The notes under the pieces: generated by a model
What the model was told of the DNA's origin: nothing
What the model saw: the letters and a program-made list of their open reading frames with translations, nothing else
Database searches by the model: none
Position numbers and translations under genes: made by a program
Shown: one piece after another, positions 1 to 64,000 of the stretch
How the letters are laid out: every line of letters starts with the position of its first letter
Position numbering within the stretch: the stretch's first letter is position 1
Source: an uncultured Bdellovibrionales bacterium
GTDB taxonomy: Bacteria > Patescibacteriota > Minisyncoccia > Moranbacterales > DUUL01
Assembly (NCBI GenBank): GCA_964556685.1
Contig: CAZKWX010000001.1
Location: forward strand, 95,854 to 159,853
Direction of reading: 5' to 3'
DNA: 64,000 nucleotides

Positions 1-661
1 ACCCACGGAATTTTCGTCGATTTGAAATGTGGAGCATCTTGTAATGCCCATCCGTCCTCTCAAGTTGAGAGTCCGCCGCTCTACCCATCTGGCTATCTGC
101 GGCTTAAATGGAATAGCATGCGGGATCCTTTTCTGGTAATCAGCCCAATTTCTAGCGTGGATAATAAACACACCAATATTTTCAGCCATTTTTTGCCACC
201 CCCTCTAGTCAATTTGAAAGTTATAGACTTATATTTTTTAAAACGGTGAATAAAAAATTAATTGTCAATGAAACATTTCTGTCTTATATTTATCTGTCTG
301 CAAGACAGAATTGGTTTAATCTAGAAATATTCTAGGCTAAACTAATCCAATCTTTTATAAACAAAAATCAACCCAAAAGTTGACTCTGATCTAGTTTAAA
401 GTTCATTGATAGACCGCAAAACACTCCTACCTTGACATAAGCTTTATTTTCTACTTTAATATTTGTTTTTGCCAGGCGCAACCTCCTATTCATTTGGTTG
501 ATTTAGATAATTATGCACCTAGTATCTTTATAACATAATACAAAATATTTGTAAAGTACCTTCGGACATAACCTGTGGATAACTTTTTTAAGCCCTTTAC
601 TTTAAGTTTTTATGGTGATATACTTTTGTAAACTAATATTGGACATAAATTTACAATATCG

Positions 662-1405
662 ATGATGATCAAATATGATCCTCTTCCGGAGGAGCTACGA
701 AAATTAGGACTAGACAAAAAAGAAGCAGATATTTATTTAACCCTTTTGGAAATGGGCCCTTCTACCGTTCAAGAACTTGCTAGAGCCGTCGATTTGAGTC
801 GTCCTACTGTTTATCGAGTGCTGGATGATCTTCAAAGCAAGCAACTGGCCACTAAAGGAAAGGAAAATAAACGAACATTTTTCACAGCTAATTCTCCCGA
901 TTCCCTTCTGAGAGTGCTCAAGGTGAAAAGAAGGAGAGCTGAAGAGCAAGAAAGAGAATTTTTGCGGATTATTTCTGTTTTGCAAACAAAATATCATCTG
1001 CTTTCTGACACAAATGAAATTAAGACCTATCGTGGATCACATGGAAAGAAAATGGTCCTAGATGATCTCTCTTCTACCGGTTCAAAAAGTATCTACGTTT
1101 TGTATTCCAAAAGAAACGGGGTTGATCCAAAAAAACTACACTTGATTTATAGAAAAATTAAAAAACGCCAGGGGAGTTTGTCAGTCAAGGAGCTATATAG
1201 GAAAAATTTACCCGAGAATATTCCTTCTTATATTAAAACTAGAACTTCTCCAGAAGTACCAAATTTTGACACCAGCACTTTTGTCATTTCAGATAAATTT
1301 TTCTTTTTTGAAAAGGACAAAATCTTTGTCATTGAACAAGAAAATATTGTTAAGATGATGAAGATTCTTCACAAGACATTTTGGAATTGTGCTTCTGAAA
1401 AATAA
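662..1405 (+). CDS. TrmB-family HTH transcriptional regulator
   Basis: N-terminal winged-helix segment (LGLDKKEADIYLTLLEMGPSTVQELARAVDLSRPTVYRVLDDL) is typical of TrmB-type sugar regulators. The 247-aa ORF is intact. Confidence 0.55.
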   Translation: MMIKYDPLPEELRKLGLDKKEADIYLTLLEMGPSTVQELARAVDLSRPTVYRVLDDLQSKQLATKGKENKRTFFTANSPDSLLRVLKVKRRRAEEQEREFLRIISVLQTKYHLLSDTNEIKTYRGSHGKKMVLDDLSSTGSKSIYVLYSKRNGVDPKKLHLIYRKIKKRQGSLSVKELYRKNLPENIPSYIKTRTSPEVPNFDTSTFVISDKFFFFEKDKIFVIEQENIVKMMKILHKTFWNCASEK

Positions 1406-1525
1406 ATTATTATAAATTACCTCCACCTGAGATATCTCAGGTGGAGGTATATTTGGATTTTAAAAGGACAGTTGCTCGCGCGACTGCCCTTTTTTTATTC
1501 CTTTCGTTGAAGGTTAAAAAACTTG

Positions 1526-2791
1526 TTAAAAATACCAGATAAAGCTAGCTCCGATCATAGGTCCTTCTATGGCGGCCCACGCGTTCGTAACTGCTTTAGG
1601 GATTCCCTGATCATCACCATCGTGATAGGTGCCAATCAGTGAAAGTTCCCAGTCGCACTCCGCTGGAGAAAAAGATATTTCTAATGAAGCGTACCTCCCA
1701 TTGAGTTCACGGTTGTGGGCCCCTTCGAGACGGGCCTCCCAGGCTTCTTCAGGAGATGTCCAGTTGAGCCCACCCATAAGGGTTAGCCCTTCAGTTATCC
1801 GCCGGTAGTCCAGCCCTGGCTCGCCTTCTTTGCCCGTCCCATGTCGTTCAACATCACTCAGGCCAAGCTCTAGGACAAAACTATCTCCGGAAGCGAAGAC
1901 GTTTTGGAATATCTTTTCGCATTCAATAACACCTAGGGTAAAATTGCGATAGTTGTCTGGAAAATATCCAGCAATACCACCCTTGACTGTCCACCCCAGA
2001 ATGTCTGTCCTGAGTGAAAAACCAGCGCTAGTTTGCTCGGCAAACAATGGTGTGACTTCTCTGGTCATCATGTCGACATCGACATCCACAACTGCGTTTG
2101 CATGTCCTCGTTGAGCAAAAAAGTTATAAGCAATATTCCCAATTTCATCCATCCAACGCAAACCTACTGAGTAGTTCCTTTCTTGCTCCGGATCTGAGTA
2201 ACCCAACACTGAAAGAGGTAGCGAACGGGTATTTGGATTATCGGGATCGATTGCCAGATACGACATATTCGCTGCCATACCAATTAACTCCAACCGCGAT
2301 TCGAACAACTTGATAGAAGCTCCCCATTGGCCGATTGGATCTTCTCCCAACATCCGATATGGGTAAACAGACTGATCCCAGCCCACAAAAGGGCTTAGAC
2401 CCACTGAGCTGAAATTGACATAGTTAATATTTTCAGACTCAAATGTCTGCTTTCCGACTCGGACATTAACACCGAAGGAAAGATCGATAAATGCTTCACG
2501 AAGAGACACATATGGATCTTGGCCCTTGCTGTGAACAAAATCGACTCGATTATGTATATCGGGATCGCTGGTCCGCCCTTCCAGTGAAGCCCTTAATCCT
2601 CTCAACACTGAATCTTTCTCGTTGTAGTATTCGACATTGCCTTTCACGCTCAAGACAGTGTACCCTTTTTCATCTACTTGCAAACCGGATAATTTAACCT
2701 CACCGGTATAAATAACAGCTCCGAAAACTACAGGTAACCAGACAATCTGGATAAGCAGCACGATAAGTGTCGTTATCAAATTTTTTCTCAT
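1526..2791 (-). CDS. outer-membrane beta-barrel protein (DUF1302-like)
   Basis: N-terminal signal peptide. The protein is rich in alternating amphipathic stretches. The C-terminus ...GASFIWYF matches the OMP beta-signal with a terminal Phe. The gene sits next to the LolA-like and RND genes. Confidence 0.45.
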   Translation of the reverse strand: MRKNLITTLIVLLIQIVWLPVVFGAVIYTGEVKLSGLQVDEKGYTVLSVKGNVEYYNEKDSVLRGLRASLEGRTSDPDIHNRVDFVHSKGQDPYVSLREAFIDLSFGVNVRVGKQTFESENINYVNFSSVGLSPFVGWDQSVYPYRMLGEDPIGQWGASIKLFESRLELIGMAANMSYLAIDPDNPNTRSLPLSVLGYSDPEQERNYSVGLRWMDEIGNIAYNFFAQRGHANAVVDVDVDMMTREVTPLFAEQTSAGFSLRTDILGWTVKGGIAGYFPDNYRNFTLGVIECEKIFQNVFASGDSFVLELGLSDVERHGTGKEGEPGLDYRRITEGLTLMGGLNWTSPEEAWEARLEGAHNRELNGRYASLEISFSPAECDWELSLIGTYHDGDDQGIPKAVTNAWAAIEGPMIGASFIWYF

Positions 2792-2801
2792 TTTTTCCTC
2801 C

Positions 2802-3605
2802 TCACCATTTCCAACCTTTTGGTTGACCTAAACGCAGAGATTCCGCGTTAAGTGTGAATTCTCTTTCAAACACTCTTCTCTCGATTTTAAGCTTTGTCCG
2901 CCCCTCTTTTGAGAGGATCACTATAACACCCGGACGCCAAAATTCTCCGACTTCCAGACTGTCATTTTCTAGTGTTTTTAGCCATTTACCCTTGTCACTG
3001 TAATAGTCAATTCCTTTGACAACGAGCATGCCTCTTCTTTCTAATAATCGAAAAATGCGCGTGGCATAATCACCGTCTCTTGACTTCTTAGGCGAAACAA
3101 CGATATTCATTTTTTTAGTCCCACTGAATGAATAATTAAAATGGTCAATTCTTTTTAATTCCCCGAAAAGAAGTGACCAGATATCCGCCTCGGAAGCCTG
3201 TGTGCCTCGGGTCTTCGGCGAAAAACCACTGGGCTTAGGTGCGGGTCTTCTATTTCTCCTGTTGTTAACGAATTCATTTGTTAAGCCAAAAAGGTCACCG
3301 TCTGAATTAGCAAGAAAAAGCGAACCTGGTCTTTTTGCAGGATTCCTAGACCAACCAATGTTGATTTGTGCATTCCCGTCTACATGATTGATCCAGGCTT
3401 CAACTGTGCGAGGTTTTTTTCTACCACCGGTCGAATCTTCCTCGGCTTGAAAAGCCTCAAATTGAACATTGCCAGTGTACCCCTTCCAAGTCCTTTCCAT
3501 TATCGACTTGGCTAACGGATCAGAATCCGTACCAGCCATCACAGAAAATGGATAAAGGATTATGCAAATCGTAACCAGCAATACTACATGATTTTTCAAC
3601 ATCAT
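2802..3605 (-). CDS. LolA-like outer membrane lipoprotein-sorting family protein
   Basis: Signal peptide and a ~250-aa soluble domain. The composition and length are typical of LolA-like proteins that accompany MMPL/RND exporters. The assignment rests on the gene context and the general family look, not on a specific motif. Confidence 0.4.
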   Translation of the reverse strand: MMLKNHVVLLVTICIILYPFSVMAGTDSDPLAKSIMERTWKGYTGNVQFEAFQAEEDSTGGRKKPRTVEAWINHVDGNAQINIGWSRNPAKRPGSLFLANSDGDLFGLTNEFVNNRRNRRPAPKPSGFSPKTRGTQASEADIWSLLFGELKRIDHFNYSFSGTKKMNIVVSPKKSRDGDYATRIFRLLERRGMLVVKGIDYYSDKGKWLKTLENDSLEVGEFWRPGVIVILSKEGRTKLKIERRVFEREFTLNAESLRLGQPKGWKW

Positions 3606-3666
3606 GAACTCCTTTTTTGTTCTGGTGCCGGGAGGGTTCTCCCGGCACCTTGGTTTAAATGTCTCA

Positions 3667-6426
3667 TCAGACTTTTATCCCCCGATGATACGTAACAACG
3701 TATCGCATCAACGGAGACACCAGAAGAATGGTTGCCATGAGACAAAGGAAAATTACCATTTCTTCCAGCCTCCCCAACATGGCCACGGGCATTGCTAGTG
3801 AAAAGCAGAGCCCTACAAACATGAGCATGTTGGTGACGCAGTCACCGCAAACATCAACAGCAGCGTTGACCATTTCTTTTTTCCTAATTACTAGGCCAAA
3901 AAGCTGGCTTTTACTGATGATTACCATTGTTTCATCGCTGAGTGCCAAGGTGCAATACCACCCCAGCATCAATAATGGGAAATCCACCGCAATTGTAACT
4001 GCAATTGGTCCGATCGTGGTATTGGCGATATCCATGGGCATACCGAACGCCCACATCGCTAGATACATTCCAGCCTGCGCCACGATAAATGGCACGGCCG
4101 TCACCACTCCTAACATCAAGAATGATACTGTCCAGGCGCTGTCTGACTTTCTAAAATGTCTTTTGAACGCCACGCCCGCCATCAGGATGACTACCAGTTG
4201 AAGTAAGAAGTTGAACAGAAAGCTGTTCTTCATAATTACTCTGTCGGACCCGACCCAGCGAGCTAAACCGCTAGGAAATCTGTTTGGTAAGGAGAAAATT
4301 CTTTCCACCTCATTTTCGATGAACACCATGACATTTCTCATGTCAGGTGTCGGCTGCTCTCCGGTGGAAACTTTGAGTAGGAAGTCACAGCGTGAGTTTT
4401 CTTCCGTTGGGCGCTCCATGCTTCTGCGAGCCAGATACGATTCTCCCCAACGGGCTTTACTGTAGCTCCAGACCTCATTCCAGGTTTGGATCAGTGTCTC
4501 GCGTATGCGGGTGGCGATGTTAAGATCAGTAAGCTCAATTCCCTCATCCAAGAGATCTTCGATCGCCAGCTCTCTTAAAAAGGAACTGACAACCCGACCT
4601 TCTTCGTAGCCAAAGTCCTGCAGACGTAGAACAAAATCGTCAACGGGAGAGTAGGCTCGAACTACCAGCCTATCTCGCTCAAGGCTATTTCTAAGGTCAA
4701 CGAGCTTGTCGATAACCAACGGATCGCCCAAGTCGATCTTTTCAAGCGTGGGCGTGAAAATATTCGATCCAGGTCGTCCTTCTTTGGCCAGCTCCTGATG
4801 GAGTTTGGCCTGTTGATTATCGGACAGGTAGGGCTCTGGATCATTTTGCTTACCAAGAAAAAACGTTGGCAAGACAAAATAGAAAATCAACGAAACTGCT
4901 GCGATTGACCAACAAACTTTGGTACTATGTCGCCACAGTACCCATCGACTGAAAATCCAGCTGATGGTTCTATTCAAAAAGTTGTTGACCGTTCGTGACC
5001 ACCGTGACAACTTGCCTTGAGATTGCTCAATTTTCTCGTTAGCTCCGCCAATTAAATAATATAGAATCGGCAGAAAGTTACGACACAGCCAGTAGGAAAT
5101 GATTATGGCTGAAATTGCCACTATGCTAACTTGAAAAATTGATTGAGAGCCTTTCAGATGACGGATATTCAACGCGACTGCAAAATCCGCGATGGAAATT
5201 GCAAACACCACTGTCACCATCCAGAGTTTAGATTTGACACTTTCCCATCGTTGCCAGTATTCGCCGGTACTACGACCGAGCTCTTTGGCGTGATGAAAGT
5301 TGAATGAGACACTAGACGCCAACGCAACAATAAACGCTACGCTGGTGTAGACATCTTCATTCGAGTGCCAAATGTAATCATTAGCCAGCCACAGAATTGC
5401 CTGACTAATTGGATCGTCACCGGTTATGGACTGATTAGCCCATTGAATAAAATCACTTAATGCGCCAATTGTTCCACGTGCAAACGCGAAACAACAGAGA
5501 ATGTTTAACCAGACTGCAAATGCTTGACGCCAAGATCCCAACAGAACTGTCAGAAAAAATGGAGCCAGACAAAGCATTATCGTACACATGAGGTAAGCAA
5601 ATAATGCGCAAACCGCTGTGACGATGTAACGTCCTCTCGACCAGCTGTACATTCCGTTGAGCTTGTTCTCCTCGTTTAGGGGGAAGCCTAAGTCGGCTTT
5701 AACCGTAATAACCTCCCCGGAATCAAGCTCTAACACGAAATTATTAAATGATGAATGCAGCTCATACCGAGGTTTGAGGTTTAATTCAAACCAAGTCCAC
5801 AAATTTTTTAGATCGAAACTAAAAACCAGTTCTCGCAAACTCCAGTTAAGGTCATAATCCTCTTCGCCCATAAAAAACAGGCTCAAGTATTGATTAAAAA
5901 CCTTTTCGTCCATCTCTTGATCGGGAATGAACAAGATTTGGGTGTAGATATAGTTTTCACTCCTCTCTGTCTTCACTCGACCAAGCAAATCGTCTCTCAA
6001 ACTACGCTTGGCATAGTTTTCTTCAAACCATTTTACCGGGTCGAAGTTTTCGTCCAGCACCATCTTCGAGGTGATAAAGTATCCCCTCGAATCCATTCGC
6101 GTGGCCAACGACGATATATCAACATTGATCCCACGGTCGTGGAAAAAATAGCGTCCCCGCTTAGCCATATTTTCAATAGCTAATAAGTTATCGCGGGTCA
6201 CTTTTCTCATGGGGATATACTTGGGCACAGCACAATCGCTGTATTCAATCTTAGATATTTCCTTTAGATATCTTTCGTCCTGCGCATAGCGGCTATCGCC
6301 ACGCAGCGCATATTTGACCATGGAAATCACATCCACGGCCCAATTTCCTTCCCAGCCTAAAACATAAAACATAGCCAGAAATATCGTTACCGTACTCGTG
6401 ATCTTCCATTTCAATTTCATTTTCAA
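3667..6426 (-). CDS. RND/MMPL-superfamily exporter (12-TM, two large periplasmic loops)
   Basis: The 919-aa protein has an N-terminal TM, a large soluble loop and a block of 5 TM helices. A second loop and a second TM block follow. This is the classic RND/MMPL topology. Confidence 0.6.
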   Translation of the reverse strand: MKMKLKWKITSTVTIFLAMFYVLGWEGNWAVDVISMVKYALRGDSRYAQDERYLKEISKIEYSDCAVPKYIPMRKVTRDNLLAIENMAKRGRYFFHDRGINVDISSLATRMDSRGYFITSKMVLDENFDPVKWFEENYAKRSLRDDLLGRVKTERSENYIYTQILFIPDQEMDEKVFNQYLSLFFMGEEDYDLNWSLRELVFSFDLKNLWTWFELNLKPRYELHSSFNNFVLELDSGEVITVKADLGFPLNEENKLNGMYSWSRGRYIVTAVCALFAYLMCTIMLCLAPFFLTVLLGSWRQAFAVWLNILCCFAFARGTIGALSDFIQWANQSITGDDPISQAILWLANDYIWHSNEDVYTSVAFIVALASSVSFNFHHAKELGRSTGEYWQRWESVKSKLWMVTVVFAISIADFAVALNIRHLKGSQSIFQVSIVAISAIIISYWLCRNFLPILYYLIGGANEKIEQSQGKLSRWSRTVNNFLNRTISWIFSRWVLWRHSTKVCWSIAAVSLIFYFVLPTFFLGKQNDPEPYLSDNQQAKLHQELAKEGRPGSNIFTPTLEKIDLGDPLVIDKLVDLRNSLERDRLVVRAYSPVDDFVLRLQDFGYEEGRVVSSFLRELAIEDLLDEGIELTDLNIATRIRETLIQTWNEVWSYSKARWGESYLARRSMERPTEENSRCDFLLKVSTGEQPTPDMRNVMVFIENEVERIFSLPNRFPSGLARWVGSDRVIMKNSFLFNFLLQLVVILMAGVAFKRHFRKSDSAWTVSFLMLGVVTAVPFIVAQAGMYLAMWAFGMPMDIANTTIGPIAVTIAVDFPLLMLGWYCTLALSDETMVIISKSQLFGLVIRKKEMVNAAVDVCGDCVTNMLMFVGLCFSLAMPVAMLGRLEEMVIFLCLMATILLVSPLMRYVVTYHRGIKV

Positions 6427-6727
6427 TCCTTTCTGTCCACTTTATAAGACATTTAAGTGTATTCGTTTTTCAAAGATAAATGATCTAAAAATTTTTGTTA
6501 CTTTCAGACAATCTCCTTCCAAAATTCTAGTCTTTCACGGACTAAAAACCTGACAGAAATTGCCTGTTCAAACACTCGTAGCCGTTCTTTTTTAACGCCG
6601 AAATGTAGCATGATTAAAGCTTTTTGTCAAACAAAAAAGACCCTCCTCAGGTCCCTCGTCAAATATTTAAAGTGACCGAATTTTAACACAGAAGAAACTA
6701 AAGAAAAAGAAGTTATCCACATTCCTA

Positions 6728-6756
6728 TTGTCACCTTTTCCAGAAAAGTGTATAAT
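6728..6756 (+). promoter_or_regulatory. sigma70-like promoter (TTGTCA-N17-TATAAT) upstream of the 6806 gene
   Basis: The consensus hexamers TTGTCA (6728-6733) and TATAAT (6751-6756) are 17 nt apart. A GGAGG lies at 6775-6779. Confidence 0.45.
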
Positions 6757-6805
6757 TGAGACAACTTCAAACACGGAGGGTAAAATTCAATCTTAAAAAT
6801 AAAAC

Positions 6806-7618
6806 ATGAAAACAATTAAGTACTTGGTCATGCTTTTTGTGGCAGCTGCATTGGTGTTGCCATTGTCAACGCATGCCCTTTCGGGAACTGGAGTAGACAA
6901 TACCAAGATTAAAGCTGACGCAAAACATGGAGGAGAGTGGTTTCGTGCTTTCATTAAAAGAACTGATGACAAAGGAGTCTTAAAGGCAAAAAACCTGCCC
7001 CCTGGTTGGTATAAATTCGAGGTACGTAAAGAGGATGAGCGGGCTGGTCAAACTTTGGCAGTAGAACTGAGAATGTTAGACCGAGATGGGAGAAGAATAA
7101 AAGAGCGCACCAATGTTTATTTGTGGCAAATGGTGAGTGGTACAAAAGTTTCCGCTGGCACGCTTCGCACTGACAAGGATGGGTGGATCAAAGTCGCTGG
7201 TTTGAGTTTCAACACCGAATATAAAATGGATATCACCGAAAAAGACCACTCCCATGTCAGTAAAAAAGATGGACAGCCTAGAATTAAAGTGAAAACCAAA
7301 ATTAAAGGAGATTGGTTCAAGAGTTCTTATGCTCGAACCGATGAAAACATGGTCTTTGAAATGAAAGACGTTCTGCCTGGTAAGTATAAATTCAAGTACA
7401 AGAGTGGCGACCGAGATCCAGCGCTCCCTTTCGTAATTAAGGCTCAGATGCGGAATGATAAGGGGAAAAAGATAAAAGAGCCTACTCCAGTTAATTTGTA
7501 CGTCTATATCAACAAAGTTCGCACTCCCGTTGGAGTATTAATGACTGATGATGAAGGATGGATAACTATACCTGGAGTGATGACTGGCATGAAATATAAG
7601 ATCGAAGTGGACGACTAG
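6806..7618 (+). CDS. secreted protein with internally duplicated domain pair (prealbumin/CarboxypepD_reg-like)
   Basis: Signal peptide. There are two A-B repeat units: WFRAFIKRTDDKGVLKAKNLPPGWYKFEV with WFKSSYARTDENMVFEMKDVLPGKYKFKY, and TDKDGWIKVAGL with TDDEGWITIPGV. Confidence 0.5.
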   Translation: MKTIKYLVMLFVAAALVLPLSTHALSGTGVDNTKIKADAKHGGEWFRAFIKRTDDKGVLKAKNLPPGWYKFEVRKEDERAGQTLAVELRMLDRDGRRIKERTNVYLWQMVSGTKVSAGTLRTDKDGWIKVAGLSFNTEYKMDITEKDHSHVSKKDGQPRIKVKTKIKGDWFKSSYARTDENMVFEMKDVLPGKYKFKYKSGDRDPALPFVIKAQMRNDKGKKIKEPTPVNLYVYINKVRTPVGVLMTDDEGWITIPGVMTGMKYKIEVDD

Positions 7619-7633
7619 AGAATCTTTCAATAG

Positions 7634-7665
7634 AAAAAGCCCTAGCGAGAGCCGGGGCTTTTTTG
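7634..7665 (+). terminator. rho-independent terminator after the 6806..7618 gene
   Basis: GCCC...GGGC stem followed by a T7 run. Confidence 0.5.
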
Positions 7666-7862
7666 ATACGAGTTATCTATAGAGTACGAATTATCTATAG
7701 AGATATCTCTATAGATGGTTGATACGAGTTATTTAAATACCTATTAAAATTGCAATTTAAATGGCCATTTTTCGCTCCACTAACATTCTGACATTCTTGC
7801 TTGCCCCGTGGAGTCATTCCACTGGGGAGAATGTTAGAATGTTGTTTTGAATAGCAACTCCG

Positions 7863-9701
7863 CTATTCAACCGTGACACTCTTGGCCAAATTTCTCGGCT
7901 TGTCTACATCGTAACCTAACCCAACTCCCACATGATAGGCGAAAAGTTGAGCTGGGATGACACTCAGAAGTGGTGTGAGCATTTCTAGTGTTTTGGGAAT
8001 ATAAATCACATCATCGGCTAACCGGCTGATCTTCCTGTCCCCTTCCGTTGCTACTGCAACAATTTTTCCACCTCGTGCCTTAATCTCCTCCATTCCACTG
8101 AGAACCTTCTCATAAACGCTGTCGCTTGGCACGATAAAGAAAGAAGGAAAATTCTTGTCTACCAAGGCAATCGGACCGTGTTTCATTTCTCCCGCTGCAT
8201 ATCCTTCGGCATGAACATAAGAAATTTCTTTTATTTTCAGCGCCCCTTCCATGGCAATAGGATAATTATATTTGCGACCGAGATAGAGCCAATCATTATA
8301 TTTCTTGTATTTCATCGCAATCTTTTTGATCTCGTTTTCTTTTTTCAATATTTTTTCAATCAGCCTGGGAATTTCTTTTAACTCTTGGGCGATTCTCTTT
8401 CCCATCACAAATGACATCTGACGTTGCCGTCCCAAACTCACCGCTAAGAGTGCCAAGATAGAAAGCTGCGAAGTAAACGCTTTGGTTGAAGCGACACCAA
8501 TTTCCGGACCAGCATGGTTATATACACCAGCATCAGTTTCTCGAGCAATAGTTGAGCCTACCACGTTGACGATGCCTAATGTGAGTGCACCTTTAAGCTT
8601 TCCCTCTCGAATTGCTTCCAAAGTGTCCGCCGTTTCTCCAGATTGGGAGATGGCTAAAATTGCCGTTCTTTCATCAATCACTGGTTTGCGATAGCGATAT
8701 TCACTGGCGAATTCTACTTCGACTGGAAGACCGGCATATTCTTCGATCATATACTCTCCTACCAAGCCAGCATAGGAAGAGGTGCCACAACTGACGATCA
8801 CTAGTTTATTGATTTTCCGCAATCTATCTTCCACTTCTCTAAGTCCACCCAAAATCGGCTGGGAGTCATCTTTGATTAGCCGATCTACTCGTCCTCGAAT
8901 AGCATTTTCAATCGCTTCTGGTTGTTCATGGATTTCCTTGAGCATGAAATGTTTGTAGCCCTGTTTTTGAGCCTTCTCAGCCGTCCAGGCAAGCCTGGAT
9001 GTTTTTTTGTCTACTTTTCCTTTGCCAATTTCCACCACTCGATAGGAATCTTTTTCAATTTCTGCCACTTCTCCATCGTTTAAATAAACAACTCGTTGCG
9101 TATAATTAATAATAGCTGAAGCATCCGAAGCCACGATATATTCATCCTTGCCGATTCCAAAAAGCAATGGACTGCCTTTTCGTGCAATGACTAGTTTCTC
9201 AGATTCCTTTTTTGACACAACTGCCAAGCCATATGTTCCTTCAACTTGCTTCAAAGCTTTTTGGACTGCCTCAAATAGCGAAGCTTTTTTAGACTCCTCT
9301 TCAATCAGATGAGCGAGCACTTCTGTGTCAGTCTCTGATGTAAATTTATGCCCTTTCTTTTGAAGTCGGTTGCGTAGTTGAGCATAGTTTTCGATGATTC
9401 CATTGTGAACCACAAAAATTTCTCCCTGACAATCTCCATGAGGATGGGCATTTCTAACTGATGGTTTTCCGTGAGTAGCCCAACGAGTGTGAGCGATCCC
9501 GACACAACCCTCTGTTTTGTTTCCGCTTAATTTATTTTCTAATTCGGTCACTTTCCCCACTGCTCTATTTGCTTTAATTTTATTGCCATCACAAACTGCA
9601 ATTCCTGCGCTGTCATAGCCACGATATTCCAGTCTTCTCAGCCCCTCCATGAGTACTGGCAAAGCCCTTTGCTTGCCAATGTAGCCAACAATACCACACA
9701 T
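7863..9701 (-). CDS. glmS: glutamine--fructose-6-phosphate aminotransferase
   Basis: N-terminal MCGIVGY... class-II glutamine amidotransferase with two SIS domains. 612 aa. A GGAG SD lies upstream. Confidence 0.93.
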   Translation of the reverse strand: MCGIVGYIGKQRALPVLMEGLRRLEYRGYDSAGIAVCDGNKIKANRAVGKVTELENKLSGNKTEGCVGIAHTRWATHGKPSVRNAHPHGDCQGEIFVVHNGIIENYAQLRNRLQKKGHKFTSETDTEVLAHLIEEESKKASLFEAVQKALKQVEGTYGLAVVSKKESEKLVIARKGSPLLFGIGKDEYIVASDASAIINYTQRVVYLNDGEVAEIEKDSYRVVEIGKGKVDKKTSRLAWTAEKAQKQGYKHFMLKEIHEQPEAIENAIRGRVDRLIKDDSQPILGGLREVEDRLRKINKLVIVSCGTSSYAGLVGEYMIEEYAGLPVEVEFASEYRYRKPVIDERTAILAISQSGETADTLEAIREGKLKGALTLGIVNVVGSTIARETDAGVYNHAGPEIGVASTKAFTSQLSILALLAVSLGRQRQMSFVMGKRIAQELKEIPRLIEKILKKENEIKKIAMKYKKYNDWLYLGRKYNYPIAMEGALKIKEISYVHAEGYAAGEMKHGPIALVDKNFPSFFIVPSDSVYEKVLSGMEEIKARGGKIVAVATEGDRKISRLADDVIYIPKTLEMLTPLLSVIPAQLFAYHVGVGLGYDVDKPRNLAKSVTVE

Positions 9702-9805
9702 AGTTTTATTTGCTCCGCCCCTTGTATGGGGTTGGGATTTTAATTTTTATATAAATTTTATCATAAAATCTTACGCATCGATTATAGCAGAAATTAAAAA
9801 ATAGC

Positions 9806-9834
9806 AAAGACACGGAATTTCCGTGCCTTTTTTA
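9806..9834. terminator. bidirectional hairpin terminator downstream of glyQS
   Basis: CACGG-aattt-CCGTG stem with T-runs on both strands. Confidence 0.45.
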
Positions 9835-9861
9835 TTGTCTTATTTAAATCATTGTACATAT

Positions 9862-11256
9862 CTACATATTCAACTTCTTCTTCAAATACTCTTTTAACTC
9901 ATTAATCTTCACCCGATCCTGCTTCATGGTGTCTCGATCGCGCACGGTCACAGCTTTATCTTCCAAAGATTCAAAGTCAAATGTGACACAAAGTGGCGTT
10001 CCAATTTCATCTTGTCTTCGATAGCGCTTTCCGATTGATTGCGTTTCGTCATATTCGGCCACAAATTCGTTTTTAAGATCCTCAAAAATTTCTTTGGCTG
10101 GATCGGTCAAAGTCTCTTTTTTCGCCAACGGCAACACAGCCACTTTCACTGGAGCGATTTTTTTATCCAGTTTTAGAAATACTCTGGTCTCGCCTTTAAC
10201 TTCTTCCTCTCGATAGGCGTCCATTAATAAAATAGTAATCAATCGCGAAAGACCAAAGGTCGGTTCAACCACATGAGGAACTATTTTCTTTCCGTCTTCA
10301 CCAACATATTTCAAATCCTGACCAGAGTGCTTTTCATGATTAGCCAGATCATAATCAGTGCGATAGGCACAGGCAAACATCTCCTTGAAACCCCAAGGGA
10401 ATTTATATTCCAGATCTTCGGTCCTTTTTGAATAGAAAGACAACTCAAATTCTTCGTGCGGTCGCCAGCGAAGATTTTTTTTGTTAATCCCCAATTCCAG
10501 TGCAAAATCATGAATTTCTTTTTGCCAATATTCAAACAACTCTTCCCATTTTTGTTTTTCCGGATCAAAGAAATATTCAAATTCCATCAGATCGAATTCC
10601 AAAGTTCGAAACGTAAATTGACCTTTGGTGATTTCATTGCGAAAAGCTTTCCCCACTTGGCCAATTCCAAAAGGCAATTTGGGCCGCATCGAATCCAAAA
10701 TATTCTTGAAATTAGTGAACAATCCCTGGGCAATTTCGCCTCGCAAGTAGGCTTTATTTTTTTCACCCACAATGATGCCAATTTCAGTTTCGAAAAGATT
10801 GTTAAACTTCCGAGCGGGAGTCATTTCGTTTCCATCGGGACTTTTGATGTCTTCTTTTTCAATTATTTCCTGCAACTCGCCGGCGCTTTTTCCGTCTACT
10901 TTTACTTCCTTTCCTTTGGCGGTAAAATAATCTTCAATTACGTGGTCGGCTCGATGACGCTGATGAGTCACTTTGTCTTCCACCATCACATCAGCAAAGC
11001 CCGCTACATGACCAGAAGCTTCCCAAATTTTGGGATTAACAATGATTGAAGAGTCGATTCCATATATGTCTTTTCGATCACGAATAAACTTTTTCCACCA
11101 AAGATCTTTGGCGTTTTCTTTCATTTCGGCTCCATAAGGCCCATAGTCATAGGCGTTAGCTAAGCCACCATAAAGCTCTGACGACGGAAAAATAAATCCT
11201 CGCCGTTTGCACAGCGAAACAACTTTGCTCAATAAATCATCTTTGTTATTGTCCAT
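9862..11256 (-). CDS. glyQS: glycine--tRNA ligase (dimeric class II type)
   Basis: Class II aaRS motifs and the typical GlyRS N-terminus (FIFPSSELYGGLANAYDYGPYG). 464 aa. Confidence 0.9.
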   Translation of the reverse strand: MDNNKDDLLSKVVSLCKRRGFIFPSSELYGGLANAYDYGPYGAEMKENAKDLWWKKFIRDRKDIYGIDSSIIVNPKIWEASGHVAGFADVMVEDKVTHQRHRADHVIEDYFTAKGKEVKVDGKSAGELQEIIEKEDIKSPDGNEMTPARKFNNLFETEIGIIVGEKNKAYLRGEIAQGLFTNFKNILDSMRPKLPFGIGQVGKAFRNEITKGQFTFRTLEFDLMEFEYFFDPEKQKWEELFEYWQKEIHDFALELGINKKNLRWRPHEEFELSFYSKRTEDLEYKFPWGFKEMFACAYRTDYDLANHEKHSGQDLKYVGEDGKKIVPHVVEPTFGLSRLITILLMDAYREEEVKGETRVFLKLDKKIAPVKVAVLPLAKKETLTDPAKEIFEDLKNEFVAEYDETQSIGKRYRRQDEIGTPLCVTFDFESLEDKAVTVRDRDTMKQDRVKINELKEYLKKKLNM

Positions 11257-11784
11257 TGTTATAAATTACGGATTACAGATCAGATACAAATATACAGATG
11301 TACGAATAATCCTAAACTCTAATAGAAGATTTTTTATTAGTATATTCGTATTTGATTCGTCTCTCGAAGGGAGATCACCCTCCGGGTGATAATTAGTAGA
11401 GAAAAACAAAACCCGTCCCAATAATCCCAAACATATTGTCTGAAATCATCAGGACGAGCTTCTTCTATCTTCAGTACTAGCTACAAGTTACTAGTTACTG
11501 AACTACCCGCGGTTCCACCTGAATTCGTTTTGTTACGTAGCATGCTACGTAACAAACGCTCTTGTTTTTGTTGCTAACTCCGGGGTGCCAATCTCCCATC
11601 AACATTAGCGAAACTAGAAATAAGTATAAATCTTTTTATTTGCATGTCAATAGCAAAATCCACGATTTCAAATCCCCCCTACTTCGTCCCGAATGCTCGG
11701 GACTTCGAAGGGCAGGCCTGAAAAATGTGGCTCATGCTTCGCCTACATTTTTTCCCCCTTTGCTAAAAGGGGAAATTTCCTCTC

Positions 11785-14343
11785 TCATTCCTGAATCCTC
11801 TTTTCCAATACCATCGCCACAAAACTATCCCTTTCTAATTTGCTTTGAAATATGGCTGTGCTCTCTTTCACTTCCAATTCCCTGGGATACTGCCAAGCTA
11901 CTTGAGTACCGCTGTCATATTTAACTACAGAGTTAATTCTGGAGTTAATTGACCCGGCTTGTTTTTGAAACAATATTGAATATGAATCACCTTCGCCACT
12001 GAGGTCCACCTTGAAAGGCAACTTATACTTATATTCAATTTCCATTGTCTCCTTGGGTGATACATAGGTCCAATTGGCAAAAACTGTCTTGTTTTCCTCT
12101 TTATAAACTCGCGTGCCAGTTTCATGATCGACCTGCATACTCATTTCTTGAGCTAGCACATCTGAATCTGTTGCGAAGCCCAAAGCTTCATAGTCAACTG
12201 GTGGATCTGTGAATTCCCTTGTTTGACCTTTCACTTCCAGGAGCTCACTGCCTTTGGGCACATAAACTCGCATATAATTCGCATTGACTTGATCGTGCCA
12301 TTCTTTCCCTGTGTCGCCTCCTCGATGATATCGCCGCACTTTGACCGTATTGACAACTGAACCATCTGATTGAATTTCTGCTGAATGTGAAATTTCTTCA
12401 TCAATCACGCCGTCAGTTTTGAAGCCATTGATGTTGGAATTTATCACCATTAAATAATCTTTTTCAGTTTGCAACACTTCACCGGACCAACCTCGTTTTG
12501 AAATTACTCCTTGCACTTCTTCGTTGGTTGAATGGAGCAGAATGTGTTTTTCCTTCAGAGCAGTTGAGAAAATATTCATTATCTTAGCAGCACTGCGAGG
12601 ATCCTTCTGCTCAAACAAGCGGCCAATAATTTGAGGTGCCAAATCAGCCAGAATTTGCTTGGGCTGATTCTCTTCCTTATCAAAATCCACTTCAACCTCT
12701 TGCTGCACCTCCTGCATGAAATTTTCGCTGGAAATAACTTTCTCATATTCTTCCATATTAATCGGCCCAGTCACTTCTAGCATTTTTTGCAGCACCGTGG
12801 GCGTCAGGGTGATAATTCCGTCAACCGTCGGACCGCCCGTTTTTTCATAGAACCAAGAGATTTTTTCGGCTGAAGTGGGAAAATGAGGAAACCAATTGGC
12901 ATCGTGAGTTGACCAGCCAGCCGAAATCTTTTGGATCGGTTTGGGCGGAATGACATTTTCTGAAAGATGCCAGTCGGGATTATAAATTCCATCAATAAAA
13001 AGCTCTTTTATCCTTCCATCGCTGATGTGTAATATTCCATAACTGCCCACAAATCCACCGGTGGCTCTCATTTCGTGATTGTTTTGAAACAGCAAGAGGT
13101 ATTTTCGCGGACCGTTGTGGCCTAAAATCTCCAAAAACACTTGCGAATTTTGATCAATATCGTTAACTGCTTTGGAAAAAATCGGGAGATTTTTTTTGAT
13201 CATGCTCACTTTGGCTTGATATTCATCTGGCAAATCTGTCACGTCAACTTTGGCTATTTTTTCTTCTGCAATCACCAGCGACCCTCTGGCTTCCTTGATG
13301 TGACCGTTAGCTTTAAGATAGACATCAGTGAGCGATTGATTGCTTTCTGGATCAAAAGGATTTTTGACACCATTCAGCACTTGGGCCACTTGAGCCAATT
13401 CATAGCTGGCTTTAGCCAATTCATTTCCTGCTTCAACTAGGTTTTTTCCGCTGCTCAATTTTGATAAAAATGGCAAACCCGAAAAAATATCTAGCACATC
13501 GCCCCCAAGTTTCTCCATCTGCTCTTGGGCTCGACCAAATTCCTCAATGGCATCTTCGAAATTGCTGTTGGCCGAGTCATAATTCTTGCTTTCGAAAGCA
13601 GCGGTCGCAGCCATCAAACGCTTGATGGCCATTTGCCCACCGTCTTGAGCGTTGGTTTTGACTTGAAAGCCATAAGAAAAAAACATGAAGACAAAAATCA
13701 GCACCGCTGCTGCAGCCGAAACAGCAGTAAAATTGAGTAGCGGTTTCCCCAGCCAATTCGCTCGCGGTCCATCCAAAATGTCTTGATAGTTAGAAAATAA
13801 AGAAAATTTCTTCTTGTACTTCTTTTCTTCCTCTGACAAAAAATCATCAATTTTTTCTTCCAATTCAGTTTGTCTCTGATCTTTTTGAGTTGGCAGTTGA
13901 TTATCATCTTCTGTAGAAGTCTGATATGTTACAGCTGGTGCTTGCGCAGTTTGAATAGGCTGAATAGGCAATGGCTTTCTTTCGGGTAGCTCGCCTCTTC
14001 GAACAATATCGGCATTAAAAGCTTTTCGGCTTTCTGGAACATGAGAAGATTTTATTAAATGCGGATATCGCTCTTGCTGGCTGTCAAAAACCTGATTGAA
14101 TTGAATTCTGTTGGCCTTGGCTGGAGTCACTTCCTGGACATCCATTTGTGGAAGCTGCTGTGGCTGTAATGGTTGTTGTGATTGGGGCGATTGAGAGGGT
14201 TGTGGAGGCTCTAAATCTGCTACTTCAATCGGCCTTTTTCTCTGAACTTCTTTGCCTATTCTTTCCTCTTCCTCAACCACATCTAAAAACGGACGATCTT
14301 CATCGTGCATTTGAGACGTCTTTTTTTCACGATTATCTTCCAA
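11785..14343 (-). CDS. DUF4012-domain membrane protein with Q/P-rich N-terminal region
   Basis: Low-complexity Q/P-rich N-terminus, one TM, and the conserved block LLLFQNNHEMRATGGFVGSYGIL typical of DUF4012. Confidence 0.55.
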   Translation of the reverse strand: MEDNREKKTSQMHDEDRPFLDVVEEEERIGKEVQRKRPIEVADLEPPQPSQSPQSQQPLQPQQLPQMDVQEVTPAKANRIQFNQVFDSQQERYPHLIKSSHVPESRKAFNADIVRRGELPERKPLPIQPIQTAQAPAVTYQTSTEDDNQLPTQKDQRQTELEEKIDDFLSEEEKKYKKKFSLFSNYQDILDGPRANWLGKPLLNFTAVSAAAAVLIFVFMFFSYGFQVKTNAQDGGQMAIKRLMAATAAFESKNYDSANSNFEDAIEEFGRAQEQMEKLGGDVLDIFSGLPFLSKLSSGKNLVEAGNELAKASYELAQVAQVLNGVKNPFDPESNQSLTDVYLKANGHIKEARGSLVIAEEKIAKVDVTDLPDEYQAKVSMIKKNLPIFSKAVNDIDQNSQVFLEILGHNGPRKYLLLFQNNHEMRATGGFVGSYGILHISDGRIKELFIDGIYNPDWHLSENVIPPKPIQKISAGWSTHDANWFPHFPTSAEKISWFYEKTGGPTVDGIITLTPTVLQKMLEVTGPINMEEYEKVISSENFMQEVQQEVEVDFDKEENQPKQILADLAPQIIGRLFEQKDPRSAAKIMNIFSTALKEKHILLHSTNEEVQGVISKRGWSGEVLQTEKDYLMVINSNINGFKTDGVIDEEISHSAEIQSDGSVVNTVKVRRYHRGGDTGKEWHDQVNANYMRVYVPKGSELLEVKGQTREFTDPPVDYEALGFATDSDVLAQEMSMQVDHETGTRVYKEENKTVFANWTYVSPKETMEIEYKYKLPFKVDLSGEGDSYSILFQKQAGSINSRINSVVKYDSGTQVAWQYPRELEVKESTAIFQSKLERDSFVAMVLEKRIQE

Positions 14344-14403
14344 TTTTAGTTTTGCTTTTATTTATTACTTTAAATCTGATAATAACGCCTTGCGTTTGAA
14401 ACC

Positions 14404-14573
14404 TTGAGTTACGAGACTCATCCCCCCCTCTTCTAAAGAGGGTGCTGAATTTATTAGTAATGAATTCAGGGGAGTTCGTCTGTATGGCTGGCGACTACTG
14501 TCATTCAAACTAACCTCCTCCCTGCACTCGTCTTCAACGAGCACAGCCCCTTAACAAGGGGAGGGATAAAAAC
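14404..14573. repeat. multi-hairpin repeat element, left inverted copy flanking the GT4 pair
   Basis: A 40-nt identical core (agagggtgctgaatttattagtaatgaattcaggggagtt) plus hairpin modules (ccccttaacaaggggagg) match the reverse complement of 17341..17500. Confidence 0.8.
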
Positions 14574-14574
14574 A

Positions 14575-15714
14575 TTACGCATTCTCTTTATAAATCTGTA
14601 AGATCTCTCCAGCCATTTTGCCCCAATCAAATTTCTTAAGATTCTGCAAAACTTTTTCTTCGTTAAACTTAACTCCTTCATCCACTCCTTTCTCGATCGC
14701 TTTAGCAATCGAATTAACTTTTTCAGGGTCAAAATATTCAGCACAGTCTCCCAAAATATCCGGCAGACAGGTTTTTGATGACGACATCACTGGCGTTGAT
14801 TTGGCCAGCGCCTCCAAAGGCGGCAACCCAAAACCTTCATAGAGCGATGGGAAGATATAGAACTTAGCTTCTCGATAGAGCACGTCCAGATCTCGATCTG
14901 AAACATAGCCTGGAAAAATGATTCCTTCGACTTTGTTGTTGACTGTAAATTCTTTCAGTCGGTTATAGAAATATTCTTCCCCGCCGACTAAGACCAAATT
15001 CAACTCAGGATATTTCTCTTTTGCTTTTGCATGTGCCAAAACCAGCCGCTCCAAATTCTTATGCGGATAGGCGTTCCCCACATATATTATGTACGGCTTG
15101 ATTATACCATACTTTTTGAGAATTTCCTCTGCTGGTTGCTTCGGAACATAGCATCGGAAATCACAACCCTCATGAATCATTTCTATTTTGTTAGGATCTA
15201 TTTTGAGCTCATCAATAATATCCTTTCGAGTAAAATCTGATACGGCAATCGCCTTGGCCGCCCGTCTTGCTGCACTCCAGATGATCCAATGATAGGCAGC
15301 CAGCTTAAGATAATAAAAAAACCTGTTGTGCGTGGTGTTTCGTACTGTAGGATAGTGAAAAAGAATCAAGTCGTGGATAGTAACAATAAATTTTTTTCGA
15401 TAGAGCAACGGGACATTGAAGTGACAAAAATGCATCAAATCCAGATTGAATTGGCCCAGAAAGAATGGAAATTTAAACTGTTCCGCAAAAGAATACCAGT
15501 GATAATCAGCTTCAATTTTTTTGAAGTTTTTGAACTTGGGGAGATATTCATTGAAGTTGTCTTTTTTGAGAAAAATGTAATATTCTCGCTTTAAGCTCCC
15601 TCCATCAACATCTTCAAGATATTCAACCAGTTTTTGGGCATAACGACCCAATCCCTTGCCTTTGGGACCCAAAAAACGAGCATCAATCCCAATGCGTTTT
15701 GGTTTTGTTTTCAT
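14575..15714 (-). CDS. glycosyltransferase family 4 (GT4, group 1)
   Basis: GT-B fold with a C-terminal EX7E-type region (PSLYEGFGLPPLEALA). 379 aa. Confidence 0.8.
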   Translation of the reverse strand: MKTKPKRIGIDARFLGPKGKGLGRYAQKLVEYLEDVDGGSLKREYYIFLKKDNFNEYLPKFKNFKKIEADYHWYSFAEQFKFPFFLGQFNLDLMHFCHFNVPLLYRKKFIVTIHDLILFHYPTVRNTTHNRFFYYLKLAAYHWIIWSAARRAAKAIAVSDFTRKDIIDELKIDPNKIEMIHEGCDFRCYVPKQPAEEILKKYGIIKPYIIYVGNAYPHKNLERLVLAHAKAKEKYPELNLVLVGGEEYFYNRLKEFTVNNKVEGIIFPGYVSDRDLDVLYREAKFYIFPSLYEGFGLPPLEALAKSTPVMSSSKTCLPDILGDCAEYFDPEKVNSIAKAIEKGVDEGVKFNEEKVLQNLKKFDWGKMAGEILQIYKENA

Positions 15715-15803
15715 GGCTATAGTTTATCATACATTTTAACTAAAAAAAAACGAGGCTGGTAAAACCAGCCTCTAAGTGGATTACTTGACGATGATTCAAG
15801 CAA

Positions 15804-16070
15804 CTACCAGCCTTCTTTAATATCGAAACCACAGAATTCGAGCAAGTTCGTAAGATTGACAATCAATCTATTCGACATTGCTGTTCTTTTTAAGGTGGCT
15901 TCTTTCATTCCCCCTTGGAAGATAAGTACCAGCACGGTATCGCTTGAATCAGTGTAAAACGTCGCCGCTTCTTCGTCTGCCGACATTCTAAACGGACCCT
16001 CCTCGTTGTAATCTTTGTTGAGATAATTCGCCATAGCTTTTGCCAATTCTAGAAAGCCCTTTCCTTTCAT
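15804..16070 (-). CDS. hypothetical small protein between the two GT4 genes
   Basis: 88-aa ORF in the same orientation as the flanking GT genes. No recognisable motif. Confidence 0.35.
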   Translation of the reverse strand: MKGKGFLELAKAMANYLNKDYNEEGPFRMSADEEAATFYTDSSDTVLVLIFQGGMKEATLKRTAMSNRLIVNLTNLLEFCGFDIKEGW

Positions 16071-16170
16071 ACACTCCTCCTTTTCGTTCCCTATATTCTA
16101 TTTGATTTCTTTCTGTCTGTTTATCAAATTAGTTTTCTGTGTTAACACACTTATTGCTTATTGTCAAATT

Positions 16171-17307
16171 TTATACTATTTTTACATTGATATCGGCTTT
16201 TTTCTTTATTTTCTCAGCCCGCTTTTTGCCTCTCTCCCTAAAATGATTTTGTAACTCCTTGTTTTCCAACAGATTTCTTAATGCTACATATATTTCATTG
16301 GGGTTATATGGATCAATCAAAATGGCACTGTCGCCGGCCACTTCCGGAAAAGATGAACAATTGGAAGTGATCACTGGAGTGCCAGAAGCCATTGCTTCCG
16401 CCACTGGAAAGCCAAAGCCTTCATAGAAAGAAGGATAGATAAAGATTTTCGCCATTTGATAGAGTGCCGGTTTGTCTTTTTCATCGACATAACCCGGCAA
16501 AATTATGTCGGCTTGATATTCTGAATTTTGGACTACCTGGAAAACTTCCCGGTTGGACCAACCTGATTGACCAGCAATGACGAGTTTCAGATCTAGTAGC
16601 TGAGGAGATCCCTTTTTAAGCAATTTAAAAGCTTGAATGAGCGAAACAACATTTTTTCTTGGCTCGATAGTTCCCAGAAAGAGAATAAAATCTTTCGATA
16701 GTTTATATTTATTATTCAACTTGGCCCTGTCTTCCCAGCTCAATTTAAAATCCAAATATTTCATCAGATTATTGATCGGCGTGATCACCTCAATCTTTTT
16801 TTCGTCTATTCCATAGAGTCCTGCCAAATCCTGTTTGGTTGACTCGGAAACGGCTAAAATTTTGTCAGCTCTTCGACACAGTCGACGCGAATTGATGACA
16901 AAATGCCAAACTCTTTTTTTGAATGAAAAAAATTCTGGGAACCTTTCAAAAGAAAGATCGTGAATGGTCAGCACCATTTGACATTTATCCGAAACTGACA
17001 CAAAGCCAATGTTGGGCGCAAAAAAAACATTCACTCCGCCGAGCAGGATGTCAATTTTGGGCCAGCCGAAAAACCAAATCAATCCATTGAGCAGTTTGTT
17101 GGGATAGCTATACTTTCTTATTTCTACATTCGGATATTCTTCTAGCCATTTGAGATCCGTTTCAATTTTCTTGAATGAATTGATAAACAAAACATATTGG
17201 TTTTCTCGATCATTCTCCAAGGTCTTTTTCAAAAAGCCCACGGCATATTCTTCCACCCCGGTTATTTTGCCCTCCGTTAGACATCTGATGTCAATTCCAA
17301 TGGTCAT
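16171..17307 (-). CDS. glycosyltransferase family 4 (GT4, group 1)
   Basis: GT-B fold with a C-terminal EX7E region ([21 protein letters not shown]). 378 aa. Confidence 0.8.
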
Positions 17308-17340
17308 TTTCCGTTTTTCTCTATAATATTATGTTGGTAT

Positions 17341-17500
17341 GTTTTCCTCCCCTTGCTAAGGGGAGGGCTGAAAAGCGGATGAGCTTTTCAGGAGGGGTTA
17401 GTCTAAATGGCAGTAGTCACCAGCCACTTGGACTAACTCCCCTGAATTCATTACTAATAAATTCAGCACCCTCTTACCAAGAGGGGGAACGCAAACTCTA
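17341..17500. repeat. multi-hairpin repeat element, right inverted copy flanking the GT4 pair
   Basis: Reverse-complement homolog of 14404..14573. It contains hairpins cctccccttgctaaggggagg, gctgaaaagc..gcttttcag and ccctcttaccaagaggg. Confidence 0.8.
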
Positions 17501-17545
17501 ATAGTTAACGTTGCTAAATATAATAAATCAAATTAACTTTTCATA

Positions 17546-18160
17546 TCAATCCTCCTTCCAATAATGTTTAGTCATCACTCCAAAAATTGCAAAAAGAAGT
17601 CCCAAAATGATAGCACTGGTCAGCACGGCCAAAAATGGCGCCTGCTTTCTTTCCACCACCGGACCAGTGAAAACAGGCTTGAACCAATCTTGTTGAGCTG
17701 AATCGGCTTTGAGCATTTCCACTCGATCCGAAACTACCATGTTGACTGATTTAGAAATCGCATTCGCTTGATCAGGATGCATCACCAAAAATTTCACCTG
17801 AATATAGGCTGGTGCCAATTGTTCTGCTTTAAATGAATTTTTATATTCCGCTAAAGCATCTCCTTGAACCCCCAGTTTGGACTGAGAATAAATAGCCCCC
17901 ACCATGCCTGGCTCCTTGAGCCATTGAGTGACAGTTTTGGCAAATTGGTCGTCGGCTTCCAAACGATAAAACTGATCAAAATCATACTCTTTGGCTTGAC
18001 TTCTTGAGCCTTCCCGAGTGATGTCAACTGAAATCATGGCTTGAAAGTGTCGCGGCCAAAAAGACAGCACAATTAGCCCAATCAAAACTATGCCCAACCA
18101 AATCCCCCAAAAGAGATTTTTGTGCCTTTTGATTATTTGGATGTATAGTTTTAGTTCCAT
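17546..18160 (-). CDS. Wzz-like polysaccharide chain-length determinant family protein
   Basis: TM helices at the N- and C-termini bracket a soluble domain. The gene lies adjacent to glycosyltransferases. Confidence 0.45.
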   Translation of the reverse strand: MELKLYIQIIKRHKNLFWGIWLGIVLIGLIVLSFWPRHFQAMISVDITREGSRSQAKEYDFDQFYRLEADDQFAKTVTQWLKEPGMVGAIYSQSKLGVQGDALAEYKNSFKAEQLAPAYIQVKFLVMHPDQANAISKSVNMVVSDRVEMLKADSAQQDWFKPVFTGPVVERKQAPFLAVLTSAIILGLLFAIFGVMTKHYWKED

Positions 18161-18377
18161 ATGAATTATTTTTTGTCATCCCGGACTTGATCCGGGATCC
18201 AGTGACTTTTCATTTCATCTGTTCTCCACCTGAGATATCTACGTAGATATCTCAGTAGCAACTTTATATCTAGTATTTCAATATACTGAATGAAGCGAAA
18301 AAAATCAAATTAAAAACAGGCCGCGAAAGGAAATTTCCTGGACCTGTTCTTTTGGTATTTTAAAAAAAGACCCCGCA

Positions 18378-18620
18378 TCATACTTTTCTCCTCTTTTTGA
18401 ATTTTATGCTACCCGTCATAATTGAAAGAAGACCGGCGCAAATCAATGATGTTATCATTGCCAGGCATCCGACAATAAATCTGGCAATGATACATAACAC
18501 ATAAATCAACTCTTTTAAACCATTTGTTGCTACCAATATCATAATGACACCTCCTTTGATTTTCCTCTTTTTAATAAAAAACTGGTCATAAATACTACAA
18601 CAGGCATAAATAAAAATCAA
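18378..18620 (-). CDS. small membrane protein
   Basis: 80-aa ORF with two predicted TM helices. Confidence 0.3.
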   Translation of the reverse strand: MIFIYACCSIYDQFFIKKRKIKGGVIMILVATNGLKELIYVLCIIARFIVGCLAMITSLICAGLLSIMTGSIKFKKRRKV

Positions 18621-18699
18621 ATAAAAAAGGCGGCATAGTTGAATATTACATTACCATGCCTGCCTTTCCTCAAATTTTTATTAGGACTTTTTTCTTTTT

Positions 18700-18867
18700 C
18701 TAGACGCGGGGAGCCACGAAAGTTACCTCCTCACCCCAACGGCAGAAAAAAGTTCTTCCTGTTTGCTTAATGCTCGCGACATTAAAAACGTCTGCGTCAT
18801 CAGGACCATCACCTTCTCGTTCAGCTTCTTTTGCTTTTATGTGCTCCTCGAAATTCGGTAATTCCAT
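18700..18867 (-). CDS. small acidic hypothetical protein (55 aa)
   Basis: Not in the ORF track. A strong SD (GGAGGTGGG) lies 8 nt upstream of the ATG. Sequence: MELPNFEEHIKAKEAEREGDGPDDADVFNVASIKQTGRTFFCRWGEEVTFVAPRV. Confidence 0.35.
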   Translation of the reverse strand: MELPNFEEHIKAKEAEREGDGPDDADVFNVASIKQTGRTFFCRWGEEVTFVAPRV

Positions 18868-18989
18868 TAAACCCACCTCCTTTTATTTTTTTAGCACGTA
18901 GCTCATGTCCTATCTGTTCATACAGATTTTGTCAATAATAATTACAAAGGGGCATTGCAATGCTTCCACAACGCCCCAAAAGTTCAAAA

Positions 18990-19379
18990 TTACACTCTCC
19001 GTTCCTGGATTGTTCCCTCCTCTCTAAGAATGAAGAGCCTGCCAAGATACGGCATCAATTCAGGGTTATCCTTGGAAATAATTATAATATTCCTCAGATA
19101 TAACTGGATTTTGAGCATGATGCTCAAATCTCCAATGTTCTTACAAACTAAGAAATGAACAGTCGAGCCCACCTCCAGAGACAGGATATCAATTGCCTCT
19201 CTGTCAGCATAAACATTGTAAGCCAGCTCTCCCACTTCTGGGAATAGATCGCTATCTAACAATGCCAGATGAAGCTCTCTTGCTTTCTTGACCGTAAATT
19301 CCCCAATATCTCCCTCTGACAACAATAAAACTTTGATTGGAGGCGGTTGTTTTTTTCTCATACGGCACCTCCTACCCAT
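18990..19379 (-). CDS. hypothetical protein
   Basis: 129-aa ORF with no motif I recognise. Confidence 0.35.
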   Translation of the reverse strand: MGRRCRMRKKQPPPIKVLLLSEGDIGEFTVKKARELHLALLDSDLFPEVGELAYNVYADREAIDILSLEVGSTVHFLVCKNIGDLSIMLKIQLYLRNIIIISKDNPELMPYLGRLFILREEGTIQERRV

Positions 19380-19555
19380 TGATTCTCATCCATTCTGTTT
19401 ACTGTTCTCGTTTTTAGCTCCGGCATTTTTTCCTCCTCCATTTCAGCTCGAGTTATAAGGTCCCCACCCCCTTGTTGTTGTGATATGTACAATAAATCTT
19501 ATTTTATTCTTAGTACGCATTTTTGTCAAGACTTATTGACAAAAACTAAAATAAC

Positions 19556-19590
19556 CAAAAACCCGCCTCTAGCAAGCGGGTTTTTGGTTT
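19556..19590 (-). terminator. rho-independent terminator downstream of the 921-aa repeat protein gene
   Basis: AAAACCCGC-ctctagcaa-GCGGGTTTT hairpin with T-rich tails on both strands. Confidence 0.5.
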
Positions 19591-19806
19591 AATCTGAAAG
19601 AACTTTTTGCTTAAGCAAGTGCGCACGCACCACAATCGTCTTGCTCAATCTCACCTTGATTCTTTCGCGAGACGATCTATAAAAATATTGAGAACGTACC
19701 AAAATCAGTACGCTCCTTTTGTTTCTATTTTTTCTAGAAACACGAAATAATTATAAACCAGTCCGATTGATCGGTCAACAATAACTTTTCCACAATTAGT
19801 AAATCT

Positions 19807-22572
19807 TTAAGCTTTCTGAGGAGACCCCTCAATTGCAACTGCTGATTTTTGTTTTTTCCGTTTAACTAATAAGTGAACTAGCAATATTGCCAGCAATGTG
19901 ATCGGGAACCAGAGCATGGCATCACAACGATAGATCCACCACAAGACCAAACCACCAATCGTGAAAGCTGCCGGCACAACATACTTCCTCATGCCACCCA
20001 ATTCTAGCTCTTTATTGTTCCAGCGAAACAGCGACCAGTTGACCGCCAAGCCATATGAAACCAAAGCTGCAATCCAAATCCAAAGCGGCAACGCGGCACA
20101 AGCCTTGGCATCTGAAACCCCCAGCACCGGTGCTGCTTGAGCAGCCGGAACCAATTCAAAAGGAGGTTCACCTTCTTCAGCTCCGACATAATATCCTTCA
20201 TTCACCACTTGCATGGCCAGGATTGCTTTTCCACTTCTAACTTCATCATCCATCGGATCATCGCCCTTAGCTTTGGCCACGAACTCATAGATTCCGGCAG
20301 AAGCCGAATTATTAATTAGCAACATATATTCAATCATGTACTCGGCTCCTTCTTCCATGTCACCCAATGGCCAGACATATTTGGCGATTTCCACTCCGGC
20401 ATCATTAAATAATCGATCAGAAAGCTTCACATCATAAATCGTGCTATCTCCATCGTTTTCAACATAAATCACGTGATAGACAATTTGACCGTTCACCACT
20501 GGAGCAGAAATGGTTTTCTCTCTCTTCACTTTCAAGCTCGAATCAGGACCCAAATAACTCTCAACCTCATATCCATATTCATACTCGTTATATTCACCTT
20601 CATAATTGTAATAAAGTTTTGTCTCATCTGAATCTGAGTTATTACCCTTTTCCTTTTCTTCAGTTTCAGTGACAATCTCAACTTCAGCGAAAAGAATTTC
20701 TGGCCCGTTTTCAGATTTGACAATAACTTTCATTTCTCCTGCTTGTCCACTGGGCACACTGCCCAAATCCCAAGTATGCGATTTTTTTCCACCCATTTCT
20801 CCACCATTAAGCGACATTGCTAAAGATACATTTTCCGCATCGGCTTTTCCATTGTTTCTAAATTTAACTGTATATTCATTCTGCTCGCCGGCTTCTAGCT
20901 CCTCTTTTCCATCATCAATTTCGACTTCCAATTCCGGATAGGCGAACTCCAGATCTCCTGTCCATTCACCCATAACATTAACCACCCCAAAGAGCCAGTT
21001 GCTGCCAACGATGTTAGTGTTGACCAGGTTGAAAATGTTAGAAAAGGCGCCAGCGTTACCAGTGTTAATTGCCACATCTCCTCCATTTTGATTAGCTTGA
21101 TTTTCGCCAGTGTTTGCATTGGCCTGAGCTGTGTTCGTAATATTTGCTAGGTTGTAGTTTTTAACTGTTAATTTTGCATCCCCTTGCCCTTCTTCGTCGG
21201 CTAAGAAAACATACCCCAGTTCGTCACCTTCATCGCCAAACCAATTTAAGATTTTTCCCCACCAGTTGCCATTTTCGTTGATAGTTAAAGAAAACCAATT
21301 GCTGCCAACAATGTTGGTGTTGGCTTGCGTTTCAACTTGGCTTTGAGCAAAGGCATCGCCAGTTTCAATTTCGACATCGCCATCATTCCCGTTGGCTTCA
21401 TTGTCGCCAGAGTTGGCACTGGCCCCCGCATCATTTTCAATGTCAGCTTGATTTACATTTTCAATTTCAACTGATGAATATTCATTGTTGAAAAATGGGA
21501 AAGACAGCAAGCCTTCTCCCGGAACAATTAAATCTCCTGACCAGTGACCGAAAACGTTGATCACAACAAAGACCCAATTGTCACCCACAATGTTGGTGTT
21601 GACTATATTAACTACATTGACCACTGCTTGAGCATTGCCAGTGTTGATTTCCACATCCCCTTCGTTCTCATTAGCTTCATTTCTTCCTGAGTTAGCATTA
21701 GCCTCTGCATCATTTTCAATGTCAGCTTGATTTTTGTTTTCAATGACTAATTCATCTGGACCTCCATCTTCTTCTTCATTATTTTCCTCTTCATCCATCA
21801 ACCCAATTAGTTTAAGAATGATCTCTAGCAAATTTATATCCTCTTCACTATAACCATAAATATTTTCAACTAAATCTTCCCAGTTCTCACCGACAATATT
21901 TGTGTTAACTTCATTATAGATATTAGCTTCGGCTTGGGCATCTCCAGTTTCGATAATCACTTCATCGTTGTTCTCTTCGTCCCCTTCTTCGCCATTCTCC
22001 TCCTGATTTTCCTCTTCCTCTTCGTTTGATGTTTCCTCCTCTTCGGTTTCCTCGATTGCTGCTGCTTCCTCATTTAGTTCGACTTCTTCCCCTTCTTCAT
22101 TTAACTCCGCTGTTTCTTCTTCATTTTCTTCCTTGGGCGGACATTTTTTCTTTCCTTCATTATTTTCATCTCCTTCTCCTTCTTCATTGTTCTCTTCTTC
22201 GTGAACTTCACATTCATCTTCCTCTTCGTCGACTGATTCTTCTCCGTTATTATTAGCTTCATTGTCACCAGTGTTAGCATCAGACGTTGCTTCATTATCA
22301 ACATCGGCATCATTTTCATTTTCAATCTCCACTTTGGTTTCTTTTTCGTTGTTTCCTTCTTCTTCGTTATTCTCTTCTTGTTCTTCCTCTCCCTCTTCTT
22401 CCAACACTTCTTCTGTTTCTTCTATTACTTCCTCGGTTTCTTCCAGAGGCTCCTCTGCTAATGCTTGTGACACCGCTAACGGCATGGCGGCTTGAAGCAC
22501 GACCAAATTCATGGTTAGCACACCAACCATAAATGTTTTTAGTACTTTTCTCTTTTTGATCTTCAACAACAT
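19807..22572 (-). CDS. large acidic tandem-repeat surface protein (signal peptide, DUF11/CARDB-like module, C-terminal TM anchor)
   Basis: Signal peptide, a poly-E/N acidic region, and at least four copies of an ~55-aa motif (ENxNxADIENDAxAxANSGxNEANxNxGDVEIxTGxAxA...NTNIVGxNW). The C-terminus has two TM helices. Confidence 0.6.
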   Translation of the reverse strand: MLLKIKKRKVLKTFMVGVLTMNLVVLQAAMPLAVSQALAEEPLEETEEVIEETEEVLEEEGEEEQEENNEEEGNNEKETKVEIENENDADVDNEATSDANTGDNEANNNGEESVDEEEDECEVHEEENNEEGEGDENNEGKKKCPPKEENEEETAELNEEGEEVELNEEAAAIEETEEEETSNEEEEENQEENGEEGDEENNDEVIIETGDAQAEANIYNEVNTNIVGENWEDLVENIYGYSEEDINLLEIILKLIGLMDEEENNEEEDGGPDELVIENKNQADIENDAEANANSGRNEANENEGDVEINTGNAQAVVNVVNIVNTNIVGDNWVFVVINVFGHWSGDLIVPGEGLLSFPFFNNEYSSVEIENVNQADIENDAGASANSGDNEANGNDGDVEIETGDAFAQSQVETQANTNIVGSNWFSLTINENGNWWGKILNWFGDEGDELGYVFLADEEGQGDAKLTVKNYNLANITNTAQANANTGENQANQNGGDVAINTGNAGAFSNIFNLVNTNIVGSNWLFGVVNVMGEWTGDLEFAYPELEVEIDDGKEELEAGEQNEYTVKFRNNGKADAENVSLAMSLNGGEMGGKKSHTWDLGSVPSGQAGEMKVIVKSENGPEILFAEVEIVTETEEKEKGNNSDSDETKLYYNYEGEYNEYEYGYEVESYLGPDSSLKVKREKTISAPVVNGQIVYHVIYVENDGDSTIYDVKLSDRLFNDAGVEIAKYVWPLGDMEEGAEYMIEYMLLINNSASAGIYEFVAKAKGDDPMDDEVRSGKAILAMQVVNEGYYVGAEEGEPPFELVPAAQAAPVLGVSDAKACAALPLWIWIAALVSYGLAVNWSLFRWNNKELELGGMRKYVVPAAFTIGGLVLWWIYRCDAMLWFPITLLAILLVHLLVKRKKQKSAVAIEGSPQKA

Positions 22573-22771
22573 GTCTATGTATATTTAGAAATAATTTTGT
22601 AACCCTTGAATCGAGTCCTGATTTTCTTAAGACCTACTACTTACAACCAGACATACAACCAACGCCCTTCTTACCTACTGCCTTCCAATAAAGTCCACGG
22701 CTGAGGGGAAAAGTTTACCACCGCTTTCCCCCTCGAGCTGAGAACTCTATCGCTTATAAGCGATCACGTAA

Positions 22772-23287
22772 CTATCGGATCCTGGTTACGTTGCTGTTCA
22801 CCAATACTGTAGCTTCTGCCCAAGAGTCAGCATCGCCAGTATAGATTTCTACTGCTCCACCTCGACCTCCACAACGACCACACCGTCCTCTTCTGCTTCC
22901 ATTGTCATTAGCATCGTTCTTGCCAGTGTCTGATTCAGCGCTAACATCATTGTCAACGTCAGCGTCGTTTCCATTGCCTACCCACACTCGACTGTGCCGA
23001 CCGCTAATCATAGTTCGGTTTTCGTTAGCGGTTGTGTCAGCGTAAGCATCAGATATAGCATCGCCGGTATCAATCATAACTCTTCTGGCTCGGTTTCGAT
23101 TAGCATCGTTCTTACCAGTGTCTGATTCAGCGCTAACATCATTGTCAACGTCAGCGTCGTTCCAGTTTTCTACTGAAACGCTAGACCCACGATGATGATG
23201 GCGTCCTGCGAAAGCTGGAGCAACTACGAATGCAAATACTATAGCCGCTACAGGAATAATTGCTAAATACTTTTTCATTTTGTTCAC
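22772..23287 (-). CDS. secreted paralog carrying the same repeat motif
   Basis: Signal peptide plus two copies of NDADVDNDVSAESDTGKNDAN...TGDA. Also His-rich and Gly/Arg/Cys-rich segments. Confidence 0.55.
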   Translation of the reverse strand: MNKMKKYLAIIPVAAIVFAFVVAPAFAGRHHHRGSSVSVENWNDADVDNDVSAESDTGKNDANRNRARRVMIDTGDAISDAYADTTANENRTMISGRHSRVWVGNGNDADVDNDVSAESDTGKNDANDNGSRRGRCGRCGGRGGAVEIYTGDADSWAEATVLVNSNVTRIR

Positions 23288-24048
23288 CTTCCTTTCTAGT
23301 TTTAAGATTTATTTTACTTTCTGTTTATTTCATGCATCGCAAACAAAAACTGCCCCTTGGTTCAACTTTTTTTCAAGTAAACCAAAAGGCAGTCCCTGTT
23401 GTTCGAAATCACAAAAATTTTTCTTGAGTCAGAACGCTCAGAACAAATCATTGTTATCTCCTCTAATTCTTATCAATCCCTCCGCCCCTCCAAACCCTCC
23501 AAATCTCAAAAGCGAACTAACCTCCTATTATCTTTCTTACATAAGCCCTAACTGCGTTCTTTCATTATGATATATAATAATTTCTTAAAATGCAAACTAT
23601 TCTTGCTTCTTCGAATACCTCATGTAGGAAACGCACATGTGCGTTTCCTACGCTGACATCTGTCTGCGTCTTCATGATCCGATAATTTTTTAAAAGTTTC
23701 TTTTTATAACAACACAACTAACTCTTCATTGTCAATTATCGGATATACTGAAAAGTCTTTATTTAAAGTAAACTATTAAAGCTAAAATCTTTTACTCTTT
23801 TCCGGGTTTTTATAACGTTTTCAATGTTTTTCAATGTTTAAATTTTCAATTCGAGTTTTTTATAAACAAAAACCATATAAAAAAACAGGCATGTCAATGC
23901 CCATCTATTTTTTCTCCCCCTGCCCACCTGCCTTCCGTAGCTTTCCTGGCCTTCATAGTTTTAGCGAAGTGGACAGCGAAGGAAGGAGGGGGAGATACAG
24001 AGGGGGTGGGAGCTTTTCCCCATCGCCCCTTTGACCTCAGTGCTCTTG

Positions 24049-24456
24049 CTAGCGCTTCGACCACTGAGGTGATCGTCTCGCTTTCTTCAGTCCTGGCTTC
24101 TTCCTTTCCTTCTTTCGTGGATCGCGTTTGAGATGATCCAGGTCTCGCAAAGTCTTTTGAAACTCTCCGTTGAGTTTCACCAAGGCTCGTGCCAAACCTA
24201 GTTGAATTGCATCTGCCTGGCCGCGCTGTCCGCCACCTTTCACCCTGGCTTTGATCAAAAGATCTTTCATGGCGGTGGCTTCGAGTGGAGCATAGACTGC
24301 GTTGATTAGTTCAATCGTGTTGAAATATTCTTCGGCTTTTCTTTTGCCCACTTTGATTCCCTTTTCCTTTTCACCTTCAAAAATCCGCACTCTGGCAATT
24401 GATGCTTTGCGTCGTCCCACTCCTTCATAGTATTGATTTTTTTCTTGCTTAGCCAT
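24049..24456 (-). CDS. rpsI: 30S ribosomal protein S9
   Basis: GGGQRGQADAIQLGLARAL...KKARRSPQWSKR. Confidence 0.93.
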   Translation of the reverse strand: MAKQEKNQYYEGVGRRKASIARVRIFEGEKEKGIKVGKRKAEEYFNTIELINAVYAPLEATAMKDLLIKARVKGGGQRGQADAIQLGLARALVKLNGEFQKTLRDLDHLKRDPRKKERKKPGLKKARRSPQWSKR

Positions 24457-24464
24457 TTTGAAAA

Positions 24465-24857
24465 TTATTTAATCTTTTTTCCGAATGTATGCTTATCGTC
24501 TTTGAAAATTCTCAGCCGTTTCATCGCTCGGCTAGAAAGTTTGTTCTTTGGCAGCATTCCTTCCACTGCGTGTTTGATCACCTCTCGAGAATCCTCTCCC
24601 ATTGCCTCCTCAAAAGTTCTTTGCTTGATTCCGCCAGGATAGCCAGTGTGGCGCCAATAGATTTTTTTCTTGGCTTTCTCACCAGAGAGCCTCACTTTAT
24701 CAGAGTTGATCACGATTGCCCAATCGCTTCCGCCCACGTTGGGAGCAAAGTCAACTTTATTTTTTCCACTTAATACTTTGGCAATCTCGGTCGCCAAACG
24801 TCCGAGGATTTTTCCCTTGGCATCAAACAGAATATATTGTTCTTCTTGCTTGTTCAT
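24465..24857 (-). CDS. rplM: 50S ribosomal protein L13
   Basis: The L13 core is ILGRLATEIAKVLSGKNK...HTGYPGG. The start was moved from the ORF-track start to the internal MNKQEEQ. Confidence 0.9.
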   Translation of the reverse strand: MNKQEEQYILFDAKGKILGRLATEIAKVLSGKNKVDFAPNVGGSDWAIVINSDKVRLSGEKAKKKIYWRHTGYPGGIKQRTFEEAMGEDSREVIKHAVEGMLPKNKLSSRAMKRLRIFKDDKHTFGKKIK

Positions 24858-24964
24858 CCTTGCATTGTCATTCCCGCACCGCATCCAACCTATGCTAAAG
24901 CTACGGCAGGCAGGCAAGTGCGGCATAAACTCCGGCGGGAATCTATTAATTTAATGATTCAGAA

Positions 24965-25447
24965 TTATTTCTTATCGTCTTTAGCCTTCTCTTCTTCCTT
25001 CTTCTCTTTTTTTGACTTTTTCTTGTCATCTTGCGCGTTAGCGCTCTTCGAAGTCCCGCTTTTACGGGACGAAGTAGAGCCAGCTTCCCCCACCCACTCG
25101 ATAATGGCTCGTTCAGAACTGTCACTCTTTCGAAATGGCAATTTTACAATTCTAGTATAACCGCCCTTGCGATCAGAAAAGGTTTTGGCAATCTCAATCA
25201 ATTTCTTGGCAGATTTTTCCGGCAAATCTTTCTTGAGCAAGCGGATAGCTGTTACTTTCTTTAAATCATCTGTTGCTTTTTTCGCCCGCGTCACCATCTT
25301 CTCTGCAAAGGGTCGCAACTCTTTGGCTTTGGCCAATGTCGTTTCAATCCTTCGAGTTGAGATCAAACCAACCAAAAGCGACCTGAGCAGTGCTCTCTTT
25401 TGCTTTGAACTTCGTGATAATGTTCTTCCAACTCTTCGCTTTTTCAT
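24965..25447 (-). CDS. rplQ: 50S ribosomal protein L17 with Lys/Glu-rich C-terminal extension
   Basis: L17 core (GRTLSRSSKQKRALLRSL...GGYTRIVKL). Confidence 0.9.
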   Translation of the reverse strand: MKKRRVGRTLSRSSKQKRALLRSLLVGLISTRRIETTLAKAKELRPFAEKMVTRAKKATDDLKKVTAIRLLKKDLPEKSAKKLIEIAKTFSDRKGGYTRIVKLPFRKSDSSERAIIEWVGEAGSTSSRKSGTSKSANAQDDKKKSKKEKKEEEKAKDDKK

Positions 25448-25464
25448 GATTTATCTCGCTAAAT

Positions 25465-26448
25465 CTATTTTTCTTGTTGCTCTTCTGGTTTAAGAGTTAT
25501 TCCCAACGTCCCAATCGCTTTTTTGATCTCCTTGACTCCCTTTTCACCCATTCCTTCCAATTCAGAAAGATCCTCTTCAGTCATGGCTTCCAGTTGGTCA
25601 ACATTTTCGACATCATTAGCTTCCAAAACATTAAGGGTTCGAGTGGACAGATTTAAATCTCTCACACCTTTCGTTTCTTCTTCAACTTCCTCTTTCCCAT
25701 CCTCCTTTTCTTGGCCTTCTTCTTCGTCCACCACCAGTTCCTTCGGTGCATCTTCTTCATCAGCTCCAATGTTGGCCACTGCGTTGAACTGAGACATCAG
25801 AATTTCCACCGCTTGGGTGTAGGCTTCTTCTGGAGTGATGCTGCCGTCAGTCACTACTTCAAGAGTGATCTTGTCATAGTCTGTTCTTTTTCCAACTCGC
25901 ATGTTGTCAATGTCAAAATTAACTCTCTTAACCGGATTATAGACAGCGTCAATGGCGATAGTTCCAATTTCTTTTTCTTCTCGCTCTTGCTGTTCCACGG
26001 GAACATAGCCCAATCCTCTTTCCACTTTCACTTCCAATTCCAAAACTGCTGACGAGGTGGTGGTGTGAGCAACGACTTTCCCCGGATTGACCACTTCAAT
26101 TTCAGAAGTAGTTTTGAAATCCTTGGCGATTACTTCCTTTTCGCCCTTCACTTTGAGGAAAATAGTTGCTTCTTCAACATCGTGGAGTCTGAAGCGAACT
26201 TGCTTGAGATTCAACATTATTTGAACGGCGTCTTCCATCACTCCTTTAACAGTAGTAAATTCGTGAGTAATTCCCTTGATTTTCACCGCCGTAGCTGCAT
26301 TGCCTGGCAAAGACGAAAGCAGGGCTCGACGCAGCGAATTTCCAATGGTTGTTCCATAGCCCGGGAAACATCCTTCGATGACAAAGCGACCGCTGTTGTC
26401 ATCGATTTTCTCATACTTAGGTGATTTGGGGAGCGCGATTGAGATCAT
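25465..26448 (-). CDS. rpoA: DNA-directed RNA polymerase alpha subunit
   Basis: N-terminal domain GYGTTIGNSLRRALLSSLPG and an acidic C-terminal CTD. Confidence 0.93.
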   Translation of the reverse strand: MISIALPKSPKYEKIDDNSGRFVIEGCFPGYGTTIGNSLRRALLSSLPGNAATAVKIKGITHEFTTVKGVMEDAVQIMLNLKQVRFRLHDVEEATIFLKVKGEKEVIAKDFKTTSEIEVVNPGKVVAHTTTSSAVLELEVKVERGLGYVPVEQQEREEKEIGTIAIDAVYNPVKRVNFDIDNMRVGKRTDYDKITLEVVTDGSITPEEAYTQAVEILMSQFNAVANIGADEEDAPKELVVDEEEGQEKEDGKEEVEEETKGVRDLNLSTRTLNVLEANDVENVDQLEAMTEEDLSELEGMGEKGVKEIKKAIGTLGITLKPEEQQEK

Positions 26449-26670
26449 TTTTTTTACAATTAATAATTACTTTATTTTTTGTAATCCTTTACGAATTACT
26501 AATCAAATACCAATATACCAATAAAAATCCTAAACTCTAAATTCAAATACCTGAAATTCAAAATGTTCTGAGCTTAAAATTTGGAAAATTTGAATTTATT
26601 TAGGGTTTAGATATTAGGATTTAGGATTTAAACAAATTCGTATATTCGTACAAAATTCGTAATTCGTAAC

Positions 26671-27303
26671 CTATCGTGAGTAGAATTCAAGTACTGCTGC
26701 TAGATCCACATCTGAGATTGCTTCCTCTTTGGTCGGCTTGGACAGAACTTTGGCTTGCATATTTTTGGGATCGAGCGAAAGCCACGATGGCGTTTCTTGT
26801 TTTTTCTTCATGATTGATCGCAATTCTTTCATGTAGGTCTTCTCCATTTTTCCTTCCTTCACCTGAATCTCCTGACCCACTTTGATCTTGGCTGAGGGAA
26901 CATTCAGCACCTTGTCGCCCACAGTGAACATACTGTGGCTGACTAGTTGTCGAGCTTGCGCCCGAGAGCTTGCGATTCCCAAACGATAGATTATATTATC
27001 AAATCTGGATTCCAATTCCAAAATTAGATTATCACCCACCACACCTTTTTGTTTTTGAGCATTTCCCAAATGCCGGCGCAATTGCCGCTCTGACAGGCCA
27101 TAAAGTCTTTTGAGCTTTTGCTTCTCGGCTAGCTGTTTTCCAAATTCTGAAAGTCCTCTTTGCCCTTTTGGCCCGTGCATTCCTGGCACATAGGGCTTTC
27201 TAGTCACCGCGCACTTTGGCGTGAGACACCGATCACCCTTAAGAAAGAGCTTCTCTCCAGCCCTGCGACAAAGTTTACATTTTGAATTCGAATCTTTCGC
27301 CAT
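26671..27303 (-). CDS. rpsD: 30S ribosomal protein S4
   Basis: CKLCRRAGEKLFLKGDRCLTPKCA zinc ribbon plus the S4 domain. Confidence 0.93.
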   Translation of the reverse strand: MAKDSNSKCKLCRRAGEKLFLKGDRCLTPKCAVTRKPYVPGMHGPKGQRGLSEFGKQLAEKQKLKRLYGLSERQLRRHLGNAQKQKGVVGDNLILELESRFDNIIYRLGIASSRAQARQLVSHSMFTVGDKVLNVPSAKIKVGQEIQVKEGKMEKTYMKELRSIMKKKQETPSWLSLDPKNMQAKVLSKPTKEEAISDVDLAAVLEFYSR

Positions 27304-27492
27304 TTTAGATAATACTTAATAATGCTAATCTCATGCGAATTTTGCTAATATACCAATCGTTTTTTCTATTCGCATATTCGCAACATTCGCATACCATTCG
27401 TAGATTAGTATTATATTGTTCGTATCATTCGCATATCATTCGCCCGCCTGCTTTGCATGCACAGCATTGCGGGCAGGTGGATTAGTATTACA
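27304..27492. repeat. intergenic cassette between rpsK and rpsD with 11-bp terminal inverted repeats
   Basis: ATAATACT...GGATTAGTATTA ends. Internal CTAATCTCATGCGAAT, (C)ATTCGCAT direct repeats and a conserved GC hairpin (cattcgcccgcctgctttgcatgcacagcattgcgggcaggtgg). Confidence 0.75.
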
Positions 27493-28086
27493 TTAAACTC
27501 TTCTGGGCTTCTTTGGTCGACAACCATTGTGAGGAATTGGAGTTACATCTTTGATTGAAGACAAATTATATCCTTTCTGAACTAATGCCCGCAGAGCTGC
27601 ATCTCGACCACTGCCAACACCTTTAATGAAAACTTCGACATCTCTCAGGCCGAATCTTTGCACCTTGTCATGCGCATCATTGATCACTTGAGCAGCCGCG
27701 TAGGTGGTTGCTTTCTTGGCTCCTCTGAATCCCAAAAGTCCCGCCGAAGACCAAGCCAAGCCGTTGCCATGAATATCTGTGAATTGAATAGTGGTGTTGT
27801 TATAAGTCGACTTGATATATGCTCGTCCTTTCTGAATTTGTCTTCGAATCTTCTTTTTCTTTCGTCCGGAAGACTTATCGTCATTTTCTTTTTTACCCTT
27901 ATCATCTTTGCCAGTATCTTTTCTGTTTTCCTTTTTTTCATCAGCACTCTTGGATGTTTTGCTTTTTTTCTCCACCACAACATCGGCCTCTTTCGAGATC
28001 TTTTCTTCTTTCGCGTCAGCGCCCTTCGTAGCCCCGTTTTGACGGGGCGAAGTAGGGTCTTCAGTTTTCTTTTTCTCTTCAGCCAT
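27493..28086 (-). CDS. rpsK: 30S ribosomal protein S11 with ~70-aa Lys/Glu-rich N-terminal extension
   Basis: S11 core (GRAYIKSTYNNTTIQFTD...GSGRDAALRAL). Confidence 0.92.
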   Translation of the reverse strand: MAEEKKKTEDPTSPRQNGATKGADAKEEKISKEADVVVEKKSKTSKSADEKKENRKDTGKDDKGKKENDDKSSGRKKKKIRRQIQKGRAYIKSTYNNTTIQFTDIHGNGLAWSSAGLLGFRGAKKATTYAAAQVINDAHDKVQRFGLRDVEVFIKGVGSGRDAALRALVQKGYNLSSIKDVTPIPHNGCRPKKPRRV

Positions 28087-28313
28087 ATAAATATAATACT
28101 AATAACACTAATCTCATGCGAATGCCGCTAATACGCTAATAAATACAATACTAATGGATGTTACTTTATGCTAATCTTTCCTAGGTTCAATTCGCATATT
28201 CGCATCATTCGCATATCATTCGCCCGCCTGCTTTGCATGCACAGCATTGCGGGCAGGTGGATTAGTATTATACCCATTTGTACATCTGTATATCTGTACT
28301 TAATCTGTAATTA
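28087..28313. repeat. intergenic cassette between rpsM and rpsK (same family, TIRs ATAATACTAAT / ATTAGTATTAT)
   Basis: Same module order as 27304..27492. The GC hairpin is identical over 53 nt. Confidence 0.75.
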
Positions 28314-28703
28314 CTATGTTTTTTCAACACTCCTTCGACCACTGCCCATGGTCACTCGCTTATTACCTCGTACTGTACGCGTGTTGGTTCTGGTCTTTTG
28401 GCCCCGCACTGGCAATCCCTTGCTATGTCTTGATCCGCGATAGGAACCAACTTCTTTGAGTCGCTTGATGTTCATTGACTTCTGCCGCTTCAATTCTCCT
28501 TCTAGCGTATACTTATCTTCAATTTCGGCCCGCAGTTTGTTCAGATCATCGGCTGAAAGTTTGCCGGCTCGAATATCCTTGTCGATACTCAATCTATCCA
28601 AGATTTCTCCAGCTCGAGAACGACCGATGCCATAAACATAGGTTAGGGAAATTTCTATTCTTTTTTCATCGGGAATGTTCACCCCGGCGATTCTTACAGC
28701 CAT
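28314..28703 (-). CDS. rpsM: 30S ribosomal protein S13
   Basis: [27 protein letters not shown]... The start was moved from the ORF-track start to this internal Met. Confidence 0.92.
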
Positions 28704-28856
28704 AATTATAATACTAAATGACACTAATCTCATGTGAATACCACTAATATGCTAATCTTCTGTCCGATACTTATTCGCATATTCGCGTCATTCGCATGTC
28801 ATTCGCCCGCCTGCTTTGCATGCACAGCATTGCGGGCAGGTGGATTAGTATTGCGT
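28704..28856. repeat. intergenic cassette between rpmJ and rpsM (same family)
   Basis: Left end TAATACTAAAT, internal CTAATCTCATGTGAAT, ATTCGCAT repeats, identical GC hairpin, right end GGATTAGTATT. The right end abuts the rpmJ stop. Confidence 0.75.
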
Positions 28857-28970
28857 CTATCCTTGTCGTTGTTTATGCTTCGGATTTTTACAAATAACAT
28901 AAACTCGCCCTTTGCGTCGGACGATTTTACATTTGTCACATCTTTTTTTTACCGAAGCTTGAACTTTCAC
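28857..28970 (-). CDS. rpmJ: 50S ribosomal protein L36 (GTG start)
   Basis: Not in the ORF track (37 aa). Hand translation gives [37 protein letters not shown], a perfect L36 zinc-ribbon signature. Confidence 0.85.
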
Positions 28971-29335
28971 AGTTGTTTACGAATTACCTGCCCGCTTTGT
29001 GTTGCTGACTGGTAATGTTTTGCTAAATGCAATTAATTATTTGGAAAAAAATAACTTAAATCTGATTATCAAAGCAAGGCAGGCGGGCTAATCAAATACC
29101 AATATACGGATCTTTCTGTCAACGTTTAATGTCTAGTCTTAGTTCTCTTGTTTCCTTTCCCCCTTTAGCAAAGGGGGGAAGGAAAATATAGGCGAGTGAA
29201 GCGAGCCATATTTTTCAGGCCTGCCCTACGAAGCTTTCCTGACCTTCGTAGTTTCAACGAAGTAGGTTAGCGAAGTAGGGGGGATTTGAATTTGTTCGTA
29301 TATTCGTACTAAATTCGTAATTCGTAGAGAACTTT

Positions 29336-29554
29336 CTAGAGCCTGCGAGTAATCCGGCCTTTGGTCAAATCATAGGGACTCATTTCGATTTCAACCTTAT
29401 CACCCGGCATCAATTTGATAAAATGAATTCTCATTTTCCCGGAAATATGCGCCAAAATAATATGCCCGTTTTCAAGTTTGACTCGGAACATTGTGCTGGG
29501 AAGCAACTCGGTCACTTCCCCTTCAAGTTTTACAATTTCCTTTTCCTTAGACAT
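29336..29554 (-). CDS. infA: translation initiation factor IF-1
   Basis: [42 protein letters not shown]... The start was trimmed to the internal Met. Confidence 0.9.
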
Positions 29555-29907
29555 AAATGTAATACTAATGATGCTAATCTCATGCAAATACCACTAATAT
29601 GCTAATAAGTACAATACTAATGATGCGAATTTATGCTAATCTACAAATATGCTAATCTTACTTAAGTTCTATTCGCATATTTGTGTCATTCGCATTCATT
29701 TGTAAATTTGTATTATACCTATTCGTATATTCGTACACAATTCGTAATTAGTAGAAAACACAAAAACAGAAGGTGTTTTAAACAGACCGGTCCGAGGTCT
29801 TGATTTCAACCCTATAACCTTCGTTAGTTACGTATGAATAAATTTTTCAAGATTAACCGCTACAATCCAGACTATATAAAAAAGCAGTAATTGTCAAGCG
29901 TTTTCGG

Positions 29908-30096
29908 CTATTCCTTCCAGTCTTTAATAGTTATTTCTTTTTTCTTCTCGTCTATGTTCAACTCCACTTTTTGCTTTTCTTTCCACCTCCAACGACGTAT
30001 AACATCGATCGGAAGAGTTATGGCATAGCTTGAACCACCAGAAATCTTGGTAATCTTCCTGATATTTCTCTCTTCTAATTTTCTTCTAGTCTTCAT
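29908..30096 (-). CDS. AbrB/MazE/SpoVT-family DNA-binding protein (antitoxin-like)
   Basis: GGSSYAITLPIDVIRRW swapped-hairpin motif. 62 aa. Confidence 0.5.
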   Translation of the reverse strand: MKTRRKLEERNIRKITKISGGSSYAITLPIDVIRRWRWKEKQKVELNIDEKKKEITIKDWKE

Positions 30097-30145
30097 TGAT
30101 AGAAATCAAAATTAAATACATATTTATCTACGTAGTTGCGAATAA

Positions 30146-32191
30146 TCACAATTCCCGAACCTCTTCAACTTGCACTTTCTTGTCATTAGTTGGCACCATA
30201 CTCATCCAAGAAGGCACAAAAATAATTTCCGCTCGATCAAGTCCTTCATAGTTGATGAGGAATTGTTTGATTTTTTCTTCGCCATTGCCAACTACGCCAC
30301 TTTTCACATTCGCCAAATCAATCGTTGGCCAAGCCACCGTCCGGGCTTCGACATAGATGGTCAAACTGTTTTCATTGAAATCGGCTATTCCCTTTTTATA
30401 ACCAACTTGAGTTTTTAAATCCAATTCATAGCCGCTGCCAATTTCCTTTTCCAATTCAGCCACCACCACTTGGTCCACTTCTTCCTTGGAAAAAGCAATG
30501 GCTTTTATTTTCTGCTCCACTGAATAGGCGAACTTATTCGTCGTTGCACCTTCTTTGTGCGAACTTTGAGCTTTCTCAATGCTCATTTCAGCTGAATCAA
30601 TGATAATTTTCTTGCCTTCACCCAACTGCTGACCGATCTCTTGATCGAGAGAATTTTCCAATTCTTCCAGCGTTTTCTTTCTGGCGTTTTCAATGTCTCC
30701 AGCTGTGACCATAGAGACTTTTTTGCTCGCATCAGCCGTTCCTCCGCCAATCATAGCCTTAACGGACTTCGCCTCAAACTTCTCATATTTGAGATTGCCC
30801 TTAAAGCCTTCGATGGTGAAAGTGGACACGCCAATATTGAAATCCTCTCCCGGTTTATCAGCGATCACACTGACTGTCACTGCTCCCGCTTTGTCTCCAC
30901 TCATACCGGGCACTGTCACGCCTTCAGTCAGTCGAAACAGTTTTCCTTCCTTGGAAAGCACTCGGGTGGTGGCTACCAATGGCTGAGAAGCAGCCGAGTA
31001 GTTGTTATAGATAGTCACCTGACCTTTGGCCTTGCCATCATCACCTCCATAGGTTTCACCCGTTGCATCAAACTCAACTTCTTTTTTGATCACAACCTCT
31101 ACTGATTTACCAGCGACCACGGCATTTCCAATATCCAATTGCCCTGAACCCTTAGCCATCACCTTGATCTCTTTAGCCACTTCTTTTTTCACTGGATAAA
31201 CTTTCACCAGCACCTTAGGATAGTTGGAATAAATCCAAAAGGAAAAGAATGCCAGAATCAAAATAATTGACAGAACAACGATCGTCTTTTTCTTCTTTGA
31301 ATGAGTCTGCGTTTTTTCTTCGTCAGTTCGATAGTCTATTTTTTCTTTGTGCGGCTTTGAAGGTTCTTGTGGTCTTTGAGAGACTGGATCACTTGAGAAG
31401 AATTGTTCCGCTTTTTGATGGGTATCTTTTTCTTTTTTCTGCCTCATTTGGTGAGGAGGTGGTGGTGGACCCTGTGGTGGTCGACCTGGCATTAGAGCAC
31501 CTGGTCCTGGTGCAGGACCGGCTGGCTTAGTTGCTCGGCTTGCTGCCGCTGCAGGTATTCCGACTGCTACTGCTGGTTTAGCATTCATCCTTCGCGCAGT
31601 TTCATAACCTTTCACTGGCACATTGGTTGGTTGTGGAGCTGGTCGATTATATAAATCTTTTTTTAGTTGCTCTTGATGTAGCATATCAGTGGGCTGGCTT
31701 TTGCCAACTGCTCCTGCAGTCGCTGCTGCTCCGACTCTTACAGCTGCACCTGTCTTTTTTTCTTCTGGTGTTTCCTCATCAAAAAAGCTGCTTGAGCCAA
31801 CCGCTTTTTGCGGTTCCTGCATTTTCTGAGCTTGGTCCATCTCTTTCATTGCTTCTTCACTAGCTTGGTCGGCCACAGCTTGCTCTGTTTGAGCTTGAGC
31901 AACCGCACCTCCAGCTACCGCTTTTTGATCTCGAGCCTCTTCGGAAAGCGCGCCCACTCTGATTCCCACTCTTTCAATCACTTTCTTGGCATGGGGATCA
32001 TTGGTGTTGATTATAATAGTTTTGCCCATGTCCTCAACCTCTTTTTTGAGGATTTTTAAGTTGATCACACCATGAGTCAAGGCTGCATCCTTCGGAATTA
32101 CCAAGAAAATATCAGTTGCTTCTTCTGATCGAATTCGATCAATGATGCTGGTTATTTCTTCGTCAACATCGATGTATACAGTTCTGTGCAT
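30146..32191 (-). CDS. bitopic membrane protein immediately upstream of ftsA (possible divergent FtsQ/DivIB-position protein)
   Basis: An ~90-aa N-terminal cytoplasmic domain, a Pro/Gly/Gln-rich linker, one TM helix and an ~330-aa extracytoplasmic domain. It occupies the ftsQ position. Confidence 0.45.
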   Translation of the reverse strand: MHRTVYIDVDEEITSIIDRIRSEEATDIFLVIPKDAALTHGVINLKILKKEVEDMGKTIIINTNDPHAKKVIERVGIRVGALSEEARDQKAVAGGAVAQAQTEQAVADQASEEAMKEMDQAQKMQEPQKAVGSSSFFDEETPEEKKTGAAVRVGAAATAGAVGKSQPTDMLHQEQLKKDLYNRPAPQPTNVPVKGYETARRMNAKPAVAVGIPAAAASRATKPAGPAPGPGALMPGRPPQGPPPPPHQMRQKKEKDTHQKAEQFFSSDPVSQRPQEPSKPHKEKIDYRTDEEKTQTHSKKKKTIVVLSIILILAFFSFWIYSNYPKVLVKVYPVKKEVAKEIKVMAKGSGQLDIGNAVVAGKSVEVVIKKEVEFDATGETYGGDDGKAKGQVTIYNNYSAASQPLVATTRVLSKEGKLFRLTEGVTVPGMSGDKAGAVTVSVIADKPGEDFNIGVSTFTIEGFKGNLKYEKFEAKSVKAMIGGGTADASKKVSMVTAGDIENARKKTLEELENSLDQEIGQQLGEGKKIIIDSAEMSIEKAQSSHKEGATTNKFAYSVEQKIKAIAFSKEEVDQVVVAELEKEIGSGYELDLKTQVGYKKGIADFNENSLTIYVEARTVAWPTIDLANVKSGVVGNGEEKIKQFLINYEGLDRAEIIFVPSWMSMVPTNDKKVQVEEVREL

Positions 32192-32400
32192 TGGTTATTA
32201 TTTAATAGTTTCGTTTTTGTCATTCCGCATTTAGTGCGGAATCTATTAGGCAAAGATTCATTCTAACTCAGAACCTTTGAAAATTAGCTATTAAAAACTA
32301 TTCTCCTAATGGATTCCCGCCTTCGCGAGAATGACAGACAAATGTAATGGCTAATACTAAGTAATATTACAAAATATGAAATCTGAAATCGCAAATCCCA

Positions 32401-33654
32401 TCAATGTTGTATCATTCTCACCGCCTTATTGAGCACTTCTGATAGCATGCCTTGCTCACTTCTATAATCGAGCAAAAGATTGGCCAAGCCCATCGGCGCC
32501 ACCTCCTGGGGACTGCGCAGCAATTTGGTTTTATCAATAATGTTTACTACGTCGCGCGGTTGCAAATAGCTCACTTGGGGTTGTTGGGAAATTGGAAATT
32601 TGCTACTCCAGCTGCCTTCCATCAGCACTCTTCGAATTCCGGGAAGGCCGCTGCCTCCTCCACAGAGCAAAATACGAGAAGGGAGCAGATCGTGATTGAT
32701 GAAACTGTCCAAAGCAATCTCAAATCCACTCATCCAAACTTCACAGTCTTCTTGGAATACTTTTTCAATCTGTTCGGACACATTTTGACCAATGGTGCCA
32801 GTGGCATATTTCAATTTCAGCACCTCAGCTTCATCAAAAGACAGGTTCATTGCTCGAGCCAGTCTCTTAGTGAAAGCTCGACCTCCCAGAGCAAACATCA
32901 CTGTGCCTTCCAGGCCGCCATTGCGCACCAAGGCCACGTCTGTCGTGCCGCCACCCACATCAATGATAATGGCTCCAAATTCTGGATGATCATAGGTGCT
33001 GATTGATTGAGCAATAGCATAGGGTTCGGCTGCAATGGCCAGCAAATCGACATCCAGTTCATCAGCAATTTTTTGCAGTGCACCCAAATGGATCATGGGA
33101 GCATAGGCATTGAAAACGCTAATTGAGACATCTCTTCCCTGAAAGCCCATTGGATTGACAATGCGATAGCCGTCAATTTTCACACTGACAACAGTGGCGT
33201 TGATCAATTTGACATCTAATTCATTTTGACCTGTTTCCCAAGCCAATTGTTTTCTGATTCGATCGAAGGCTTTCCACTGAACTTTTTGCATGATATTTTT
33301 CAATTCTGGCATGTCAATTCTCACCTCTGGATGAGCTCGCTCATAGTGGACGGTAGTGGTTGTTCCCTTGACCAATTCGCCAGCGATTCCGATAATCGCT
33401 CGACCTACCTTCTTAACCGCCGCCATTTTTTCGGCTTGTTCAATCGCTTTTTGACAAGTTTGAACCACGCCACCGATGTCGCTGACTGCTCCACTGCTCA
33501 TGTGTCCCAAATGCTGTCGAGCTGTTCCATAGCCAACCACTGTTCCCTGCTTCTTATCTTTACTCATTTGAAAAACCAGAACCTTCACTAGTTCTGTTCC
33601 AATATCCAAAGATAGCACAAAATCGGAACTTGCTTTACGATTAAATAGTCCCAC
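32401..33654 (-). CDS. ftsA: cell division protein FtsA (GTG start)
   Basis: Actin-like ATPase motifs (LDIGTELVKV, IIDVGGGTTDVAL). 417 aa. Confidence 0.85.
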   Translation of the reverse strand: MGLFNRKASSDFVLSLDIGTELVKVLVFQMSKDKKQGTVVGYGTARQHLGHMSSGAVSDIGGVVQTCQKAIEQAEKMAAVKKVGRAIIGIAGELVKGTTTTVHYERAHPEVRIDMPELKNIMQKVQWKAFDRIRKQLAWETGQNELDVKLINATVVSVKIDGYRIVNPMGFQGRDVSISVFNAYAPMIHLGALQKIADELDVDLLAIAAEPYAIAQSISTYDHPEFGAIIIDVGGGTTDVALVRNGGLEGTVMFALGGRAFTKRLARAMNLSFDEAEVLKLKYATGTIGQNVSEQIEKVFQEDCEVWMSGFEIALDSFINHDLLPSRILLCGGGSGLPGIRRVLMEGSWSSKFPISQQPQVSYLQPRDVVNIIDKTKLLRSPQEVAPMGLANLLLDYRSEQGMLSEVLNKAVRMIQH

Positions 33655-33874
33655 TTATGTTTGTTTTATTTGTATTTTATTGTGGTCTTATTTTAGCATT
33701 TATATATAATTGTATCAATTATTTACGCATAAAAATTAGCATTTCTCATTTATTTCTTGACGGCTTGAATGTATAAGATGTATTATGGGTATAATCAAAT
33801 ACTTGATTAATTTGGTGGTGGGAAATTTCCCGCTTTTTTTGAAAACGTACATTTAAAAAGAGAGGAGAGGTCCG

Positions 33875-34342
33875 ATGTTTAAAAAGTCTTTATTACCAAT
33901 ATTGATTGTTGTGGCCGTCTGTTTTGTCGCTAATCTTGCGATAGCGCAGCCGGAGTATTCAAGATTTATAAGCCTTACCGGTACCAAAATAGTTGTGACG
34001 CTTCCCGAAAGCGTGGATCCCGAGTCTGAAGATATCGAGATTCGGGAAGTTAGTGGTGAATTTGAAGTATATTTTTTGGTCGATGCCCCTACATTAAGCA
34101 TGAACAACAGTACTAAAGTCGCGCTAACAGGTAGAGATTGGCACTACGCCGATTTATATCGAGCAAGTGCCAGCAGTCATTTGATGCGTATTACCGAAGA
34201 GGAAAAACAATTATTAGTTTCCCTCGCCAGATGTCCAGTGGATCCAAATATAGATCCCACTACCTGCGAAATGAGCACTAGAGCTGGAACTGAAATTGTT
34301 ATTACCATCGATAATGTTTTCGAATCTCGACGACGACGATAG
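33875..34342 (+). CDS. secreted hypothetical protein
   Basis: Signal peptide ending AIAQP. 155 aa. Confidence 0.4.
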   Translation: MFKKSLLPILIVVAVCFVANLAIAQPEYSRFISLTGTKIVVTLPESVDPESEDIEIREVSGEFEVYFLVDAPTLSMNNSTKVALTGRDWHYADLYRASASSHLMRITEEEKQLLVSLARCPVDPNIDPTTCEMSTRAGTEIVITIDNVFESRRRR

Positions 34343-34906
34343 AGTGTGCGATTGAAACAGAAACACCTAGTAACTCCTACAAAAAACAGGGCTTTCCGTG
34401 AATCATCTACGGAAAGCCTGCTTGTTTTTTATTCGAGACAGTTTTATGGTCTCGAATTAATTATAAGTGTTTACTACAGAGAGCAGTACCCATTTTTTCT
34501 TCAATGATCACTGCCGCTGCCTTGGATCCAGGAATGTTTAAAAGCTGTTTCCATTCCTTTTCTGTAAGCTGCACAGTCTAGATATCTCTTTTACACGCAC
34601 ACCCAGGGTCTTCACATGAAACAGGACCCCATGCCTCACCAAGCGAAAATAAACACATGATTACCTCTCTTCTAACTCTCGCTTTTAAGCATATTTATTC
34701 ATTTCATTTTTTACACCACTTCCGAATAAAGCGGTAATCGCAGCCATAACAACTAAGTTATAAACGGTTAAGCTACTTAATCCGGTGTCGTAGTAAAAGA
34801 ACCATGTGGCAAGCCATCCTGAAAATGCAATAGCCGCCATCGGCTTTATTACTTCTGATCTTTGCCAAACTCTTTTTAAAGCAGTCAAAGTGCGCCTCCT
34901 TTCGAC

Positions 34907-35329
34907 TTATTCAGTCATATTCACTTTCTTATTAAAATAACACTCAACCAAATTCTTTGTTGCTGGAAACAAATTGTCAGGAATAGCATCTTTGATAAAC
35001 CATTCCCACCTTTCCCAATCTTCTGGAAGAAGCACTTTGGGTTCATCATCAATTTCAGCAGTCACTCCAATCCCGATGTAGTGATTATCCAGAGCATAGT
35101 TTGTGTTGACGCAGATGAGTTCATATTTTGTAACATTACAACCAAACTCTTCTTTAATATTTCTTTTGACCGTGTCACCAATTTTCTCACCAAACTGAAC
35201 GTCTCTCCCAGGAACACCATAAACTTGTTTGCCTTCATAATTCCATTTTTCAGTTAGCAAACCAAGAAGAATCTTATCTCCTTTCAGAACGAGAATATCA
35301 ACATTGATTCCCGGTGATTTTGCAAGCAT
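34907..35329 (-). CDS. NUDIX hydrolase
   Basis: Nudix box GRDVQFGEKIGDTVKRNIKEEFG. The start was trimmed to the internal Met (MLAKSPG). Confidence 0.7.
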   Translation of the reverse strand: MLAKSPGINVDILVLKGDKILLGLLTEKWNYEGKQVYGVPGRDVQFGEKIGDTVKRNIKEEFGCNVTKYELICVNTNYALDNHYIGIGVTAEIDDEPKVLLPEDWERWEWFIKDAIPDNLFPATKNLVECYFNKKVNMTE

Positions 35330-35391
35330 AAAAATACTCTTAGGGGATTGGGAAAACGACAGCATGTTACTAAGTCGTTTTCCCGAGAGGC

Positions 35392-35595
35392 CTAAGCAAC
35401 TTCATCTTCCGGCGAATTATCTATTCGGCAGTAAGTTATTTTTCCAGTCTCTTCATCAGGAATACACTCAAACAGGTCTTTCCCTCGCCGACGACGTTGG
35501 TTTCTACCGACCGGTATCGAAGGTCCAATCGGAATTCCCAAATACATTTCTTGTTTCCTTCTTCTATTCTCCGATTCTGGTGATCCATCTCGCAT
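35392..35595 (-). CDS. small basic hypothetical protein (67 aa)
   Basis: Perfect SD AAAGGAGGT 6 nt upstream of the ATG. Confidence 0.4.
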   Translation of the reverse strand: MRDGSPESENRRRKQEMYLGIPIGPSIPVGRNQRRRRGKDLFECIPDEETGKITYCRIDNSPEDEVA

Positions 35596-35671
35596 GATTT
35601 ACCTCCTTTGAGTTTTATTTTCAATCCCCTAAAAATATTTTAAAGATCAATACAGTGCTTTTAAATTACCA

Positions 35672-36513
35672 TTAAATTAAGTTAATCGGACTTCCTTTTA
35701 TCCACGCCTCAATGTTCTTAATCATCATATCATTTGATTTCCTTAGTTCCGCTTCTGAATTCCATGCAATATGCGGAGTAACCAATATTTTAGGATGACT
35801 TATCAATCTTTTATAATTTTCTCCTCTTGTATCCCCAACAATATCGTCCGATGTATCGTCTGCGGCGCCAATCAATATTCTTTTGTCCAAGGCTCCCTTC
35901 AGTGATTCGAGATCATAAGTTTTGTTTCTCGCTGCTGAAATAAAAAAGGCTCCTTTCTTTAACGAATCAAAGAAACTCTTACCTAGTAGGTTGACGGTCG
36001 TCGGATTTGCACTTAAACAATTCGCTATAATGTCAGCATCTTTAGTGGTCGTAGTTAAATCATCACCACGTTTAAAGAAGACGACTTCCATCCCCAAGCT
36101 TTTACATATTTTTCCGAGTCGTTTGCCAATATTTCCAGCTCCTAGAATAGCTATCTTCTTGTTGTATAAGCCACTTGTTGTCTTCAATATTTTTTCCTTT
36201 GGAAGATCCTTTGCTCTATTAAGCTCAGATAATTTTCTAAAGTACATTAAGAGCATGCCAACAAACCATTCCGCAACAGCTTCTTTGTTACATCCTGGTG
36301 AGTTAGATATGGAAATGTTTCTTTTTTTCAGTTTATCTTTATCTAAAAAATCAACACCCACTAAGGGAAGTGAAATAAATACGTTCTCTAATTCATATAG
36401 CTTGTTTGATTTTAGACCGAACTATAATAAATAACATTTCCTAGTGAATCTAGGCGTTTAATTTGGTCTTTGTAAAATTTCAGATTTGTAGCTACTACTA
36501 TTTTTGGTTTCAT
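35672..36513 (-). pseudogene. D-isomer-specific 2-hydroxyacid dehydrogenase, disrupted (N-terminal 33-aa fragment out of frame, ~40 aa missing)
   Basis: The C-terminal NAD-binding/catalytic part is intact (GAGNIGKRLGK..., LVTPHIAWNSEAE) but starts at GTG after an in-frame TAG. The N-terminal fragment MKPKIVVATNLKFYKDQIKRLDSLGNVIYYSSV* lies at 36412..36513 in another frame. Confidence 0.5.
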
Positions 36514-36630
36514 AATTGTGTGATCCAGTCCTTTTTTATATTTATCCATCTCGTACGTACCCACGTATATACGTCCGTATATACGTTTCGAGACACTTAT
36601 CTTCCTTTTTACGGTTTACTTTTAAATGTC

Positions 36631-36725
36631 TACTACTCCTAAACAACCACACTTACCAACCTCCCCTTCACATAAATCACTTTCTCGGGTTTTTTACCGT
36701 CCAGACTTTGGATTCTTAAATCTCT
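36631..36725 (-). repeat. degenerate copy 1 of the leuS 3' terminus
   Basis: Hand translation gives ...GKKPEKVIYVKGRLVSVVV*. The genuine LeuRS C-terminus is KKPKKVIYVKGRLVNIVT*. Confidence 0.7.
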
Positions 36726-37200
36726 CAAAAATCAAATGTGTCGAATTGCTACCGAAGGCATACTTTCGAAACAAGCTGTCTTCCAAAGATGCTAGCTCCA
36801 GATTGTTCTTTGTTTCTCCCCTAATCCATAGATTGTGACGAGTATGGTCTACTAAATAAGCTTCCGTTATCGCCCTGAATTTTCCAAAGTCAATCTTATC
36901 TGGTCTTGAATATTCTACTAACCACCAAAATGGTAGGTTATTTCCAATATCGTCGCCAACAAAATGGAGCACCGTTCTTATGATGTGTAGTTCAAAATTC
37001 TTTTTGTCTATTTTTCCATTGAATTTAGTTACGATGTTGTTCATCGCTGATTCCCAAGTACTCTTATGTGCATTAATCTTAGCCAAACCATCGAAAGCAC
37101 CTGTTGTCGTATCGCAATATTCACATTCATCTAGCTTGGTTAATTCTCCAGCAACCATCATATTCGGATTACTTTCGTTGATCTGTACAAAATATTTCAT
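36694..37200 (-). CDS. hypothetical protein located between the duplicated leuS 3'-end copies
   Basis: 168-aa ORF with no recognisable motif. Confidence 0.4.
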   Translation of the reverse strand: MKYFVQINESNPNMMVAGELTKLDECEYCDTTTGAFDGLAKINAHKSTWESAMNNIVTKFNGKIDKKNFELHIIRTVLHFVGDDIGNNLPFWWLVEYSRPDKIDFGKFRAITEAYLVDHTRHNLWIRGETKNNLELASLEDSLFRKYAFGSNSTHLIFERFKNPKSGR

Positions 37201-37243
37201 ATTTACCTTTTTGTTATTTATAAATGCTCCTTAATTTTATTAA

Positions 37244-37340
37244 TTCTTTTATACAACTACACTCACCAACCTCCCTTTTACATAAATCACCTTCTTTGGC
37301 TTCTTACTGCCTAAATATTTTTGAATTTTCTCACTTCCAA
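37244..37340 (-). repeat. degenerate copy 2 of the leuS 3' terminus
   Basis: Hand translation gives ...GSEKIQKYLGSKKPKKVIYVKGRLVSVVV*. Confidence 0.7.
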
Positions 37341-37354
37341 GGGCAACCCGCACA

Positions 37355-37382
37355 CACTCTCATATATGCATATATGAGAGTG
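37355..37382. repeat. 28-bp perfect palindrome cactctcatatatgcatatatgagagtg (second copy at 50669..50694)
   Basis: Verified base by base. It lies directly between the leuS stop and leuS-3' copy 2. Confidence 0.85.
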
Positions 37383-37388
37383 CTCGTG

Positions 37389-40300
37389 TTAAGTTACAAT
37401 GTTAACTAGCCGTCCTTTCACATAAATCACTTTCTTTGGTTTCTTTCTTCCTAAGTGTCTTTGTACTTTTTCGCTTCCCAAAGCAATCTTCTCTGCTTCT
37501 TTCTCTGAAATATCTTTTGAAACCATCACTTTATCACGCACTTTGCCATTGACCTGAATCACCAATTCAATTTCATCTTCAATTACTTTCTTGGGATCAA
37601 ACTTGGGCCATCTTTGTTCAAAGATTGAAGTATGCTTCTGGGCTTTCTTATTTTCCCCCTTTAGCAAAGGGGGTGTCCCGGCCTTGCCGGGACGGAGGAT
37701 TTGAAGTTCAGCCCAAAATTCTTCCGCTATATGAGGTGCCATTGGGGCTATAACCAATGCTAACGTCTCTTTTACCTTTTTAGCTTGAACTTTGTTAAAA
37801 TCATCTTTGTGATCCCGCATCCAGTTGACATATTCCATAATCCTCGCCACTGCTGTGTTGAAAGAAAGTTTTTCAATATCTTCTCCAACAACTTTGATTG
37901 TTTTGTCAATCATAGACATGTTCAATGGCTTTGTCTTGTTTTGTAGATGACGCAGATCTGCGTCATCTACAGACTTTGTATCGTCTGCTCCTACCTCATG
38001 AAAAACTTTCCACATTCGATTGAGGAACTTGTGCATTCCTTCAATGCCACTGTCTCGCCAGTCACCACCTTGGGCAAAGTCTCCTACAAATCGAAGATAG
38101 AGCCGTACAGTGTCAGCACCATACTTTTTGATCGCATCATCGGGGTTAACCACATTGCCTTTCGATTTGCTCATCTTAGTCCCGTCTTTGGTAATCAAAC
38201 CATGTCCAAAAAATCTCTTGTAAGGCTCGTCAAAATCAATGTAACCCAAGTCTTTCAAAACCATGGTCATGAAACGAGAATAAAGAAGATGTAAGACTGT
38301 GTGCTCCTTGCCACCAATGTAACTGTCCACCGGCAGCCATTTCTTGGTTCGCTTTCTGTCAAAAATCACCTCATTAAATTCAGTCGATGGATAGCGGAAA
38401 AAATACCAAGCGCTGTCGAGGAACGGATCCGAGACATCGGTTTCTCGCTCGGCGTCTCCTTCACAAACTGGGCATTTAACTTTGACAAACTTTTCATTTT
38501 TGGCCAAAGGCCCCTTGCCTTTCCCTTCCGGCAAAAAATCTTCCATCGGTGGTAATTTCACCGGAAGATCTTCCTCGGGAACCGAGACTGCCACTGGCTC
38601 AATACTCTCTTGGATTTTCTCTAGCAATTCTGGAAACTTCTTATTCTTTGGATTATCATCTACACAAAAATGCTTCCTGCCTTTAAGTTTTATTAATTTT
38701 GCACCCAACTTATTGCTAATCATCTCTGCACTTTCAACTCGATGAGTTTTGTCATTTGAGATAAAAATGGTCAGACTCTCAATCTGGTTTTTCAAACTCG
38801 AGTCAATTTTAAAATCAACAAAGCCTTTTATTCGCTCTTCTCTCTTAACTAATTTTTTAGATGGAGCATTTAAAATAACATTTCTAGCTTTTCTCCCTGT
38901 TTCTGATAGCCATTTTAATATAAAAGCTCCTCCGGCACTTGTTCCAACTAAAATTGTATCTTCATCAACATCAAAATTATCAATAGTTTCTTTCCAGTCT
39001 TCATAGTCCGGCTTCCAGTCTGTCGGCATAATTGGATTTATAACTTCAAATCCGTTCTTTTTCAGCTCTTTTTCAAGCCAGCTATGCCAATGTCGAACAT
39101 TCGGTTCAACATAATCTTTGTCGTGAGCTTTCGTCCGACCTGAAGAACCATGGATCATTAAAACTTTAATCCTTTTCAGCCCCTCCTTTTTCCTCCCCTT
39201 ACTAAGGGGAGGATTTAGGTGGGGTCCAAGCGCACAGCGCTTGCACCAGACAATCGGAATCGGCGGCCCCCAATATCTTTGCCGTGAAATGCACCAGTCA
39301 CGTAATTTGTAATTAACCGTCCATTTTCCATTTCCCTTTTCGACAGAAAAATCACCAATTGCTTTTCGAGCTTTCTTGGTTGGCATATCATCGAATTTCC
39401 CAGCATTCATCATCAGTCCCTCATTAACATAAGCCTTTTTCATTTTCTTTGGATCAAGCTTCTTTTCTCCCTTGGGATAAATCACGGGCACCAAATCTAG
39501 CTTATATTTTTTGGCAAACTCAAAATCTCTTTGATCGTGAGTGGGAGTGCACTTTACAATTCCCGTGCCATATTCATAGACAGCGAAATTAGCAGTATAA
39601 ATTGGCATTTCCCGGCCATTGAGATGATTGATCGCATACCGACCTGTAAAAAATCCTTCTTTCTTCTTTTCGACGTTGGCTGGGTCTTTGACTTTTTCTT
39701 CAATCACCTTCCGGCAGAAATCTTTGGCTCCTTTTTCATATTTTGTGCCTTGGACTAATTCATCAACAACAGGATGTTCTGGAGCAACAACCATAAAAGT
39801 AGCTCCCCAAGTGGTGTGTGGCCAGGTGGTAAAAGTTTTCAATTTTAATTTTATATCTTTGACTTTCCATTCTTCTTCCAAACCTTTACTTTTTCCAATC
39901 CAATTCCTCTGATTGGTTTTCACATCATCCGGCCAGTCGATCCAATCTAAATTCTTTAATAGCTGATCGGCATATTTAGTAATAGCAAAAAACCATTGCT
40001 TTAATTCTTTTTTCTCAACAACGCTGTCGCAGCGTTCGCACTTTCCTGCAATCACCTGTTCATCAGACAAAACTGTTTTACATGAAGGACACCAGTTCAC
40101 CTTGGCTTCTTTTTGATAGGCTAGTCCCTTCTTGAACATCTGCAGAAAAATCCATTGAGTCCACTTATAATAATTCGGTTTGTAAGTCTCCACTGTCCGC
40201 GACCAATCATACATGTTTCCGATTTCATGCAATTGCCGATAGAAATTTTTCTCACTCCTTTTAGAAACATCGCTAATGTGTTCGCCAATTTTCATGGCAT

Positions 40301-40583
40301 AGTTCTCACTGTGAATGCCAAATCCATCCAAACCAATCGGCTCAAAAACGTCATAGCCTTCTAACTTCTTGAAACGCCCATAGACATCGGCTCCGGTGAA
40401 GGCATACATGTTCCCCACATGCAATCCTTCTGCGGAGGGATAGGGGAACATCATCAGATTGTGAAATGGCTTCTTGGCTTTGTCCAAATCGGGTCGAAAA
40501 ACACCTGAGTCTTTCCAGGATTTTTGCCATTTTTTTTCGATAGATTTGAAATTATATTTCGGAATTGGTTGCTTTTTTGTCAT
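37389..40583 (-). CDS. leuS: leucine--tRNA ligase with inserted alpha/beta-hydrolase domain
   Basis: HIGH-type motif (GLHVGNMYAF), KMSKSKGN, and the CP1/editing and anticodon domains. It is 1064 aa, longer than typical bacterial LeuRS. About 210 extra residues sit between ...VWCKRC and VSVPEEDLPVKLP. Confidence 0.9.
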   Translation of the reverse strand: MTKKQPIPKYNFKSIEKKWQKSWKDSGVFRPDLDKAKKPFHNLMMFPYPSAEGLHVGNMYAFTGADVYGRFKKLEGYDVFEPIGLDGFGIHSENYAMKIGEHISDVSKRSEKNFYRQLHEIGNMYDWSRTVETYKPNYYKWTQWIFLQMFKKGLAYQKEAKVNWCPSCKTVLSDEQVIAGKCERCDSVVEKKELKQWFFAITKYADQLLKNLDWIDWPDDVKTNQRNWIGKSKGLEEEWKVKDIKLKLKTFTTWPHTTWGATFMVVAPEHPVVDELVQGTKYEKGAKDFCRKVIEEKVKDPANVEKKKEGFFTGRYAINHLNGREMPIYTANFAVYEYGTGIVKCTPTHDQRDFEFAKKYKLDLVPVIYPKGEKKLDPKKMKKAYVNEGLMMNAGKFDDMPTKKARKAIGDFSVEKGNGKWTVNYKLRDWCISRQRYWGPPIPIVWCKRCALGPHLNPPLSKGRKKEGLKRIKVLMIHGSSGRTKAHDKDYVEPNVRHWHSWLEKELKKNGFEVINPIMPTDWKPDYEDWKETIDNFDVDEDTILVGTSAGGAFILKWLSETGRKARNVILNAPSKKLVKREERIKGFVDFKIDSSLKNQIESLTIFISNDKTHRVESAEMISNKLGAKLIKLKGRKHFCVDDNPKNKKFPELLEKIQESIEPVAVSVPEEDLPVKLPPMEDFLPEGKGKGPLAKNEKFVKVKCPVCEGDAERETDVSDPFLDSAWYFFRYPSTEFNEVIFDRKRTKKWLPVDSYIGGKEHTVLHLLYSRFMTMVLKDLGYIDFDEPYKRFFGHGLITKDGTKMSKSKGNVVNPDDAIKKYGADTVRLYLRFVGDFAQGGDWRDSGIEGMHKFLNRMWKVFHEVGADDTKSVDDADLRHLQNKTKPLNMSMIDKTIKVVGEDIEKLSFNTAVARIMEYVNWMRDHKDDFNKVQAKKVKETLALVIAPMAPHIAEEFWAELQILRPGKAGTPPLLKGENKKAQKHTSIFEQRWPKFDPKKVIEDEIELVIQVNGKVRDKVMVSKDISEKEAEKIALGSEKVQRHLGRKKPKKVIYVKGRLVNIVT

Positions 40584-40700
40584 GTTTATGTCAATAATTA
40601 TTGCAGTTCATTAAATAGACAAATTAATTTTAGCTTATAAAAAGCATTTTTTCAAGGTATCTTAAATTATCATCAATCTACCTAATGAAAGGAGGTCGCA

Positions 40701-41090
40701 ATGTCTTGGGAATTAATTCGTATAACTAAGCTAAAAGAAATACTCGATGGGGATATCTTTGTTCTGGGAGTCCCTAGAGATTTCACTGATAAAGATTTTG
40801 AAAAACTCGTTCTCTTTTTGGAAAGTGAAGAGGGCCTAGACCAGGTTAAGCATCTCGCATTACGACTGGTCATGAACATTGAAGTGAGCGGCGATGATGA
40901 AGACAAAAGATATCAATTGGCATGTGGACCCGTTCCCGGCTTTACAGTCTTCGCTCAATACTTTGTCAGTGCAACTAGGACAAGGCCTTCATCTCGTAGA
41001 TTCAAATGGAGTTTCCACGGATTCCGCAAAGTCGCCGGGATAATAAGAAAAGTGATTGAAGATGTTTCTGGCAATGATGTTTCCTTTTAA
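40701..41090 (+). CDS. hypothetical protein
   Basis: SD GAAAGGAGGT precedes the ATG. 129 aa. Confidence 0.45.
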   Translation: MSWELIRITKLKEILDGDIFVLGVPRDFTDKDFEKLVLFLESEEGLDQVKHLALRLVMNIEVSGDDEDKRYQLACGPVPGFTVFAQYFVSATRTRPSSRRFKWSFHGFRKVAGIIRKVIEDVSGNDVSF

Positions 41091-41105
41091 AAAGAGGAGA
41101 TTGAC

Positions 41106-41402
41106 ATGATAAAGACCGTAAGTGCGAGCTACTTAGAGAAAGAACATCTGGCCAGGGGAAATCTGTTGCTATTCGTGTTAAAAGAAGGAGTGGCTTTTAA
41201 TGATTCAGGGCTCCAAGAAACCTGTCCAAACCGAGAAGCCATCATCCAAGTTTGTTTCTTTCCAGGCGGAGCAATCCTCGTTCGTACTGAATCGCTCCTC
41301 AATGACTACCATATCTTCCAGCCTTTTGAAGATCGATTCTGCATTTTGAAAACTAATGAAAAATCAGGTCTTTTCAGAGGAATTGGACTTGGATTGGTAT
41401 AA
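41106..41402 (+). CDS. hypothetical protein
   Basis: SD AAGAGGAG precedes the ATG. 98 aa. Confidence 0.45.
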   Translation: MIKTVSASYLEKEHLARGNLLLFVLKEGVAFNDSGLQETCPNREAIIQVCFFPGGAILVRTESLLNDYHIFQPFEDRFCILKTNEKSGLFRGIGLGLV

Positions 41403-41520
41403 TAAAGACAAAAGGGGCTCGAAATCACTTTTTACATACCGCGGCTTTATTAAAAGTCGCGGTTCATCTTTTTTTGGGAATATGCTATAATTTAACAAAG
41501 AAGATTCTCTTCTCAGGTTT

Positions 41521-41640
41521 ATTTGCTTCCCTTGGTGCAAGGGGAGATTAAGAGGGGTTAGCTTGAATAGCAATAGAGACCGGCCAATTCACTTAACTCC
41601 CCTTAGTCCCCTCTTTCCAAAAGAGGGGAAATGAATAAGT
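41521..41640. repeat. short copy of the multi-hairpin element family
   Basis: cttcccttggtgcaaggggag...gaggggttagcttgaatagcaatagagaccggccaattcacttaactcccc...cccctctttccaaaagaggggaaa. It aligns to 17341..17500 with the central gaattc hairpin deleted. Confidence 0.7.
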
Positions 41641-41676
41641 TTCTTGTAGTTTAAAGTAATCTATAATTCTCCTCTG

Positions 41677-42039
41677 ATGCTTCGTAAATTCCTCATCCTA
41701 CCCATAATTGTATTTTTATTCATCGCTTTCTTTCAGCTGTCACTGAGAGATTATTTATATTTCGCTCTCTGGTTTTTTGTGGCTGCAATAATGGCCTTCA
41801 CTTTGGCACCCGTCATTATCAAAGACGTCAACGACAAACACGTGCCCGTGATGCATATCTTTATCACTTTTGCTCTGATCATCCTCATTGGAGCAGTGAT
41901 TGTGTTTGCTGATTTGATTCGTTCGGATTTCTCCAGTGAAATGATTGCCTTCTTCACTATTGTTGGTGGCCTGGCCATTACTGGAATAATCATGCTTATC
42001 AAAGGCAAGGAAGGAAAAGGCAGTAAACCGTGGACATAA
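41677..42039 (+). CDS. small integral membrane protein (3-4 TM)
   Basis: Hydrophobic 120-aa ORF. Confidence 0.4.
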   Translation: MLRKFLILPIIVFLFIAFFQLSLRDYLYFALWFFVAAIMAFTLAPVIIKDVNDKHVPVMHIFITFALIILIGAVIVFADLIRSDFSSEMIAFFTIVGGLAITGIIMLIKGKEGKGSKPWT

Positions 42040-42147
42040 TAAAAAACCCCTGAAAAATACGGCTCGCTATACTTGCCCGTATTTTTCTTCCCCCTTTATA
42101 AAGAGGGACACAGAGGGTTTTTATCAATCGAGATTGTTAATTTTCTT

Positions 42148-42900
42148 CTACCACTTCCAAACTGCCCAAGCCGCAAATTCTGCTGGCTTTTTTTGTTCTC
42201 CTACCATTCGAACTATCTTGAATGATCCTGGTGTGTTTTGAGCTTTAACCTGAGTTTTCGAAATTGGATTCTTATCCACGACAAACACAATCCAATTTTT
42301 TCCTTCCCAATTTTCAAGATAAAACATTTTCTTACTTGCTTGAGCAGTCACCACTCCCGATAATGTTCCCTTCTCCGGTTGAGACCAATATTCTTTTGAA
42401 GTGACAATAATCATGTCATATCCTTTTTGATTTTCGAGCAGGCTCATGACACCACGATCAAGCCGGGCATAAGAAGCTACTACTCCTATCACCAACGCTC
42501 CAAAAACGATCACCCCCAAAAGCATCCACTCCTCATGCTGACAAAGACGGCGACTTTTTCGATATGATCGAGCCGCTAGATAGATAAAAAGAATTGTCAA
42601 ACCAATCAGAAAATAGGGAAGTGACCCAAAGAATAATCCCGGCTTTTGTGCCGCCATGACACCCATTTGAAAATTCCCGATATAGGTGGTTGAAGCGCTG
42701 ATCAAAAAAACTGTCAGAACAAAAAACATCCCTGCCAATGTCAACCAAGCTAAAGATTTGAATGCAAAAAAACAACGAGGCTTCATCTTGACCTCTTCTT
42801 TTTTAATTTCTTCATAAACCTTTCCGCTGATTTTTTCTTTGTTGCTCATTTGAGTTTCGGTATATAAAATATTAGATGTTGCGGGTCGCGATGCTGGCAT
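42148..42900 (-). CDS. membrane protein downstream of the ECF sigma factor (putative anti-sigma factor)
   Basis: The position immediately 3' of the sigma gene and TM segments after a short cytoplasmic N-terminus. The start is uncertain (alternative Met at 42852). Confidence 0.4.
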   Translation of the reverse strand: MPASRPATSNILYTETQMSNKEKISGKVYEEIKKEEVKMKPRCFFAFKSLAWLTLAGMFFVLTVFLISASTTYIGNFQMGVMAAQKPGLFFGSLPYFLIGLTILFIYLAARSYRKSRRLCQHEEWMLLGVIVFGALVIGVVASYARLDRGVMSLLENQKGYDMIIVTSKEYWSQPEKGTLSGVVTAQASKKMFYLENWEGKNWIVFVVDKNPISKTQVKAQNTPGSFKIVRMVGEQKKPAEFAAWAVWKW

Positions 42901-43495
42901 CGATTCCCTGCTGTGTCAACTGTTTCTTCAAAACTTTCTTGGCTCGGTTGAGCAGTGTGCCTACTGTTCCAATTGGTTTTTTCAAAATGTCAGCAATTTC
43001 CTGATAGCTCTTCCCTTCCAAATAGTTCAAAACTAAAACAGTCCTATATTTCTCGTCGATTTCTTCAATTGCTTTTTTGACTTGCTCATTGGTGATCTTT
43101 TGATAGACTCCCTGTTCAGTATCATAATCATCTTTGATAATATTCTTCAGCGCTTCATTGTCATCCCAAGAAACATTGTTGGCTGTCTTTTTTTTATTAC
43201 GGCGCCAGTAATTGATTGTTTCATTGTGGGCAATTCGATAGAGCCATGAGGAAAATTTCAAATCGGTGTCAAAAGAGTTGAGATTGATGTAAACTTTCAA
43301 GAAAACTTCCTGCACAATGTCCGCCGCCGTTTCTTCATCCACGCCACTAATCCGGCGCACGTAGCGCATCATTTTGTCATCATAGCGTTCCATCAGGCAG
43401 ACATAGCAATCCTTTTTGTTTTTCACGAAAGTGACCAATTCTTCATCGGTCTTGTTGGGACAATCATTCAGATTGGGACAATCCATTATTGGCAT
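42872..43495 (-). CDS. RNA polymerase sigma-70 factor, ECF subfamily
   Basis: Region 2 (DIVQEVFLKVY, WLYRIAHNETINYWRR) and region 4 (SYQEIADILKKPIGTVGTLLNRAKKVL). Confidence 0.75.
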   Translation of the reverse strand: MPIMDCPNLNDCPNKTDEELVTFVKNKKDCYVCLMERYDDKMMRYVRRISGVDEETAADIVQEVFLKVYINLNSFDTDLKFSSWLYRIAHNETINYWRRNKKKTANNVSWDDNEALKNIIKDDYDTEQGVYQKITNEQVKKAIEEIDEKYRTVLVLNYLEGKSYQEIADILKKPIGTVGTLLNRAKKVLKKQLTQQGIDASIATRNI

Positions 43496-44537
43496 TTTTG
43501 CTATTATTTTTATTAAGCCTGAAAAGGCGAAACCCACCGAAGCTACGCTTTTTTATACTGTTAATTTGCAAATGCCTTCATATTTATAAGGCAAAAGCTT
43601 TTTTGTATAATTCTGCGAAGATGGGCGCCCTCGTCAAGTGTTATTCCTTTGATACTATCAATCAGGTCAATGCAGAATAGCACACTACTTGACTTTTTTC
43701 CAGTATTTTGGTTGACTAAGGGTGTTCCATCTTGTTCCTCTTTCCTCCTGAGTGGGTTCGGTTCCCAGATACTGAGCCCGCTCTACACAAAAAACTTCTC
43801 TGAATTAGGGAAGTCAGTATATGCCCCGTTAAGTCCCGCGGTAAGAAACTTAGTCATTCACCGCCATTGACTTCTCGGGGTTTTTTATTTGACATCCACA
43901 CAAAACCTTCCCTGCAACTAAAACATTCCATCTCTATACTTTGATATATTGATATATTGATATATCAAAGTGAACAATGGATAATCTAAAATTTTTGAAG
44001 CTTTTGGAATGTGCCCCAATAAACTCTACTGCGCAAAGACAATTCTACTTGTGACTGCATCACGGATTTTACGGAGCTTTTTGTTTGACAATTTTTACAA
44101 AACCTTCAATACTTAATGGTAACTGTTCTTTGTCCCTGCTCCGGAGTTTACGGCAAGGATGTTCGTAGTCTAAAAGACTATAGATGGACATCACGGCAAT
44201 GCCGTCTTTGTCCAGCGTCATTCGTGCAGACCGAATCTCTGGGCAAAGAACAGTCCAAAAAAACTTTAAAATCTTCGGGCCCAACCAGGCCCTTTTTGTT
44301 TTCCTAATCATTATTTTAAACAAATAATGATTTTCTACTAACAACAGAATCACATTCTGTTTCTCAACACATCCCACTTCAGTATATTGTAGTGTTACTT
44401 GATTGCTGTTGTGAATAACACCTATTTTTGGCTTTTTGATTTTGGAAACTGCTACTTTAAAAAAACAAATACCCGATAGACAAAATCGGGATTTTATTCA
44501 GCAATAATTCTTTCGTCGGCTTTAACCTTCTATAAAA

Positions 44538-45938
44538 TCAGCAACAATATAGCTTATCTGGAATTTCATCGTCCGACTTCTCGCCAAATGGATTATTGTG
44601 TTTTTTTATATTTTTTAACATCTCTTTGTTCGACTCAGTTTGCATTCCTTTTTTCTCCTGCTCTGCACGAATCATTCGAACATAATATGGTAGTTTAATT
44701 CCCATGGGACAATTCCGGTGACAGACTCCGCAGAAGGTACAAGAAAAACTACCGGCGTCTTTGGCCCTTCTCAGCATTTCATTATCTAGATCACGACTTG
44801 CATCGTTCGCACCCTTCCGCGCCAATCCGCGTTCAGTCTGCGCGGATCCGCGCGCTCCATCCTCTTGGAGCGATAGATTGGCTGTCATGATGATTCCTTT
44901 TGATCCAGCAAATTTTCCGCCATATTTTTTGCCCATTTGATGATAGACTGGACAAAAATTGACGCAGGCTCCACAATTGATGCAACGCACCATTTCATCG
45001 AATCCTTTCTTGACCATTTCCCTTCTTCCATTGTCCACCAATATTAGATGCACTTCTTTGGCCCCCTGAGCTCCCTCCACTAGTTGATTTTCAATATCAG
45101 CTGTTTTTGATGGTCCAGAAACAACTGAAATATACTGAGCACAATCTTGACCAGTTCCAAAAACTGCCGCTACTCGACAAAGTTGAGTTGCATCTTCAAT
45201 AGTTTCAACCAATTTATCGATTCCACAAATTACGATGTGCTTCTCAGGAATACGCGAAACCAGAGAAATGTTTCCTTCATTTTCTAACAACACAACTTGT
45301 CCCGTCTGCGTGAAAAAATTCGCCCCGGTGATTCCCGTGTCTGCTTGTAAAATATTAGCTCTTATTTTTTTACAAAGATAGCGAGTGAGTTTTTTTGGAT
45401 CAGCTTTCACTTCATCTCCATAGACTTCTTTAATCCTTTCAGCAATTTGTTTACTATTCAAATGAAGCGCTGGCAACACATAATGTTGATCTTCTTCTTC
45501 CATCAAATTCACCACGAAGTCTCCTAGATCCGTTTCAAAATTATCCTGCCCCATTTTTTCTAGTAATTTTTCAACGCCAATTTCCTTCCCCATGTTTGAT
45601 TTAGACTTTACGATCTTATCTGTATCTTTAGAGGTACCTTTTTCCGCCCAAGGCGGACCAGCCTTTGGCTGGAAGATTTTTTTTAGTAAATTTCGTGCTT
45701 CACCTGCGTCTCTAACTTCAGAAACTTTAAACCCATGTTTTTGCAGATTTTCTTTCGCTTCTTTTAAGTTTTTTTCAAAGTTATCACCAAAAACTTTTTT
45801 TCTGATTTTTTTCACTTCGTTCCGATATTCATCTTTTGTCACGCCCAAATCTTCCAGCGTCCGAATGCGCTTTTTTCCGTAGTTGTAAACTACTTTCTTG
45901 ATTGATTGTTTGGTTTTATCGTCTAAAAATCTTGACAT
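44538..45938 (-). CDS. LutB-like iron-sulfur protein (LUD/DUF162 domain + 2x[4Fe-4S] ferredoxin motifs)
   Basis: CINCGACVNFCPVY and CTFCGVCHRNCPMG Cys clusters plus an N-terminal LUD-type domain. Confidence 0.65.
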   Translation of the reverse strand: MSRFLDDKTKQSIKKVVYNYGKKRIRTLEDLGVTKDEYRNEVKKIRKKVFGDNFEKNLKEAKENLQKHGFKVSEVRDAGEARNLLKKIFQPKAGPPWAEKGTSKDTDKIVKSKSNMGKEIGVEKLLEKMGQDNFETDLGDFVVNLMEEEDQHYVLPALHLNSKQIAERIKEVYGDEVKADPKKLTRYLCKKIRANILQADTGITGANFFTQTGQVVLLENEGNISLVSRIPEKHIVICGIDKLVETIEDATQLCRVAAVFGTGQDCAQYISVVSGPSKTADIENQLVEGAQGAKEVHLILVDNGRREMVKKGFDEMVRCINCGACVNFCPVYHQMGKKYGGKFAGSKGIIMTANLSLQEDGARGSAQTERGLARKGANDASRDLDNEMLRRAKDAGSFSCTFCGVCHRNCPMGIKLPYYVRMIRAEQEKKGMQTESNKEMLKNIKKHNNPFGEKSDDEIPDKLYCC

Positions 45939-45991
45939 GTTTTATAATACTAATCCGCGAATCTTATACGAATCTACAAATATGCCAATGT

Positions 45992-46396
45992 TTATTCCTT
46001 AGCATATGAGTTGATCACGCGTTTTGGAATTAGGTATTTTTGATGAAAATTGATAAGCAATCCTAATTTCTTATTTGAGAATCTTAAGTATCTTTTTATT
46101 TGGTTGTAATCTTCTCTGACGAATCCTCTTTTTGCTTTCACTTCCAGAATAATTTGGTCTTCTATAATAAAATCTATTCTATTACTATTGTTTTTGATAT
46201 ATTCACTTTCCGTCTCGACTATTACTTCTTTTTCGTAGAACATCCCTTTTTCAATGAGAAGTTTTTCCAAGGCATCACAATATTGTTTTTCCCGACAATA
46301 GTTGCCTAATTCATTGTGAACCTCAAAAAGCATGCCTGTTATTTCGTATGACAATTCTGGATAAATTATTTTTCCTTCGTTATCTTTGATTCGCAC
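45992..46396 (-). CDS. GxxExxY-family protein (PD-(D/E)XK nuclease-like)
   Basis: SYEITGMLFEVHNELGNYCREKQYCDAL matches the GxxExxY signature. Confidence 0.6.
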   Translation of the reverse strand: MRIKDNEGKIIYPELSYEITGMLFEVHNELGNYCREKQYCDALEKLLIEKGMFYEKEVIVETESEYIKNNSNRIDFIIEDQIILEVKAKRGFVREDYNQIKRYLRFSNKKLGLLINFHQKYLIPKRVINSYAKE

Positions 46397-46429
46397 ATTT
46401 GCAGATTAGCATTTATTTGTAGATTCGTA

Positions 46430-47140
46430 TTATAATCTCATATATTTATTCCAATAATCATATAACTCCCTCGTCGACACCAAGTCTCGCGCATTGTAGC
46501 GAGCGATGTCGAGATGTTTTCCTTCCCCAAAAAGCCGAGTTACGTCATCACCATTGATCCCCTCTTCTTTGGGACTTTTGATTCCGAAAGCTCGGCAACA
46601 CAAATGTAAATTTGTTCGTCCCCAAACTGCTCCATAGAAATTGAGTTGATCCATCAGATCAACGTGCTTTGAATCGCGTGGTTGCAAATTTAAATAGCGA
46701 TTGGCCATCAGATTCTTGCTCGGTCGAATCTTGTGAATAGCACTGCGAATCATCAAATAGGGTACATCGAACCCTCTCCCATTGAAACTGACAAATTCTT
46801 CTGCCTTCTCCGCCACCTTCCAAAAACTTTCTAGAATTTCTTTTTCGCCCATCGGTTTGAACTTGATTCCTTCTTCTTCAAACTCCTTGGCATCATCGGC
46901 TAAATTCTGGTGATAGACTGCGCCTTTCTTGGTGTCAGCGTCCAGAACTCCCACCGCGACAATTTCGCCTGTCAGCGGTGAAAAAACCAGCTCATTTTTG
47001 ATTTTCTCCAATTCTTCGTCAAATTTTTCTCCCGGCTCATCACCAACTCTGATTTTTTTGGTCAGCACTTTTTGGGTGACTTCGTCCATCTGGTCATAGT
47101 CTTCCCCAATTGTTTCAATGTCGAAAATAATTTTTGGCAT
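46430..47140 (-). CDS. DEDDy-type 3'-5' exonuclease (PolB-exonuclease-like)
   Basis: Exo I FDIET, Exo II FNGRGFDVPYL, Exo III YNARDL. Confidence 0.65.
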   Translation of the reverse strand: MPKIIFDIETIGEDYDQMDEVTQKVLTKKIRVGDEPGEKFDEELEKIKNELVFSPLTGEIVAVGVLDADTKKGAVYHQNLADDAKEFEEEGIKFKPMGEKEILESFWKVAEKAEEFVSFNGRGFDVPYLMIRSAIHKIRPSKNLMANRYLNLQPRDSKHVDLMDQLNFYGAVWGRTNLHLCCRAFGIKSPKEEGINGDDVTRLFGEGKHLDIARYNARDLVSTRELYDYWNKYMRL

Positions 47141-47241
47141 AGTTGTGTCTTAATAATTTATTATTATTATGATATAAATATTAGTTTTATAGAAGACAAA
47201 TACTTAACATATTCTAGTTTATTCCAAAAGGAGGTTGTCTT

Positions 47242-47745
47242 ATGAATTCGTTCTTTCAAGACCGAAAAGGTTATGAACTTTTTCTCAGGAGACTAGTTAA
47301 TTGTAAATTGAACGGCTATCCATCCAAGAATAGTACCTACAGCAAATTGCCTGATGGATCAAAACGATTCTGGGTCCAAGTAGGCAATGTCATGTTTACA
47401 GACTATTACTGGGGATCTAATCCCTTCTTCGGAGTCGAGGCCGCTTATATCGACGATAGTCATAATACTGTCTTAGTTTGGTCAATGTCATACTGTGGAC
47501 AGTGTTATTACACTCATTCAGAGCAAGTCGAATTTGTGTTTAGCTTTTTAAAATCAGCATTAAAAGAAGTTTCTTCAAGCACGCCCTATCGAGGGCCCCT
47601 CAGTTTTGCAAGAAATGACGGATTGTTGTTTTATGAATGTAAATGGTGGAAATCAACCGGGAATATGCTCCACGGAATGGAAATCATCCGGGATTATCGT
47701 GGAAATGTAGTATATCAATTAACTTTCCACGCTCCTCTCCTGTAA
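47242..47745 (+). CDS. hypothetical protein
   Basis: 167-aa ORF. It is the only plus-strand gene in this block. Confidence 0.35.
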   Translation: MNSFFQDRKGYELFLRRLVNCKLNGYPSKNSTYSKLPDGSKRFWVQVGNVMFTDYYWGSNPFFGVEAAYIDDSHNTVLVWSMSYCGQCYYTHSEQVEFVFSFLKSALKEVSSSTPYRGPLSFARNDGLLFYECKWWKSTGNMLHGMEIIRDYRGNVVYQLTFHAPLL

Positions 47746-47820
47746 TCAACTTCCAACCTATATTTAGAACTCTGCCATCAAAGGCCTTAAATATCAATAA
47801 AAGGCCTTTTTTGTTCCATA

Positions 47821-48345
47821 TCAAATCAATCGCAGCTTTTTAGAAATGATTTTATAATCAGGTATGGCTCTAGCAGTTAATTCCCAAAAAAAATTCGAAT
47901 GATTCATTTCTTTCAAATGACACATTTCATGCACCACCAGGTAGTTAGCCAGCTCATCTTCCAGCCACACAATCCGCCAATTGAAATTCAGATTTCCTTT
48001 CTTACTGCAACTTCCCCAGCGAGTTTTTTGATTGCGGATGGAAATGCGATTTATTCGAAAATTATAATACTGATTAAACCTATTGATCTTATTTTCAATC
48101 AATCTTCGTGCTTTCTCTTTATTATCCAAATAATCTTGCCTGGTTCCTTTTTTGAGTAAACTGTCGCTTTTTCTGGCTTTCATCTTGGCCACATTCTTTT
48201 CAATCCAATTTCGTTTTTGCTGAGTAAACTTCTCTGCTTGCTTTCGATTTGACCACCAGGGATAGGTCACCAAAACTTTTCCGTCTTCTCCAACAGAAAT
48301 TCTGATTCGCTTGTTTCTCTTATTGCGCCTGATTATGATTTGCAT
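47821..48345 (-). CDS. YgjP/DUF45-family zinc metallohydrolase (HExxH)
   Basis: HEMCHL motif and the family-typical C-terminus. The start was moved to the internal MQIIIRR because the ORF-track N-terminus is encoded by a hairpin repeat. Confidence 0.6.
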   Translation of the reverse strand: MQIIIRRNKRNKRIRISVGEDGKVLVTYPWWSNRKQAEKFTQQKRNWIEKNVAKMKARKSDSLLKKGTRQDYLDNKEKARRLIENKINRFNQYYNFRINRISIRNQKTRWGSCSKKGNLNFNWRIVWLEDELANYLVVHEMCHLKEMNHSNFFWELTARAIPDYKIISKKLRLI

Positions 48346-48557
48346 TCCTTCTTTATTTCCCCCTTTAGCAAAGGGGGAAGAAGAATTGAGACGAATCATG
48401 TTACCGAAAGGTAACGTGATGAGTCCAATTCTTCAGGGGGATTTGAATTTATAGTACTGAAAATCCCTCTGAAAAATATGGCTTATTACATTCGCCTATA
48501 TTTTCCTTCTCCCTTTTTCAAAGGAAGAAACACAATTAAATTCATGATTCGTAAAAC

Positions 48558-49307
48558 CTACACATCAAACAACTCACTCAACTCCATCACCTTGATCCCG
48601 CCATTGTTCCTCTTCAAATGCATATAGCACATAGGACAGCTGGTGATCAAGACATCCGCTCCAGTCATTTTGGCTTGCCCAATTCGGTCCTTGGCAATCT
48701 TGTTGGAAAGTTCGGGATCATTGGAACTCACTCCGCCACCACCGCCACAACAAAAACTCTTCTCGCCATGCAAATCCAGCTCGACTAATTGATAGCCTGC
48801 TTTTTTGATAATTTCCCTTGGTTGATCATAGATGCCCAAATGTCTCCCGAGGTGACAAGGATCATGATAGGTAGCGGCAACCTTTTCTCCCCCTGCCCGA
48901 GGGGGAGATTCAGAGGGGGTGGGAGTTTTTAACTTAGTTTTTGCCTTGTCAATTATTTCCGCCACATGTCTTGCTTCGATTCTCCATTCATCTCCAAGAA
49001 TCTTCGGATATTCTTTTTTGAACATCAATGTGCAAGCCGGACAATTGCTGATCACTCTGGTGACATTGTGTTGCCTGAAAATTTTGAAGTTTTCCTTGGC
49101 CAATCGTTCATATTCTTCAATTGCTCCCGCATTTTTCACCGGTGAACCACAACAAAATTCTTTGTCTTTGAGCAACAAAAAATCAACTCCCTCGGCCTCC
49201 AGGATTTTCCGATAACGCTCCAGCATCCCTTCTCCAGCAAATTTTGTCAGACAGCCGGGATAATAGAGCGTGTTTCCGCTTTTAAAAATGTTATCTAAAA
49301 AGCTCAT
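48558..49307 (-). CDS. LutA-like (Fe-S) oxidoreductase with two CCG cysteine-rich domains
   Basis: CCGSPV...NCPAC and HDPCH...CCGGGGG...CPMC motifs. Confidence 0.65.
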   Translation of the reverse strand: MSFLDNIFKSGNTLYYPGCLTKFAGEGMLERYRKILEAEGVDFLLLKDKEFCCGSPVKNAGAIEEYERLAKENFKIFRQHNVTRVISNCPACTLMFKKEYPKILGDEWRIEARHVAEIIDKAKTKLKTPTPSESPPRAGGEKVAATYHDPCHLGRHLGIYDQPREIIKKAGYQLVELDLHGEKSFCCGGGGGVSSNDPELSNKIAKDRIGQAKMTGADVLITSCPMCYMHLKRNNGGIKVMELSELFDV

Positions 49308-49394
49308 TGTGCTTCTAGTATAGTACCCGAAATCTCATTTAACAAGTTTCAATAAAAAAGTTACAATTAAAACAAGTAGTAGTGTTGCGAGACA

Positions 49395-50918
49395 ATGCAG
49401 AAACTCAACCAATATAAAATCTATCTATTTTATCTCTTCCTTTTCCTCATTCCGTTCAATTTGCGGATAATTTTTAATTTCGATCGAATCAACAATCTCG
49501 AAGGTTTTCGCGAACACATCACACACTCTTTCTACGCATTCGATTTGATTTTTATTCTGTTATTGCTAGTTGTTCTGCTTGATTGGCTGCAGAATAAACG
49601 ACCAAAGACTTCAACATCAAAAAAGATTTTCACTAACCCCCTTTTCTATTTCGTTATAACGACCGTTATAACGTCGGTTTTGGCCCTCAACCAGACAGTG
49701 GCTTTCCAACAAACTTTGAGGATCGCACAAGCAGTCGTTTTCTTTTTGATAGCTAATAGCATTCTTTCAAGTTCCCCCTCTTGGGGCAAAAGTGGAGAAT
49801 TGCGAATGAGTAATTCTCGGGGAGTTAAGAAACCCGGATGGGATTCAAAACCATTTTATATTTCAATCTTAATAATTTTTCTTAGTGGAACTCTCCAATC
49901 ACTTATTGCTCTTTGCCAGTTCATTTTTCAAAAATCAGTCGGACTGAAAATTCTGGGGGAAAGCGTCATTGCACCAGAAATTTTGGGCGTGGCTAAATTT
50001 GAAATCCTGGGAGAAAAACTGATCCGCGCTTATGGCACTTTTCCTCATCCCAATCTTTTAGCTGCGTTTTTGTTACTGTCGTTGGCCTGTGGAGCTTTCT
50101 TGTTGATTTATAAAAAATCTTCTCCCTTTTACAAGAAAAAATATAAATATGTCAGCGATCTGCTTTCCAAAAATTATTTCTATACAATTGGAACTGTAAT
50201 GATTTTATTCGGTGTCTGCCTGACCTATTCTCGCAGTGTAATCTTGGCTACTGTCGTTTTTATTATTTTATTGTGGATTGGACATCGCAAAAAAGTAGGC
50301 GATGTCTATCGAGGCTGGTGCAAACAACTGCGTATTCATTCTATTTTCCAAACAGCCTTAGCAGTGTTGGCAATTTTTGCAGTTACTTTTTTACTTTATA
50401 ATATTTTTGCTCCCCGTCTTTGTTTTTCTAATTGTTTTAATGACAATTCCATTGAACTGCGAGGAAGATATAGCGCTGCCGCAGCAGAAATTATTGTTCA
50501 AAATCCACTCACCGGAGTGGGACCAGGAAATTTTGTCATTGCCCTAGCTGATTCTTCTGTCGGTGCAACGCTTCAACCTTGGGAATTTCAGCCAGTTCAT
50601 AATTTGTATCTGCTCATTGCTTCAGAAATCGGTCTCGTCGGCCTGGTATTTCTCCTAATCTTTGTTTCCACTCTCATATATGCATATATGAGAGTAAAGT
50701 TGGGGCGCACTTTGAATCTGCAATCATTGGTTGGAAATCCTTTTTTTATTTTACTTTTGGCTTTCCTTTTTCTGGGATTAATTGATCATTATTTCTGGAC
50801 TCTTCCTCAAGGACTACTCATCTTTTGGCTTAGCCTTGCGTTTTTTGATATGTCCAGTAAGATAAAAGTTGAACCCAAACAGAGGAGGTCACATGCCCTA
50901 CGTACCGAAATATACTAG
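49395..50918 (+). CDS. O-antigen ligase/polymerase-like integral membrane protein
   Basis: About 12 TM helices with a periplasmic-loop YSRSVILAT motif typical of the Wzy_C/O-antigen ligase family. Confidence 0.5.
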   Translation: MQKLNQYKIYLFYLFLFLIPFNLRIIFNFDRINNLEGFREHITHSFYAFDLIFILLLLVVLLDWLQNKRPKTSTSKKIFTNPLFYFVITTVITSVLALNQTVAFQQTLRIAQAVVFFLIANSILSSSPSWGKSGELRMSNSRGVKKPGWDSKPFYISILIIFLSGTLQSLIALCQFIFQKSVGLKILGESVIAPEILGVAKFEILGEKLIRAYGTFPHPNLLAAFLLLSLACGAFLLIYKKSSPFYKKKYKYVSDLLSKNYFYTIGTVMILFGVCLTYSRSVILATVVFIILLWIGHRKKVGDVYRGWCKQLRIHSIFQTALAVLAIFAVTFLLYNIFAPRLCFSNCFNDNSIELRGRYSAAAAEIIVQNPLTGVGPGNFVIALADSSVGATLQPWEFQPVHNLYLLIASEIGLVGLVFLLIFVSTLIYAYMRVKLGRTLNLQSLVGNPFFILLLAFLFLGLIDHYFWTLPQGLLIFWLSLAFFDMSSKIKVEPKQRRSHALRTEIY

Positions 50919-51186
50919 CAACAGAAGAAAAAGGAGTATTCGAGAACATGCGTTATTGAATCATGTCTGGGGCGCAATAGAGGAGATCATACTACTGCTT
51001 CGCGATATAGATTCACGTTTAGTTGCCGAGATGTTAGAGGCTCACGCCCTAGAGGCCTTACACGAAGAACTTGGGCAGTGGAAGAAGCTGGACGAGGATC
51101 TAAAAAAAAGAATTATAAAAAGTGCTGAGGAAAAAATTATCAAGGGTCTTAAGAAAACAAGAGGAGAAAAAGAAAGTAAACCATGA
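50893..51186 (+). CDS. small hypothetical protein
   Basis: A GAGGAGGT SD lies 5 nt upstream of the internal ATG (MPYVPKY...). Confidence 0.4.
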   Translation: MPYVPKYTSNRRKRSIREHALLNHVWGAIEEIILLLRDIDSRLVAEMLEAHALEALHEELGQWKKLDEDLKKRIIKSAEEKIIKGLKKTRGEKESKP

Positions 51187-51219
51187 CTCAGAGGCAAACA
51201 CTTCTGGGTCAAAAAATAT

Positions 51220-53952
51220 ATGAAGAAAGAACTACCAAAAGCATACGAGCCCAAGAAATATGAGGATGAGATTTATGAGAAATGGGAAAAGTCAGGAATG
51301 TTTAACCCTGACAGTTTAGACGTGGATGAAAAGGCCGAAAGCTATTCAATTGTCATGCCCCCACCCAATGTGACTGGCACGCTTCACTTGGGTCACGCTG
51401 AAATGCTGGTTGTGGAAGATATTCTGATTCGTTATCACCGCATGCTGGGTCATCGAACTTTGTGGACCCCGGGAACAGATCACGCTGCTATTGCCACCCA
51501 AACAAAAGTGGAAAAAATTCTCAAAGAAGAAGGCACTGATCGACACAAACTGGGAAGAAAAAAATTTCTGGATAGAGTAGAGAAATATGCTGAGGAATCG
51601 CACGATACCATCGTGGGGCAAGTGAAAAAAATGGGTTCTAGTTGTGATTGGTCGCGTGAGGCCTACACTTTGGATGAAACACGCCATAAAGCGGTCTATT
51701 CTGTTTTCAAGATGATGTATGACGATGGTTTGATCTATCGTGGTGAACGAATTGTTAATTGGTGCCCTCGCTGCCATTCAACCTTGGCTGATGATGAAGT
51801 AGAATACATCGAAGAAAATGGAAAGCTTTATTGGATCAAGTATGGACCATTCACTTTGGCCACTGCCCGACCAGAAACCAAGTTGGGCGATACGGCTGTG
51901 GCTGTTCATCCTGACGATGAGAGATATAAGGATATGGTGGAAAAGGAATACGACATTCCTGGAGTGCTGGGAGAATTTAAAATTAAAGTCGTGGCTGACA
52001 AATCAGTTGATCCTGAATTTGGATCCGGCGCTATTAAAGTAACCCCTGCTCACAGTTTGGTTGATAATGAAATCGCCCAGAGACATGATCTGCCATCCAA
52101 AAAAATTATCGATGAAGATGGAAAGATGATGGAAAATTGTGAAAAATATGCTGGTCTAACTACCAAAGAAGCACGTAAAAAAATTGTGGCTGACATGAAG
52201 AAGATGGGCTTGATTGATCACATAGACGAAAATTATTCCCACAATATCGCTGTTTGCTATCGCTGCGACACGCCGATTGAGCCGCTTCCTTCTGAACAAT
52301 GGTTTATTGATGTGAATAAGCCGCTACCCAAAAAGAAGCTAAGTTTCCTTGGAAACTTAGCTTCTAAAGACTCAAAAACTATCAAAGAAATTTGTTTGGA
52401 AGTTGTTCGAGAAGGAAAAATTAAAATTATTCCAGAAAGGTTTGAAAAACAATATTTCCATTGGATGGAAAATCTGCGTGATTGGTGCATCTCACGCCAG
52501 ATTTGGTATGGACATCAAATTCCTGTTTGGTACAAAAATGACGAAGCTTATGTTGGCGTTAAAGCGCCAAGAGAAGACGGTTGGACTCAAGATCCGGACA
52601 CGCTTGACACTTGGTTTTCTTCCGGGCTTTGGACTTTCTCAACTCTAGCCAACAAGCTCGATCAAATTAGAATTGAGGACGGGAAACTGGTCATTGATAG
52701 TAAGGACTATAGTCAGTACCACCCAACTGATGTGCTTGAAACAGGTTATGATATTCTTTTCTTCTGGGTAGCTCGTATGATCATCATGACCACCTATGCT
52801 GTGGGTGATCTTCCTTTCAAAGATGTTTACCTTCATGGCTTGGTGCTTGACGAACATGGAAAGAAAATGAGCAAATCGAAGGGCAACGTCATCAATCCAC
52901 TGGACATGTGTGAAAAGTATGGCACCGATGCCACTCGCCTATCATTGGTCGTTGGTGCGGCACCTGGAAAAGATTTTCGATTGTCTGAAGAAAAAATTGC
53001 TGGCTTTCGAAATTTTTCTAATAAATTATGGAATATATCTCGATATATTCTTGAAAATGGTAGAAAAAATGCCGAGGTTTCACCGCGAGTACTCGCGGTG
53101 AAACCTCAAGTAAAGTTTCAGAAATTATCAGATAAATTGACTTTGGCTGATCGATGGATTCTAAAAAGAATTCACGAGTTAATTCATGAATTAAATATAG
53201 ATTTAAATAAGTATCAATTTTCTGCTGCTGGTGAAAAGTTGCGTGATTTTACTTGGAACGACTTGGCTGATTGGTATCTGGAAGTGAGTAAATTTGAGGA
53301 AAACAAGGAAACCAAAGCAGCGATCTTGAATATGATTCTAAAAGATTTGCTCAAACTTTGGCATCCTTTCATTCCATTTGTCACTGAGAAGATTTGGGAG
53401 GAAATGGGAGAGGAAAAAATGTTGCTAGTCTCTAATTGGCCGAAATATAGTGAACGCAGATCTGCGTTCACTACAAATGATACAACTGATTTCAAGACTG
53501 TTCAAAAAATCATCATTGTAATTCGCAACGCTCGGGCTCAATATCATATAGAACCAAAACAAAAAATTGATGTGGTGATCTATACTGGAAAAAATGTAGA
53601 GCTCATCAAATCTCAGGAAAATATCATCAGAAATCTTCGAACTGGAATTGAAAACCTCAAGATTGAAGAAAAAGGAGAAAAGCTACCCAAATCTTTTTCC
53701 GATTCTGTTAATGGAATTGAAATTCACATTCCGCTTAAGGATGTCATTGATATTGACAAAGAAAAAGCCCGTTTAGAAAAAGAAATCCAAGCCGCAGAAA
53801 AATATTCTGCTAGCCTGGAAAAAAAATTTAAAAACAAATCTTTTGTCGACAAGGCACCAAAAAAAATTGTTGATCAGGAAAAAGAAAAATTGGCTGAGAA
53901 AAATGACCAAATAGAAAAACTAAAATCATATCTTGATGGACTCTCAACCTAG
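51220..53952 (+). CDS. valS: valine--tRNA ligase
   Basis: PPPNVTGTLHLGHA, KMSKSKGN and a C-terminal coiled coil. 910 aa. Confidence 0.92.
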   Translation: MKKELPKAYEPKKYEDEIYEKWEKSGMFNPDSLDVDEKAESYSIVMPPPNVTGTLHLGHAEMLVVEDILIRYHRMLGHRTLWTPGTDHAAIATQTKVEKILKEEGTDRHKLGRKKFLDRVEKYAEESHDTIVGQVKKMGSSCDWSREAYTLDETRHKAVYSVFKMMYDDGLIYRGERIVNWCPRCHSTLADDEVEYIEENGKLYWIKYGPFTLATARPETKLGDTAVAVHPDDERYKDMVEKEYDIPGVLGEFKIKVVADKSVDPEFGSGAIKVTPAHSLVDNEIAQRHDLPSKKIIDEDGKMMENCEKYAGLTTKEARKKIVADMKKMGLIDHIDENYSHNIAVCYRCDTPIEPLPSEQWFIDVNKPLPKKKLSFLGNLASKDSKTIKEICLEVVREGKIKIIPERFEKQYFHWMENLRDWCISRQIWYGHQIPVWYKNDEAYVGVKAPREDGWTQDPDTLDTWFSSGLWTFSTLANKLDQIRIEDGKLVIDSKDYSQYHPTDVLETGYDILFFWVARMIIMTTYAVGDLPFKDVYLHGLVLDEHGKKMSKSKGNVINPLDMCEKYGTDATRLSLVVGAAPGKDFRLSEEKIAGFRNFSNKLWNISRYILENGRKNAEVSPRVLAVKPQVKFQKLSDKLTLADRWILKRIHELIHELNIDLNKYQFSAAGEKLRDFTWNDLADWYLEVSKFEENKETKAAILNMILKDLLKLWHPFIPFVTEKIWEEMGEEKMLLVSNWPKYSERRSAFTTNDTTDFKTVQKIIIVIRNARAQYHIEPKQKIDVVIYTGKNVELIKSQENIIRNLRTGIENLKIEEKGEKLPKSFSDSVNGIEIHIPLKDVIDIDKEKARLEKEIQAAEKYSASLEKKFKNKSFVDKAPKKIVDQEKEKLAEKNDQIEKLKSYLDGLST

Positions 53953-54418
53953 TCTTTTGAAATCTTCAGCGTTATTTTTTGTCGGGGGAACCATCGCGGC
54001 TGTTTTGACTCTGGCCATTTCGGCTGTTTTTTATTCTCCACAGCAGTCAGAAACATTCATTTCGATTTTGGGACTAGTTTTGATTGAAGAGATTTTGAAA
54101 CTGATCATCTTGTGGTTTTTGATAGATTGGAGTAACATCGAGCAAGACCCGCGCTGGCAAAATTTTTTCATTTTGCCAGTTTTGTTTGGAGTTGGTTTTG
54201 GACTATTCGAAGTGTTTCTTATTTCCCTCAACCACAACCCCATCGTTCTCGCTGCTCTTGCCCCCTTCGTGATTCATGTTATCACTAGTATTTTACTCAT
54301 GATTGGTTTATTTTTTTTCAAGAAAACCGAATCTTTTGTTGTTCCTTCGCTTCTTTTTGTTCTGGCAATCACCATTCACGTTTTCTATAATCTGGTGATT
54401 ATTTCAGTCACAAGATGA
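53933..54418 (+). CDS. integral membrane protein, possibly PrsW/CPBP-like intramembrane protease
   Basis: EEILK and FEVF motifs inside TM helices. Confidence 0.35.
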   Translation: MMDSQPSLLKSSALFFVGGTIAAVLTLAISAVFYSPQQSETFISILGLVLIEEILKLIILWFLIDWSNIEQDPRWQNFFILPVLFGVGFGLFEVFLISLNHNPIVLAALAPFVIHVITSILLMIGLFFFKKTESFVVPSLLFVLAITIHVFYNLVIISVTR

Positions 54419-54497
54419 TTCCCCTTGTCAGGAAGTCTATTGGTTGTTATAATTCAATCGAAATTTTTTATAGTAAATTTTAATTCACATAACCCCC

Positions 54498-55088
54498 ATG
54501 GCTAAAGAAAAAAAATCATTCTTTGAAAAACTCACCGGCATTAAGAAGGTTGAGGAGGGTGAGCCGGAAGAATTTGTGGGAGATCAGCCGCTTGAACAAT
54601 CAGCTGAAGATAATTACTTTGCTCAAATGGAAACACAAAATCAAGATTATGAAATTCCCGGGGCATCTCAGCAACAATCAGCCGCTCCAGCGGAAGGTTA
54701 TCAGGCACCAGTGCAACCAGCAGAGCAAGCTGTTTCGATGGATCAACAGATTGAAGCAGAAGGCCAGCTCACCATTGATGTCTACCAAAGCGATGATGAT
54801 GTAGTTATTAAATCAACCATTGCCGGGGTCAAGCCCGAAGATTTGGATGTGAACATCAACAATGACATGGTAACCATTCGCGGTGAAAGAAAACAAGAAG
54901 AAGAGATTGATCCAGAAAATTATTACTATCAAGAATGTTATTGGGGTCCATTTTCACGCAGTGTCATTCTGCCAGTCGAAATTATTGCTGATAAAGCTGA
55001 AGCAACAATGAAAAATGGGATTTTGACTTTGCGACTTCCCAAGGCTGACACTACTAAGACTCGAAAGATTCAAGTTAGAGGGTATTAG
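54498..55088 (+). CDS. Hsp20/alpha-crystallin family small heat shock protein
   Basis: ACD core (QLTIDVYQSDDDVVIKSTIAGVKPEDLDVNINNDMVTIRGER...GILTLRLPK). Confidence 0.8.
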   Translation: MAKEKKSFFEKLTGIKKVEEGEPEEFVGDQPLEQSAEDNYFAQMETQNQDYEIPGASQQQSAAPAEGYQAPVQPAEQAVSMDQQIEAEGQLTIDVYQSDDDVVIKSTIAGVKPEDLDVNINNDMVTIRGERKQEEEIDPENYYYQECYWGPFSRSVILPVEIIADKAEATMKNGILTLRLPKADTTKTRKIQVRGY

Positions 55089-55152
55089 TGAATTGATGAT
55101 TTTAGATTTCAGATTTATAATTGAGTCTTAGGATTATTAGACTTTTGAAATA

Positions 55153-55734
55153 ATGACAAAAGTCGACATAACTTGTAATATAATTCAATTATTACTAAAT
55201 CATTTAATCAAAAATATTATGAATATTGAAAAAGCATCCAATTTAATGGAAAAAGTAGAAGAAAATTCCCAAGCTCTTCAGAGAGCAAAGAAATTGAAAA
55301 GGCAGTTGGAGTTAGACTTTAAATCTGAAGATGAAATTAGTGAAAGTGAAGCTGCGCAAAGAAGAGCAGAAATTGAAGGAATGGAATTAATTGCTTTGGC
55401 CGGGATTGATAATTTAAGGATAAAAATGGCAGAGGTTGAAAAAGAAGTGAAAAAACTAGAAGACAAAGAAATGTATGAGAGTGATGAGTATTATAAAACG
55501 ACAGCAAGATTTTCAGGATATCAAAAAGCTGAAGAATATTATAAAAAAAATTATCTAACCAAAGAAGGACAAGTGAGAGAGCAGTTTCCCGATATTGAAG
55601 ACTTAAGAAAAAATGTAGAAGATCTAAAGAAGATGATAGATCGTGAAGACATAGATGGGAATACAGAAGAAACATACAATCTTCGAAAAGAAGTGTTGGA
55701 AAAATGGCAAGCGGAGGAATTAAAATCGGAATAA
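55153..55734 (+). CDS. coiled-coil hypothetical protein
   Basis: Charged heptad-rich ORF. The start may be at the internal Met at 55219. Confidence 0.35.
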   Translation: MTKVDITCNIIQLLLNHLIKNIMNIEKASNLMEKVEENSQALQRAKKLKRQLELDFKSEDEISESEAAQRRAEIEGMELIALAGIDNLRIKMAEVEKEVKKLEDKEMYESDEYYKTTARFSGYQKAEEYYKKNYLTKEGQVREQFPDIEDLRKNVEDLKKMIDREDIDGNTEETYNLRKEVLEKWQAEELKSE

Positions 55735-56077
55735 ATACTTCGGATACACGTGAATGTTGAGATTCTGAAACAAAAAAGCTGTGAAGTAGTTTTCTAAAGT
55801 CTTTTATATTTTTTAGAGATCTTCCAATTTTTTGGAAGGTTTTTTGATGTCCAATCATAAATCTAAAATCATAAATCTAAAATTTGAAACCTCCTTGCCC
55901 TTTTAGATGTAAAAATATATGCTTGGGGTGTATAGTTATTAGGGAAATAGGCTTACAGCAGTAGGTCTGGTTGTTGGGTATAAGTTATAAGTCAGTCAAT
56001 ATAAACATAGGACCTATGTCCTACAACCAAACATACTGCTTACACCTTATGTTCCCTACTACTACCAATAAAAAAAC

Positions 56078-57376
56078 ATGAAATTGATAACAGTAAAAAT
56101 TATTTTTGCGCTATTATTTGGGACAATATTACCAACCGGTTTTGCTTTCGCTCAACAAGAAGAAATCGGTTTTTTTTTCAATGACGATTTGCAGGACGCC
56201 CTACACAAAGATTATTTTCTAGTCGTTGACAACAAAAAAATTCCTTTTCACATGAGCCAGTATGCAATCTGGAACACTGTTTTGGTTCGACAAAAGGGAT
56301 ATCAATCAGAGATTGAAAACATTTATTATTGCAACGAAAAAATCCAAAATTTGTCTTTGTGCGACCTGACCAGCGCCTCTTCAGGAAAAGATCAAATCAA
56401 AAAGGGTGCTATGCTTTTCATTCATGAAGATAAAATTAATAAATATTTGACAACTATTGCCAAAGACATTGAAGCTGAACCTCAGAATGGCCGATTGAGA
56501 ATGACTAGTGAAGGAAAATTACAGATCGTTCAAAAAAGCAAAGATGGCTATTACTTGAATGAAGAAGGGTCTCTGGGTCAAATTTTAAATGCTTTCAAAA
56601 CCAATCCTTCAGAAAAAAACATTCCCCTGATCACCCATTTCGTTGAACCTGAAATTTCTACTGATAATATCCAGGCTCTGGGCATCAAAGAAAAAATTGG
56701 CGAGGGTCAATCAAATTTTCGTGGCTCTCCCAACAACCGAATTTTCAACATCAAATTAGCCACTTCAAAATTTGATGGCGTTTTGATTAAACCGGGTGAA
56801 GAATTTTCTTTTGTAAAAACTTTAGGACCAGTAGATGAAAAAAGTGGCTATAAGGAAGAGTTGGTCATCAAAAAAAATGAAACTATTCCAGAATTTGGTG
56901 GCGGAGTTTGCCAAGTGTCAACCACCATGTTTCGAGCGGCTCTCAATTCAGGCTTTGAAATTGTTGAACGACGCAATCATGCCTATCCGGTGCAATATTA
57001 TTCTCCTCAAGGAACCGATGCAACAGTCTACATTCCCAGGCCCGACCTGCGTTATCTGAACAACACCTCAGCTTATATATTAATTCAATCTTCAATCATT
57101 GGAACTATATTGAAATTTGAAATTTATGGCACTTCCGATGGCCGCCAAGTGGAGCTGGATGGTCCTCGTGTGACGGAACGAACAGAAGATGGTAAAATGA
57201 GAACAATCTTGTATCAAATAGTCAAAGACGAAAGTGGAAACGAAATCAGAAAGGCTACTTTCAAGAGTTTTTATGACAATCCAGACAACTATCACCATGA
57301 ACCACTCCTGACCGAAAAACCAAAAGATTGGTCAAAGAGTGAATGGAAAGATTACAAAAGGAAACACGGCCTGTAA
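56078..57376 (+). CDS. VanW-domain protein
   Basis: GGGVCQVSTTMFRAALNSG signature. Confidence 0.8.
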   Translation: MKLITVKIIFALLFGTILPTGFAFAQQEEIGFFFNDDLQDALHKDYFLVVDNKKIPFHMSQYAIWNTVLVRQKGYQSEIENIYYCNEKIQNLSLCDLTSASSGKDQIKKGAMLFIHEDKINKYLTTIAKDIEAEPQNGRLRMTSEGKLQIVQKSKDGYYLNEEGSLGQILNAFKTNPSEKNIPLITHFVEPEISTDNIQALGIKEKIGEGQSNFRGSPNNRIFNIKLATSKFDGVLIKPGEEFSFVKTLGPVDEKSGYKEELVIKKNETIPEFGGGVCQVSTTMFRAALNSGFEIVERRNHAYPVQYYSPQGTDATVYIPRPDLRYLNNTSAYILIQSSIIGTILKFEIYGTSDGRQVELDGPRVTERTEDGKMRTILYQIVKDESGNEIRKATFKSFYDNPDNYHHEPLLTEKPKDWSKSEWKDYKRKHGL

Positions 57377-57441
57377 AGTAGGTTTTAGGGAAATATGGTT
57401 CTGGCAGTAGGTAAAGCTATAGGGATTAGGTTTTATGTTAC

Positions 57442-57843
57442 ATGGAAGAAAAATCAAAAAATAAAAATAAAATAAGAAGTTATAAAGATCTAGAAGTATT
57501 CCAGAAGTCTTATAAGTTATCAATTATAATAAGCACGAAGCTGATTCCTAAGCTTCCGAAAGAAGAAAAATTTATTCTTTCTGATCAACTAAGAAGATCT
57601 TGTAAGGCCGTTCCTCGATTAATTGCAGAAGGCTTTGGAAAGCGACATCAAAAGAAAGGTTTTCAGAAATATTTGGACGATGCGATATCAGAAAATAACG
57701 AAACTGTAGTCAGCTTATCTCAAGTGAGAGATATTTATTATGAATAGATTAATCCTCATTCAGTTGCAAAATTAATAGAAGAATATGAGATTATCGGAAA
57801 ACGGCTTTATCGACTAAAAGAAGCTTGGAATAAATTTTCTTAG
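57442..57843 (+). pseudogene. four-helix-bundle protein (23S rRNA IVS-protein family) interrupted by an in-frame TAG at 57745-57747
   Basis: The N-terminus SYKDLEVFQKSYKLSI...LSDQLRRSCKAVPRLIAEGFGKR is family-typical. After the TAG the same frame continues INPHSVAKLIEEYEIIGKRLYRLKEAWNKFS*, the normal C-terminal helix. Confidence 0.5.
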
Positions 57844-57915
57844 ATTTTTATGTTTTTCCCTACGACCTAAAACTTACAACCTAACCTACTTCCAACACCC
57901 TTTTTACCTACCTCT

Positions 57916-58755
57916 ATGCAACTTCTATTCGACATCGGTGGCACCAAAACTCGTTTGGCTGCCACTAAAAATAAAAACGAAATTGACAACGAACGCGTTC
58001 GGATTTTTTCCACTCCCAACTCTTTTGAAGAAGGGGTTGATTTGATTGTGAAAACTGCCCAAGAATTAACTAGCGATGAAAAAATCGAAGCTTGTGCGGG
58101 AGGCATTGGCGGACCGCTGGATCCTGGAAAAGAAAGAATTGTTTTTGACTCAGGCAAGACTAATTTGAAAAATTGGGTTGAGAAACCATTAAAGAGCATC
58201 CTGACTAAGAAATTGGGTGTTGATGTAAAATTAGAAAATGATTCTGCGCTAGGCGCTTTGGGAGAAGCTGTTTTTGGCGCCGGAAAAAAATATTCGATTG
58301 TTGCCTATTTGACCATTGGCACTGGCGTCGGTGGCGCTCGCGTAGTAGATAAAGTTATTGATGAGAATTCTCTTGGATTCGAACCAGGCAAACAAATTGT
58401 GGATGCTGATGGATCGATCTATCCTCACGCTGACCCTCCAGTTAATCTTGAACAAATTATCAGCGGCCAGGCAATTGAAAAAAGAATGGGCCAAATGCCC
58501 AGTGACATTAAAGATGAGAAGTTTTGGGAAGACATGGCTCACTATCTGGCCATTGGTCTCAATGACACTGCGGTTTTTTGGTCGCCTAATGTGATTATAC
58601 TAGGCGGATCTTTAGCCAACTATATTCCCCTTAAGGAAATTGAAAAAGTTTTGTCTAGCATTCTCACCACTTTCAAAAAAACTCCCCCAATAAAAAAAGC
58701 CCAGTTGGGTGAACTCTCTGGGATCTATGGAGCGCTGCGTTTTTTAAACTGTTAG
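57916..58755 (+). CDS. ROK-family sugar kinase
   Basis: LFDIGGTKTRLA and LTIGTGVGGA motifs. Confidence 0.75.
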   Translation: MQLLFDIGGTKTRLAATKNKNEIDNERVRIFSTPNSFEEGVDLIVKTAQELTSDEKIEACAGGIGGPLDPGKERIVFDSGKTNLKNWVEKPLKSILTKKLGVDVKLENDSALGALGEAVFGAGKKYSIVAYLTIGTGVGGARVVDKVIDENSLGFEPGKQIVDADGSIYPHADPPVNLEQIISGQAIEKRMGQMPSDIKDEKFWEDMAHYLAIGLNDTAVFWSPNVIILGGSLANYIPLKEIEKVLSSILTTFKKTPPIKKAQLGELSGIYGALRFLNC

Positions 58756-58838
58756 TTATGTGATACTTCTAAGTTATACGAAAAAAACAATCCCGCGTAT
58801 ACGGGACTGTTTTTTTCGTCTTAATAAAATCTACACCG

Positions 58839-58911
58839 GGGCGACTACAGGGAATTGAACCCTGGTAACCAGTACCACAAACTGGTGTTCTACCATTGAA
58901 CTATAGTCGCC
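58839..58911 (-). tRNA. tRNA-His (GTG) with encoded G-1, CCA not encoded
   Basis: Folded by hand. An 8-bp acceptor stem includes G-1:C73. The anticodon loop is TTGTGGT and the T-arm is CAGGG-TTCAATT-CCCTG. Confidence 0.8.
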
Positions 58912-59016
58912 ATGATAAAAATGTTAAATTGTAAAAAGCAAAATATAAAAATGCCTTCAAGCAAAAGACTGTCAAGACAACGTTTGCTTTTCCTTATTCT
59001 TTCCAGTCAATAATAT

Positions 59017-59172
59017 TTATCCCTTCCCTCGTTTTTTCACTACCACTTTCTGCTTGGACTTCCAGCCCAACTCGCGGATGATTTCAATTGGAAGTGTCAA
59101 AGTGACACTCTTGCTGCCTCCACTTTTGGAAAGCTTTCTAGTATGTCTTTCGCTTAATTTTCTCCTGGCCAT
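59017..59172 (-). CDS. AbrB/MazE-family small DNA-binding protein (51 aa)
   Basis: Not in the ORF track. Sequence: MARRKLSERHTRKLSKSGGSKSVTLTLPIEIIRELGWKSKQKVVVKKRGKG. It resembles the 29908..30096 product. Confidence 0.45.
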   Translation of the reverse strand: MARRKLSERHTRKLSKSGGSKSVTLTLPIEIIRELGWKSKQKVVVKKRGKG

Positions 59173-59223
59173 GTTTTTGAGAATTCACGAATTAATTCGT
59201 GAATTAAATATATAAAATATAAT

Positions 59224-59709
59224 CTAAAAAAACATATTCAAACTCCAGATGAACATCACCAAATAGAATGCCATAAAAATCCAAGGGATTTTCAATTCAA
59301 TCGCCGTGAATGGAGTGAAAGTTTTTGGATCTTTTCCATTCTTCAGCACTTCCCATTCGGCACTATACAATCCTAGCGGTAATTCTTTTTCTACCTTATG
59401 AATCACTTTGAATTTACAGGAGTTCTTCATTTTGTAAGCTTTAATCAAACGAAACCAGAAAAAACAAATAATCATTCCCAGCAAAGATGAGGTCGTGAGA
59501 ATAAATGTGGAATCAGAATAATTCGCATGAACGATTGCTAAAACAGCAATCAAACCAGTGTTCAACGCCAAGAAGAAATCATTCGTCTTCTGACGGCGCT
59601 GGCTATTGTGATTAACTGATTTAATATAAATCTTATATTGCTCAAACAAATACTTCGTGTAATCACCATCAAATTTTTCCTTTTCTGCCTGGAATAATAC
59701 TTTATTCAT
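59224..59709 (-). CDS. integral membrane protein
   Basis: 161-aa ORF with 3-4 TM helices. Confidence 0.4.
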   Translation of the reverse strand: MNKVLFQAEKEKFDGDYTKYLFEQYKIYIKSVNHNSQRRQKTNDFFLALNTGLIAVLAIVHANYSDSTFILTTSSLLGMIICFFWFRLIKAYKMKNSCKFKVIHKVEKELPLGLYSAEWEVLKNGKDPKTFTPFTAIELKIPWIFMAFYLVMFIWSLNMFF

Positions 59710-59796
59710 ATCGTTGTTCTAATGATTATTCGCTTCTTGCGTCCTCGCCAGGACTTTCACCCCGCCACAGTTTTCTATTGACATATTTTTATCACT

Positions 59797-59868
59797 GCGT
59801 ACCCGGAAGGACTCGAACCTTCAACCTTCTGGTCCGACCCGGCAAGCTTGCCGGGCTATCCTATTCTG
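59797..59868 (-). other. tRNA-like element with canonical T-arm but no canonical acceptor/anticodon fold
   Basis: GAAGG-TTCGAGT-CCTTC T-arm followed by CGGGTACG. No complementary 5' acceptor strand. It contains the palindrome CCGGCAAGCTTGCCGG. Confidence 0.3.
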
Positions 59869-59940
59869 CGCTCTCGCCAGGACTCGAACCTGGAACGTCT
59901 GGTCCGAAGCCAGATGTGATATCCATTTCACCACGAGAGC
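59869..59940 (-). tRNA. tRNA-Arg (TCG)
   Basis: Acceptor GCTCTCG/CGAGAGC. Anticodon stem TCTGG/CCAGA with loop CTTCGGA. T-arm CCAGG-TTCGAGT-CCTGG. Confidence 0.8.
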
Positions 59941-60011
59941 TCTATTTCACTGGAACTTCCATATGTAGGCGTTGTGGGCCTGCCCACCGAAGCTTGAGGA
60001 ACGAAAGCGTA

Positions 60012-60087
60012 GGTGGGTCATGCAGGATTCGAACCTGCGACCGTTTGCTTAAGAGGCAACTGCTCTACCAGACTGAGCTAATGACCC
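60012..60087 (-). tRNA. tRNA-Lys (CTT)
   Basis: Acceptor GGGTCAT/ATGACCC. D-arm TAGCTCAGTCTGGTAGAGC. Anticodon loop CTCTTAA. T-arm GCAGG-TTCGAAT-CCTGC. Confidence 0.85.
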
Positions 60088-60164
60088 ATTCATTCAAACA
60101 AGCTCAAACTTACGTGCAAAACACGTATCACTCATCATATCCTCAAAATTGTCTATAGTCAATA

Positions 60165-61526
60165 TTACTGAATTTTGTTTTTGATTTCCTCCAACGCACG
60201 ATCCAACTGAGGATCCCGATCATTGTCATAATCTTCATTGCTTATGTCAACCTTAATATCAGGCTCAAGCCCCACTTCGTGAATTGATTGGCCTGAAGGC
60301 GTGAGCCACTTGGCAATAGTAATTCGCAAACTGGATCCTCCTTCAAGATTATCTAATTGCTGCACTGATCCTTTCCCAAAACTCTTCTTTCCAACAATCA
60401 CATGTCCTTTCAGATCTCGCAGGGCACCAGCTAGAATTTCCGATGCACTGGCGCTTCCTTCGTTGATAAGCACCAGCACTGGAATTTCGCTCAGACTGTC
60501 TCCACCTAGCGCCTTGTAGGCACTTCTTTGACCATCCCGTCCTTCTTCCCAAACCACTGGCTCTCCTTTGGGAACAAACTTCGACGCCATCTCAACTGCG
60601 ATGCTCAAAAATCCTCCCGGATTGTTTCGCATATCCAAAACAATGCCCTTGGTGTTGTCAGCAATCATCTGAGCAATCACACGGTTGAATTCGTTGGAAG
60701 TGTCTTCTGAGAACTTTTTAATTCTAACATAGGCAATGCCATCTTCTTTCTGTTCATAGGTTACGCTTTTGATTTCAATCTTTCCTCGAGTGATGGTGAT
60801 GTCTTGCGTCTTCCCATCACCATTACGCATCACTGTCAACGTCACGTTGGTTCCTTTTTCACCTCGGATTTTTTTCACCGCTTCATCAATGGTGATGTCG
60901 GCTGTCACTTCTTCATTGATTTTGAGAATCTTGTCTCCCGCTCGAAGCCCGGCTTTTTCTGCCGGCATTCCTTCAATTGGCGCAATCACCGTTAAAATTC
61001 CTTCCTTCATTCCCAGCTCTGCTCCAATCCCCTCAAAGCTCCCTTCCATGTCCGTGTTAAAATCCTTTGTTTCACTGGGATCCATGAAGCCGGAATAGGG
61101 ATCTCCCAACGCTCCAATCATTCCCCGAATAGATCCATAGACCCTCTCCTGAGGATTCAGATCGCCTTCGTCGACATATTTTTGATCAACTTTCTTCCAA
61201 GCTTCCCAAAACAAATTGAAATCAACTTCGTCGGGCTTATTTTTTTCTGGATCTGAAACAAATAGCTCTTTGGGGTTAGACAGGTTTTTGATAAAACTCG
61301 AAACTTCACCTGAGGGTATTGTCGCTATTGGGTTGGCTTTTTTGCCCCAAGCCACACCCACATAGAACGCTATGACAATAAACAAAACGACCCAGAAGGT
61401 TTTCTTTTTAGAGTTCTTCCTGGGACTTGAAACGATCGACTCCTGACTATAGTCTTTTTGAATTTCTGAATTTATTTTATTCTCTGATTTATTCTCTGAC
61501 ATCTTCTTTCTGCTTGTTTTGATCAT
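60165..61526 (-). CDS. ctpA: carboxyl-terminal processing protease (S41, PDZ domain)
   Basis: PDZ domain followed by the S41 catalytic region (NEGSASASEILAGALRD). Confidence 0.8.
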   Translation of the reverse strand: MIKTSRKKMSENKSENKINSEIQKDYSQESIVSSPRKNSKKKTFWVVLFIVIAFYVGVAWGKKANPIATIPSGEVSSFIKNLSNPKELFVSDPEKNKPDEVDFNLFWEAWKKVDQKYVDEGDLNPQERVYGSIRGMIGALGDPYSGFMDPSETKDFNTDMEGSFEGIGAELGMKEGILTVIAPIEGMPAEKAGLRAGDKILKINEEVTADITIDEAVKKIRGEKGTNVTLTVMRNGDGKTQDITITRGKIEIKSVTYEQKEDGIAYVRIKKFSEDTSNEFNRVIAQMIADNTKGIVLDMRNNPGGFLSIAVEMASKFVPKGEPVVWEEGRDGQRSAYKALGGDSLSEIPVLVLINEGSASASEILAGALRDLKGHVIVGKKSFGKGSVQQLDNLEGGSSLRITIAKWLTPSGQSIHEVGLEPDIKVDISNEDYDNDRDPQLDRALEEIKNKIQ

Positions 61527-62343
61527 ATAATTTATGAGGATCGGACTCTCCCAGATGTTTGATAAAAAACTTTATAGCACTTTTAATGTGAATGCGAGAA
61601 TATTTGTTAAACAAAACTGAACTGACTGCATTCTTGCTCTTGCTTTGTTTTCCATGATAGTGGAAAACTTTCACATTAGGACAATAAACGACTTCGAAGT
61701 CGTTTTTCCAAAAGCGCCAACACCAATCTACGTCTTCAAAATACATAAAATACCGCTCGTCGAACCTGCCCACTTTTTTTGCTGCCTTGCGACTGGTCAT
61801 CATGGCTGAACCCATGATCCAATCCGTCTCAATCTTGTCTACTTGCTTTTGTTTGTCCTTCATCATAAATCGATCCAAATGTTTTTTGGCAAAAGATAAG
61901 TTTCCTAGAAAAGTTCGGCGATAGACAATGGTCATGGGAGAATAGAACCGAAAACATGACTGCTGAATTGAATTATCAAAATTTATCAATTGGGGACCAA
62001 CAATTCCAACCTGGGGATTTCTTTCGAGATAGTCGATCAATTTTTCGACACTTCCTTCTTTCACAACAATGTCTGAATTGATCACAAAGTAGTAATCTCC
62101 TTTGGCTTTGTTCAAACACTGATTGACTAATTTTCCAAAACCCACATTTTTTTTATTGGGTAGAAAAGTGATCCGGCTAAATTCCTCTCGCATCAAATCA
62201 TATGTTTCTTCTTTTGTTTCACCGTCAGCTACAATGATTTCATATTCAAGGTTTTTAACGTATTTTCTAATGGAACGGATGCAGAGTCTGAGCACTGCTG
62301 GATTTCTATATGAAGTAATAAGAATCGAGAGTTTGGGATTCAT
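61489..62343 (-). CDS. glycosyltransferase family 2
   Basis: LSILITSYRNPAVLRLCIRSI...DGETKEE GT-A N-terminus with a DxD region. Confidence 0.75.
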   Translation of the reverse strand: MNPKLSILITSYRNPAVLRLCIRSIRKYVKNLEYEIIVADGETKEETYDLMREEFSRITFLPNKKNVGFGKLVNQCLNKAKGDYYFVINSDIVVKEGSVEKLIDYLERNPQVGIVGPQLINFDNSIQQSCFRFYSPMTIVYRRTFLGNLSFAKKHLDRFMMKDKQKQVDKIETDWIMGSAMMTSRKAAKKVGRFDERYFMYFEDVDWCWRFWKNDFEVVYCPNVKVFHYHGKQSKSKNAVSSVLFNKYSRIHIKSAIKFFIKHLGESDPHKLYDQNKQKEDVRE

Positions 62344-62382
62344 GTTTATTTTGCTAGCATAAAATGCTCCATTTTCCAGAAT

Positions 62383-63582
62383 CTATTCCTCGGCTTTGTC
62401 TTTGTCCTCATTTTTAATCTTATCCTTGTCGGCTTCATCTTTGTCCTTCTTCTTGTCCTTTTTGTCTTCATCTTCATCTGGTTTTGGAGCAGGCTTAGAA
62501 TATTGCTTCACTGGCTGTATGTCACTTTGCGCTGGCAACATGAAAATATCCTGACAAATCGTGTGAATCTCTGAATAGTTATCATGACCAGCTCGAGGAA
62601 TCAGAATATATCCTGCTTCCGGAGCGGCATCACTTGGCACCATCAGCATTCCTTCTTCTGAATTTTCAAAAACGCGTTGATAAATCTCCGCATCAGCCAT
62701 GGAAGCATATTCCCCAAAGAAACTCCTCATCTCTCTCGAAGACATGTCTGTTCTCACGTTCTCCCCAACAGCATTGAGAATGTTGTTGACCTTATTGAAA
62801 TCAGCCAAAGTTCCAATGGAAACCAGTTTGTCTTTGAGCGCTTTGAGCACCACTTGTTGACGCTTGGCTCGATCAAAGTCCGAGGTGTTTTCTCGAGCCC
62901 TGACATAACACAGTGCCTTTTCTCCATCCAAAACATTTGAGCCTTGGGGTAAAACAAATTCTCCACCGCATTCATTACCTTCAACAAATTGTGAAGTTTC
63001 ATAGAAAGGAGTGTCCAAATTAACCTCTACGCCTCCTACTGCATCTACTAGCTGTTTGAATCCAGTGAAGTTTAAGACAATAGCGTAGTGAATTTTCAAA
63101 CCGGTGACGTCCTGTGTAATTTCTTTCATTTCCTTAATTCCCTTTCCTTTATTGTTCTCTTCGCCATGAGCATAGACAGCATTTATTTTCGCGTGATAGT
63201 TAGCATTGGGAACAGCCACATATAGATCGCGAGGAATCGAAATCATGGCTACTTTGTTTTCTTCCGACTTGAGAGAAATCACCATGATGGTGTCCGCCAG
63301 CAATCCTCCGCCAGGAATGTTGGCGCCTCTCATGCCAACCAGCAGGATATTGGTTCGACCTTCTTCGTCAAGGACATCGCCACTGCCTAACGCTCCGAAT
63401 AGACTTCCAAAGACTGATTTGTCCTTGTCAGATATTTTATTGAGAGTATATCCTGCTTTGTAGAGAAATCCTCCAATTAGAAGCAGAATGATGGCCGCAC
63501 CAAAAACAATCCAAAACCATTTTTTCTGGTAGAACTTTTTTTGGTTGTAATTACTTGTTGGAGCCCATGAAGCAGATGACAT
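62383..63582 (-). CDS. LCP (LytR-CpsA-Psr) family cell-envelope phosphotransferase
   Basis: N-terminal TM followed by the LCP core (ILLVGMRGANIPGGGLLADTIMVISL...MISIPRDLYV). Confidence 0.75.
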   Translation of the reverse strand: MSSASWAPTSNYNQKKFYQKKWFWIVFGAAIILLLIGGFLYKAGYTLNKISDKDKSVFGSLFGALGSGDVLDEEGRTNILLVGMRGANIPGGGLLADTIMVISLKSEENKVAMISIPRDLYVAVPNANYHAKINAVYAHGEENNKGKGIKEMKEITQDVTGLKIHYAIVLNFTGFKQLVDAVGGVEVNLDTPFYETSQFVEGNECGGEFVLPQGSNVLDGEKALCYVRARENTSDFDRAKRQQVVLKALKDKLVSIGTLADFNKVNNILNAVGENVRTDMSSREMRSFFGEYASMADAEIYQRVFENSEEGMLMVPSDAAPEAGYILIPRAGHDNYSEIHTICQDIFMLPAQSDIQPVKQYSKPAPKPDEDEDKKDKKKDKDEADKDKIKNEDKDKAEE

Positions 63583-63879
63583 TATTTGTTCTTAATTTTT
63601 ATGAAGCCCTACGGGCAAGCCCGTGGTGCCTTTCTTGCCCGAACCAATCTAGTAGCTCGTTTGTGAGGGCAGAATCACTATCCGTCCACCTGACCTACTG
63701 GTAGATTATTGACTATTGTAAGCAAGCCATTCCAGAAGATCTATTTGTCCGCCCCGCTCGGCGGGACGATCTTTTGGGGATATAGATAAACCAAAACCAT
63801 AGCTGCTTTGAAAAGCGGCTACTTCATTCTAGCACAAAAAAACAAAAAAAGCACCCCCCTCGCATATTACAAATACTCA

Positions 63880-64000
63880 CTATTTATCGTATAAATTTTC
63901 ATAAACCGCCAATGTTTCTTGGGCGCATTTTCCCCAAGAAAAATTTCTGGCCCGGATCAATCCCTTTTCTATCAACATCTTTTTTAATTCATCATTTATC
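63880..64000 (-). CDS. glycosyltransferase, C-terminal fragment (gene continues beyond window end)
   Basis: Hand translation gives ...GLIRARNFSWGKCAQETLAVYENLYDK*, the typical GT4 C-terminal end. Confidence 0.4.
   Translation of the reverse strand, partial: INDELKKMLIEKGLIRARNFSWGKCAQETLAVYENLYDK

What the first reader, a model, noticed from the sequence alone, without database searches (positions are those of the whole stretch)
38600..39250. leuS carries a complete alpha/beta-hydrolase (Ser-hydrolase/YdeN/RBBP9-like) domain inserted in frame
Bacterial LeuRS normally reads ...RQRYWGxPIPxxxCxxCG-VPVPEEDLPVxLP across this junction. Here about 210 residues are intercalated between WCKRC and VSVPEEDLPVKLP: IKVLMIHGSSGRTKAHDKDYVEPNVRHWHSWLEKELKKNGFEVINPIMPTDWKPDYEDWKETIDNFDVDEDTILVGTSAGGAFILKWL...NVILNAP. 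This has the order and spacing of the Ser_hydrolase family, including a G-x-S-x-G nucleophile elbow (GTSAG). The 5' edge of the insert is itself encoded by a copy of the genomic hairpin repeat (PLSKGRKKEG comes from cccctcctttttcctccccttactaagggg). This suggests the repeat mediated the domain acquisition. The reading frame, KMSKS and the anticodon domain are intact. The gene is probably functional with a novel appended esterase-like module. It has no intein boundaries (no C/S...HN).
Basis: partly seen in the sequence, partly recalled or inferred. Interest (0 to 1): 0.78.

Follow-up and report, generated by a model that had tools for sequence, protein, structure and literature searches.

The report
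Serine hydrolase domain nested inside LeuRS
The leucyl-tRNA synthetase gene of this ultra-small (Patescibacteria) bacterium really does carry a complete RBBP9/YdeN-type serine hydrolase domain spliced in frame into a zinc-knuckle loop; the same undescribed arrangement recurs at three different sites in many such bacteria and in tiny archaea, which suggests a working link between the hydrolase and LeuRS.

Summary
ORF 37389-40583 (-) encodes a 1064-aa bacterial-type LeuRS with intact HIGH, KMSKS, CP1 editing and Zn-knuckle motifs. About 215 residues (aa 451-665) sit between the two CxxC halves of the knuckle. Residues 470-660 are a bona fide PF06821 (YdeN/RBBP9) alpha/beta serine hydrolase: Pfam 48.7 bits against a cut-off of 22, TM 0.85 to 1uxo and 2qs9, nucleophile Ser and His conserved.

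It is not unique. Dozens of Patescibacteria LeuRS, and LeuRS in MAGs labelled DPANN archaea, carry such modules at three sites, often with a NUDIX domain, and stand-alone copies often lie next to leuS. Rarer hosts are UvrB, Der, a GT2 glycosyltransferase and a pseudouridine synthase.

The window's LeuRS core nests among carriers of a vertically inherited "type-1" module. Its own "type-2" module is 59-60% identical to stand-alone genes elsewhere and has foreign, AT-rich composition, so it was re-acquired or swapped.

The hairpin at the 5' junction is real, but it is one of three lineage-specific palindromic micro-insertions in leuS. It is a later passenger, not the vehicle of domain acquisition.

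The function is inferred: an active aminoacyl (free alpha-amine) ester/amide hydrolase coupled to LeuRS. I found no description in the searchable literature.

The parts
37389..40583 (-). leuS coding sequence, 1064 aa, a single open frame (bacterial-type LeuRS carrying the nested module)
   Evidence: ORF list. TIGR00396 leuS_bact 844.5 bits against a cut-off of 548. Full-length AF2 model matches T. thermophilus, E. coli and N. gonorrhoeae LeuRS at TM 0.76-0.80 normalised by target. HIGH (H55, G57), KMSKS (803-807) and CP1 residues T252, T253, T257, H349, D350, D353 are invariant across 27 homologues.
39234..39245 (-). First CxxC (C447, C450) of the four-Cys knuckle; the insertion point ('site A') lies directly after it
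   Evidence: C447, C450, C704 and C707 are invariant in 27 LeuRS with or without an insert. Junction alignment.
39180..39227 (-). Palindromic micro-insertion 1, forming the N-terminal linker (aa 453-468, GPHLNPPLSKGRKKEG); it contains the hairpin CCCCTTAGTAAGGGG
   Evidence: Absent from all 26 aligned relatives. 45-nt imperfect palindrome I1. It shares about 35 nt with the intergenic element at 17342-17380. pLDDT below 50. It carries 2 of the 3 SNPs that separate the window from contig L084.
38604..39176 (-). RBBP9/YdeN-type serine hydrolase module ('type 2'), aa 470-660
   Evidence: PF06821 at 48.7 bits. Profile against PDB hits YdeN and RBBP9. AF2 and Foldseek. 59-60% identical to the stand-alone proteins P0001 and P0002. 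GC 0.346 and GC3 0.288, against 0.414 and 0.423 for the rest of the gene.
38937..38939 (-). Codon of the nucleophile Ser549 in the G-T-S-A-G-G elbow
   Evidence: Aligns with RBBP9 Ser75 and with the YdeN nucleophile. Ser is invariant in 42 of 42 embedded modules and 116 of 117 others.
38751..38753 (-). Codon of Asp611 (SND motif), the candidate acid of the catalytic triad
   Evidence: This column is at least 90% conserved in the type-2 alignment A1. In the wider alignment the canonical acid column is one residue later, where the window has Lys612, so the assignment is inconclusive.
38670..38672 (-). Codon of His638 (K-H-F), the catalytic histidine
   Evidence: Aligns with RBBP9 His165. His is invariant in 42 of 42 embedded modules.
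38589..38603 (-). Short C-terminal linker (aa 661-665, IEPVA) before LeuRS resumes at VSVPEEDLPV
   Evidence: Alignments. There is no stop codon and no HN/Cys intein junction.
38463..38474 (-). Second CxxC (C704, C707) of the knuckle, now 254 residues from the first instead of about 40
   Evidence: Invariant columns. Junction alignment.
37923..37971 (-). Palindromic micro-insertion 2 (aa 874-887, DADLRHLQNKTKPL; perfect 30-nt palindrome at 37942-37971)
   Evidence: Specific to the window among 27 LeuRS. Inverted repeat I2 is 100% complementary. pLDDT below 50 at 869-885.
37641..37703 (-). Palindromic micro-insertion 3 (aa 961-981, QILRPGKAGTPPLLKGENKKA): a miniature copy of intergenic repeat family 2, antisense to leuS
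   Evidence: Specific to the window. It keeps both termini of the family-2 element, TTTTCCCCCTTTAGCAAAGGGGG...GGAGGATTTGAA. pLDDT below 50 at 964-983. It carries the third SNP against L084.

Best explanation
A functional bacterial-type LeuRS of a Patescibacteria (CPR) organism carries an autonomously folding RBBP9/YdeN-family (PF06821) alpha/beta serine hydrolase. The hydrolase is nested in frame in the surface loop between the two CxxC halves of the four-Cys knuckle that follows RQRYWG. SHOWN: the domain's identity and fold; intact LeuRS synthetic, editing and zinc motifs; independent assemblies of the fusion; recurrence of such modules in LeuRS at three different sites and as stand-alone genes next to leuS; invariance of the nucleophile Ser and the His in all 42 embedded modules examined; and co-divergence of the common 'type-1' module with its host. 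Also shown: this lineage's module is a different 'type 2' with foreign, AT-rich composition, although its LeuRS core nests among type-1 carriers. INFERRED: an ancestral site-A insertion was later overwritten in this lineage by an imported type-2 module, most simply by recombination through the highly conserved LeuRS flanks. Afterwards a palindromic repeat element landed in the N-terminal linker, as two others did elsewhere in the gene. INFERRED MECHANISM: the module is an active hydrolase tethered to LeuRS. By analogy with RBBP9, which forms acyl-enzyme adducts with single Leu/Ile, Met, Phe, Tyr or Trp residues and needs a free alpha-amine, it would cleave aminoacyl esters or amides. Candidate substrates are stray or mis-made aminoacyl esters, or N-terminal hydrophobic residues of peptides. 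It would act alongside LeuRS in leucine or aminoacyl turnover, not on its own. My confidence is about 0.95 for the structural claim, about 0.75 that the module is catalytically active, and about 0.45 that its function is specifically coupled to LeuRS.
For: Domain identity. Host integrity. Not an artefact. Recurrence: about 40 of the 120 best LeuRS hits carry PF06821, and the three insertion sites are mapped. In 80 GTDB loci of the module family, 23 are embedded in LeuRS and 7 lie directly adjacent to leuS, against 1 in UvrB and 1 in a pseudouridine synthase. LeuRS is the most frequent neighbour family of stand-alone copies. No IleRS or ValRS host was seen, although these enzymes share the architecture. 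Selection on catalysis: Ser and His are present in 42 of 42 embedded modules. Within the type-1 clade the module averages 52% identity and the core 71%, with r=0.66, and HS.GS, S..D and W....HF are invariant. Swap or import: core identity to type-1 carriers is 0.66-0.70, but module identity to them is 0.26-0.36, against 0.59-0.60 to stand-alone P0001 and P0002. Module GC3 is 0.288 against 0.423 for the host part, and no host window is that low; the closest homologue's genome has GC 0.32. Chemistry of the family: PMC8866121. The RBBP9 residues Leu103, Glu108, Arg109 and Gly112 align without gaps to Leu578, Glu583, Arg584 and Gly587.
Against: The same module is also nested in UvrB, EngA/Der, a GT2 glycosyltransferase, YdjC and a pseudouridine synthase, and it travels with NUDIX and His_Phos_1. 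This fits a host-independent house-keeping enzyme as well as it fits a LeuRS partner. The CP1 editing site is intact, so no proofreading gap is evident. The acid of the triad is not in the canonical column, because the window has Lys612 there. Relative orientation of the hydrolase and LeuRS active sites could not be measured. The trees are neighbour-joining trees on modest alignments. No biochemical data exist for any prokaryotic member of the family. One sample (L084) has a TGA at codon 453, which would split the gene.
Confidence: 0.55

Rival explanations
1. Host-independent passenger. The module is an ordinary small house-keeping ('house-cleaning') hydrolase. In the streamlined genomes of CPR and DPANN it has repeatedly become nested, together with NUDIX, His_Phos_1, Ham1 and similar enzymes, in permissive surface loops of large, constitutively expressed essential proteins. 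LeuRS is merely the most tolerant carrier, and there is no mechanistic coupling to aminoacylation.
For: Other hosts are UvrB (with His_Phos_1 in tandem), Der, GT2, YdjC and RluD-like proteins, plus fusions to NUDIX. Unrelated enzymes (NUDIX, GIY-YIG, Ham1, a nucleotidyltransferase) occupy the same LeuRS sites. NUDIX and His_Phos_1 recur as neighbours of stand-alone copies. All three sites are loops, and LeuRS is known to tolerate idiosyncratic insertions (own knowledge; PMC13114784 treats aaRS as preferred insertion hosts).
Against: LeuRS outnumbers every other host by about an order of magnitude (30 of 80 loci linked to leuS, against 1 each for the others). Linkage also occurs as plain gene adjacency, on either side of leuS, which loop tolerance cannot explain. 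The structurally similar IleRS and ValRS were not seen as hosts, and the window's own second class-I aaRS at 51220-53952 has no module.
Confidence: 0.3
2. Selfish nested module. The hydrolase, with its companion small enzymes, behaves as a mobile cassette that persists because imprecise loss would destroy an essential gene. Its own enzymatic activity is incidental or decaying in this copy.
For: The module appears at several sites and in several hosts. It has been replaced at the same site and has foreign composition. GIY-YIG endonuclease domains occur in some LeuRS relatives. In this genome leuS is visibly a target for DNA insertions, with three palindromic elements and two displaced 3'-end remnants. 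The canonical acid column holds Lys in this copy.
Against: No endonuclease, transposase, intein or intron signature lies in or next to the window's insert. Ser and His are invariant in 42 of 42 embedded copies, and the type-1 module co-diverges with its host over long times, which indicates purifying selection on catalysis. Most family members are ordinary stand-alone genes.
Confidence: 0.1
3. The repeat-mediated acquisition proposed by the first reader. The hairpin repeat at the 5' edge is the scar of the event that brought the domain, or the type-2 replacement, into leuS.
For: The hairpin sits exactly at the N-terminal junction. The module in this lineage was replaced or imported, so a junction scar is conceivable. 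The element family is present elsewhere in the genome.
Against: Relatives have a module at the identical junction without any hairpin peptide, including P0012, which also has a type-2 module. There is no matching repeat at the 3' junction. Two further palindromic micro-insertions sit in the same gene far from the module. The linker evolves fast or neutrally: 2 of the 3 SNPs against a 99.9% identical contig lie in it.
Confidence: 0.05

Closest known systems
RBBP9 (human) and YdeN (B. subtilis), Pfam PF06821 Ser_hydrolase
   Same: Same family by profile and same fold (TM 0.85 normalised by target, rmsd 2.2-2.4 A). The GxSxG nucleophile and the His are conserved. The RBBP9 residues that cage the side chain and anchor the alpha-amine (Leu103, Glu108) align to Leu578 and Glu583. 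RBBP9 removes single hydrophobic amino acids with a free alpha-amine (PMC8866121), and a 2020 paper title names it a valacyclovir-activating enzyme (reference list of PMC7730578).
   Different: Those proteins are stand-alone proteins of about 190 aa, whereas this one is nested inside LeuRS. Sequence identity is only about 20%. The acid residue sits one position earlier (SND-K against STD-D). There is an extra loop (RTKAHDKDYVEPNVR). No substrate is known for any prokaryotic member.
CP1 editing domain of LeuRS, IleRS and ValRS (PF13603 in LeuRS)
   Same: It is also a hydrolytic domain nested in the Rossmann fold of a class Ia synthetase. It cleaves an aminoacyl ester, which is the kind of bond the RBBP9 family can cleave.
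   Different: The fold is unrelated and the insertion point is different. CP1 is universal and is present and intact here (PF13603 E=7e-55; motifs). The new module is lineage-restricted and additional, not a replacement.
NCBIfam NF040702 'ileS_w_GNAT' (IleRS containing an N-acetyltransferase domain)
   Same: It is a curated precedent for a class Ia synthetase carrying an unrelated small enzyme domain (listed).
   Different: The host is IleRS and the passenger is a GNAT. The window's protein matches that model only through the shared synthetase core (60 bits against a cut-off of 1999).
Free-standing trans-editing and aminoacyl-ester hydrolases (AlaX, YbaK/ProXp, DTD; BPHL valacyclovirase) - own knowledge, plus the abstract of PMC10261862 for BPHL
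   Same: They are small hydrolases that act on aminoacyl esters of a ribose or nucleoside and are functionally tied to aaRS. Stand-alone copies of the present family often lie next to leuS.
   Different: Their folds are different, except BPHL, which is an alpha/beta hydrolase of another family. No activity on aminoacyl-tRNA is shown for PF06821.
Rickettsia palindromic elements (RPE) and other MITE-like repeats inserted in frame into coding genes (own knowledge: Ogata et al. 2000)
   Same: They are short palindromic repeats with several genomic copies that insert in frame into essential genes and add tolerated surface peptides. Here there are three such insertions in leuS (39, 42 and 63 nt), all predicted to be disordered.
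   Different: The organism and the sequences are different. Copy number in the 64-kb window is small. Homology to RPEs was not tested. Insertion 2 has no second copy in the window.

Membership tests
Pfam PF06821 Ser_hydrolase (YdeN/RBBP9) | Scores above the Pfam gathering threshold over most of the model | tested here: met
   48.7 bits against 22, covering aa 496-643 and profile positions 12-158 of 172. A subfamily profile hits YdeN at E=5e-19 and RBBP9 at E=3e-14.
Pfam PF06821 Ser_hydrolase (YdeN/RBBP9) | Compact alpha/beta-hydrolase fold without a lid, superposable on 1uxo and 2qs9 | tested here: met
   AF2 pLDDT 82.5 and pTM 0.79. Foldseek top hits are 1uxo, 2qs9, 9fcr and 7oex at TM 0.84-0.85 normalised by target, rmsd 2.2-2.4 A.
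Pfam PF06821 Ser_hydrolase (YdeN/RBBP9) | Nucleophile Ser in a GxSxG elbow, and the catalytic His | tested here: met
   G-T-S549-A-G and K-H638-F align with RBBP9 Ser75 and His165. Both are invariant in 42 of 42 embedded modules.
Pfam PF06821 Ser_hydrolase (YdeN/RBBP9) | Catalytic Asp after strand beta-7 (RBBP9 Asp138) | tested here: inconclusive
   The window has S-N-D611-K612. Asp611 is at least 90% conserved in the type-2 set. The canonical column, D or E in 40 of 42 embedded modules, is Lys612 here. A one-residue shift is plausible but not proven.
Pfam PF06821 Ser_hydrolase (YdeN/RBBP9) | Hydrolase activity on an aminoacyl amide or ester with a free alpha-amine | not testable with these tools
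   There is only an analogy to RBBP9 (PMC8866121) and the alignment of Glu108 to Glu583.
Bacterial leucine--tRNA ligase (TIGR00396) | Equivalog model score above the cut-off, and the LeuRS-type CP1 domain | tested here: met
   844.5 bits against 548.4. PF13603 at E=7e-55. Full model matches solved bacterial LeuRS at TM 0.76-0.80 normalised by target.
Bacterial leucine--tRNA ligase (TIGR00396) | HIGH and KMSKS signatures, the CP1 Thr-rich and HDxxD motifs, and the Zn cysteines | tested here: met
   H55, G57; K803-S807; T252, T253, T257; H349, D350, D353; C447, C450, C704, C707. All are invariant among 27 homologues.
Bacterial leucine--tRNA ligase (TIGR00396) | Aminoacylation of tRNA(Leu) | not testable with these tools
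   Inferred from the intact motifs. No second leuS lies in the 64-kb window, but the rest of the genome was not seen.
Intein | Hint domain blocks, an N-terminal Cys/Ser, and a C-terminal His-Asn followed by Cys/Ser/Thr | tested here: not met
   No Hint, intein or LAGLIDADG hit in Pfam. The whole insert is accounted for by the hydrolase fold. The C-junction reads ...IEPVAV|SVPEE, without HN.
Known LeuRS insertion domains (CP1, ZN1, leucine-specific domain) | Sequence or fold similarity of the extra segment to one of these | tested here: not met
   The segment matches only alpha/beta hydrolases. None of the top-listed solved LeuRS chains (621-876 aa) is long enough to hold it.
RPE-like in-frame palindromic repeat elements | Palindromic, a multiple of 3 in length, absent from orthologues, with other copies in the genome | tested here: met
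   The insertions are 39, 42 and 63 nt, are palindromes I1 and I2 plus a double hairpin, and are absent from 26 relatives. Insertions 1 and 3 have intergenic relatives. Insertion 2 has no second copy in the window.

The most novel reading that the evidence does not exclude
The RBBP9/YdeN-type module, often together with a nested NUDIX domain, is a previously unrecognised LeuRS-dedicated accessory activity of ultra-small CPR and DPANN organisms. It would be an alpha/beta-hydrolase that cleaves aminoacyl esters or amides in cis, either as a second proofreading or aminoacyl-turnover site or as a leucine-supplying aminopeptidase. It has been recruited to LeuRS several times independently, at three insertion sites and by gene adjacency. 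A broader version of the reading is that a guild of small hydrolases forms exchangeable nested modules that colonise essential proteins in these lineages.
Probability: 0.3. Interest if true: 0.85.

Novelty: new variant of a known kind. Interest (0 to 1): 0.7.

Why it matters
Aminoacyl-tRNA synthetases are among the best-studied enzymes. Their accessory domains (editing domains, and the appended domains of eukaryotes) have repeatedly revealed new biology.

Here an intact serine hydrolase is repeatedly recruited to LeuRS. The only characterised relative of that hydrolase strips single hydrophobic amino acids from amide or ester linkages. The recruitment occurs at three sites and by gene adjacency, in the two groups of ultra-small, host-dependent prokaryotes.

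This gives a concrete, testable lead to the unknown physiological role of the YdeN/RBBP9 family. It also points to how CPR and DPANN cells handle amino-acid supply or aminoacylation fidelity.

It further documents domain swapping at a fixed site inside an essential gene. It shows RPE-like palindromic elements in a Patescibacteria genome, and neither appears in the literature I could search.

Public records name these proteins only 'leucine--tRNA ligase' or 'class I tRNA ligase family protein'.

Tried and rejected
- **Assembly chimera:** rejected. The intact ORF is present on an NCBI contig and on a separate Logan contig listed for 3 samples.
- **Intein or intron:** rejected. There is no Hint or endonuclease domain, no Rfam hit in the window apart from three tRNAs, the frame is continuous, and there is no stop codon.
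- **CP1 or leucine-specific-domain variant:** rejected.
- **Pseudogene:** rejected for the window copy, because all motifs are intact. One other sample does have a TGA at codon 453, and that remains unexplained.
- **Genetic code 25 (TGA = Gly) as an explanation for that TGA:** considered unlikely, because the long ORFs in the window read cleanly with table 11.
- **Insert-only word-index search:** it found only 11 stand-alone proteins and wrongly suggested uniqueness. The full-length search and the exhaustive profile search corrected this.
- **Hairpin-associated intergenic blocks that looked tRNA-like:** ARAGORN and Rfam found nothing there.
- **JGI metagenome scan for closer relatives of the junction:** nothing closer than 36% identity.
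- **GTDB scan:** the source genome is not among the loci returned (best 50% identity).
- **Promoter and terminator scan of the gene:** matches were at chance level.
- **Literature searches for a prior description:** nothing relevant was found.
- **Independent origin of the fusion in Archaea:** not claimed. The LeuRS hosts in DPANN-labelled MAGs score as bacterial-type, so horizontal transfer of the composite gene is likely.
Full report
**1. The observation**

Window 37389-40583 (minus strand) is one open frame of 1064 aa. It scores 844.5 bits on the bacterial LeuRS equivalog TIGR00396 (cut-off 548), and the first matched stretch stops at aa 457. Pfam finds the class-I core, the LeuRS CP1 editing domain (PF13603, E=7e-55) and the anticodon-binding domain. 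Between them it finds PF06821 Ser_hydrolase at aa 496-643 (E=1.1e-12, 48.7 bits against a gathering score of 22).

Insert-free relatives read YCEKCG|WHPVSEENLPV or YCRKCG|MSPVPEKDLPV. The window reads WCKRC-[aa 451-665]-VSVPEEDLPV. The insertion therefore lies directly after the first CxxC of a four-Cys knuckle, and C447, C450, C704 and C707 are all invariant in 27 homologues.

The intact protein is on record from an NCBI contig of 164,880 nt and from a separate Logan contig listed for 3 samples. It is not an assembly chimera.

**2. What the insert is**

Residues 470-660 align end to end with stand-alone proteins of about 190-200 aa; the closest are P0001 and P0002 at 59-60% identity. A profile of that alignment hits only YdeN (1uxo, E=5e-19), RBBP9 (2qs9, 7oex and 9fcr, E=3e-14) and one other alpha/beta hydrolase in the PDB.

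An AF2 model of aa 446-675 has pLDDT 82.5 and pTM 0.79. Its best Foldseek matches are 1uxo and RBBP9 (TM 0.84-0.85 normalised by target, rmsd 2.2-2.4 A). Ser549 and His638 align with RBBP9 Ser75 and His165. The acid is ambiguous. Asp611 (SND motif) is at least 90% conserved in the close set, but the canonical column one residue later is Lys612 here.

There is no Hint or intein, endonuclease or intron signature, and the C-junction has no His-Asn. The host is intact: HIGH, KMSKS, and the CP1 Thr-rich and HDxxD motifs are conserved. The full-length model superposes on solved bacterial LeuRS (TM 0.76-0.80 normalised by target).

**3. It is not unique**

All 120 best hits of a full-length search that carry a source name are Patescibacteria (CPR) LeuRS. 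About 40 of the 120 are 1004-1442 aa long and carry PF06821. Many also carry NUDIX (PF00293), and a few carry GIY-YIG, Ham1 or nucleotidyltransferase domains. The nearest insert-free LeuRS are about 800-850 aa.

I mapped each long protein onto an insert-free reference (P0021). This shows three insertion sites:

| Site | Reference position | Location | Content |
|---|---|---|---|
| A | about 445-447 | Zn knuckle | hydrolase (as in the window) |
| B | about 364-382 | end of CP1 | mostly NUDIX, sometimes the hydrolase |
| C | about 230-241 | entry into CP1 | hydrolase in some proteins |

An exhaustive profile search finds 3240 family representatives (E up to 1e-3). Most of the best 150 are stand-alone, with a minority embedded.

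In GTDB genomes the family occurs in Patescibacteria and in MAGs labelled DPANN archaea. Of 80 loci, 23 have the module inside a LeuRS open frame and 7 have it as a separate gene directly next to leuS, on either side. LeuRS is also the most frequent neighbour family in a census of 85 flanking ORFs. It is followed by NUDIX, further Ser_hydrolase copies and His_Phos_1. The LeuRS hosts in the archaeal-labelled MAGs score as bacterial-type, so I do not claim an independent archaeal origin.

Rarer hosts of the same module are:
- UvrB, once in tandem with His_Phos_1;
- EngA/Der;
- a GT2 glycosyltransferase;
- YdjC;
- an S4-pseudouridine synthase;
- plus fusions to NUDIX and tandem duplicates.

**4. 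History in this lineage**

Twenty-three site-A modules from relatives form one clade ('type 1'). Within that clade, module and host co-diverge (module mean identity 0.52, core 0.71, r=0.66), and the elbow, Asp and His stay invariant. That is the signature of an old, vertically inherited and catalytically constrained insertion.

The window's LeuRS core nests among these carriers (core identity 0.66-0.70). Its module is nevertheless only 26-36% identical to theirs. It groups instead with stand-alone P0001 and P0002 and with a UvrB-hosted copy (56-60%).

Its composition is foreign. GC is 0.346 and GC3 is 0.288, against 0.414 and 0.423 for the rest of leuS. No same-size host window is that low, and all other long ORFs in the window have GC3 of at least 0.34. 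The closest homologue's genome has GC 0.32.

The simplest reading is that a resident module was overwritten, or the site re-used, by a recently imported type-2 module. This is an inference from neighbour-joining trees and composition.

**5. The hairpin repeat**

The repeat is real. The 15-nt palindrome has 3 copies against 0.13 expected, and the junction shares about 35 nt with an intergenic multi-hairpin element at 17342-17380. However, relatives have the same junction (WCxxCA(L/K)K..KVLxIHG) without it, including P0012 with its own type-2 module.

Against 26 relatives, the window's LeuRS has three lineage-specific micro-insertions:
- aa 453-465, 39 nt, a 45-nt imperfect palindrome;
- aa 874-887, 42 nt, containing a perfect 30-nt palindrome;
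- aa 961-981, 63 nt, a miniature copy of intergenic repeat family 2 that keeps both termini and lies antisense to leuS.

All three are predicted to be disordered (pLDDT below 50). A contig from another sample (L084) is 99.91% identical over 3419 nt. All 3 of its differences fall inside insertions 1 and 3, which is about 7e-5 if the differences were placed at random over the 144 nt of the three insertions.

The hairpin is therefore a later, neutral, RPE-like passenger in a permissive linker. It is not the vehicle of domain acquisition.

**6. Mechanism**

*Shown.* An intact LeuRS carries an intact, well-folded PF06821 domain, and the nucleophile and His of such domains are under long-term constraint when embedded.

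*Inferred.* The domain is active. By analogy with RBBP9, it acts on aminoacyl esters or amides. [quoted passage not shown] Leu103, Glu108, Arg109 and Gly112 of RBBP9 align without gaps to Leu578, Glu583, Arg584 and Gly587.

*For coupling to LeuRS.* There are several independent recruitments, at three sites and by adjacency on either side. LeuRS has about a ten-fold excess over any other host. No IleRS or ValRS hosts were seen.

*Against coupling.* The module also nests in unrelated proteins and travels with NUDIX and His_Phos_1. CP1 editing is intact.

I put about 0.45 on LeuRS-coupled function, about 0.3 on a host-independent passenger enzyme and about 0.1 on a selfish or decaying module.

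**7. Comparison with what is known, and novelty**

The closest known relatives and precedents are:
- RBBP9 and YdeN: same family, but stand-alone;
- the CP1 editing domain: the same idea of a nested hydrolytic domain, but an unrelated fold;
- the curated 'ileS_w_GNAT' architecture NF040702: precedent for a small enzyme inside a class Ia synthetase;
- free-standing trans-editing factors;
- for the hairpins, Rickettsia palindromic elements.

Six literature searches and two full-text checks found no description of hydrolase or NUDIX insertions in CPR or DPANN LeuRS. Public records name these proteins simply as LeuRS.

I rate it a new variant of a known kind: an aaRS with a nested accessory domain. 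It is real and recurrent, and it offers a testable functional lead for an orphan hydrolase family.

Noticed in passing
window 39227, 39197 and 37691, compared with locus L084 (Logan SRR29008690_11799): A contig from another sample is 99.91% identical over 3419 nt. All 3 of its differences lie inside the palindromic micro-insertions. One converts Gly453 (GGA) to TGA, so gene callers split leuS there into a 452-aa N-half and a 589-aa protein (hydrolase plus C-half) starting at Met476. It could be a read error at a hairpin, a defective allele, or a naturally split LeuRS.
   Followed up: partly
window 37923-37971 and 37641-37703: Two further lineage-specific in-frame palindromic insertions lie in leuS (42 nt with a perfect 30-nt palindrome; 63 nt that is a miniature of an intergenic repeat, antisense to the gene). 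Both are predicted to be disordered. This is RPE-like behaviour in a Patescibacteria genome.
   Followed up: yes
window 17320-17500 (+), 14340-14590 (-), 41500-41650 (+); and 11650-11800 (-), 29130-29290 (+), 48330-48480 (+): There are two families of intergenic multi-hairpin elements of about 100-150 nt. Family 1 has a 12-bp stem GAGGGGTTAGTC...GACTAACTCCCC and several further hairpins. Family 2 has the termini TTTCCCCCTTTAGCAAAGGGGG...GGGGGATTTGAA. They are not tRNAs and have no Rfam match. Whether they are structured RNAs or MITE-like repeats is unknown.
   Followed up: partly
window 37252-37359 and 36642-36710: Two decayed copies of the LeuRS C-terminus (...KKPKKVIYVKGRLVSVVV; 69% and 65% identical to the live end) lie downstream of the leuS stop. 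They are separated by an unannotated 168-aa ORF (36694-37200, no Pfam hit). The pattern looks like successive integrations that replaced the 3' end of leuS.
   Followed up: partly
window 34907-35365 (-): A small stand-alone NUDIX-like gene (22.7 bits against a cut-off of 21.1) lies about 2 kb downstream of leuS on the same strand. In many relatives a NUDIX domain is nested inside LeuRS itself, at site B.
   Followed up: no
L005 4009-7383; P0134; P0175; P0143; L062; P0210: The same hydrolase module is nested in UvrB (in L005 in tandem with a His_Phos_1 domain), in EngA/Der between its two GTPase domains, inside a GT2 glycosyltransferase, in an S4-pseudouridine synthase, and fused to YdjC. This suggests a guild of small hydrolases nested in house-keeping proteins of CPR and DPANN.
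   Followed up: partly
P0049, P0056 (GIY-YIG), P0054 (Ham1; 1442 aa with two hydrolase modules), P0097 (nucleotidyltransferase), P0039-P0050 (NUDIX only): Other CPR LeuRS carry different enzymes at the same insertion sites. P0054 has modules at two sites plus a Ham1/ITPase domain.
   Followed up: no
L001 8650-10546 (also L002 and L003): In the genome of the closest stand-alone homologue (59% identity), the hydrolase gene starts 2 bp after serS, overlaps a GT2 gene downstream, and lies two genes from another class II aaRS.
   Followed up: partly
L008, L010, L021, L063: MAGs labelled Pacearchaeota or 'archaeon' encode a LeuRS that scores as bacterial-type (TIGR00396, 860-920 bits) and carries the nested hydrolase. 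L008 additionally has a second, stand-alone module gene immediately downstream.
   Followed up: partly
window aa 795-807 of LeuRS (about 38163-38200): The distance from RQRYWG to KMSKS in insert-free relatives is only about 156-160 aa, and the window reads ...GLITKDGTKMSKS. These CPR LeuRS therefore seem to lack the leucine-specific domain, like the Mycoplasma mobile enzyme with its GKDG tetrapeptide (abstract of PMC3643597).
   Followed up: no
window 26600-29760: A cluster of direct repeats (80-nt units that are 93-98% identical at 27410, 28190 and 28773, plus the related families D8, D9, D12 and D20) is interleaved with small ORFs. I did not examine it.
   Followed up: no
window 21050-23290: Internal direct repeats (families D1, D2, D5, D11) lie within the 921-aa ORF 19807-22572 and the neighbouring ORF. 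This is probably a repetitive surface protein.
   Followed up: no

Follow-up and report, generated by a model that had tools for sequence, protein, structure and literature searches.

We find that GC-rich hairpin repeats are scattered between the genes of a Patescibacteria genome and also reside in frame inside loops and linkers of essential proteins. The analyzed window, the whole 64-kb stretch of DNA, derives from a Moranbacteria-like member of the candidate phyla radiation. A first-pass annotation had recognized in such inserts the signature of Rickettsia palindromic elements (RPE). All sequences that it quoted are present at the positions given, each module lies in frame within its named, unbroken ORF, and the RPE-like reading is supported; it should be taken as an analogy of behaviour, as the modules are not members of the RPE families. 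With a probability of about 0.68, they represent a repeat family whose members are very small, form hairpins and are non-autonomous; copies of these repeats have inserted in genes and persist as selfish or neutral DNA under purifying selection.

Hairpin modules in conserved genes

Perfect GC-rich hairpins with a stem of at least 6 occur 12 times in the window versus 0-6 times per shuffle in 20 first-order Markov (dinucleotide-frequency-preserving) shuffles. Near-loopless palindromes number 16 with arms of at least 10 and 12 with arms of at least 12, versus 3.7 per 64 kb and about 0.9, respectively, in a control of 840 kb of bacterial loci. The GC-rich inserts have a GC content of 0.54-0.67, versus 0.38-0.43 in the remainder of the host genes, and are among the most stable folds of these genes (z = -2.3 to -5.2 against all same-length segments of the same gene). 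Most of them share near-identical cores of 19-32 nt with a nested mosaic intergenic repeat, and the links between intragenic and intergenic copies were recovered by self-BLAST and alignments within the window (Table 1). H1 is identical (22/22) at 29156-29177, 37652 and 48356-48377. Nine of 21 copies (43%) lie in coding sequence, which is a depletion relative to its 79% share of the window (binomial p = 4e-4).

Table 1. Host genes, in-frame inserts and related intergenic elements, in order of position in the window
Feature	Position	Strand	Description
Composite intergenic element, second full copy	11660..11780	-	opposite strand; 85% identity to 29156-29233 over 78 nt
Intergenic element 3' of S9 gene	23905..24021	+	LutA-insert element "filled" with a 60-nt H3-type module in the hairpin loop
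Hairpin in ribosomal protein L17 C-terminal tail	25043..25081	-	GTCCCG..CGGGAC hairpin; encodes GSTSSRKSGTSKS
Module in ribosomal protein S11	28012..28059	-	H3-type hairpin; encodes DPTSPRQNGATKGADA
Composite intergenic element, full	29146..29290	+	H1, H2, H3, G-box GGGGGGATTTGAA
Intergenic palindrome	37355..37382	.	28 bp, perfect; 6 nt past LeuS stop codon, at junction with relic copy of LeuS 3' end
LeuS host gene	37389..40583	-	1064 aa, with inserted Ser_hydrolase domain; precomputed Pfam domains of homologues, orthologue alignment
LeuS site 2	37652..37705	-	exact H1 (TTTCCCCCTTTAGCAAAGGGGG), nested hairpin GTCCCGGCCTTGCCGGGAC, G-box GGAGGATTTGAA; encodes QILRPGKAGTPPLLKGE
LeuS palindrome	37942..37971	-	30 bp, perfect; encodes VDDADLRHLQ; ~13 aa longer there than 15/16 orthologues
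LeuS site 1	39176..39228	-	full nested unit, outer C/G runs and inner hairpin CCTCCCCTTACTAAGGGGAGG; encodes GPHLNPPLSKGRKKEG
LutB-like host gene (LUD domain + 4Fe-4S)	44538..45938	-	466 aa versus 418-423 aa in relatives
LutB insert 2	44775..44873	-	99-nt GC-rich multi-hairpin segment; encodes SLQEDGARGSAQTERGLARKGANDASRDLDNEM
LutB insert 1	45630..45671	-	adjacent hairpins TCCGCCCAAGGCGGA and CCAGCCTTTGGCTGG; encodes QPKAGPPWAEKGTS
YgjP-like host gene	47821..48399	-	Pfam on syntenic orthologue
Inverted doublet of units	48340..48530	.	H1 48359-48377, hairpin and G-box 48436-48447, spacer, C-box 48461-48469, H2, degenerate H1 48497-48527
LutA-like host gene (CCG-domain Fe-S protein)	48558..49307	-	Pfam PF02754 on homologues; alignment
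LutA insert	48883..48930	-	hairpin CTCCCCCTGCCCGAGGGGGAG, spacer ATTCA, G-run GAGGGGGTGGGAG; encodes TPTPSESPPRAGGE
Wzy_C / O-antigen-ligase-like membrane protein, host gene	49395..50918	+	Pfam Wzy_C on syntenic orthologue; alignments
Wzy_C insert	49773..49862	+	H1-like hairpin CCCCCTCTTGGGG, nested hairpin GGAGAATT..AATTCTCC, G-run; encodes SPSWGKSGELRMSNSRGVKKPGWDS...
Wzy_C palindrome	50669..50695	+	encodes (S)TLIYAYMRV
ValS palindrome	52334..52365	+	32 bp, 15-nt arms, 2-nt loop; encodes KLSFLGNLAS
ValS palindrome	53074..53107	+	34 bp, perfect; encodes EVSPRVLAVKP

Both LeuS peptides, previously proposed as insertions at 39181-39250 and 37651-37700, are missing from 16/16 orthologues (55-66% identical). 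Site 1 is positioned where the inserted hydrolase domain joins the LeuS core; its DNA is 24/25 identical to intergenic positions 17342-17366, is GC-rich (0.56 versus 0.40) and stably folded (z = -4.2), and matches positions 1-51 of the covariance model R1 described below (E = 5.5e-4). Site 2, at the junction of the anticodon-binding and C-terminal domains, adds 22 residues between the consecutive residues 798 and 799 of the solved LeuRS structure 6q89 and is matched by R1 with E = 1e-5. One relative (P0002) carries a different hairpin insert at site 2, and in a syntenic relative (L004) LeuS is flanked by H3-like palindromes.

Insert 2 of the LutB-like protein is located between the two Fe-S motifs (GC 0.58 versus 0.38, z = -3.6). 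Of 11 orthologues, 10 lack its 34 residues and one carries an insert there that is unrelated, which upholds the insertion suggested at 44811-44875. No second copy of its hairpins was detected in the window or any fetched locus. Insert 1 is missing from 11/11 orthologues. Since the orthologues lack the peptides of the LeuS sites and the LutB-like protein, the orthologue alignment that the first-pass annotation itself had named as a refuting test leaves its reading unrefuted.

The LutA insert, noted before at 48882-48935, lies between the CCG domains in a stretch that the AlphaFold model shows as low-confidence coil, with a pLDDT below that of any other internal part. It is a copy of the repeat (30/32 identical to 23986-24017 and 16/16 to 23910-23925), and its score with R1 is not significant (E = 0.5). 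In this variable linker, the protein exceeds most orthologues by about 10 aa, but some of them equal or surpass it in length. In a further relative (P0125), LutA carries a CCAGCCTTTGGCTG hairpin insert.

LutB insert 1 had been overlooked, as had the Wzy_C insert at 49773-49862, which corresponds to a 24-25-aa gap in 14/14 orthologues, and the modules in ribosomal proteins S11 and L17. The S11 module (GC 0.67 versus 0.41, z = -3.1) lies inside an 86-aa N-terminal extension, the Pfam S11 domain spanning residues 87-196 only, while the L17 hairpin (84% identity to 11679-11710, z = -3.9) lies past the Pfam L17 domain, which ends at residue 119. The YgjP-like gene is ambiguous as a case of a coding insert. 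The left end of the inverted doublet overlaps its N-terminal codons SSSPFAKGGNKEG, and this copy is found by R1 (E = 5e-7), in agreement with the earlier description of a hairpin-encoded extension; these codons may, however, be 5' UTR if the start is M19, and the N-terminus equals that of its orthologue in length.

Mis-assembly or chimeric reads could have put repeats in genes, or ORF calls could be over-extended, given that the source is a metagenome-assembled genome, that the exact LeuS product is missing from the public gene index and that the YgjP N-terminal "extension" hinges on start codon choice. Such an artefact is highly improbable. Over 41600-48385, both LutB inserts included, the window is matched with 100% identity by three independent Logan assemblies of this strain, which end exactly at H1 copies, as is expected of multi-copy repeats. 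The LutB product is present on five contigs, one an NCBI record, and the LutA product on four. Moreover, frames are intact, conserved protein sequence flanks every insert, and like inserts lie on a 698-kb contig of Chromatium okenii strain LaCa.

A nested unit across phyla

The core hairpin belongs to a unit of about 50 bases that is found across phyla, AATCCCCCC-N4-CCCCCCTTTAGCAAAGGGGGG-N4-GGGGGGATTT, with the translation NPPxPPLAKGGxGGF. Exact H1 matches in other phyla number at least 125 versus about 4 expected by chance, and 78% of these copies have a G-box 3-6 nt downstream of H1. An additional hairpin sits between H1 and G-box in about 12 of 125 copies, and likewise at LeuS site 2 and in the Wzy_C insert at 49773-49862. 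The covariance model R1, built from copies of other phyla only, recovers LeuS site 1, LeuS site 2 and the YgjP copy in the window. Other phyla also have in-frame copies in conserved, Pfam-supported genes, such as the GlnRS of C. okenii with about 50 extra residues between residues 368 and 374 of the GlnRS structure 5bnz. In-frame hairpin insertion is thus not confined to small genomes. Many cross-phylum copies form inverted doublets, and no recurrent neighbouring gene was found across 120 loci.

R1 also matches the composite intergenic elements at 29146-29290 (E = 1.2e-7; DNA fold z = -4.8) and 11660-11780 (E = 9e-5). In alignment, the LutA insert is the "empty" form of the element at 23905-24021, the two being identical apart from a precise nested module of 60 nt that is homologous to 29220-29263. 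This filled/empty pair shows that modules insert into one another's hairpin loops.

Long perfect palindromes and a possible local origin

The AT-rich 28-bp palindrome is a class separate from the GC-rich modules and one of a set of long perfect palindromes (24-34 bp, mostly lineage-specific extra residues), several of which lie in frame in LeuS and ValS. Its GC content is 0.29-0.36; the earlier generalization that the inserts are GC-rich does not apply to this palindrome. The Wzy_C copy at 50669-50695 is 27/27 identical to 37355-37381, a slightly longer shared stretch than the 24-bp core previously seen at 50669-50694 and between genes. Its peptide YAYMRVK occupies a variable loop; among 14 orthologues, 11 are shorter there by 7-9 aa, but the other three are longer. 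The ValS palindrome at 53074-53107 falls where the syntenic orthologue has a gap of 13 aa and T. thermophilus ValRS 1gax one of 16 aa; that at 52334-52365 lies between gaps of 5 and 6 aa in the orthologue alignment and has a 19-aa gap versus 1gax. In metagenomes, the 26-bp palindrome of 37355-37382 is found in three further genomic contexts, 5-13 nt upstream of start codons.

These palindromes bear on the alternative that hairpins are made locally, by template switching or by quasi-palindrome correction plus slippage in already variable linkers during replication, with C-run/G-run convergence accounting for the likeness between loci. Many of the long perfect palindromes occur only once in the window and have fully symmetric arms, and a 34-bp perfect variant of the 28-bp palindrome in metagenomes stays symmetric through changes in both arms. 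At ValS 52334-52365, the part that is extra relative to the orthologue is the distal part of one arm only; local direct repeats flank a palindrome at 7693, and no further copy of LutB insert 2 turned up among the loci searched. In addition, perfect inverted repeats reportedly reach their highest density among all phyla in those of the candidate phyla radiation (PMC13155455), and template switching has been discussed for coding palindromes of Nematomorpha mitochondria (PMC6649704). We nevertheless consider local origin unlikely: identities of 22/22, 30/32 and 27/27 nt at distant loci are beyond convergence, the 26-bp palindrome recurs in three more unrelated contexts, more than 100 loci of other phyla have the H1 plus G-box architecture in common, spacer length included, and what separates the filled from the empty form is a discrete module with homologues elsewhere.

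Possible function, selection and mobilization

The modules could instead be functional cis-elements selected in place, whose presence in coding sequence would be adaptive. They might terminate or attenuate transcription, stabilise mRNA or direct its processing, act as operators that bind a protein, or make translation pause at domain boundaries. We regard this as rather improbable. Intergenic copies mostly lie just 3' of gene ends or near start codons, as does the 26-bp palindrome in its three metagenomic contexts, and exact H1 conservation across phyla hints at constraint. However, H1 units have no T-tract and none is called as a terminator, while the genome has ordinary hairpin-plus-T-run terminators elsewhere; they occur in both orientations, between and within genes, and no Rfam family matches the modules. 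Intragenic copies are found at domain junctions (LeuS core/hydrolase and anticodon-binding/C-terminal, LutB Fe-S motifs, LutA CCG domains), yet such junctions are also just where proteins tolerate insertions best, orthologues work without the inserts, and copies are rarer in coding sequence than its share.

The preferred reading, a family of small inserting repeats, suggests the following model. The modules are non-autonomous and hairpin-forming, 19-60 nt each. The core unit has four runs and consists of a C-box, the H1 hairpin CCCCCTTTAGCAAAGGGGG and a G-box GGGGGATTT, with one spacer before and one after the hairpin. H2, H3 and GTCCCG..CGGGAC modules nest in its loop or in the H1-to-G-box spacer, giving mosaic intergenic elements of 130-185 bp. 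In this gene-dense genome, copies or sub-modules have also come to lie within genes. Those that survive would add a multiple of three bases, keep a stop-free frame (H1 is open in two of three frames per strand) and occupy tolerant sites, namely linkers between domains, surface loops of variable length or sequence, and tails at the termini. Judging from the intact reading frames, they are presumably translated, as flexible Pro/Gly/Lys-rich peptides of the PPLxKGG type. As proposed for RPE, the modules probably behave as selfish or neutral DNA on which purifying selection acts as a filter. A 19-mer that is conserved exactly across phyla does not fit easily with purely neutral selfish DNA and may point to a further function or mechanism.

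We infer active transposition. Our best guess is a trans-acting enzyme for single-stranded DNA hairpins of the HUH/Y1 type (RAYT or IS200/IS605 TnpA-like), because hairpin loops and spacers are insertion targets and no target-site duplication is evident. The 64-kb window contains no transposase, RAYT or Y1 gene, and neither target-site duplications nor clear termini or terminal inverted repeats could be defined for the modules. No true DNA-level empty site was seen for any intragenic copy, since the closest available relative is only about 76% identical in amino acids.

Comparison with known systems

The small dispersed repeats (SDR) of heterocyst-forming cyanobacteria are hairpin-forming mobile repeats of 21-27 nt that are often nested. 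They have no known associated transposase and are not known beyond a group of cyanobacteria, nor are they known to lie systematically in frame within conserved proteins. By description, the present units resemble SDR in being very small, hairpin-forming, nested and without associated transposase, and differ in being cross-phylum and in frame in conserved proteins.

Yeast mitochondria harbour mobile GC clusters in an AT-rich genome. Mitochondrial elements likewise place GC-rich or perfect palindromes in a compact AT-rich genome, protein-coding genes included, and their perfect arms suggest active maintenance or hairpin copying. Those of Magnusiomyces are bypassed and not translated, whereas Nematomorpha palindromes of up to 284 bp code conserved protein regions on both arms (PMC6649704). 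Among known systems, mitochondrial palindromes come closest to the long perfect palindromes of LeuS, ValS and Wzy_C, although the former are organellar and the latter are 24-34 bp long and mostly encode lineage-specific extra residues.

ERIC, BOX and other MITEs are lineage-specific elements of 100-250 bp with terminal inverted repeats and often target-site duplications (PMC3184786, PMC10969869). Intragenic copies are, like the present modules, small non-autonomous open-frame repeats fused internally or terminally (compare the S11 and L17 extensions), but our units are several-fold smaller and have no definable terminal inverted repeats or duplications. REP/REPIN sequences, mobilized by RAYT (Y1/HUH transposases), are extragenic by definition, each species having sequences specific to its own RAYT (PMC3116915). 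Similarities include short, GC-rich, imperfect, non-autonomous palindromes of about 20-35 nt, singlets and inverted doublets forming long hairpins (here 48340-48530), clusters through mutual insertion, and no target-site duplication. In contrast, 43% of the present copies are intragenic, one 19-mer extends across phyla, and no RAYT was found within the 64 kb examined.

RPE-1 to RPE-10 are units of 100-150 bp known from Rickettsiales only, each family coding its own conserved peptide (Ogata et al. 2000/2002, summarised in PMC10969869, PMC1779305). As with RPE, palindromes are interspersed between genes and lie in frame in unrelated, often essential genes, including those for aminoacyl-tRNA synthetases; the inserts are missing from orthologues, sit at fold-compatible positions and have no known transposase, and the host genome is small and AT-rich. 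Set apart by description, and with no relationship to RPE in sequence expected, the present units are nesting modules of 19-60 nt that are GC-rich relative to the host, encode Pro/Gly-rich peptides and share a core unit common to many phyla. What is new are much smaller, nested, in-frame palindromic repeats.

Host genes and hairpin content

The window (GC ~0.40) derives from a bacterium of the Patescibacteria (CPR) near Moranbacteria; its best LeuS homologues, 55-66% identical, are labelled Patescibacteria or Moranbacteria by their sources. The first-pass annotation had reported GC-rich palindromic repeats lying in frame within conserved genes and had likened them to Rickettsia palindromic elements (RPE). 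Every sequence it quoted was found where it had been placed, within the named ORF. The window holds 12 perfect GC-rich hairpins (stem of at least 6), compared with 0-6 in shuffled sequences. Palindromes with arms of at least 10 and a loop of at most 2 number 16, where other bacterial loci totalling 840 kb average 3.7 per 64 kb, and those with arms of at least 12 number 12, against ~0.9 per 64 kb in control bacterial loci. As described, the inserts of the GC-rich class are GC-richer than their surroundings (0.54-0.67 vs 0.38-0.43 in the rest of each gene) and self-complementary, with fold z values of -2.3 to -5.2 relative to same-length windows of the same gene, several being the most stable window of their gene.

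The nested repeat family

Self-comparison and alignment resolve the intergenic repeat into a mosaic of modules, namely the GC-rich hairpins H1, H2, and H3 and a G-box. Modules are 19-60 nt long and intragenic inserts 39-99 nt; 130-185 bp are reached by nested composites only. The window contains 21 copies, 12 intergenic and nine intragenic, the latter being sub-sets of the intergenic modules, and the host ORFs are intact in every case. Coding sequence is depleted of copies, with 9/21 in the 79% coding fraction (p = 4e-4). Logan assemblies made independently from this strain match the window at 100% identity and stop precisely at H1 copies, the behaviour of an assembler at a multi-copy repeat.

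Features of the repeat family, the perfect palindromes (class II), and their host genes in the window
Feature	Position	Strand	Remarks
LeuS	37389-40583	-	host ORF
LutB-like LUD plus 4Fe-4S protein	44538-45938	-	host ORF
YgjP-like protein	47821-48399	-	host ORF
LutA-like CCG-domain protein	48558-49307	-	host ORF
Wzy_C / O-antigen-ligase-like protein	49395-50918	+	host ORF
ValS	51220-53952	+	host ORF
H1 module			TTTCCCCCTTTAGCAAAGGGGG
H2 module			AAGGAAAATATAGGCGA..AGCCATATTTTTCAGG
H3 module			CCTGCCCTACGAAG..CTTCGTAGGG; GTCCCG..CGGGAC enclosed in some copies
G-box			GGGGGGATTTGAA
Full composite element	11660-11780	-	intergenic; H1, H2, H3, G-box
Full composite element	29146-29290	+	intergenic; H1, H2, H3, G-box
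Partial copies	9718; 14417-14561; 17343-17490; 19555-19587; 23905-24021; 41593-41643; 42049-42123		
Inverted doublet of units	48340-48530		
LeuS site 1	39176-39228		complete nested unit
LeuS site 2	37652-37705		exact H1, inner H3-type hairpin, G-box
LutA insert	48883-48930		hairpin and G-run; matches intergenic element 23905-24021
LutB insert 2	44775-44873		34 aa
Wzy_C insert	49773-49862		H1-like hairpin, nested hairpin, G-run
S11 N-terminal extension copy	28012-28059		outside Pfam domain
L17 C-terminal tail copy	25043-25081		outside Pfam domain
Class II in LeuS	37942-37971		
Class II in Wzy_C	50669-50695		
Class II in ValS	52334-52365; 53074-53107; 53448-53473		
Class II in a further gene	61686-61705		

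The CCCC..GGGG hairpin at 9718-9731 lies 17 nt upstream of a glmS-like start codon (MCGIVG...), and its 3' arm continues into a GGAG Shine-Dalgarno-like sequence; certain intergenic copies may therefore overlap translation-initiation regions. Other repeats are also present in the window. The spacers of the S13-S11-S4 operon are ~190-230 nt, unusually long for a normally compact operon, and share an 80-nt repeat that is 93-98% identical (ATTCGCATATTCGCATCATTCGC...GCCCGCCTGCTTTGCATGCACAGCATTGCGGGCAGG; 27410-27489, 28190-28269, 28773-28852). ATTCGTA-rich 45-nt repeats occur at 26624-26668, 29282-29326, and 29709-29753. At 19807-23287, a 921-aa DUF11-containing protein and the next ORF contain diverged internal ~100-nt DNA repeats (families D1, D2, D5) and look like a repetitive surface protein.

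Several intragenic copies are insertions relative to orthologues

Both LeuS peptides are insertions, missing in 16/16 orthologues. Site 1 falls where the LeuS core meets an inserted Ser_hydrolase domain; site 2, mapped on structure, adds 22 residues between the consecutive residues 798 and 799 of N. gonorrhoeae LeuRS and separates the anticodon-binding from the C-terminal domain. The 34-aa peptide of the LutB-like protein is missing in 10/11 orthologues, the eleventh having another insert there that is unrelated, and an additional 14-aa LutB insert beyond those first annotated (QPKAGPPWAEKGTS; two hairpins at 45643-45672) is missing in 11/11. The LutB AlphaFold model has pLDDT < 50 at residues 312-437, and its C-terminal half is too poor to place the 34-aa insert. 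The Wzy_C protein contains an insert of 24-25 aa that is missing in 14/14 orthologues.

Three further peptides proposed as insertions are less clear-cut. The LutA-like protein is ~10 aa longer than most orthologues, but the linker concerned is itself variable in length; in the AlphaFold model the stretch is coil with the lowest internal confidence. At the palindrome-coded YAYMRVK of Wzy_C, the window protein is 7-9 aa longer than 11/14 orthologues, yet the other three are longer, and the loop is variable. The YgjP-like protein has the same length as its orthologue, and the case is ambiguous; the H1 copy there is the outer end of the intergenic doublet and so represents either a replaced N-terminus or 5' UTR. 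Among relatives, one LeuS (P0002) has a different hairpin insert at the site 2 loop, and one LutA (P0125) an insert with a CCAGCCTTTGGCTG hairpin resembling one in the LutB of the window. The exact LeuS product of the window was not on record in a look-up.

Intergenic copies thus coexist with in-frame copies in unrelated essential genes, absent from orthologues and at tolerated positions. The original observation is confirmed and, with the corrections made here, its RPE-like interpretation is supported by the sequence of this 64-kb sample.

LeuS and its surroundings show several other peculiarities. The protein holds a whole Ser_hydrolase domain (PF06821, alpha/beta-hydrolase; 38630-39180, residues ~470-650), inserted in the catalytic core just past its CxxC knuckle. 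This domain is found in many LeuS homologues of Patescibacteria; some of them also have NUDIX (PF00293) inserted within the editing region, and still others lack both domains. The last ~100 nt of leuS are present in three tandem copies (36635-37520), namely 37392-37486 (copy 1, the genuine end), 37250-37346 (copy 2), and 36655-36736 (copy 3). The C-terminus coded by copy 2 is intact and consensus-like (VALGSEKIQKYLGSKKPKKVIYVKGRLVSVVV*). Copies 1 and 2 meet at the 28-bp palindrome, whereas copies 2 and 3 are separated by a 168-aa ORF that matches no Pfam family. This arrangement looks like serial integration at the 3' end of leuS, with a replacement end brought by each event.

A search of genome contigs with LutB alone returned no relatives; syntenic relatives were found through LeuS homologues. 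In L004 (GCA_034658815.1), the genes for ValS, Wzy_C, YgjP, an RNase-H-like exonuclease, a sigma factor, and LeuS are ordered as in the window. This locus is without the LutA-like, LutB-like, PDDEXK_3 (45992-46396), and DUF5680 (47242-47745) genes, and the same neighbourhood (window 44538-49307, compared with L004:5177-7513) has therefore undergone gene-level indels. In another relative, the locus adjoining LeuS codes for a CRISPR-Cas system of the Cas12a (Cpf1) type that includes Cas4, Cas1, and Cas2 (L005:15208-21159).

Long perfect palindromes form a separate class

The 28-bp palindrome, originally assigned to the GC-rich hairpin family, does not belong there: it is AT-rich and one of a set of perfect, loopless palindromes of 24-34 bp (class II), eight of which lie just beyond gene ends and six within genes. 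Several coincide with residues that orthologues and solved structures do not have. In JGI metagenomes the 26-bp core is found in three more unrelated intergenic contexts, and one of these contigs also has a 34-bp perfect variant with both arms changed, which argues for a dispersed element or a maintained motif. Class II palindromes may be mobile, products of template switching, or binding sites. A 2026 survey reported that the density of perfect inverted repeats is highest in CPR phyla (PMC13155455), and in Nematomorpha mitochondria coding palindromes are kept as perfect repeats (PMC6649704).

Unique loopless perfect palindromes of 24-32 bp lie beyond gene ends at 1418-1449, 7693-7716, 11529-11556, 18230-18255, 23624-23651, and 59182-59205. 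Three gene-end palindromes have the core GAGATATCTC in common, the intragenic ones at 37942 and 53448 the core CGCAGATCTGCG, and the palindrome at 7693 is bracketed by a 14-nt direct repeat (TTGATACGAGTTAT). The LeuS gene of L004 has a 20-bp perfect palindrome (CCTGCCTGCCGGCAGGCAGG) on both sides, in CCTGCC-rich arrays (L004:9783-9802, 13218-13237, 13267-13286), and this locus also has a AGTCCCGAGTACTCGGGACT palindrome akin to the inner hairpin of H3.

A core hairpin unit recurs in other phyla

The exact 19-mer CCCCCTTTAGCAAAGGGGG occurs at at least 125 places in GTDB species representatives, where ~4 would be expected by chance in 596 Gb. Among the matches listed, sources include Desulfobacterota, Nitrospirota, Chloroflexota, Acidobacteriota, Gammaproteobacteria, Ignavibacteria, Zixibacteria, Elusimicrobia, and others; in 98/125 of these matches GGGGGATT follows 3-6 nt downstream, and in 69/125 AATCCCCC lies upstream. 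The resulting consensus, AATCCCCCC-N4-CCCCCCTTTAGCAAAGGGGGG-N4-GGGGGGATTT, translates as NPPxPPLAKGGxGGF. A covariance model trained on the foreign copies alone, then run on the window, matched 29146 (E = 1e-7), 48340 (5e-7), LeuS site 2 (1e-5), 11744 (9e-5), and LeuS site 1 (5.5e-4), with further matches at 17343, 41593, and 42077; the LutA copy was not significant (E = 0.5).

In other phyla, units also lie in frame in Pfam-supported genes, namely those for a GlcD/F-like fusion, a UvrD/AddA-like helicase, Mfd, a P-type ATPase, an FAD oxidoreductase, and a methyltransferase. The GlnRS gene of the gammaproteobacterium Chromatium okenii LaCa (L026:803-2623, NZ_PPGH01000035.1) contains an in-frame array of core hairpin units, and its ~50 extra residues (..KSPQPPLLKGEEEEKPPFEKGGLGGF..), located between 368 and 374 of P. 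aeruginosa GlnRS 5bnz, separate the catalytic from the anticodon-binding domain. Inverted doublets of the order H1, G-box, spacer, C-box, H1 are common among other-phyla copies. BLAST of the 50-nt consensus against plasmids gave no match, possibly from low-complexity masking. DNA strings, encoded peptides, and CPR in-frame palindromes led to no description of the element in the searchable part of the literature, and it may still be described.

It is tempting, though we would put the chance at only about three in ten, to regard the GC-rich modules of the window as members of an undescribed cross-phylum class of ~50-nt nested-hairpin elements (C6-N4-C6TTTNNNAAAG6-N4-G6ATTT). Such elements would code a Pro/Gly loop cassette ('NPPxPPLxKGGxGGF') and multiply by insertion into hairpin loops and coding loops or linkers in at least 10 bacterial phyla, from Patescibacteria to Chromatium, Nitrospirota, Desulfobacterota, and Dehalococcoidia. 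If so, mobilisation would be host-independent or universally available, and proteins, including aminoacyl-tRNA synthetases, would have a general, unnoticed way to gain surface loops.

How the units may spread

A filled/empty pair is provided by the LutA copy, which is collinear with 23905-24021 except for a precise 60-nt module in the loop of the intergenic hairpin; homologues of this module lie at 29215-29285 and at other positions. Between H1 and G-box, the spacer is a further landing site, with an extra hairpin in LeuS site 2, Wzy_C, and 48359-48447, and in ~12/125 of the other-phyla matches listed. No transposase, RAYT, or Y1 gene and no insertion sequence lies within the 64-kb window, and no recurrent candidate mobiliser gene adjoins the unit in 120 cross-phylum loci, where the genes met belonged to common families, for instance ABC transporters and sensor kinases. 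Looked at for MITE traits (terminal inverted repeats, a target-site duplication, a related autonomous insertion sequence), the units form inverted doublets, and the filled/empty junction shows no consistent target-site duplication apart from a possible CCTGCC microhomology.

A reading of H1 units as intrinsic (Rho-independent) terminators is not supported: they continue into A-rich or G-box sequence with no T-tract directly 3' of the hairpin, and a scan that finds ordinary terminators elsewhere in the window reported no canonical intrinsic terminator at them. In Rfam 15, the window yielded three tRNAs only at the gathering threshold, and the hits of the composite element in an e-value scan were all below threshold and reflected chance similarity between hairpins. 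The filled/empty pair, spacer landing, coding depletion, the lack of a transposase in the window, and the lack of terminator or Rfam matches together favour non-autonomous insertion, in which small hairpin elements would enter hairpin loops or spacers that are single-stranded. Of the coding copies, only those in frame and free of stops in tolerant protein regions would then survive purifying selection. Our best guess for the mobiliser is an HUH/Y1-type enzyme acting in trans.

Three other proposals were rejected. Against phages as main carrier, viral contigs contained only four exact H1 hits, the G-box accompanying two. Derivation from a tRNA T-arm was suggested by GGGGGATTTGAA, the reverse complement of TTCAAATCCCCC, but the GAA after the G-box varies across phyla. 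A replication-origin or strand-bias basis of orientation was dismissed as GC skew tracks gene strand and the window is too short.

Significance and comparison with known systems

In-frame 'protein-coding palindromes' have so far been regarded as a Rickettsia curiosity. The same behaviour is now seen in the unrelated Patescibacteria, with units that are several-fold smaller and mutually nesting, and it affects core machinery (LeuS, ValS, ribosomal proteins S11 and L17) as well as LutAB-like and Wzy-like proteins. Base for base, >100 loci of many phyla share the core hairpin unit, and there too conserved genes hold it in frame, among them those for C. okenii GlnRS, a P-type ATPase, a UvrD-like protein, and Mfd. 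Were the family mobile, it would supply bacterial proteins widely with Pro/Gly-rich loop insertions and offer a tractable system for the movement of very small hairpin DNAs without an obvious transposase. It would also confound gene calling, alignment-based CPR phylogenomics, and, because contigs break at copies, assembly.

RPE are palindromic repeats found intergenically and in frame in unrelated essential genes, absent from orthologues, at tolerated positions, and with no known transposase (PMC10969869; PMC1779305). Like RPE, the repeats of the window are interspersed, both intergenic and protein-coding with coding copies in frame, and their peptides are absent from orthologues and sited where the fold tolerates them. 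Unlike RPE, with units of 100-150 bp (PMC1779305) in Rickettsiales, the modules measure 19-60 nt and reside in Patescibacteria. On unit size and lineage, the elements of the window would be set apart from RPE. With REP/REPIN sequences (PMC3116915) they share small, imperfectly palindromic, nested units and inverted doublets forming a hairpin (48340-48530, and many cross-phylum). REP/REPIN are extragenic, however, whereas 9/21 window copies are intragenic and in-frame copies occur in other phyla; a cognate RAYT flanked by repeats, another REP/REPIN trait, was not seen within the 64-kb window. Small repeats fused in frame to host ORFs are already known (PMC3184786). What is new here is the lineage, together with nested GC-rich modules of very small size that code Pro/Gly, and a core unit identical between phyla, its in-frame copies in other phyla included.

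Follow-up and report, generated by a model that had tools for sequence, protein, structure and literature searches.

The closest described systems are LutABC/YkgEFG (lutABC in B. subtilis) and LdhH of Desulfovibrio (NF045670), in which a CCG-domain protein is followed by a LUD-domain protein with two 4Fe-4S motifs. The same pair in the same CCG-then-LUD order is found in the window (the whole 64-kb stretch of DNA that was analyzed), and the CCG protein corresponds to the C-terminal half of the fused LdhH (positions 469-701 of its model), the LutB-like protein to the N-terminal half. Unlike in LutABC, no LutC-like gene was detected within the window and the two genes lie 2.6 kb apart. The Lut assignments made in the initial annotation hold at the domain level, but the LutB-like protein, in contrast to LutB itself, scores below the NCBIfam LutB equivalog cut-off (TIGR00273; 267 bits against 444.8). 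Its family is a form spread across CPR/DPANN, about 420 aa long and with PDKLYCC conserved at the C-terminus. All six genes of the locus were confirmed where they had been annotated and pass the Pfam cut-offs (Table 1). The four genes in the 2.6-kb gap had been taken for a single mobile or defence-related cassette inside a lutA-lutB operon, and this reading is not supported. We consider it fairly probable that the region is a three-layer mosaic of an old split, a variable slot and a GxxExxY-plus-arms module, the mechanism of the last being one that we infer. It is this module that is of interest at the locus.

Table 1. Features of the locus and related repeats, in window coordinates.
Feature	Position	Strand	Details
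ORF-less hairpins of T[AG]CNAAT units	11285-11350, 26490-26668, 27323-27433, 28097-28213		
Largest ORF-less hairpin of T[AG]CNAAT units	29563..29753	.	9 forward + 8 reverse units
Bidirectional terminator-like hairpin, downstream of LutB	44472..44490	.	
LUD + 2x[4Fe-4S] (LutB-like) gene	44538..45938	-	466 aa; PF02589 1.4e-42 + Fer4 families
Small palindrome and a second adjacent, in-frame inside LutB	45658..45672	-	jointly encode unique insert QPKAGPPWAEKG
Downstream arm, ATTNG[CT]A array (- strand reading)	45939..45991	-	unit cluster 45948-45989
GxxExxY/PDDEXK_3 small PD-(D/E)XK nuclease gene	45992..46396	-	134 aa, GTG start; PF13366 3e-24
Upstream arm, T[AG]CNAAT array (- strand reading)	46397..46450	-	unit cluster 46389-46429
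PolB-exo2/RNase H-fold DEDDy 3'-5' exonuclease (Exo) gene	46430..47140	-	236 aa; PF10108 2.1e-21, PF13482 3.4e-14
DUF5680 gene, opposite strand, YgjP|Exo slot	47242..47745	+	167 aa; PF18931 2.2e-19
Hairpin + T-run after DUF5680 stop codon	47780..47809	+	9-bp stem AAAGGCCTT...AAGGCCTTT, then TTTTG
YgjP-like (DUF45) HExxH metallohydrolase gene	47821..48345	-	PF01863 9.7e-42
Highly structured CCG-YgjP spacer, GC-rich hairpin elements	48346..48557	-	MFE -74.3 kcal/mol
CCG-domain (LutA-like) gene	48558..49307	-	249 aa; PF02754 1.5e-40, two CCG repeats
Perfect 9-bp-stem hairpin, in-frame inside CCG	48886..48908	-	encodes SPPRAGGE

It had been stated that the CCG-domain and LutB-like genes are normally adjacent, and this is true of most relatives: about 40 CPR/DPANN loci have the two genes abutting or overlapping, and the separation in the window is therefore derived. 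The split is old and common to one clade of Patescibacteria (CPR), the group to which the source genome belongs, near Moranbacteria. In ten relatives, whose LutB is 58-69% identical to that of the window, YgjP lies next to CCG and a PolB-type exonuclease next to LutB, with orthologue identities to the window of 58-64% for CCG, 41-60% for YgjP and, over 12 orthologues, 53-74% for Exo. This CCG..YgjP..Exo..LutB order is limited to one clade of the LutB neighbour-joining tree (without support values), made up of the window and loci L004, L005, L007, L008, L009, L017, L020, L044 and L045, and it survives wholly different outer flanks (L009/L010). The HE(L/M)CHLxxMNH motif and the start position of YgjP are kept in its 10 syntenic orthologues, and the exonuclease motifs FDIET, NGRGFD and YNARD in 12, as expected for resident genes. 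The mechanical ORF of YgjP extends to 48399, but its first 18 residues are not conserved in the orthologues, and the gene therefore probably starts at the ATG at 48345 (174 aa). Both Lut-like genes are intact. The orthologue alignment shows a lineage-specific 10-residue linker insert in CCG, and the hairpin-encoded SPPRAGGE is an insert missing from 12 orthologues; the LutB-like protein has two lineage-specific inserts and keeps every invariant Cys and the C-terminal PDKLYCC. The pair was separated in the ancestor of this Moranbacteria-like clade, with the YgjP-like gene just downstream of CCG and the PolB-exo2 DEDDy gene just upstream of LutB ever since, and the two Lut-like proteins presumably still cooperate in trans.

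One possible option is that CCG-YgjP and Exo-LutB, or all four of these genes, form a functionally coupled native operon of the clade, in which the hydrolase and the exonuclease would work together with the Fe-S proteins and be more than neighbours. Such coupling fits the order and orientation kept across 10 genomes despite the changed flanks, as well as the spacers of 6-55 bp between CCG and YgjP (L008, L044 and L045) and of 17-68 bp between Exo and LutB (L005, L008 and L045). The Exo-LutB arrangement is present also in L023/L029, the sister pair of the clade, and a different DEDD exonuclease (RNase_T/ExoX type) is found near LutB in a subclade that lacks the PolB-type enzyme. However, three opposite-strand biosynthetic genes break the block in L017, L020 and L044, in one nested subclade LutB has no partner within 8 kb, and the CCG|LutB pair of about 40 other CPR/DPANN genomes comes without YgjP and Exo. 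We know of no biochemical link between the CCG/LutB and YgjP/Exo families, and we consider a coupled operon unlikely.

The second layer is the space between YgjP and Exo, which is a site of ordinary gene turnover, taken in this strain by a divergent DUF5680 gene. Among relatives the slot contains an aminotransferase, a prephenate dehydrogenase/chorismate mutase, a prephenate dehydratase, a NUDIX protein or an ArsP-like permease, or else small ORFs or nothing. The 167-aa protein that had been called unknown is the DUF5680 member (PF18931, 2e-19). It is a divergent one: a word search with it returned its own strain only, an exhaustive search brought up 380 representatives with a best identity of 39%, and its AF2 model (pLDDT 95.4) has no significant fold match in the PDB. 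The gene is absent from every other fetched locus. The hairpin and T-run lie between DUF5680 and YgjP, which converge, and are likely a terminator; together with DUF5680 they would probably leave CCG-YgjP and Exo-GxxExxY-LutB as separate transcription units.

These comparisons bear on the proposal that the four genes arrived as one cassette. The proposal draws on families related to nucleic-acid processing, on a split that is derived relative to most CPR/DPANN genomes and on the repeats within the region. Yet YgjP and Exo are already in the same positions in the ten relatives, none of which has GxxExxY and DUF5680 there; among the relatives compared, these two occur between the Lut-like genes in the window's own strain only, and the slot is filled elsewhere by housekeeping genes. 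Synteny, which had been suggested as the check for a native operon, thus gives a divided answer for the two pairs of genes. The six proteins matched no PADLOC model, and PHROGs gave weak matches only. Base composition is unremarkable, no repeat pair delimits the 2.6-kb block as a whole in a repeat search, and the Pfam search found no integrase or transposase among the locus proteins. The single cassette is largely refuted, and we regard it as highly improbable. The hairpin repeats that were taken for its borders do exist, but as members of a dispersed family and not as borders. Those of the CCG-YgjP spacer (about 48340-48560; z of the folding energy -6.5, with 0 of 200 shuffles as good) have exact or near-exact copies at 11752-11776, 29156-29177 and 37652-37673 and a further copy at 29178-29218, and no Rfam family reaches its gathering score in this spacer. 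The so-called TIR-leader motif is equally real (9 matches in the window vs 0.29 expected) and includes a perfect 17-nt inverted repeat (45966-45982 and 46414-46430), but this brackets the GxxExxY gene and not the block. What stands of the mobile cassette is GxxExxY alone, which resembles a discrete insertion bounded by terminal inverted repeats.

The GxxExxY protein scores 79.9 bits against TIGR04256 (cut-off 35) and has the conserved residues E36/Y39 and D75...E85-x-K87. Its gene lies at the Exo-LutB junction in the window strain only, and its downstream arm stops 1 nt short of the LutB start codon. A promoter-like TTGGCA-16-TAAGAT was noted inside this arm, as a consensus match only.

The bracket was found to be a property of the family. 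In 83 homologous loci the T[AG]CNAAT units are ~30-fold enriched with a strict polarity: 26.6 forward vs 0.26 reverse units per kb upstream, and 24.8 reverse vs 0.94 forward downstream, over a background of 0.8-1.0/kb. At least two units occur on both sides in 62 of the 83 loci; the arms abut the ORF (medians 1 and 3 nt) and the modal unit spacing is 8 nt. Recognizable arms are lacking in 7/83 CPR loci and in 3/8 non-CPR loci. The copies of Sphingomonas, Bacteroides and Bernardetia have analogous brackets with lineage-specific units, such non-CPR brackets scoring z 11.8, 12.0 and 8.4, and in many lineages the gene is wedged co-directionally between unrelated genes, e.g., fabD|fabG in Sphingomonas. 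Some genes 81-88% identical sit in entirely different contexts. Context is shared by most pairs at least 96% identical, and synteny persists in some at 80-83%; any mobility is therefore slow. No empty-site/filled-site pair with nucleotide-level similarity was found for the module, so that its movement is not directly observed, and no target-site duplication could be identified. The module in the window is probably a selfish nuclease element of predicted mechanism, and the gene-in-inverted-arrays arrangement, recurrent in many bacteria, looks like an undescribed selfish element. A compact unit, the 134-aa PD-(D/E)XK gene with inverted 8-nt-spaced T[AG]CNAAT arrays abutting both sides, would have entered the Exo-LutB spacer co-directionally. 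Its arms may act at the DNA level, either as terminal inverted repeats or as sites that the nuclease binds.

Another hypothesis places the action of the arms in RNA: they would pair in the polycistronic transcript into a long stem whose cutting (e.g., by RNase III) would excise or insulate the GxxExxY message, like the removal of 23S rRNA intervening sequences. The arms lie against the ORF and complement each other, those of one locus pair better with each other than with arms of other loci (median -47.8 vs -37.5 kcal/mol, p 6e-10), and GxxExxY modules always run in the direction of the operons that host them. There are also 23S_rRNA_IVP genes in the same genomes, and such genes are known within CPR rRNA insertions (PMC11270868). 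However, sense-strand G.U mismatches in the arms are not in excess over A.C (135 vs 121, p 0.42), transversions dominate, the arms are only about 80% identical across about 47 nt, and the ORF-less hairpins would contain nothing to excise. A role in RNA is, in our judgment, rather improbable.

These hairpins (Table 1) would, for a selfish element acting on DNA, be MITE-like derivatives of the module. Near GxxExxY genes there are 13 ORF-less unit clusters per 194 kb and the window has 5-6 in its 64 kb, whereas CPR loci without the gene have none over 640 kb (p about 6e-9); the sole unit clusters of the 640-kb set bracket its sole GxxExxY gene, in L032. This co-occurrence fits equally well with hairpins as an insertion target. 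The arrays may be host-encoded intergenic elements whose loops are targeted by the GxxExxY gene, the arms then being an insertion site outside the element, as for IS1397 in BIME palindromes. Hairpins of these units without an ORF do occur in the window and near other GxxExxY genes, and the orthologous Exo-LutB spacer of L004 has a small hairpin, each arm of which contains one unit-like sequence. Arrays are nevertheless missing from the 640 kb of CPR DNA without the gene. From phylum to phylum the type of unit shifts together with the lineage of GxxExxY, which points to a joint evolution of gene and arms, and the small, unrelated 23S_rRNA_IVP gene of L097 has units of another type ahead of it. 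We hold host-encoded arrays to be quite unlikely.

As in defence islands, the nuclease and hydrolase families of the locus are ones that occur also in defence contexts; unlike the systems catalogued in PADLOC, they match no model, and by synteny they are conserved chromosomal residents. The module itself recalls several selfish or mobile systems. Like free-standing homing endonuclease genes (T4 seg/mob; GIY-YIG, HNH), GxxExxY is patchy in its presence and lies wedged, in the same direction, between genes that adjoin each other in relatives, but homing endonuclease genes normally have no inverted-repeat arrays and their nuclease fold is different. With 23S rRNA intervening sequences (23S_rRNA_IVP) it shares a small ORF in the loop of a long stem of complementary flanks, and both families are found in CPR genomes; its host is, however, the spacer of a protein-coding operon and not rRNA, its arms have no G.U bias as an RNA stem would, and the units preceding the 23S_rRNA_IVP gene of L097 are of another type. 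In comparison with REP/RAYT (REPtrons), the GxxExxY protein is a PD-(D/E)XK nuclease and not a Y1/HUH transposase, its mobility is inferred, and in place of a single REP hairpin each of its arms has an array of 7-mer units with 8-nt spacing. Like REP/RAYT and MITE/autonomous pairs, it has one small nuclease-type gene between inverted copies of a short repeat, which is also dispersed as ORF-less hairpins in intergenic spacers.

The stretch between the CCG (LutA-like) and LutB-like genes is a three-layer mosaic: an ancient split, shared by a whole clade and holding two resident genes, a slot with a DUF5680 gene, and a GxxExxY module, that is, a PD-(D/E)XK nuclease gene with two flanking arms of inverted unit arrays. 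The initial annotation had read the four genes between the Lut-like genes as one mobile or defence-related cassette. All six open reading frames that it described are present at the locus and their family assignments hold in profile searches; the 167-aa protein, which it had left as unknown, belongs to the DUF5680 family.

Features of the window, of homologous loci (L015, L016, L021 and L022) and of GxxExxY loci outside the CPR
Feature	Locus	Position	Strand	Evidence or units
CCG/LutA-like	window	48558-49307	-	PF02754 1.5e-40, 2 CCG repeat stretches
YgjP-like HExxH hydrolase	window	47821-48399	-	PF01863, 143.8 bits vs 26
DUF5680, 167 aa	window	47242-47745	+	PF18931, 70.2 bits vs 25, 2e-19
PolB-exo2/RNase-H-fold exonuclease (Exo)	window	46430-47140	-	PF10108, 77 bits vs 24
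GxxExxY/PDDEXK_3 nuclease	window	45992-46396	-	TIGR04256 79.9 bits vs 35; PF13366 3e-24
LutB-like, LUD + 2x[4Fe-4S]	window	44538-45938	-	domains present (profile search)
ORF-less hairpins	window	11285-11350, 26490-26668, 27323-27433, 28097-28213, 29563-29753		T[AG]CNAAT/ATTNG[CT]A units
CCCC(C/T)..GGGG-type hairpins	window	48357-48379, 29156-29177, 37652-37673, 11752-11776		incl. exact 22-nt copies
Similar hairpins	window	17346-17366, 39191-39213, 41607-41629		
RNase_T + ExoX-like_C DEDD exonuclease	L015	4724-5497		
RNase_T + ExoX-like_C DEDD exonuclease	L016	6321-7064		
RNase_T + ExoX-like_C DEDD exonuclease	L021	6518-7234		
RNase_T + ExoX-like_C DEDD exonuclease	L022	4767-5513		
GxxExxY bracket, 31-32 nt	Sphingomonas			z 11.8; CGCGAAG-type units
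GxxExxY bracket, 30 nt	Bacteroides			z 12.0; CACAGAGG-type units
GxxExxY bracket, 28 nt	Bernardetia			z 8.4; CACAGAGA-type units

The CCG protein carries the two cysteine-rich repeats expected of LutA. The LUD/4Fe-4S protein keeps every invariant cysteine and the C-terminal PDKLYCC, yet despite the presence of the domains its TIGR00273 score (267 bits) is below the NCBIfam equivalog cut-off of 444.8, and for this reason we label it, from its sequence, as LutB-like only. The two halves of the fused LdhH model are matched by the two window proteins. Similarity searches by blastp and tblastn found no second LUD-like ORF in the 64-kb window that could represent LutC, the LUD-only subunit, and no LutC-like gene was found in the gene neighbourhoods of relatives; a search within the window found no paralogues of the six proteins. 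The base composition of the region is unremarkable, and the LutB-like homologues place the source as a Patescibacteria (CPR) genome near Moranbacteria.

We surveyed 80 species genomes that were found with a LutB profile and annotated by HMMs seeded from the window proteins. The premise that the two Lut-like genes are normally adjacent is correct for this family, because about 40 CPR and DPANN loci have CCG directly next to LutB or overlapping it; at one of the homologous loci (L011, with a 49% identical LutB) the gap is 3 bp. In the window 2.6 kb separate the two, and one of the genes in between is on the opposite strand. The LutB-like family is common to CPR bacteria and DPANN archaea (L067-L090, from Aenigmatarchaeota and related DPANN loci), and in an Aenigmatarchaeota-rich archaeal clade the order is reversed, with LutB followed after 1.1-1.7 kb by CCG. 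At locus L033 LutB is found as two consecutive ORFs (8106-8408 and 8409-9200); a frameshift, a pseudogene and an assembly error are possible reasons.

The YgjP-like and exonuclease genes are the residents of the old split. The YgjP-like/DUF45 protein combines its PF01863 match with a conserved HEMCHLKEMNH, while Exo has the FDIET, NGRGFD and YNARD motifs of a DEDDy exonuclease; the HExxH and DEDDy motifs are intact in the orthologues, which are 41-60% (YgjP), 53-74% (Exo) and 58-64% (CCG) identical to the window proteins. In the Pfam-annotated neighbourhoods of relatives, whose LutB is 58-69% identical to that of the window, the order CCG, YgjP, Exo, LutB was found in L004, in L005 (where small ORFs and an ArsP-like gene separate YgjP from Exo), in L007 (with a 181-aa ORF before LutB), in the Moranbacteria MAG L008 and in the marine loci L009 and L010, whose outer flanks are completely different. 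At this site, 10 relatives have YgjP and Exo but neither GxxExxY nor DUF5680. In a neighbour-joining tree of LutB the split architecture is restricted to one clade that includes the window; a subclade nested in this clade has lost the partners from around LutB, and Exo-LutB is present in the clade's sister pair (L023/L029). CCG-YgjP and Exo-LutB persist across relatives as two tight pairs, with a variable slot in between. Its length is 39 bp in L009; in L017, L020 and L044 the slot contains opposite-strand genes for a class I/II aminotransferase, a prephenate dehydrogenase/chorismate mutase and a prephenate dehydratase, with an additional NUDIX gene in L017; an ArsP-like permease occupies it in L005 and L045, and a 713-aa protein of no assigned family in L033. 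In a divergence-congruence test of four proteins, with too few loci (n=9), Exo and YgjP were nominally correlated (rho 0.72, p 0.03) and the other protein pairs were not significant.

In the subclade where LutB has no CCG, YgjP or PolB-type exonuclease nearby, a different DEDD exonuclease (RNase_T + ExoX-like_C) is located 0.7-2.5 kb upstream of LutB, which may be a coincidence or a hint of an exonuclease-LutB association. In the closest species relative, L004, further small genes of selfish type decorate the conserved cluster: a GIY-YIG gene (4014-4280) immediately upstream of CCG, and a gene with a weak Y1_Tnp (IS200/RAYT-like) match (8435-9124) immediately downstream of LutB.

Based on the gene orders of the relatives and on the variable slot, a single four-gene cassette is not supported and can be ruled out; YgjP and Exo were already resident in the relatives. 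The possibility that all four genes are native in distant relatives is borne out for YgjP and Exo and not for GxxExxY and DUF5680, and hence the four do not travel together. Two kinds of repeats had been proposed as borders of the insert: the TIR-leader motif is real but brackets GxxExxY alone and not the whole block, and the hairpin repeats form a real structure in the CCG-YgjP spacer but are a dispersed family with copies elsewhere. No repeat pair bracketing 45939-48557 was found, and a Pfam profile search of the block found no integrase or transposase domain. The defence-related claim finds no support either, with 0 families of PADLOC-DB v2 matching any of the six proteins at E<=0.01; the PHROGs hits were limited to a generic polymerase-exonuclease family, matched by Exo, and two families without an assigned function. 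This outcome is mostly deflationary, the apparent cassette being an old, vertically inherited rearrangement together with ordinary gene turnover, and it calls for caution with "inserts" that are read from gene neighbourhoods in fast-shuffling CPR genomes.

The DUF5680 gene sits in the variable slot on the opposite strand, with a hairpin and T-run at its 3' side (47780-47809), and its presence between CCG and LutB is confined to contigs from the strain of the window. A word search for close relatives found the own strain only, while an exhaustive search gave 380 family representatives with a best identity of 39%. An alignment-based AlphaFold model (pLDDT 95.4) predicts two helix+beta-meander repeats and has no significant match among solved structures. 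Sequence searches of the PDB with DUF5680, Exo, YgjP and the GxxExxY profile gave nothing informative; YgjP had a weak match to proabylysin (1e-3).

The GxxExxY protein keeps the PD-(D/E)XK core, with E36, Y39, D75 and E85-x-K87 conserved. Between these genes, it was likewise found only in contigs of the window's own strain, and no strain variant without it was seen, since all five contigs with an identical LutB carry it. The gene is bracketed by arms built of 7-mer unit arrays, with T[AG]CNAAT on the upstream side and its complement ATTNG[CT]A on the downstream side; each arm includes one copy of a perfect 17-nt inverted repeat, ATACGAATCTACAAATA (45966-45982 / 46414-46430). The TIR-leader motif family has 9 matches in the window against 0.29 expected. 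Homologues that are 60-74% identical lie co-directionally between unrelated housekeeping genes in other CPR contigs, with the same arms. A metagenome scan added 80 loci, and over a set of 83 loci the upstream flank contains 26.6 forward and 0.26 reverse units per kb and the downstream flank 24.8 reverse and 0.94 forward units per kb, where the background density is 0.8-1.0/kb. At least two units are found on both sides at 62 of these loci and no units at 7. The modal unit spacing is 8 nt, each arm has a median of 3.5-4 units, and the arms directly adjoin the ORF, with median gaps of 1 nt to the approximate start and 3 nt from the stop. The CPR loci of the LutB survey, 640 kb of DNA, contain unit clusters only around their one GxxExxY gene (L032), and 194 kb around GxxExxY genes contain 13 ORF-less unit clusters (p about 6e-9). 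From these cluster counts and the polarity of the bracket it follows that the T[AG]CNAAT arrays and the GxxExxY gene belong together.

Four of the five ORF-less hairpins in the window occupy successive intergenic spacers in a run of small minus-strand genes (26.5-29.8 kb). A sigma-70-like match, TTGGCA-16-TAAGAT (45961-45988, minus strand), is located in the downstream arm about 22 nt upstream of the LutB start, and judging by this consensus match the arm might drive or restore expression of the gene 3' of the insertion. At another homologous locus, L097, TTTTCAAT-type units (8281-8341) lie directly upstream of an unrelated small gene, 23S_rRNA_IVP; as the units there are of another type, the T[AG]CNAAT arms do not serve as a generic holder. 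An intergenic region of L097 also contains a large inverted array, ACATAGAAC / GTTCCATG (6950-7130), which suggests that there are several array-hairpin families in CPR genomes.

In plasmid and chromid records from outside the CPR, GxxExxY genes are again co-directional wedges, with the orders fabD, GxxExxY, fabG, acpP, fabF in Sphingomonas, radA, GxxExxY, FAD protein in Bacteroides and ade, GxxExxY, mannose-1-P guanylyltransferase in Bernardetia. Strong bracketing inverted arrays were found in three of eight non-CPR loci; the brackets of Treponema and Gemmatirosa are weak (z about 3) and three loci have none. The lineages have the architecture in common and differ in the unit sequence, which is what co-evolution of protein and arms would predict. 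In Sphingomonas parapaucimobilis (L182, NZ_CP155749.1) the GxxExxY gene (2483-2911) lies within the fabD-fabG-acpP-fabF cluster and the downstream arm of its bracket is inside the annotated 3' end of the CDS.

Hairpins of other kinds are also present. The CCG-YgjP spacer is strongly structured (z -6.5) and has no Rfam family matches; its hairpins are members of a dispersed family, and its segment 48469-48509 matches 29178-29218 at 88%. The only Rfam hits over 43.5-50 kb at permissive E-values, two to miRNA precursors and both far below threshold, were judged to be chance matches to the hairpin shape. GC-rich palindromic hairpins of the same kind as in the spacer are found in-frame in both Lut-like genes, at 48886-48908 in CCG, at 45658-45672 with an adjacent palindrome in LutB, and also at 44741-44882. 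The in-frame hairpins coincide exactly with window-specific inserts that no orthologue has, SPPRAGGE in CCG and QPKAGPPWAEKG in LutB, and a third LutB insert (residues ~355-395) contains the palindrome GCGCGGATCCGCGC. These in-frame palindromes resemble the Rickettsia palindromic elements inserted in coding sequences.

The GxxExxY module is most likely a selfish element, and the evidence for its mobility is moderate. The orthologous Exo-LutB junction is without GxxExxY in all relatives, with spacers of 17-112 bp in L004, L005, L008 and L045. The closest paralogue (74% identical) is located between TGT and a glycosyltransferase on a contig of the same sample, and several pairs that are 81-88% identical are in wholly different contexts; pairs of at least 96% identity mostly share their context, and some 80-83% pairs are still syntenic. 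A viral-contig scan for the subfamily found none, and neither an empty-site/filled-site pair at nucleotide resolution nor a target-site duplication was found.

A wider reading, which we consider possible but less likely than not, is that GxxExxY/PDDEXK_3 genes are widespread, undescribed mini selfish elements, a PD-(D/E)XK analogue of REP/RAYT. Under this reading, a nuclease gene for roughly 130 aa would sit exactly in the loop of a hairpin, the arms of which would be lineage-specific 7-mer units at 8-nt spacing (T[AG]CNAAT in CPR, CGCGAAG in Sphingomonas and CACAGAG(G/A) in Bacteroidota). The nuclease would recognise the unit arrays and then mobilise the module into operon spacers; ORF-less MITE-like copies would be mobilised by the same nuclease, and related GC-rich hairpins would enter coding sequences in-frame. 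In a 2012 survey of PD-(D/E)XK proteins the function of PDDEXK_3, a large family, was given as "Unknown" with "multiple transfers" (PMC3424549). The searchable literature contains incidental mentions of GxxExxY only, and no prior description of the bracket architecture was found in it, an absence that is not proof of novelty. For insertions in CPR rRNA genes, LAGLIDADG, GIY-YIG and 23S_rRNA_IVP ORFs were reported and PDDEXK_3 was not (PMC11270868). The module is the sole part of the locus that merits follow-up: its signature of an inverted unit-array bracket, ORF-less companions and co-directional wedging in conserved operons is reproducible, gives a testable hypothesis of a nuclease with cognate arrays, together with defined DNA substrates for biochemistry, and may account for one class of dispersed intergenic hairpins in CPR genomes.

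The module can be compared with known systems. An IVS-like RNA element would keep its arms as a stem in the sense transcript, with mismatches that favour G.U over A.C. The two arms of one locus pair better than arms combined across loci (medians of -47.8 and -37.5 kcal/mol, p 6e-10; -29.2 for shuffled sequences), but the arm-to-arm mismatches on the coding strand have no G.U bias (135 G.U vs 121 A.C, p 0.42) and are mostly transversions. No positive evidence for an RNA-level role was found, and a DNA-level role of the arms, as terminal inverted repeats or as nuclease binding arrays, is at least as likely. With free-standing homing endonucleases the module shares a patchy distribution and the placement of a nuclease gene between genes that are contiguous in relatives, as in the Exo-LutB spacers and in fabD-fabG of Sphingomonas. 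With REP/RAYT it shares a gene flanked by inverted repeats whose family also occurs as ORF-less hairpins, but its protein is a PDDEXK_3 protein without the Y1_Tnp (HUH) domain. The GxxExxY module may therefore work like a REP/RAYT system, by analogy, yet it is not a member of it.
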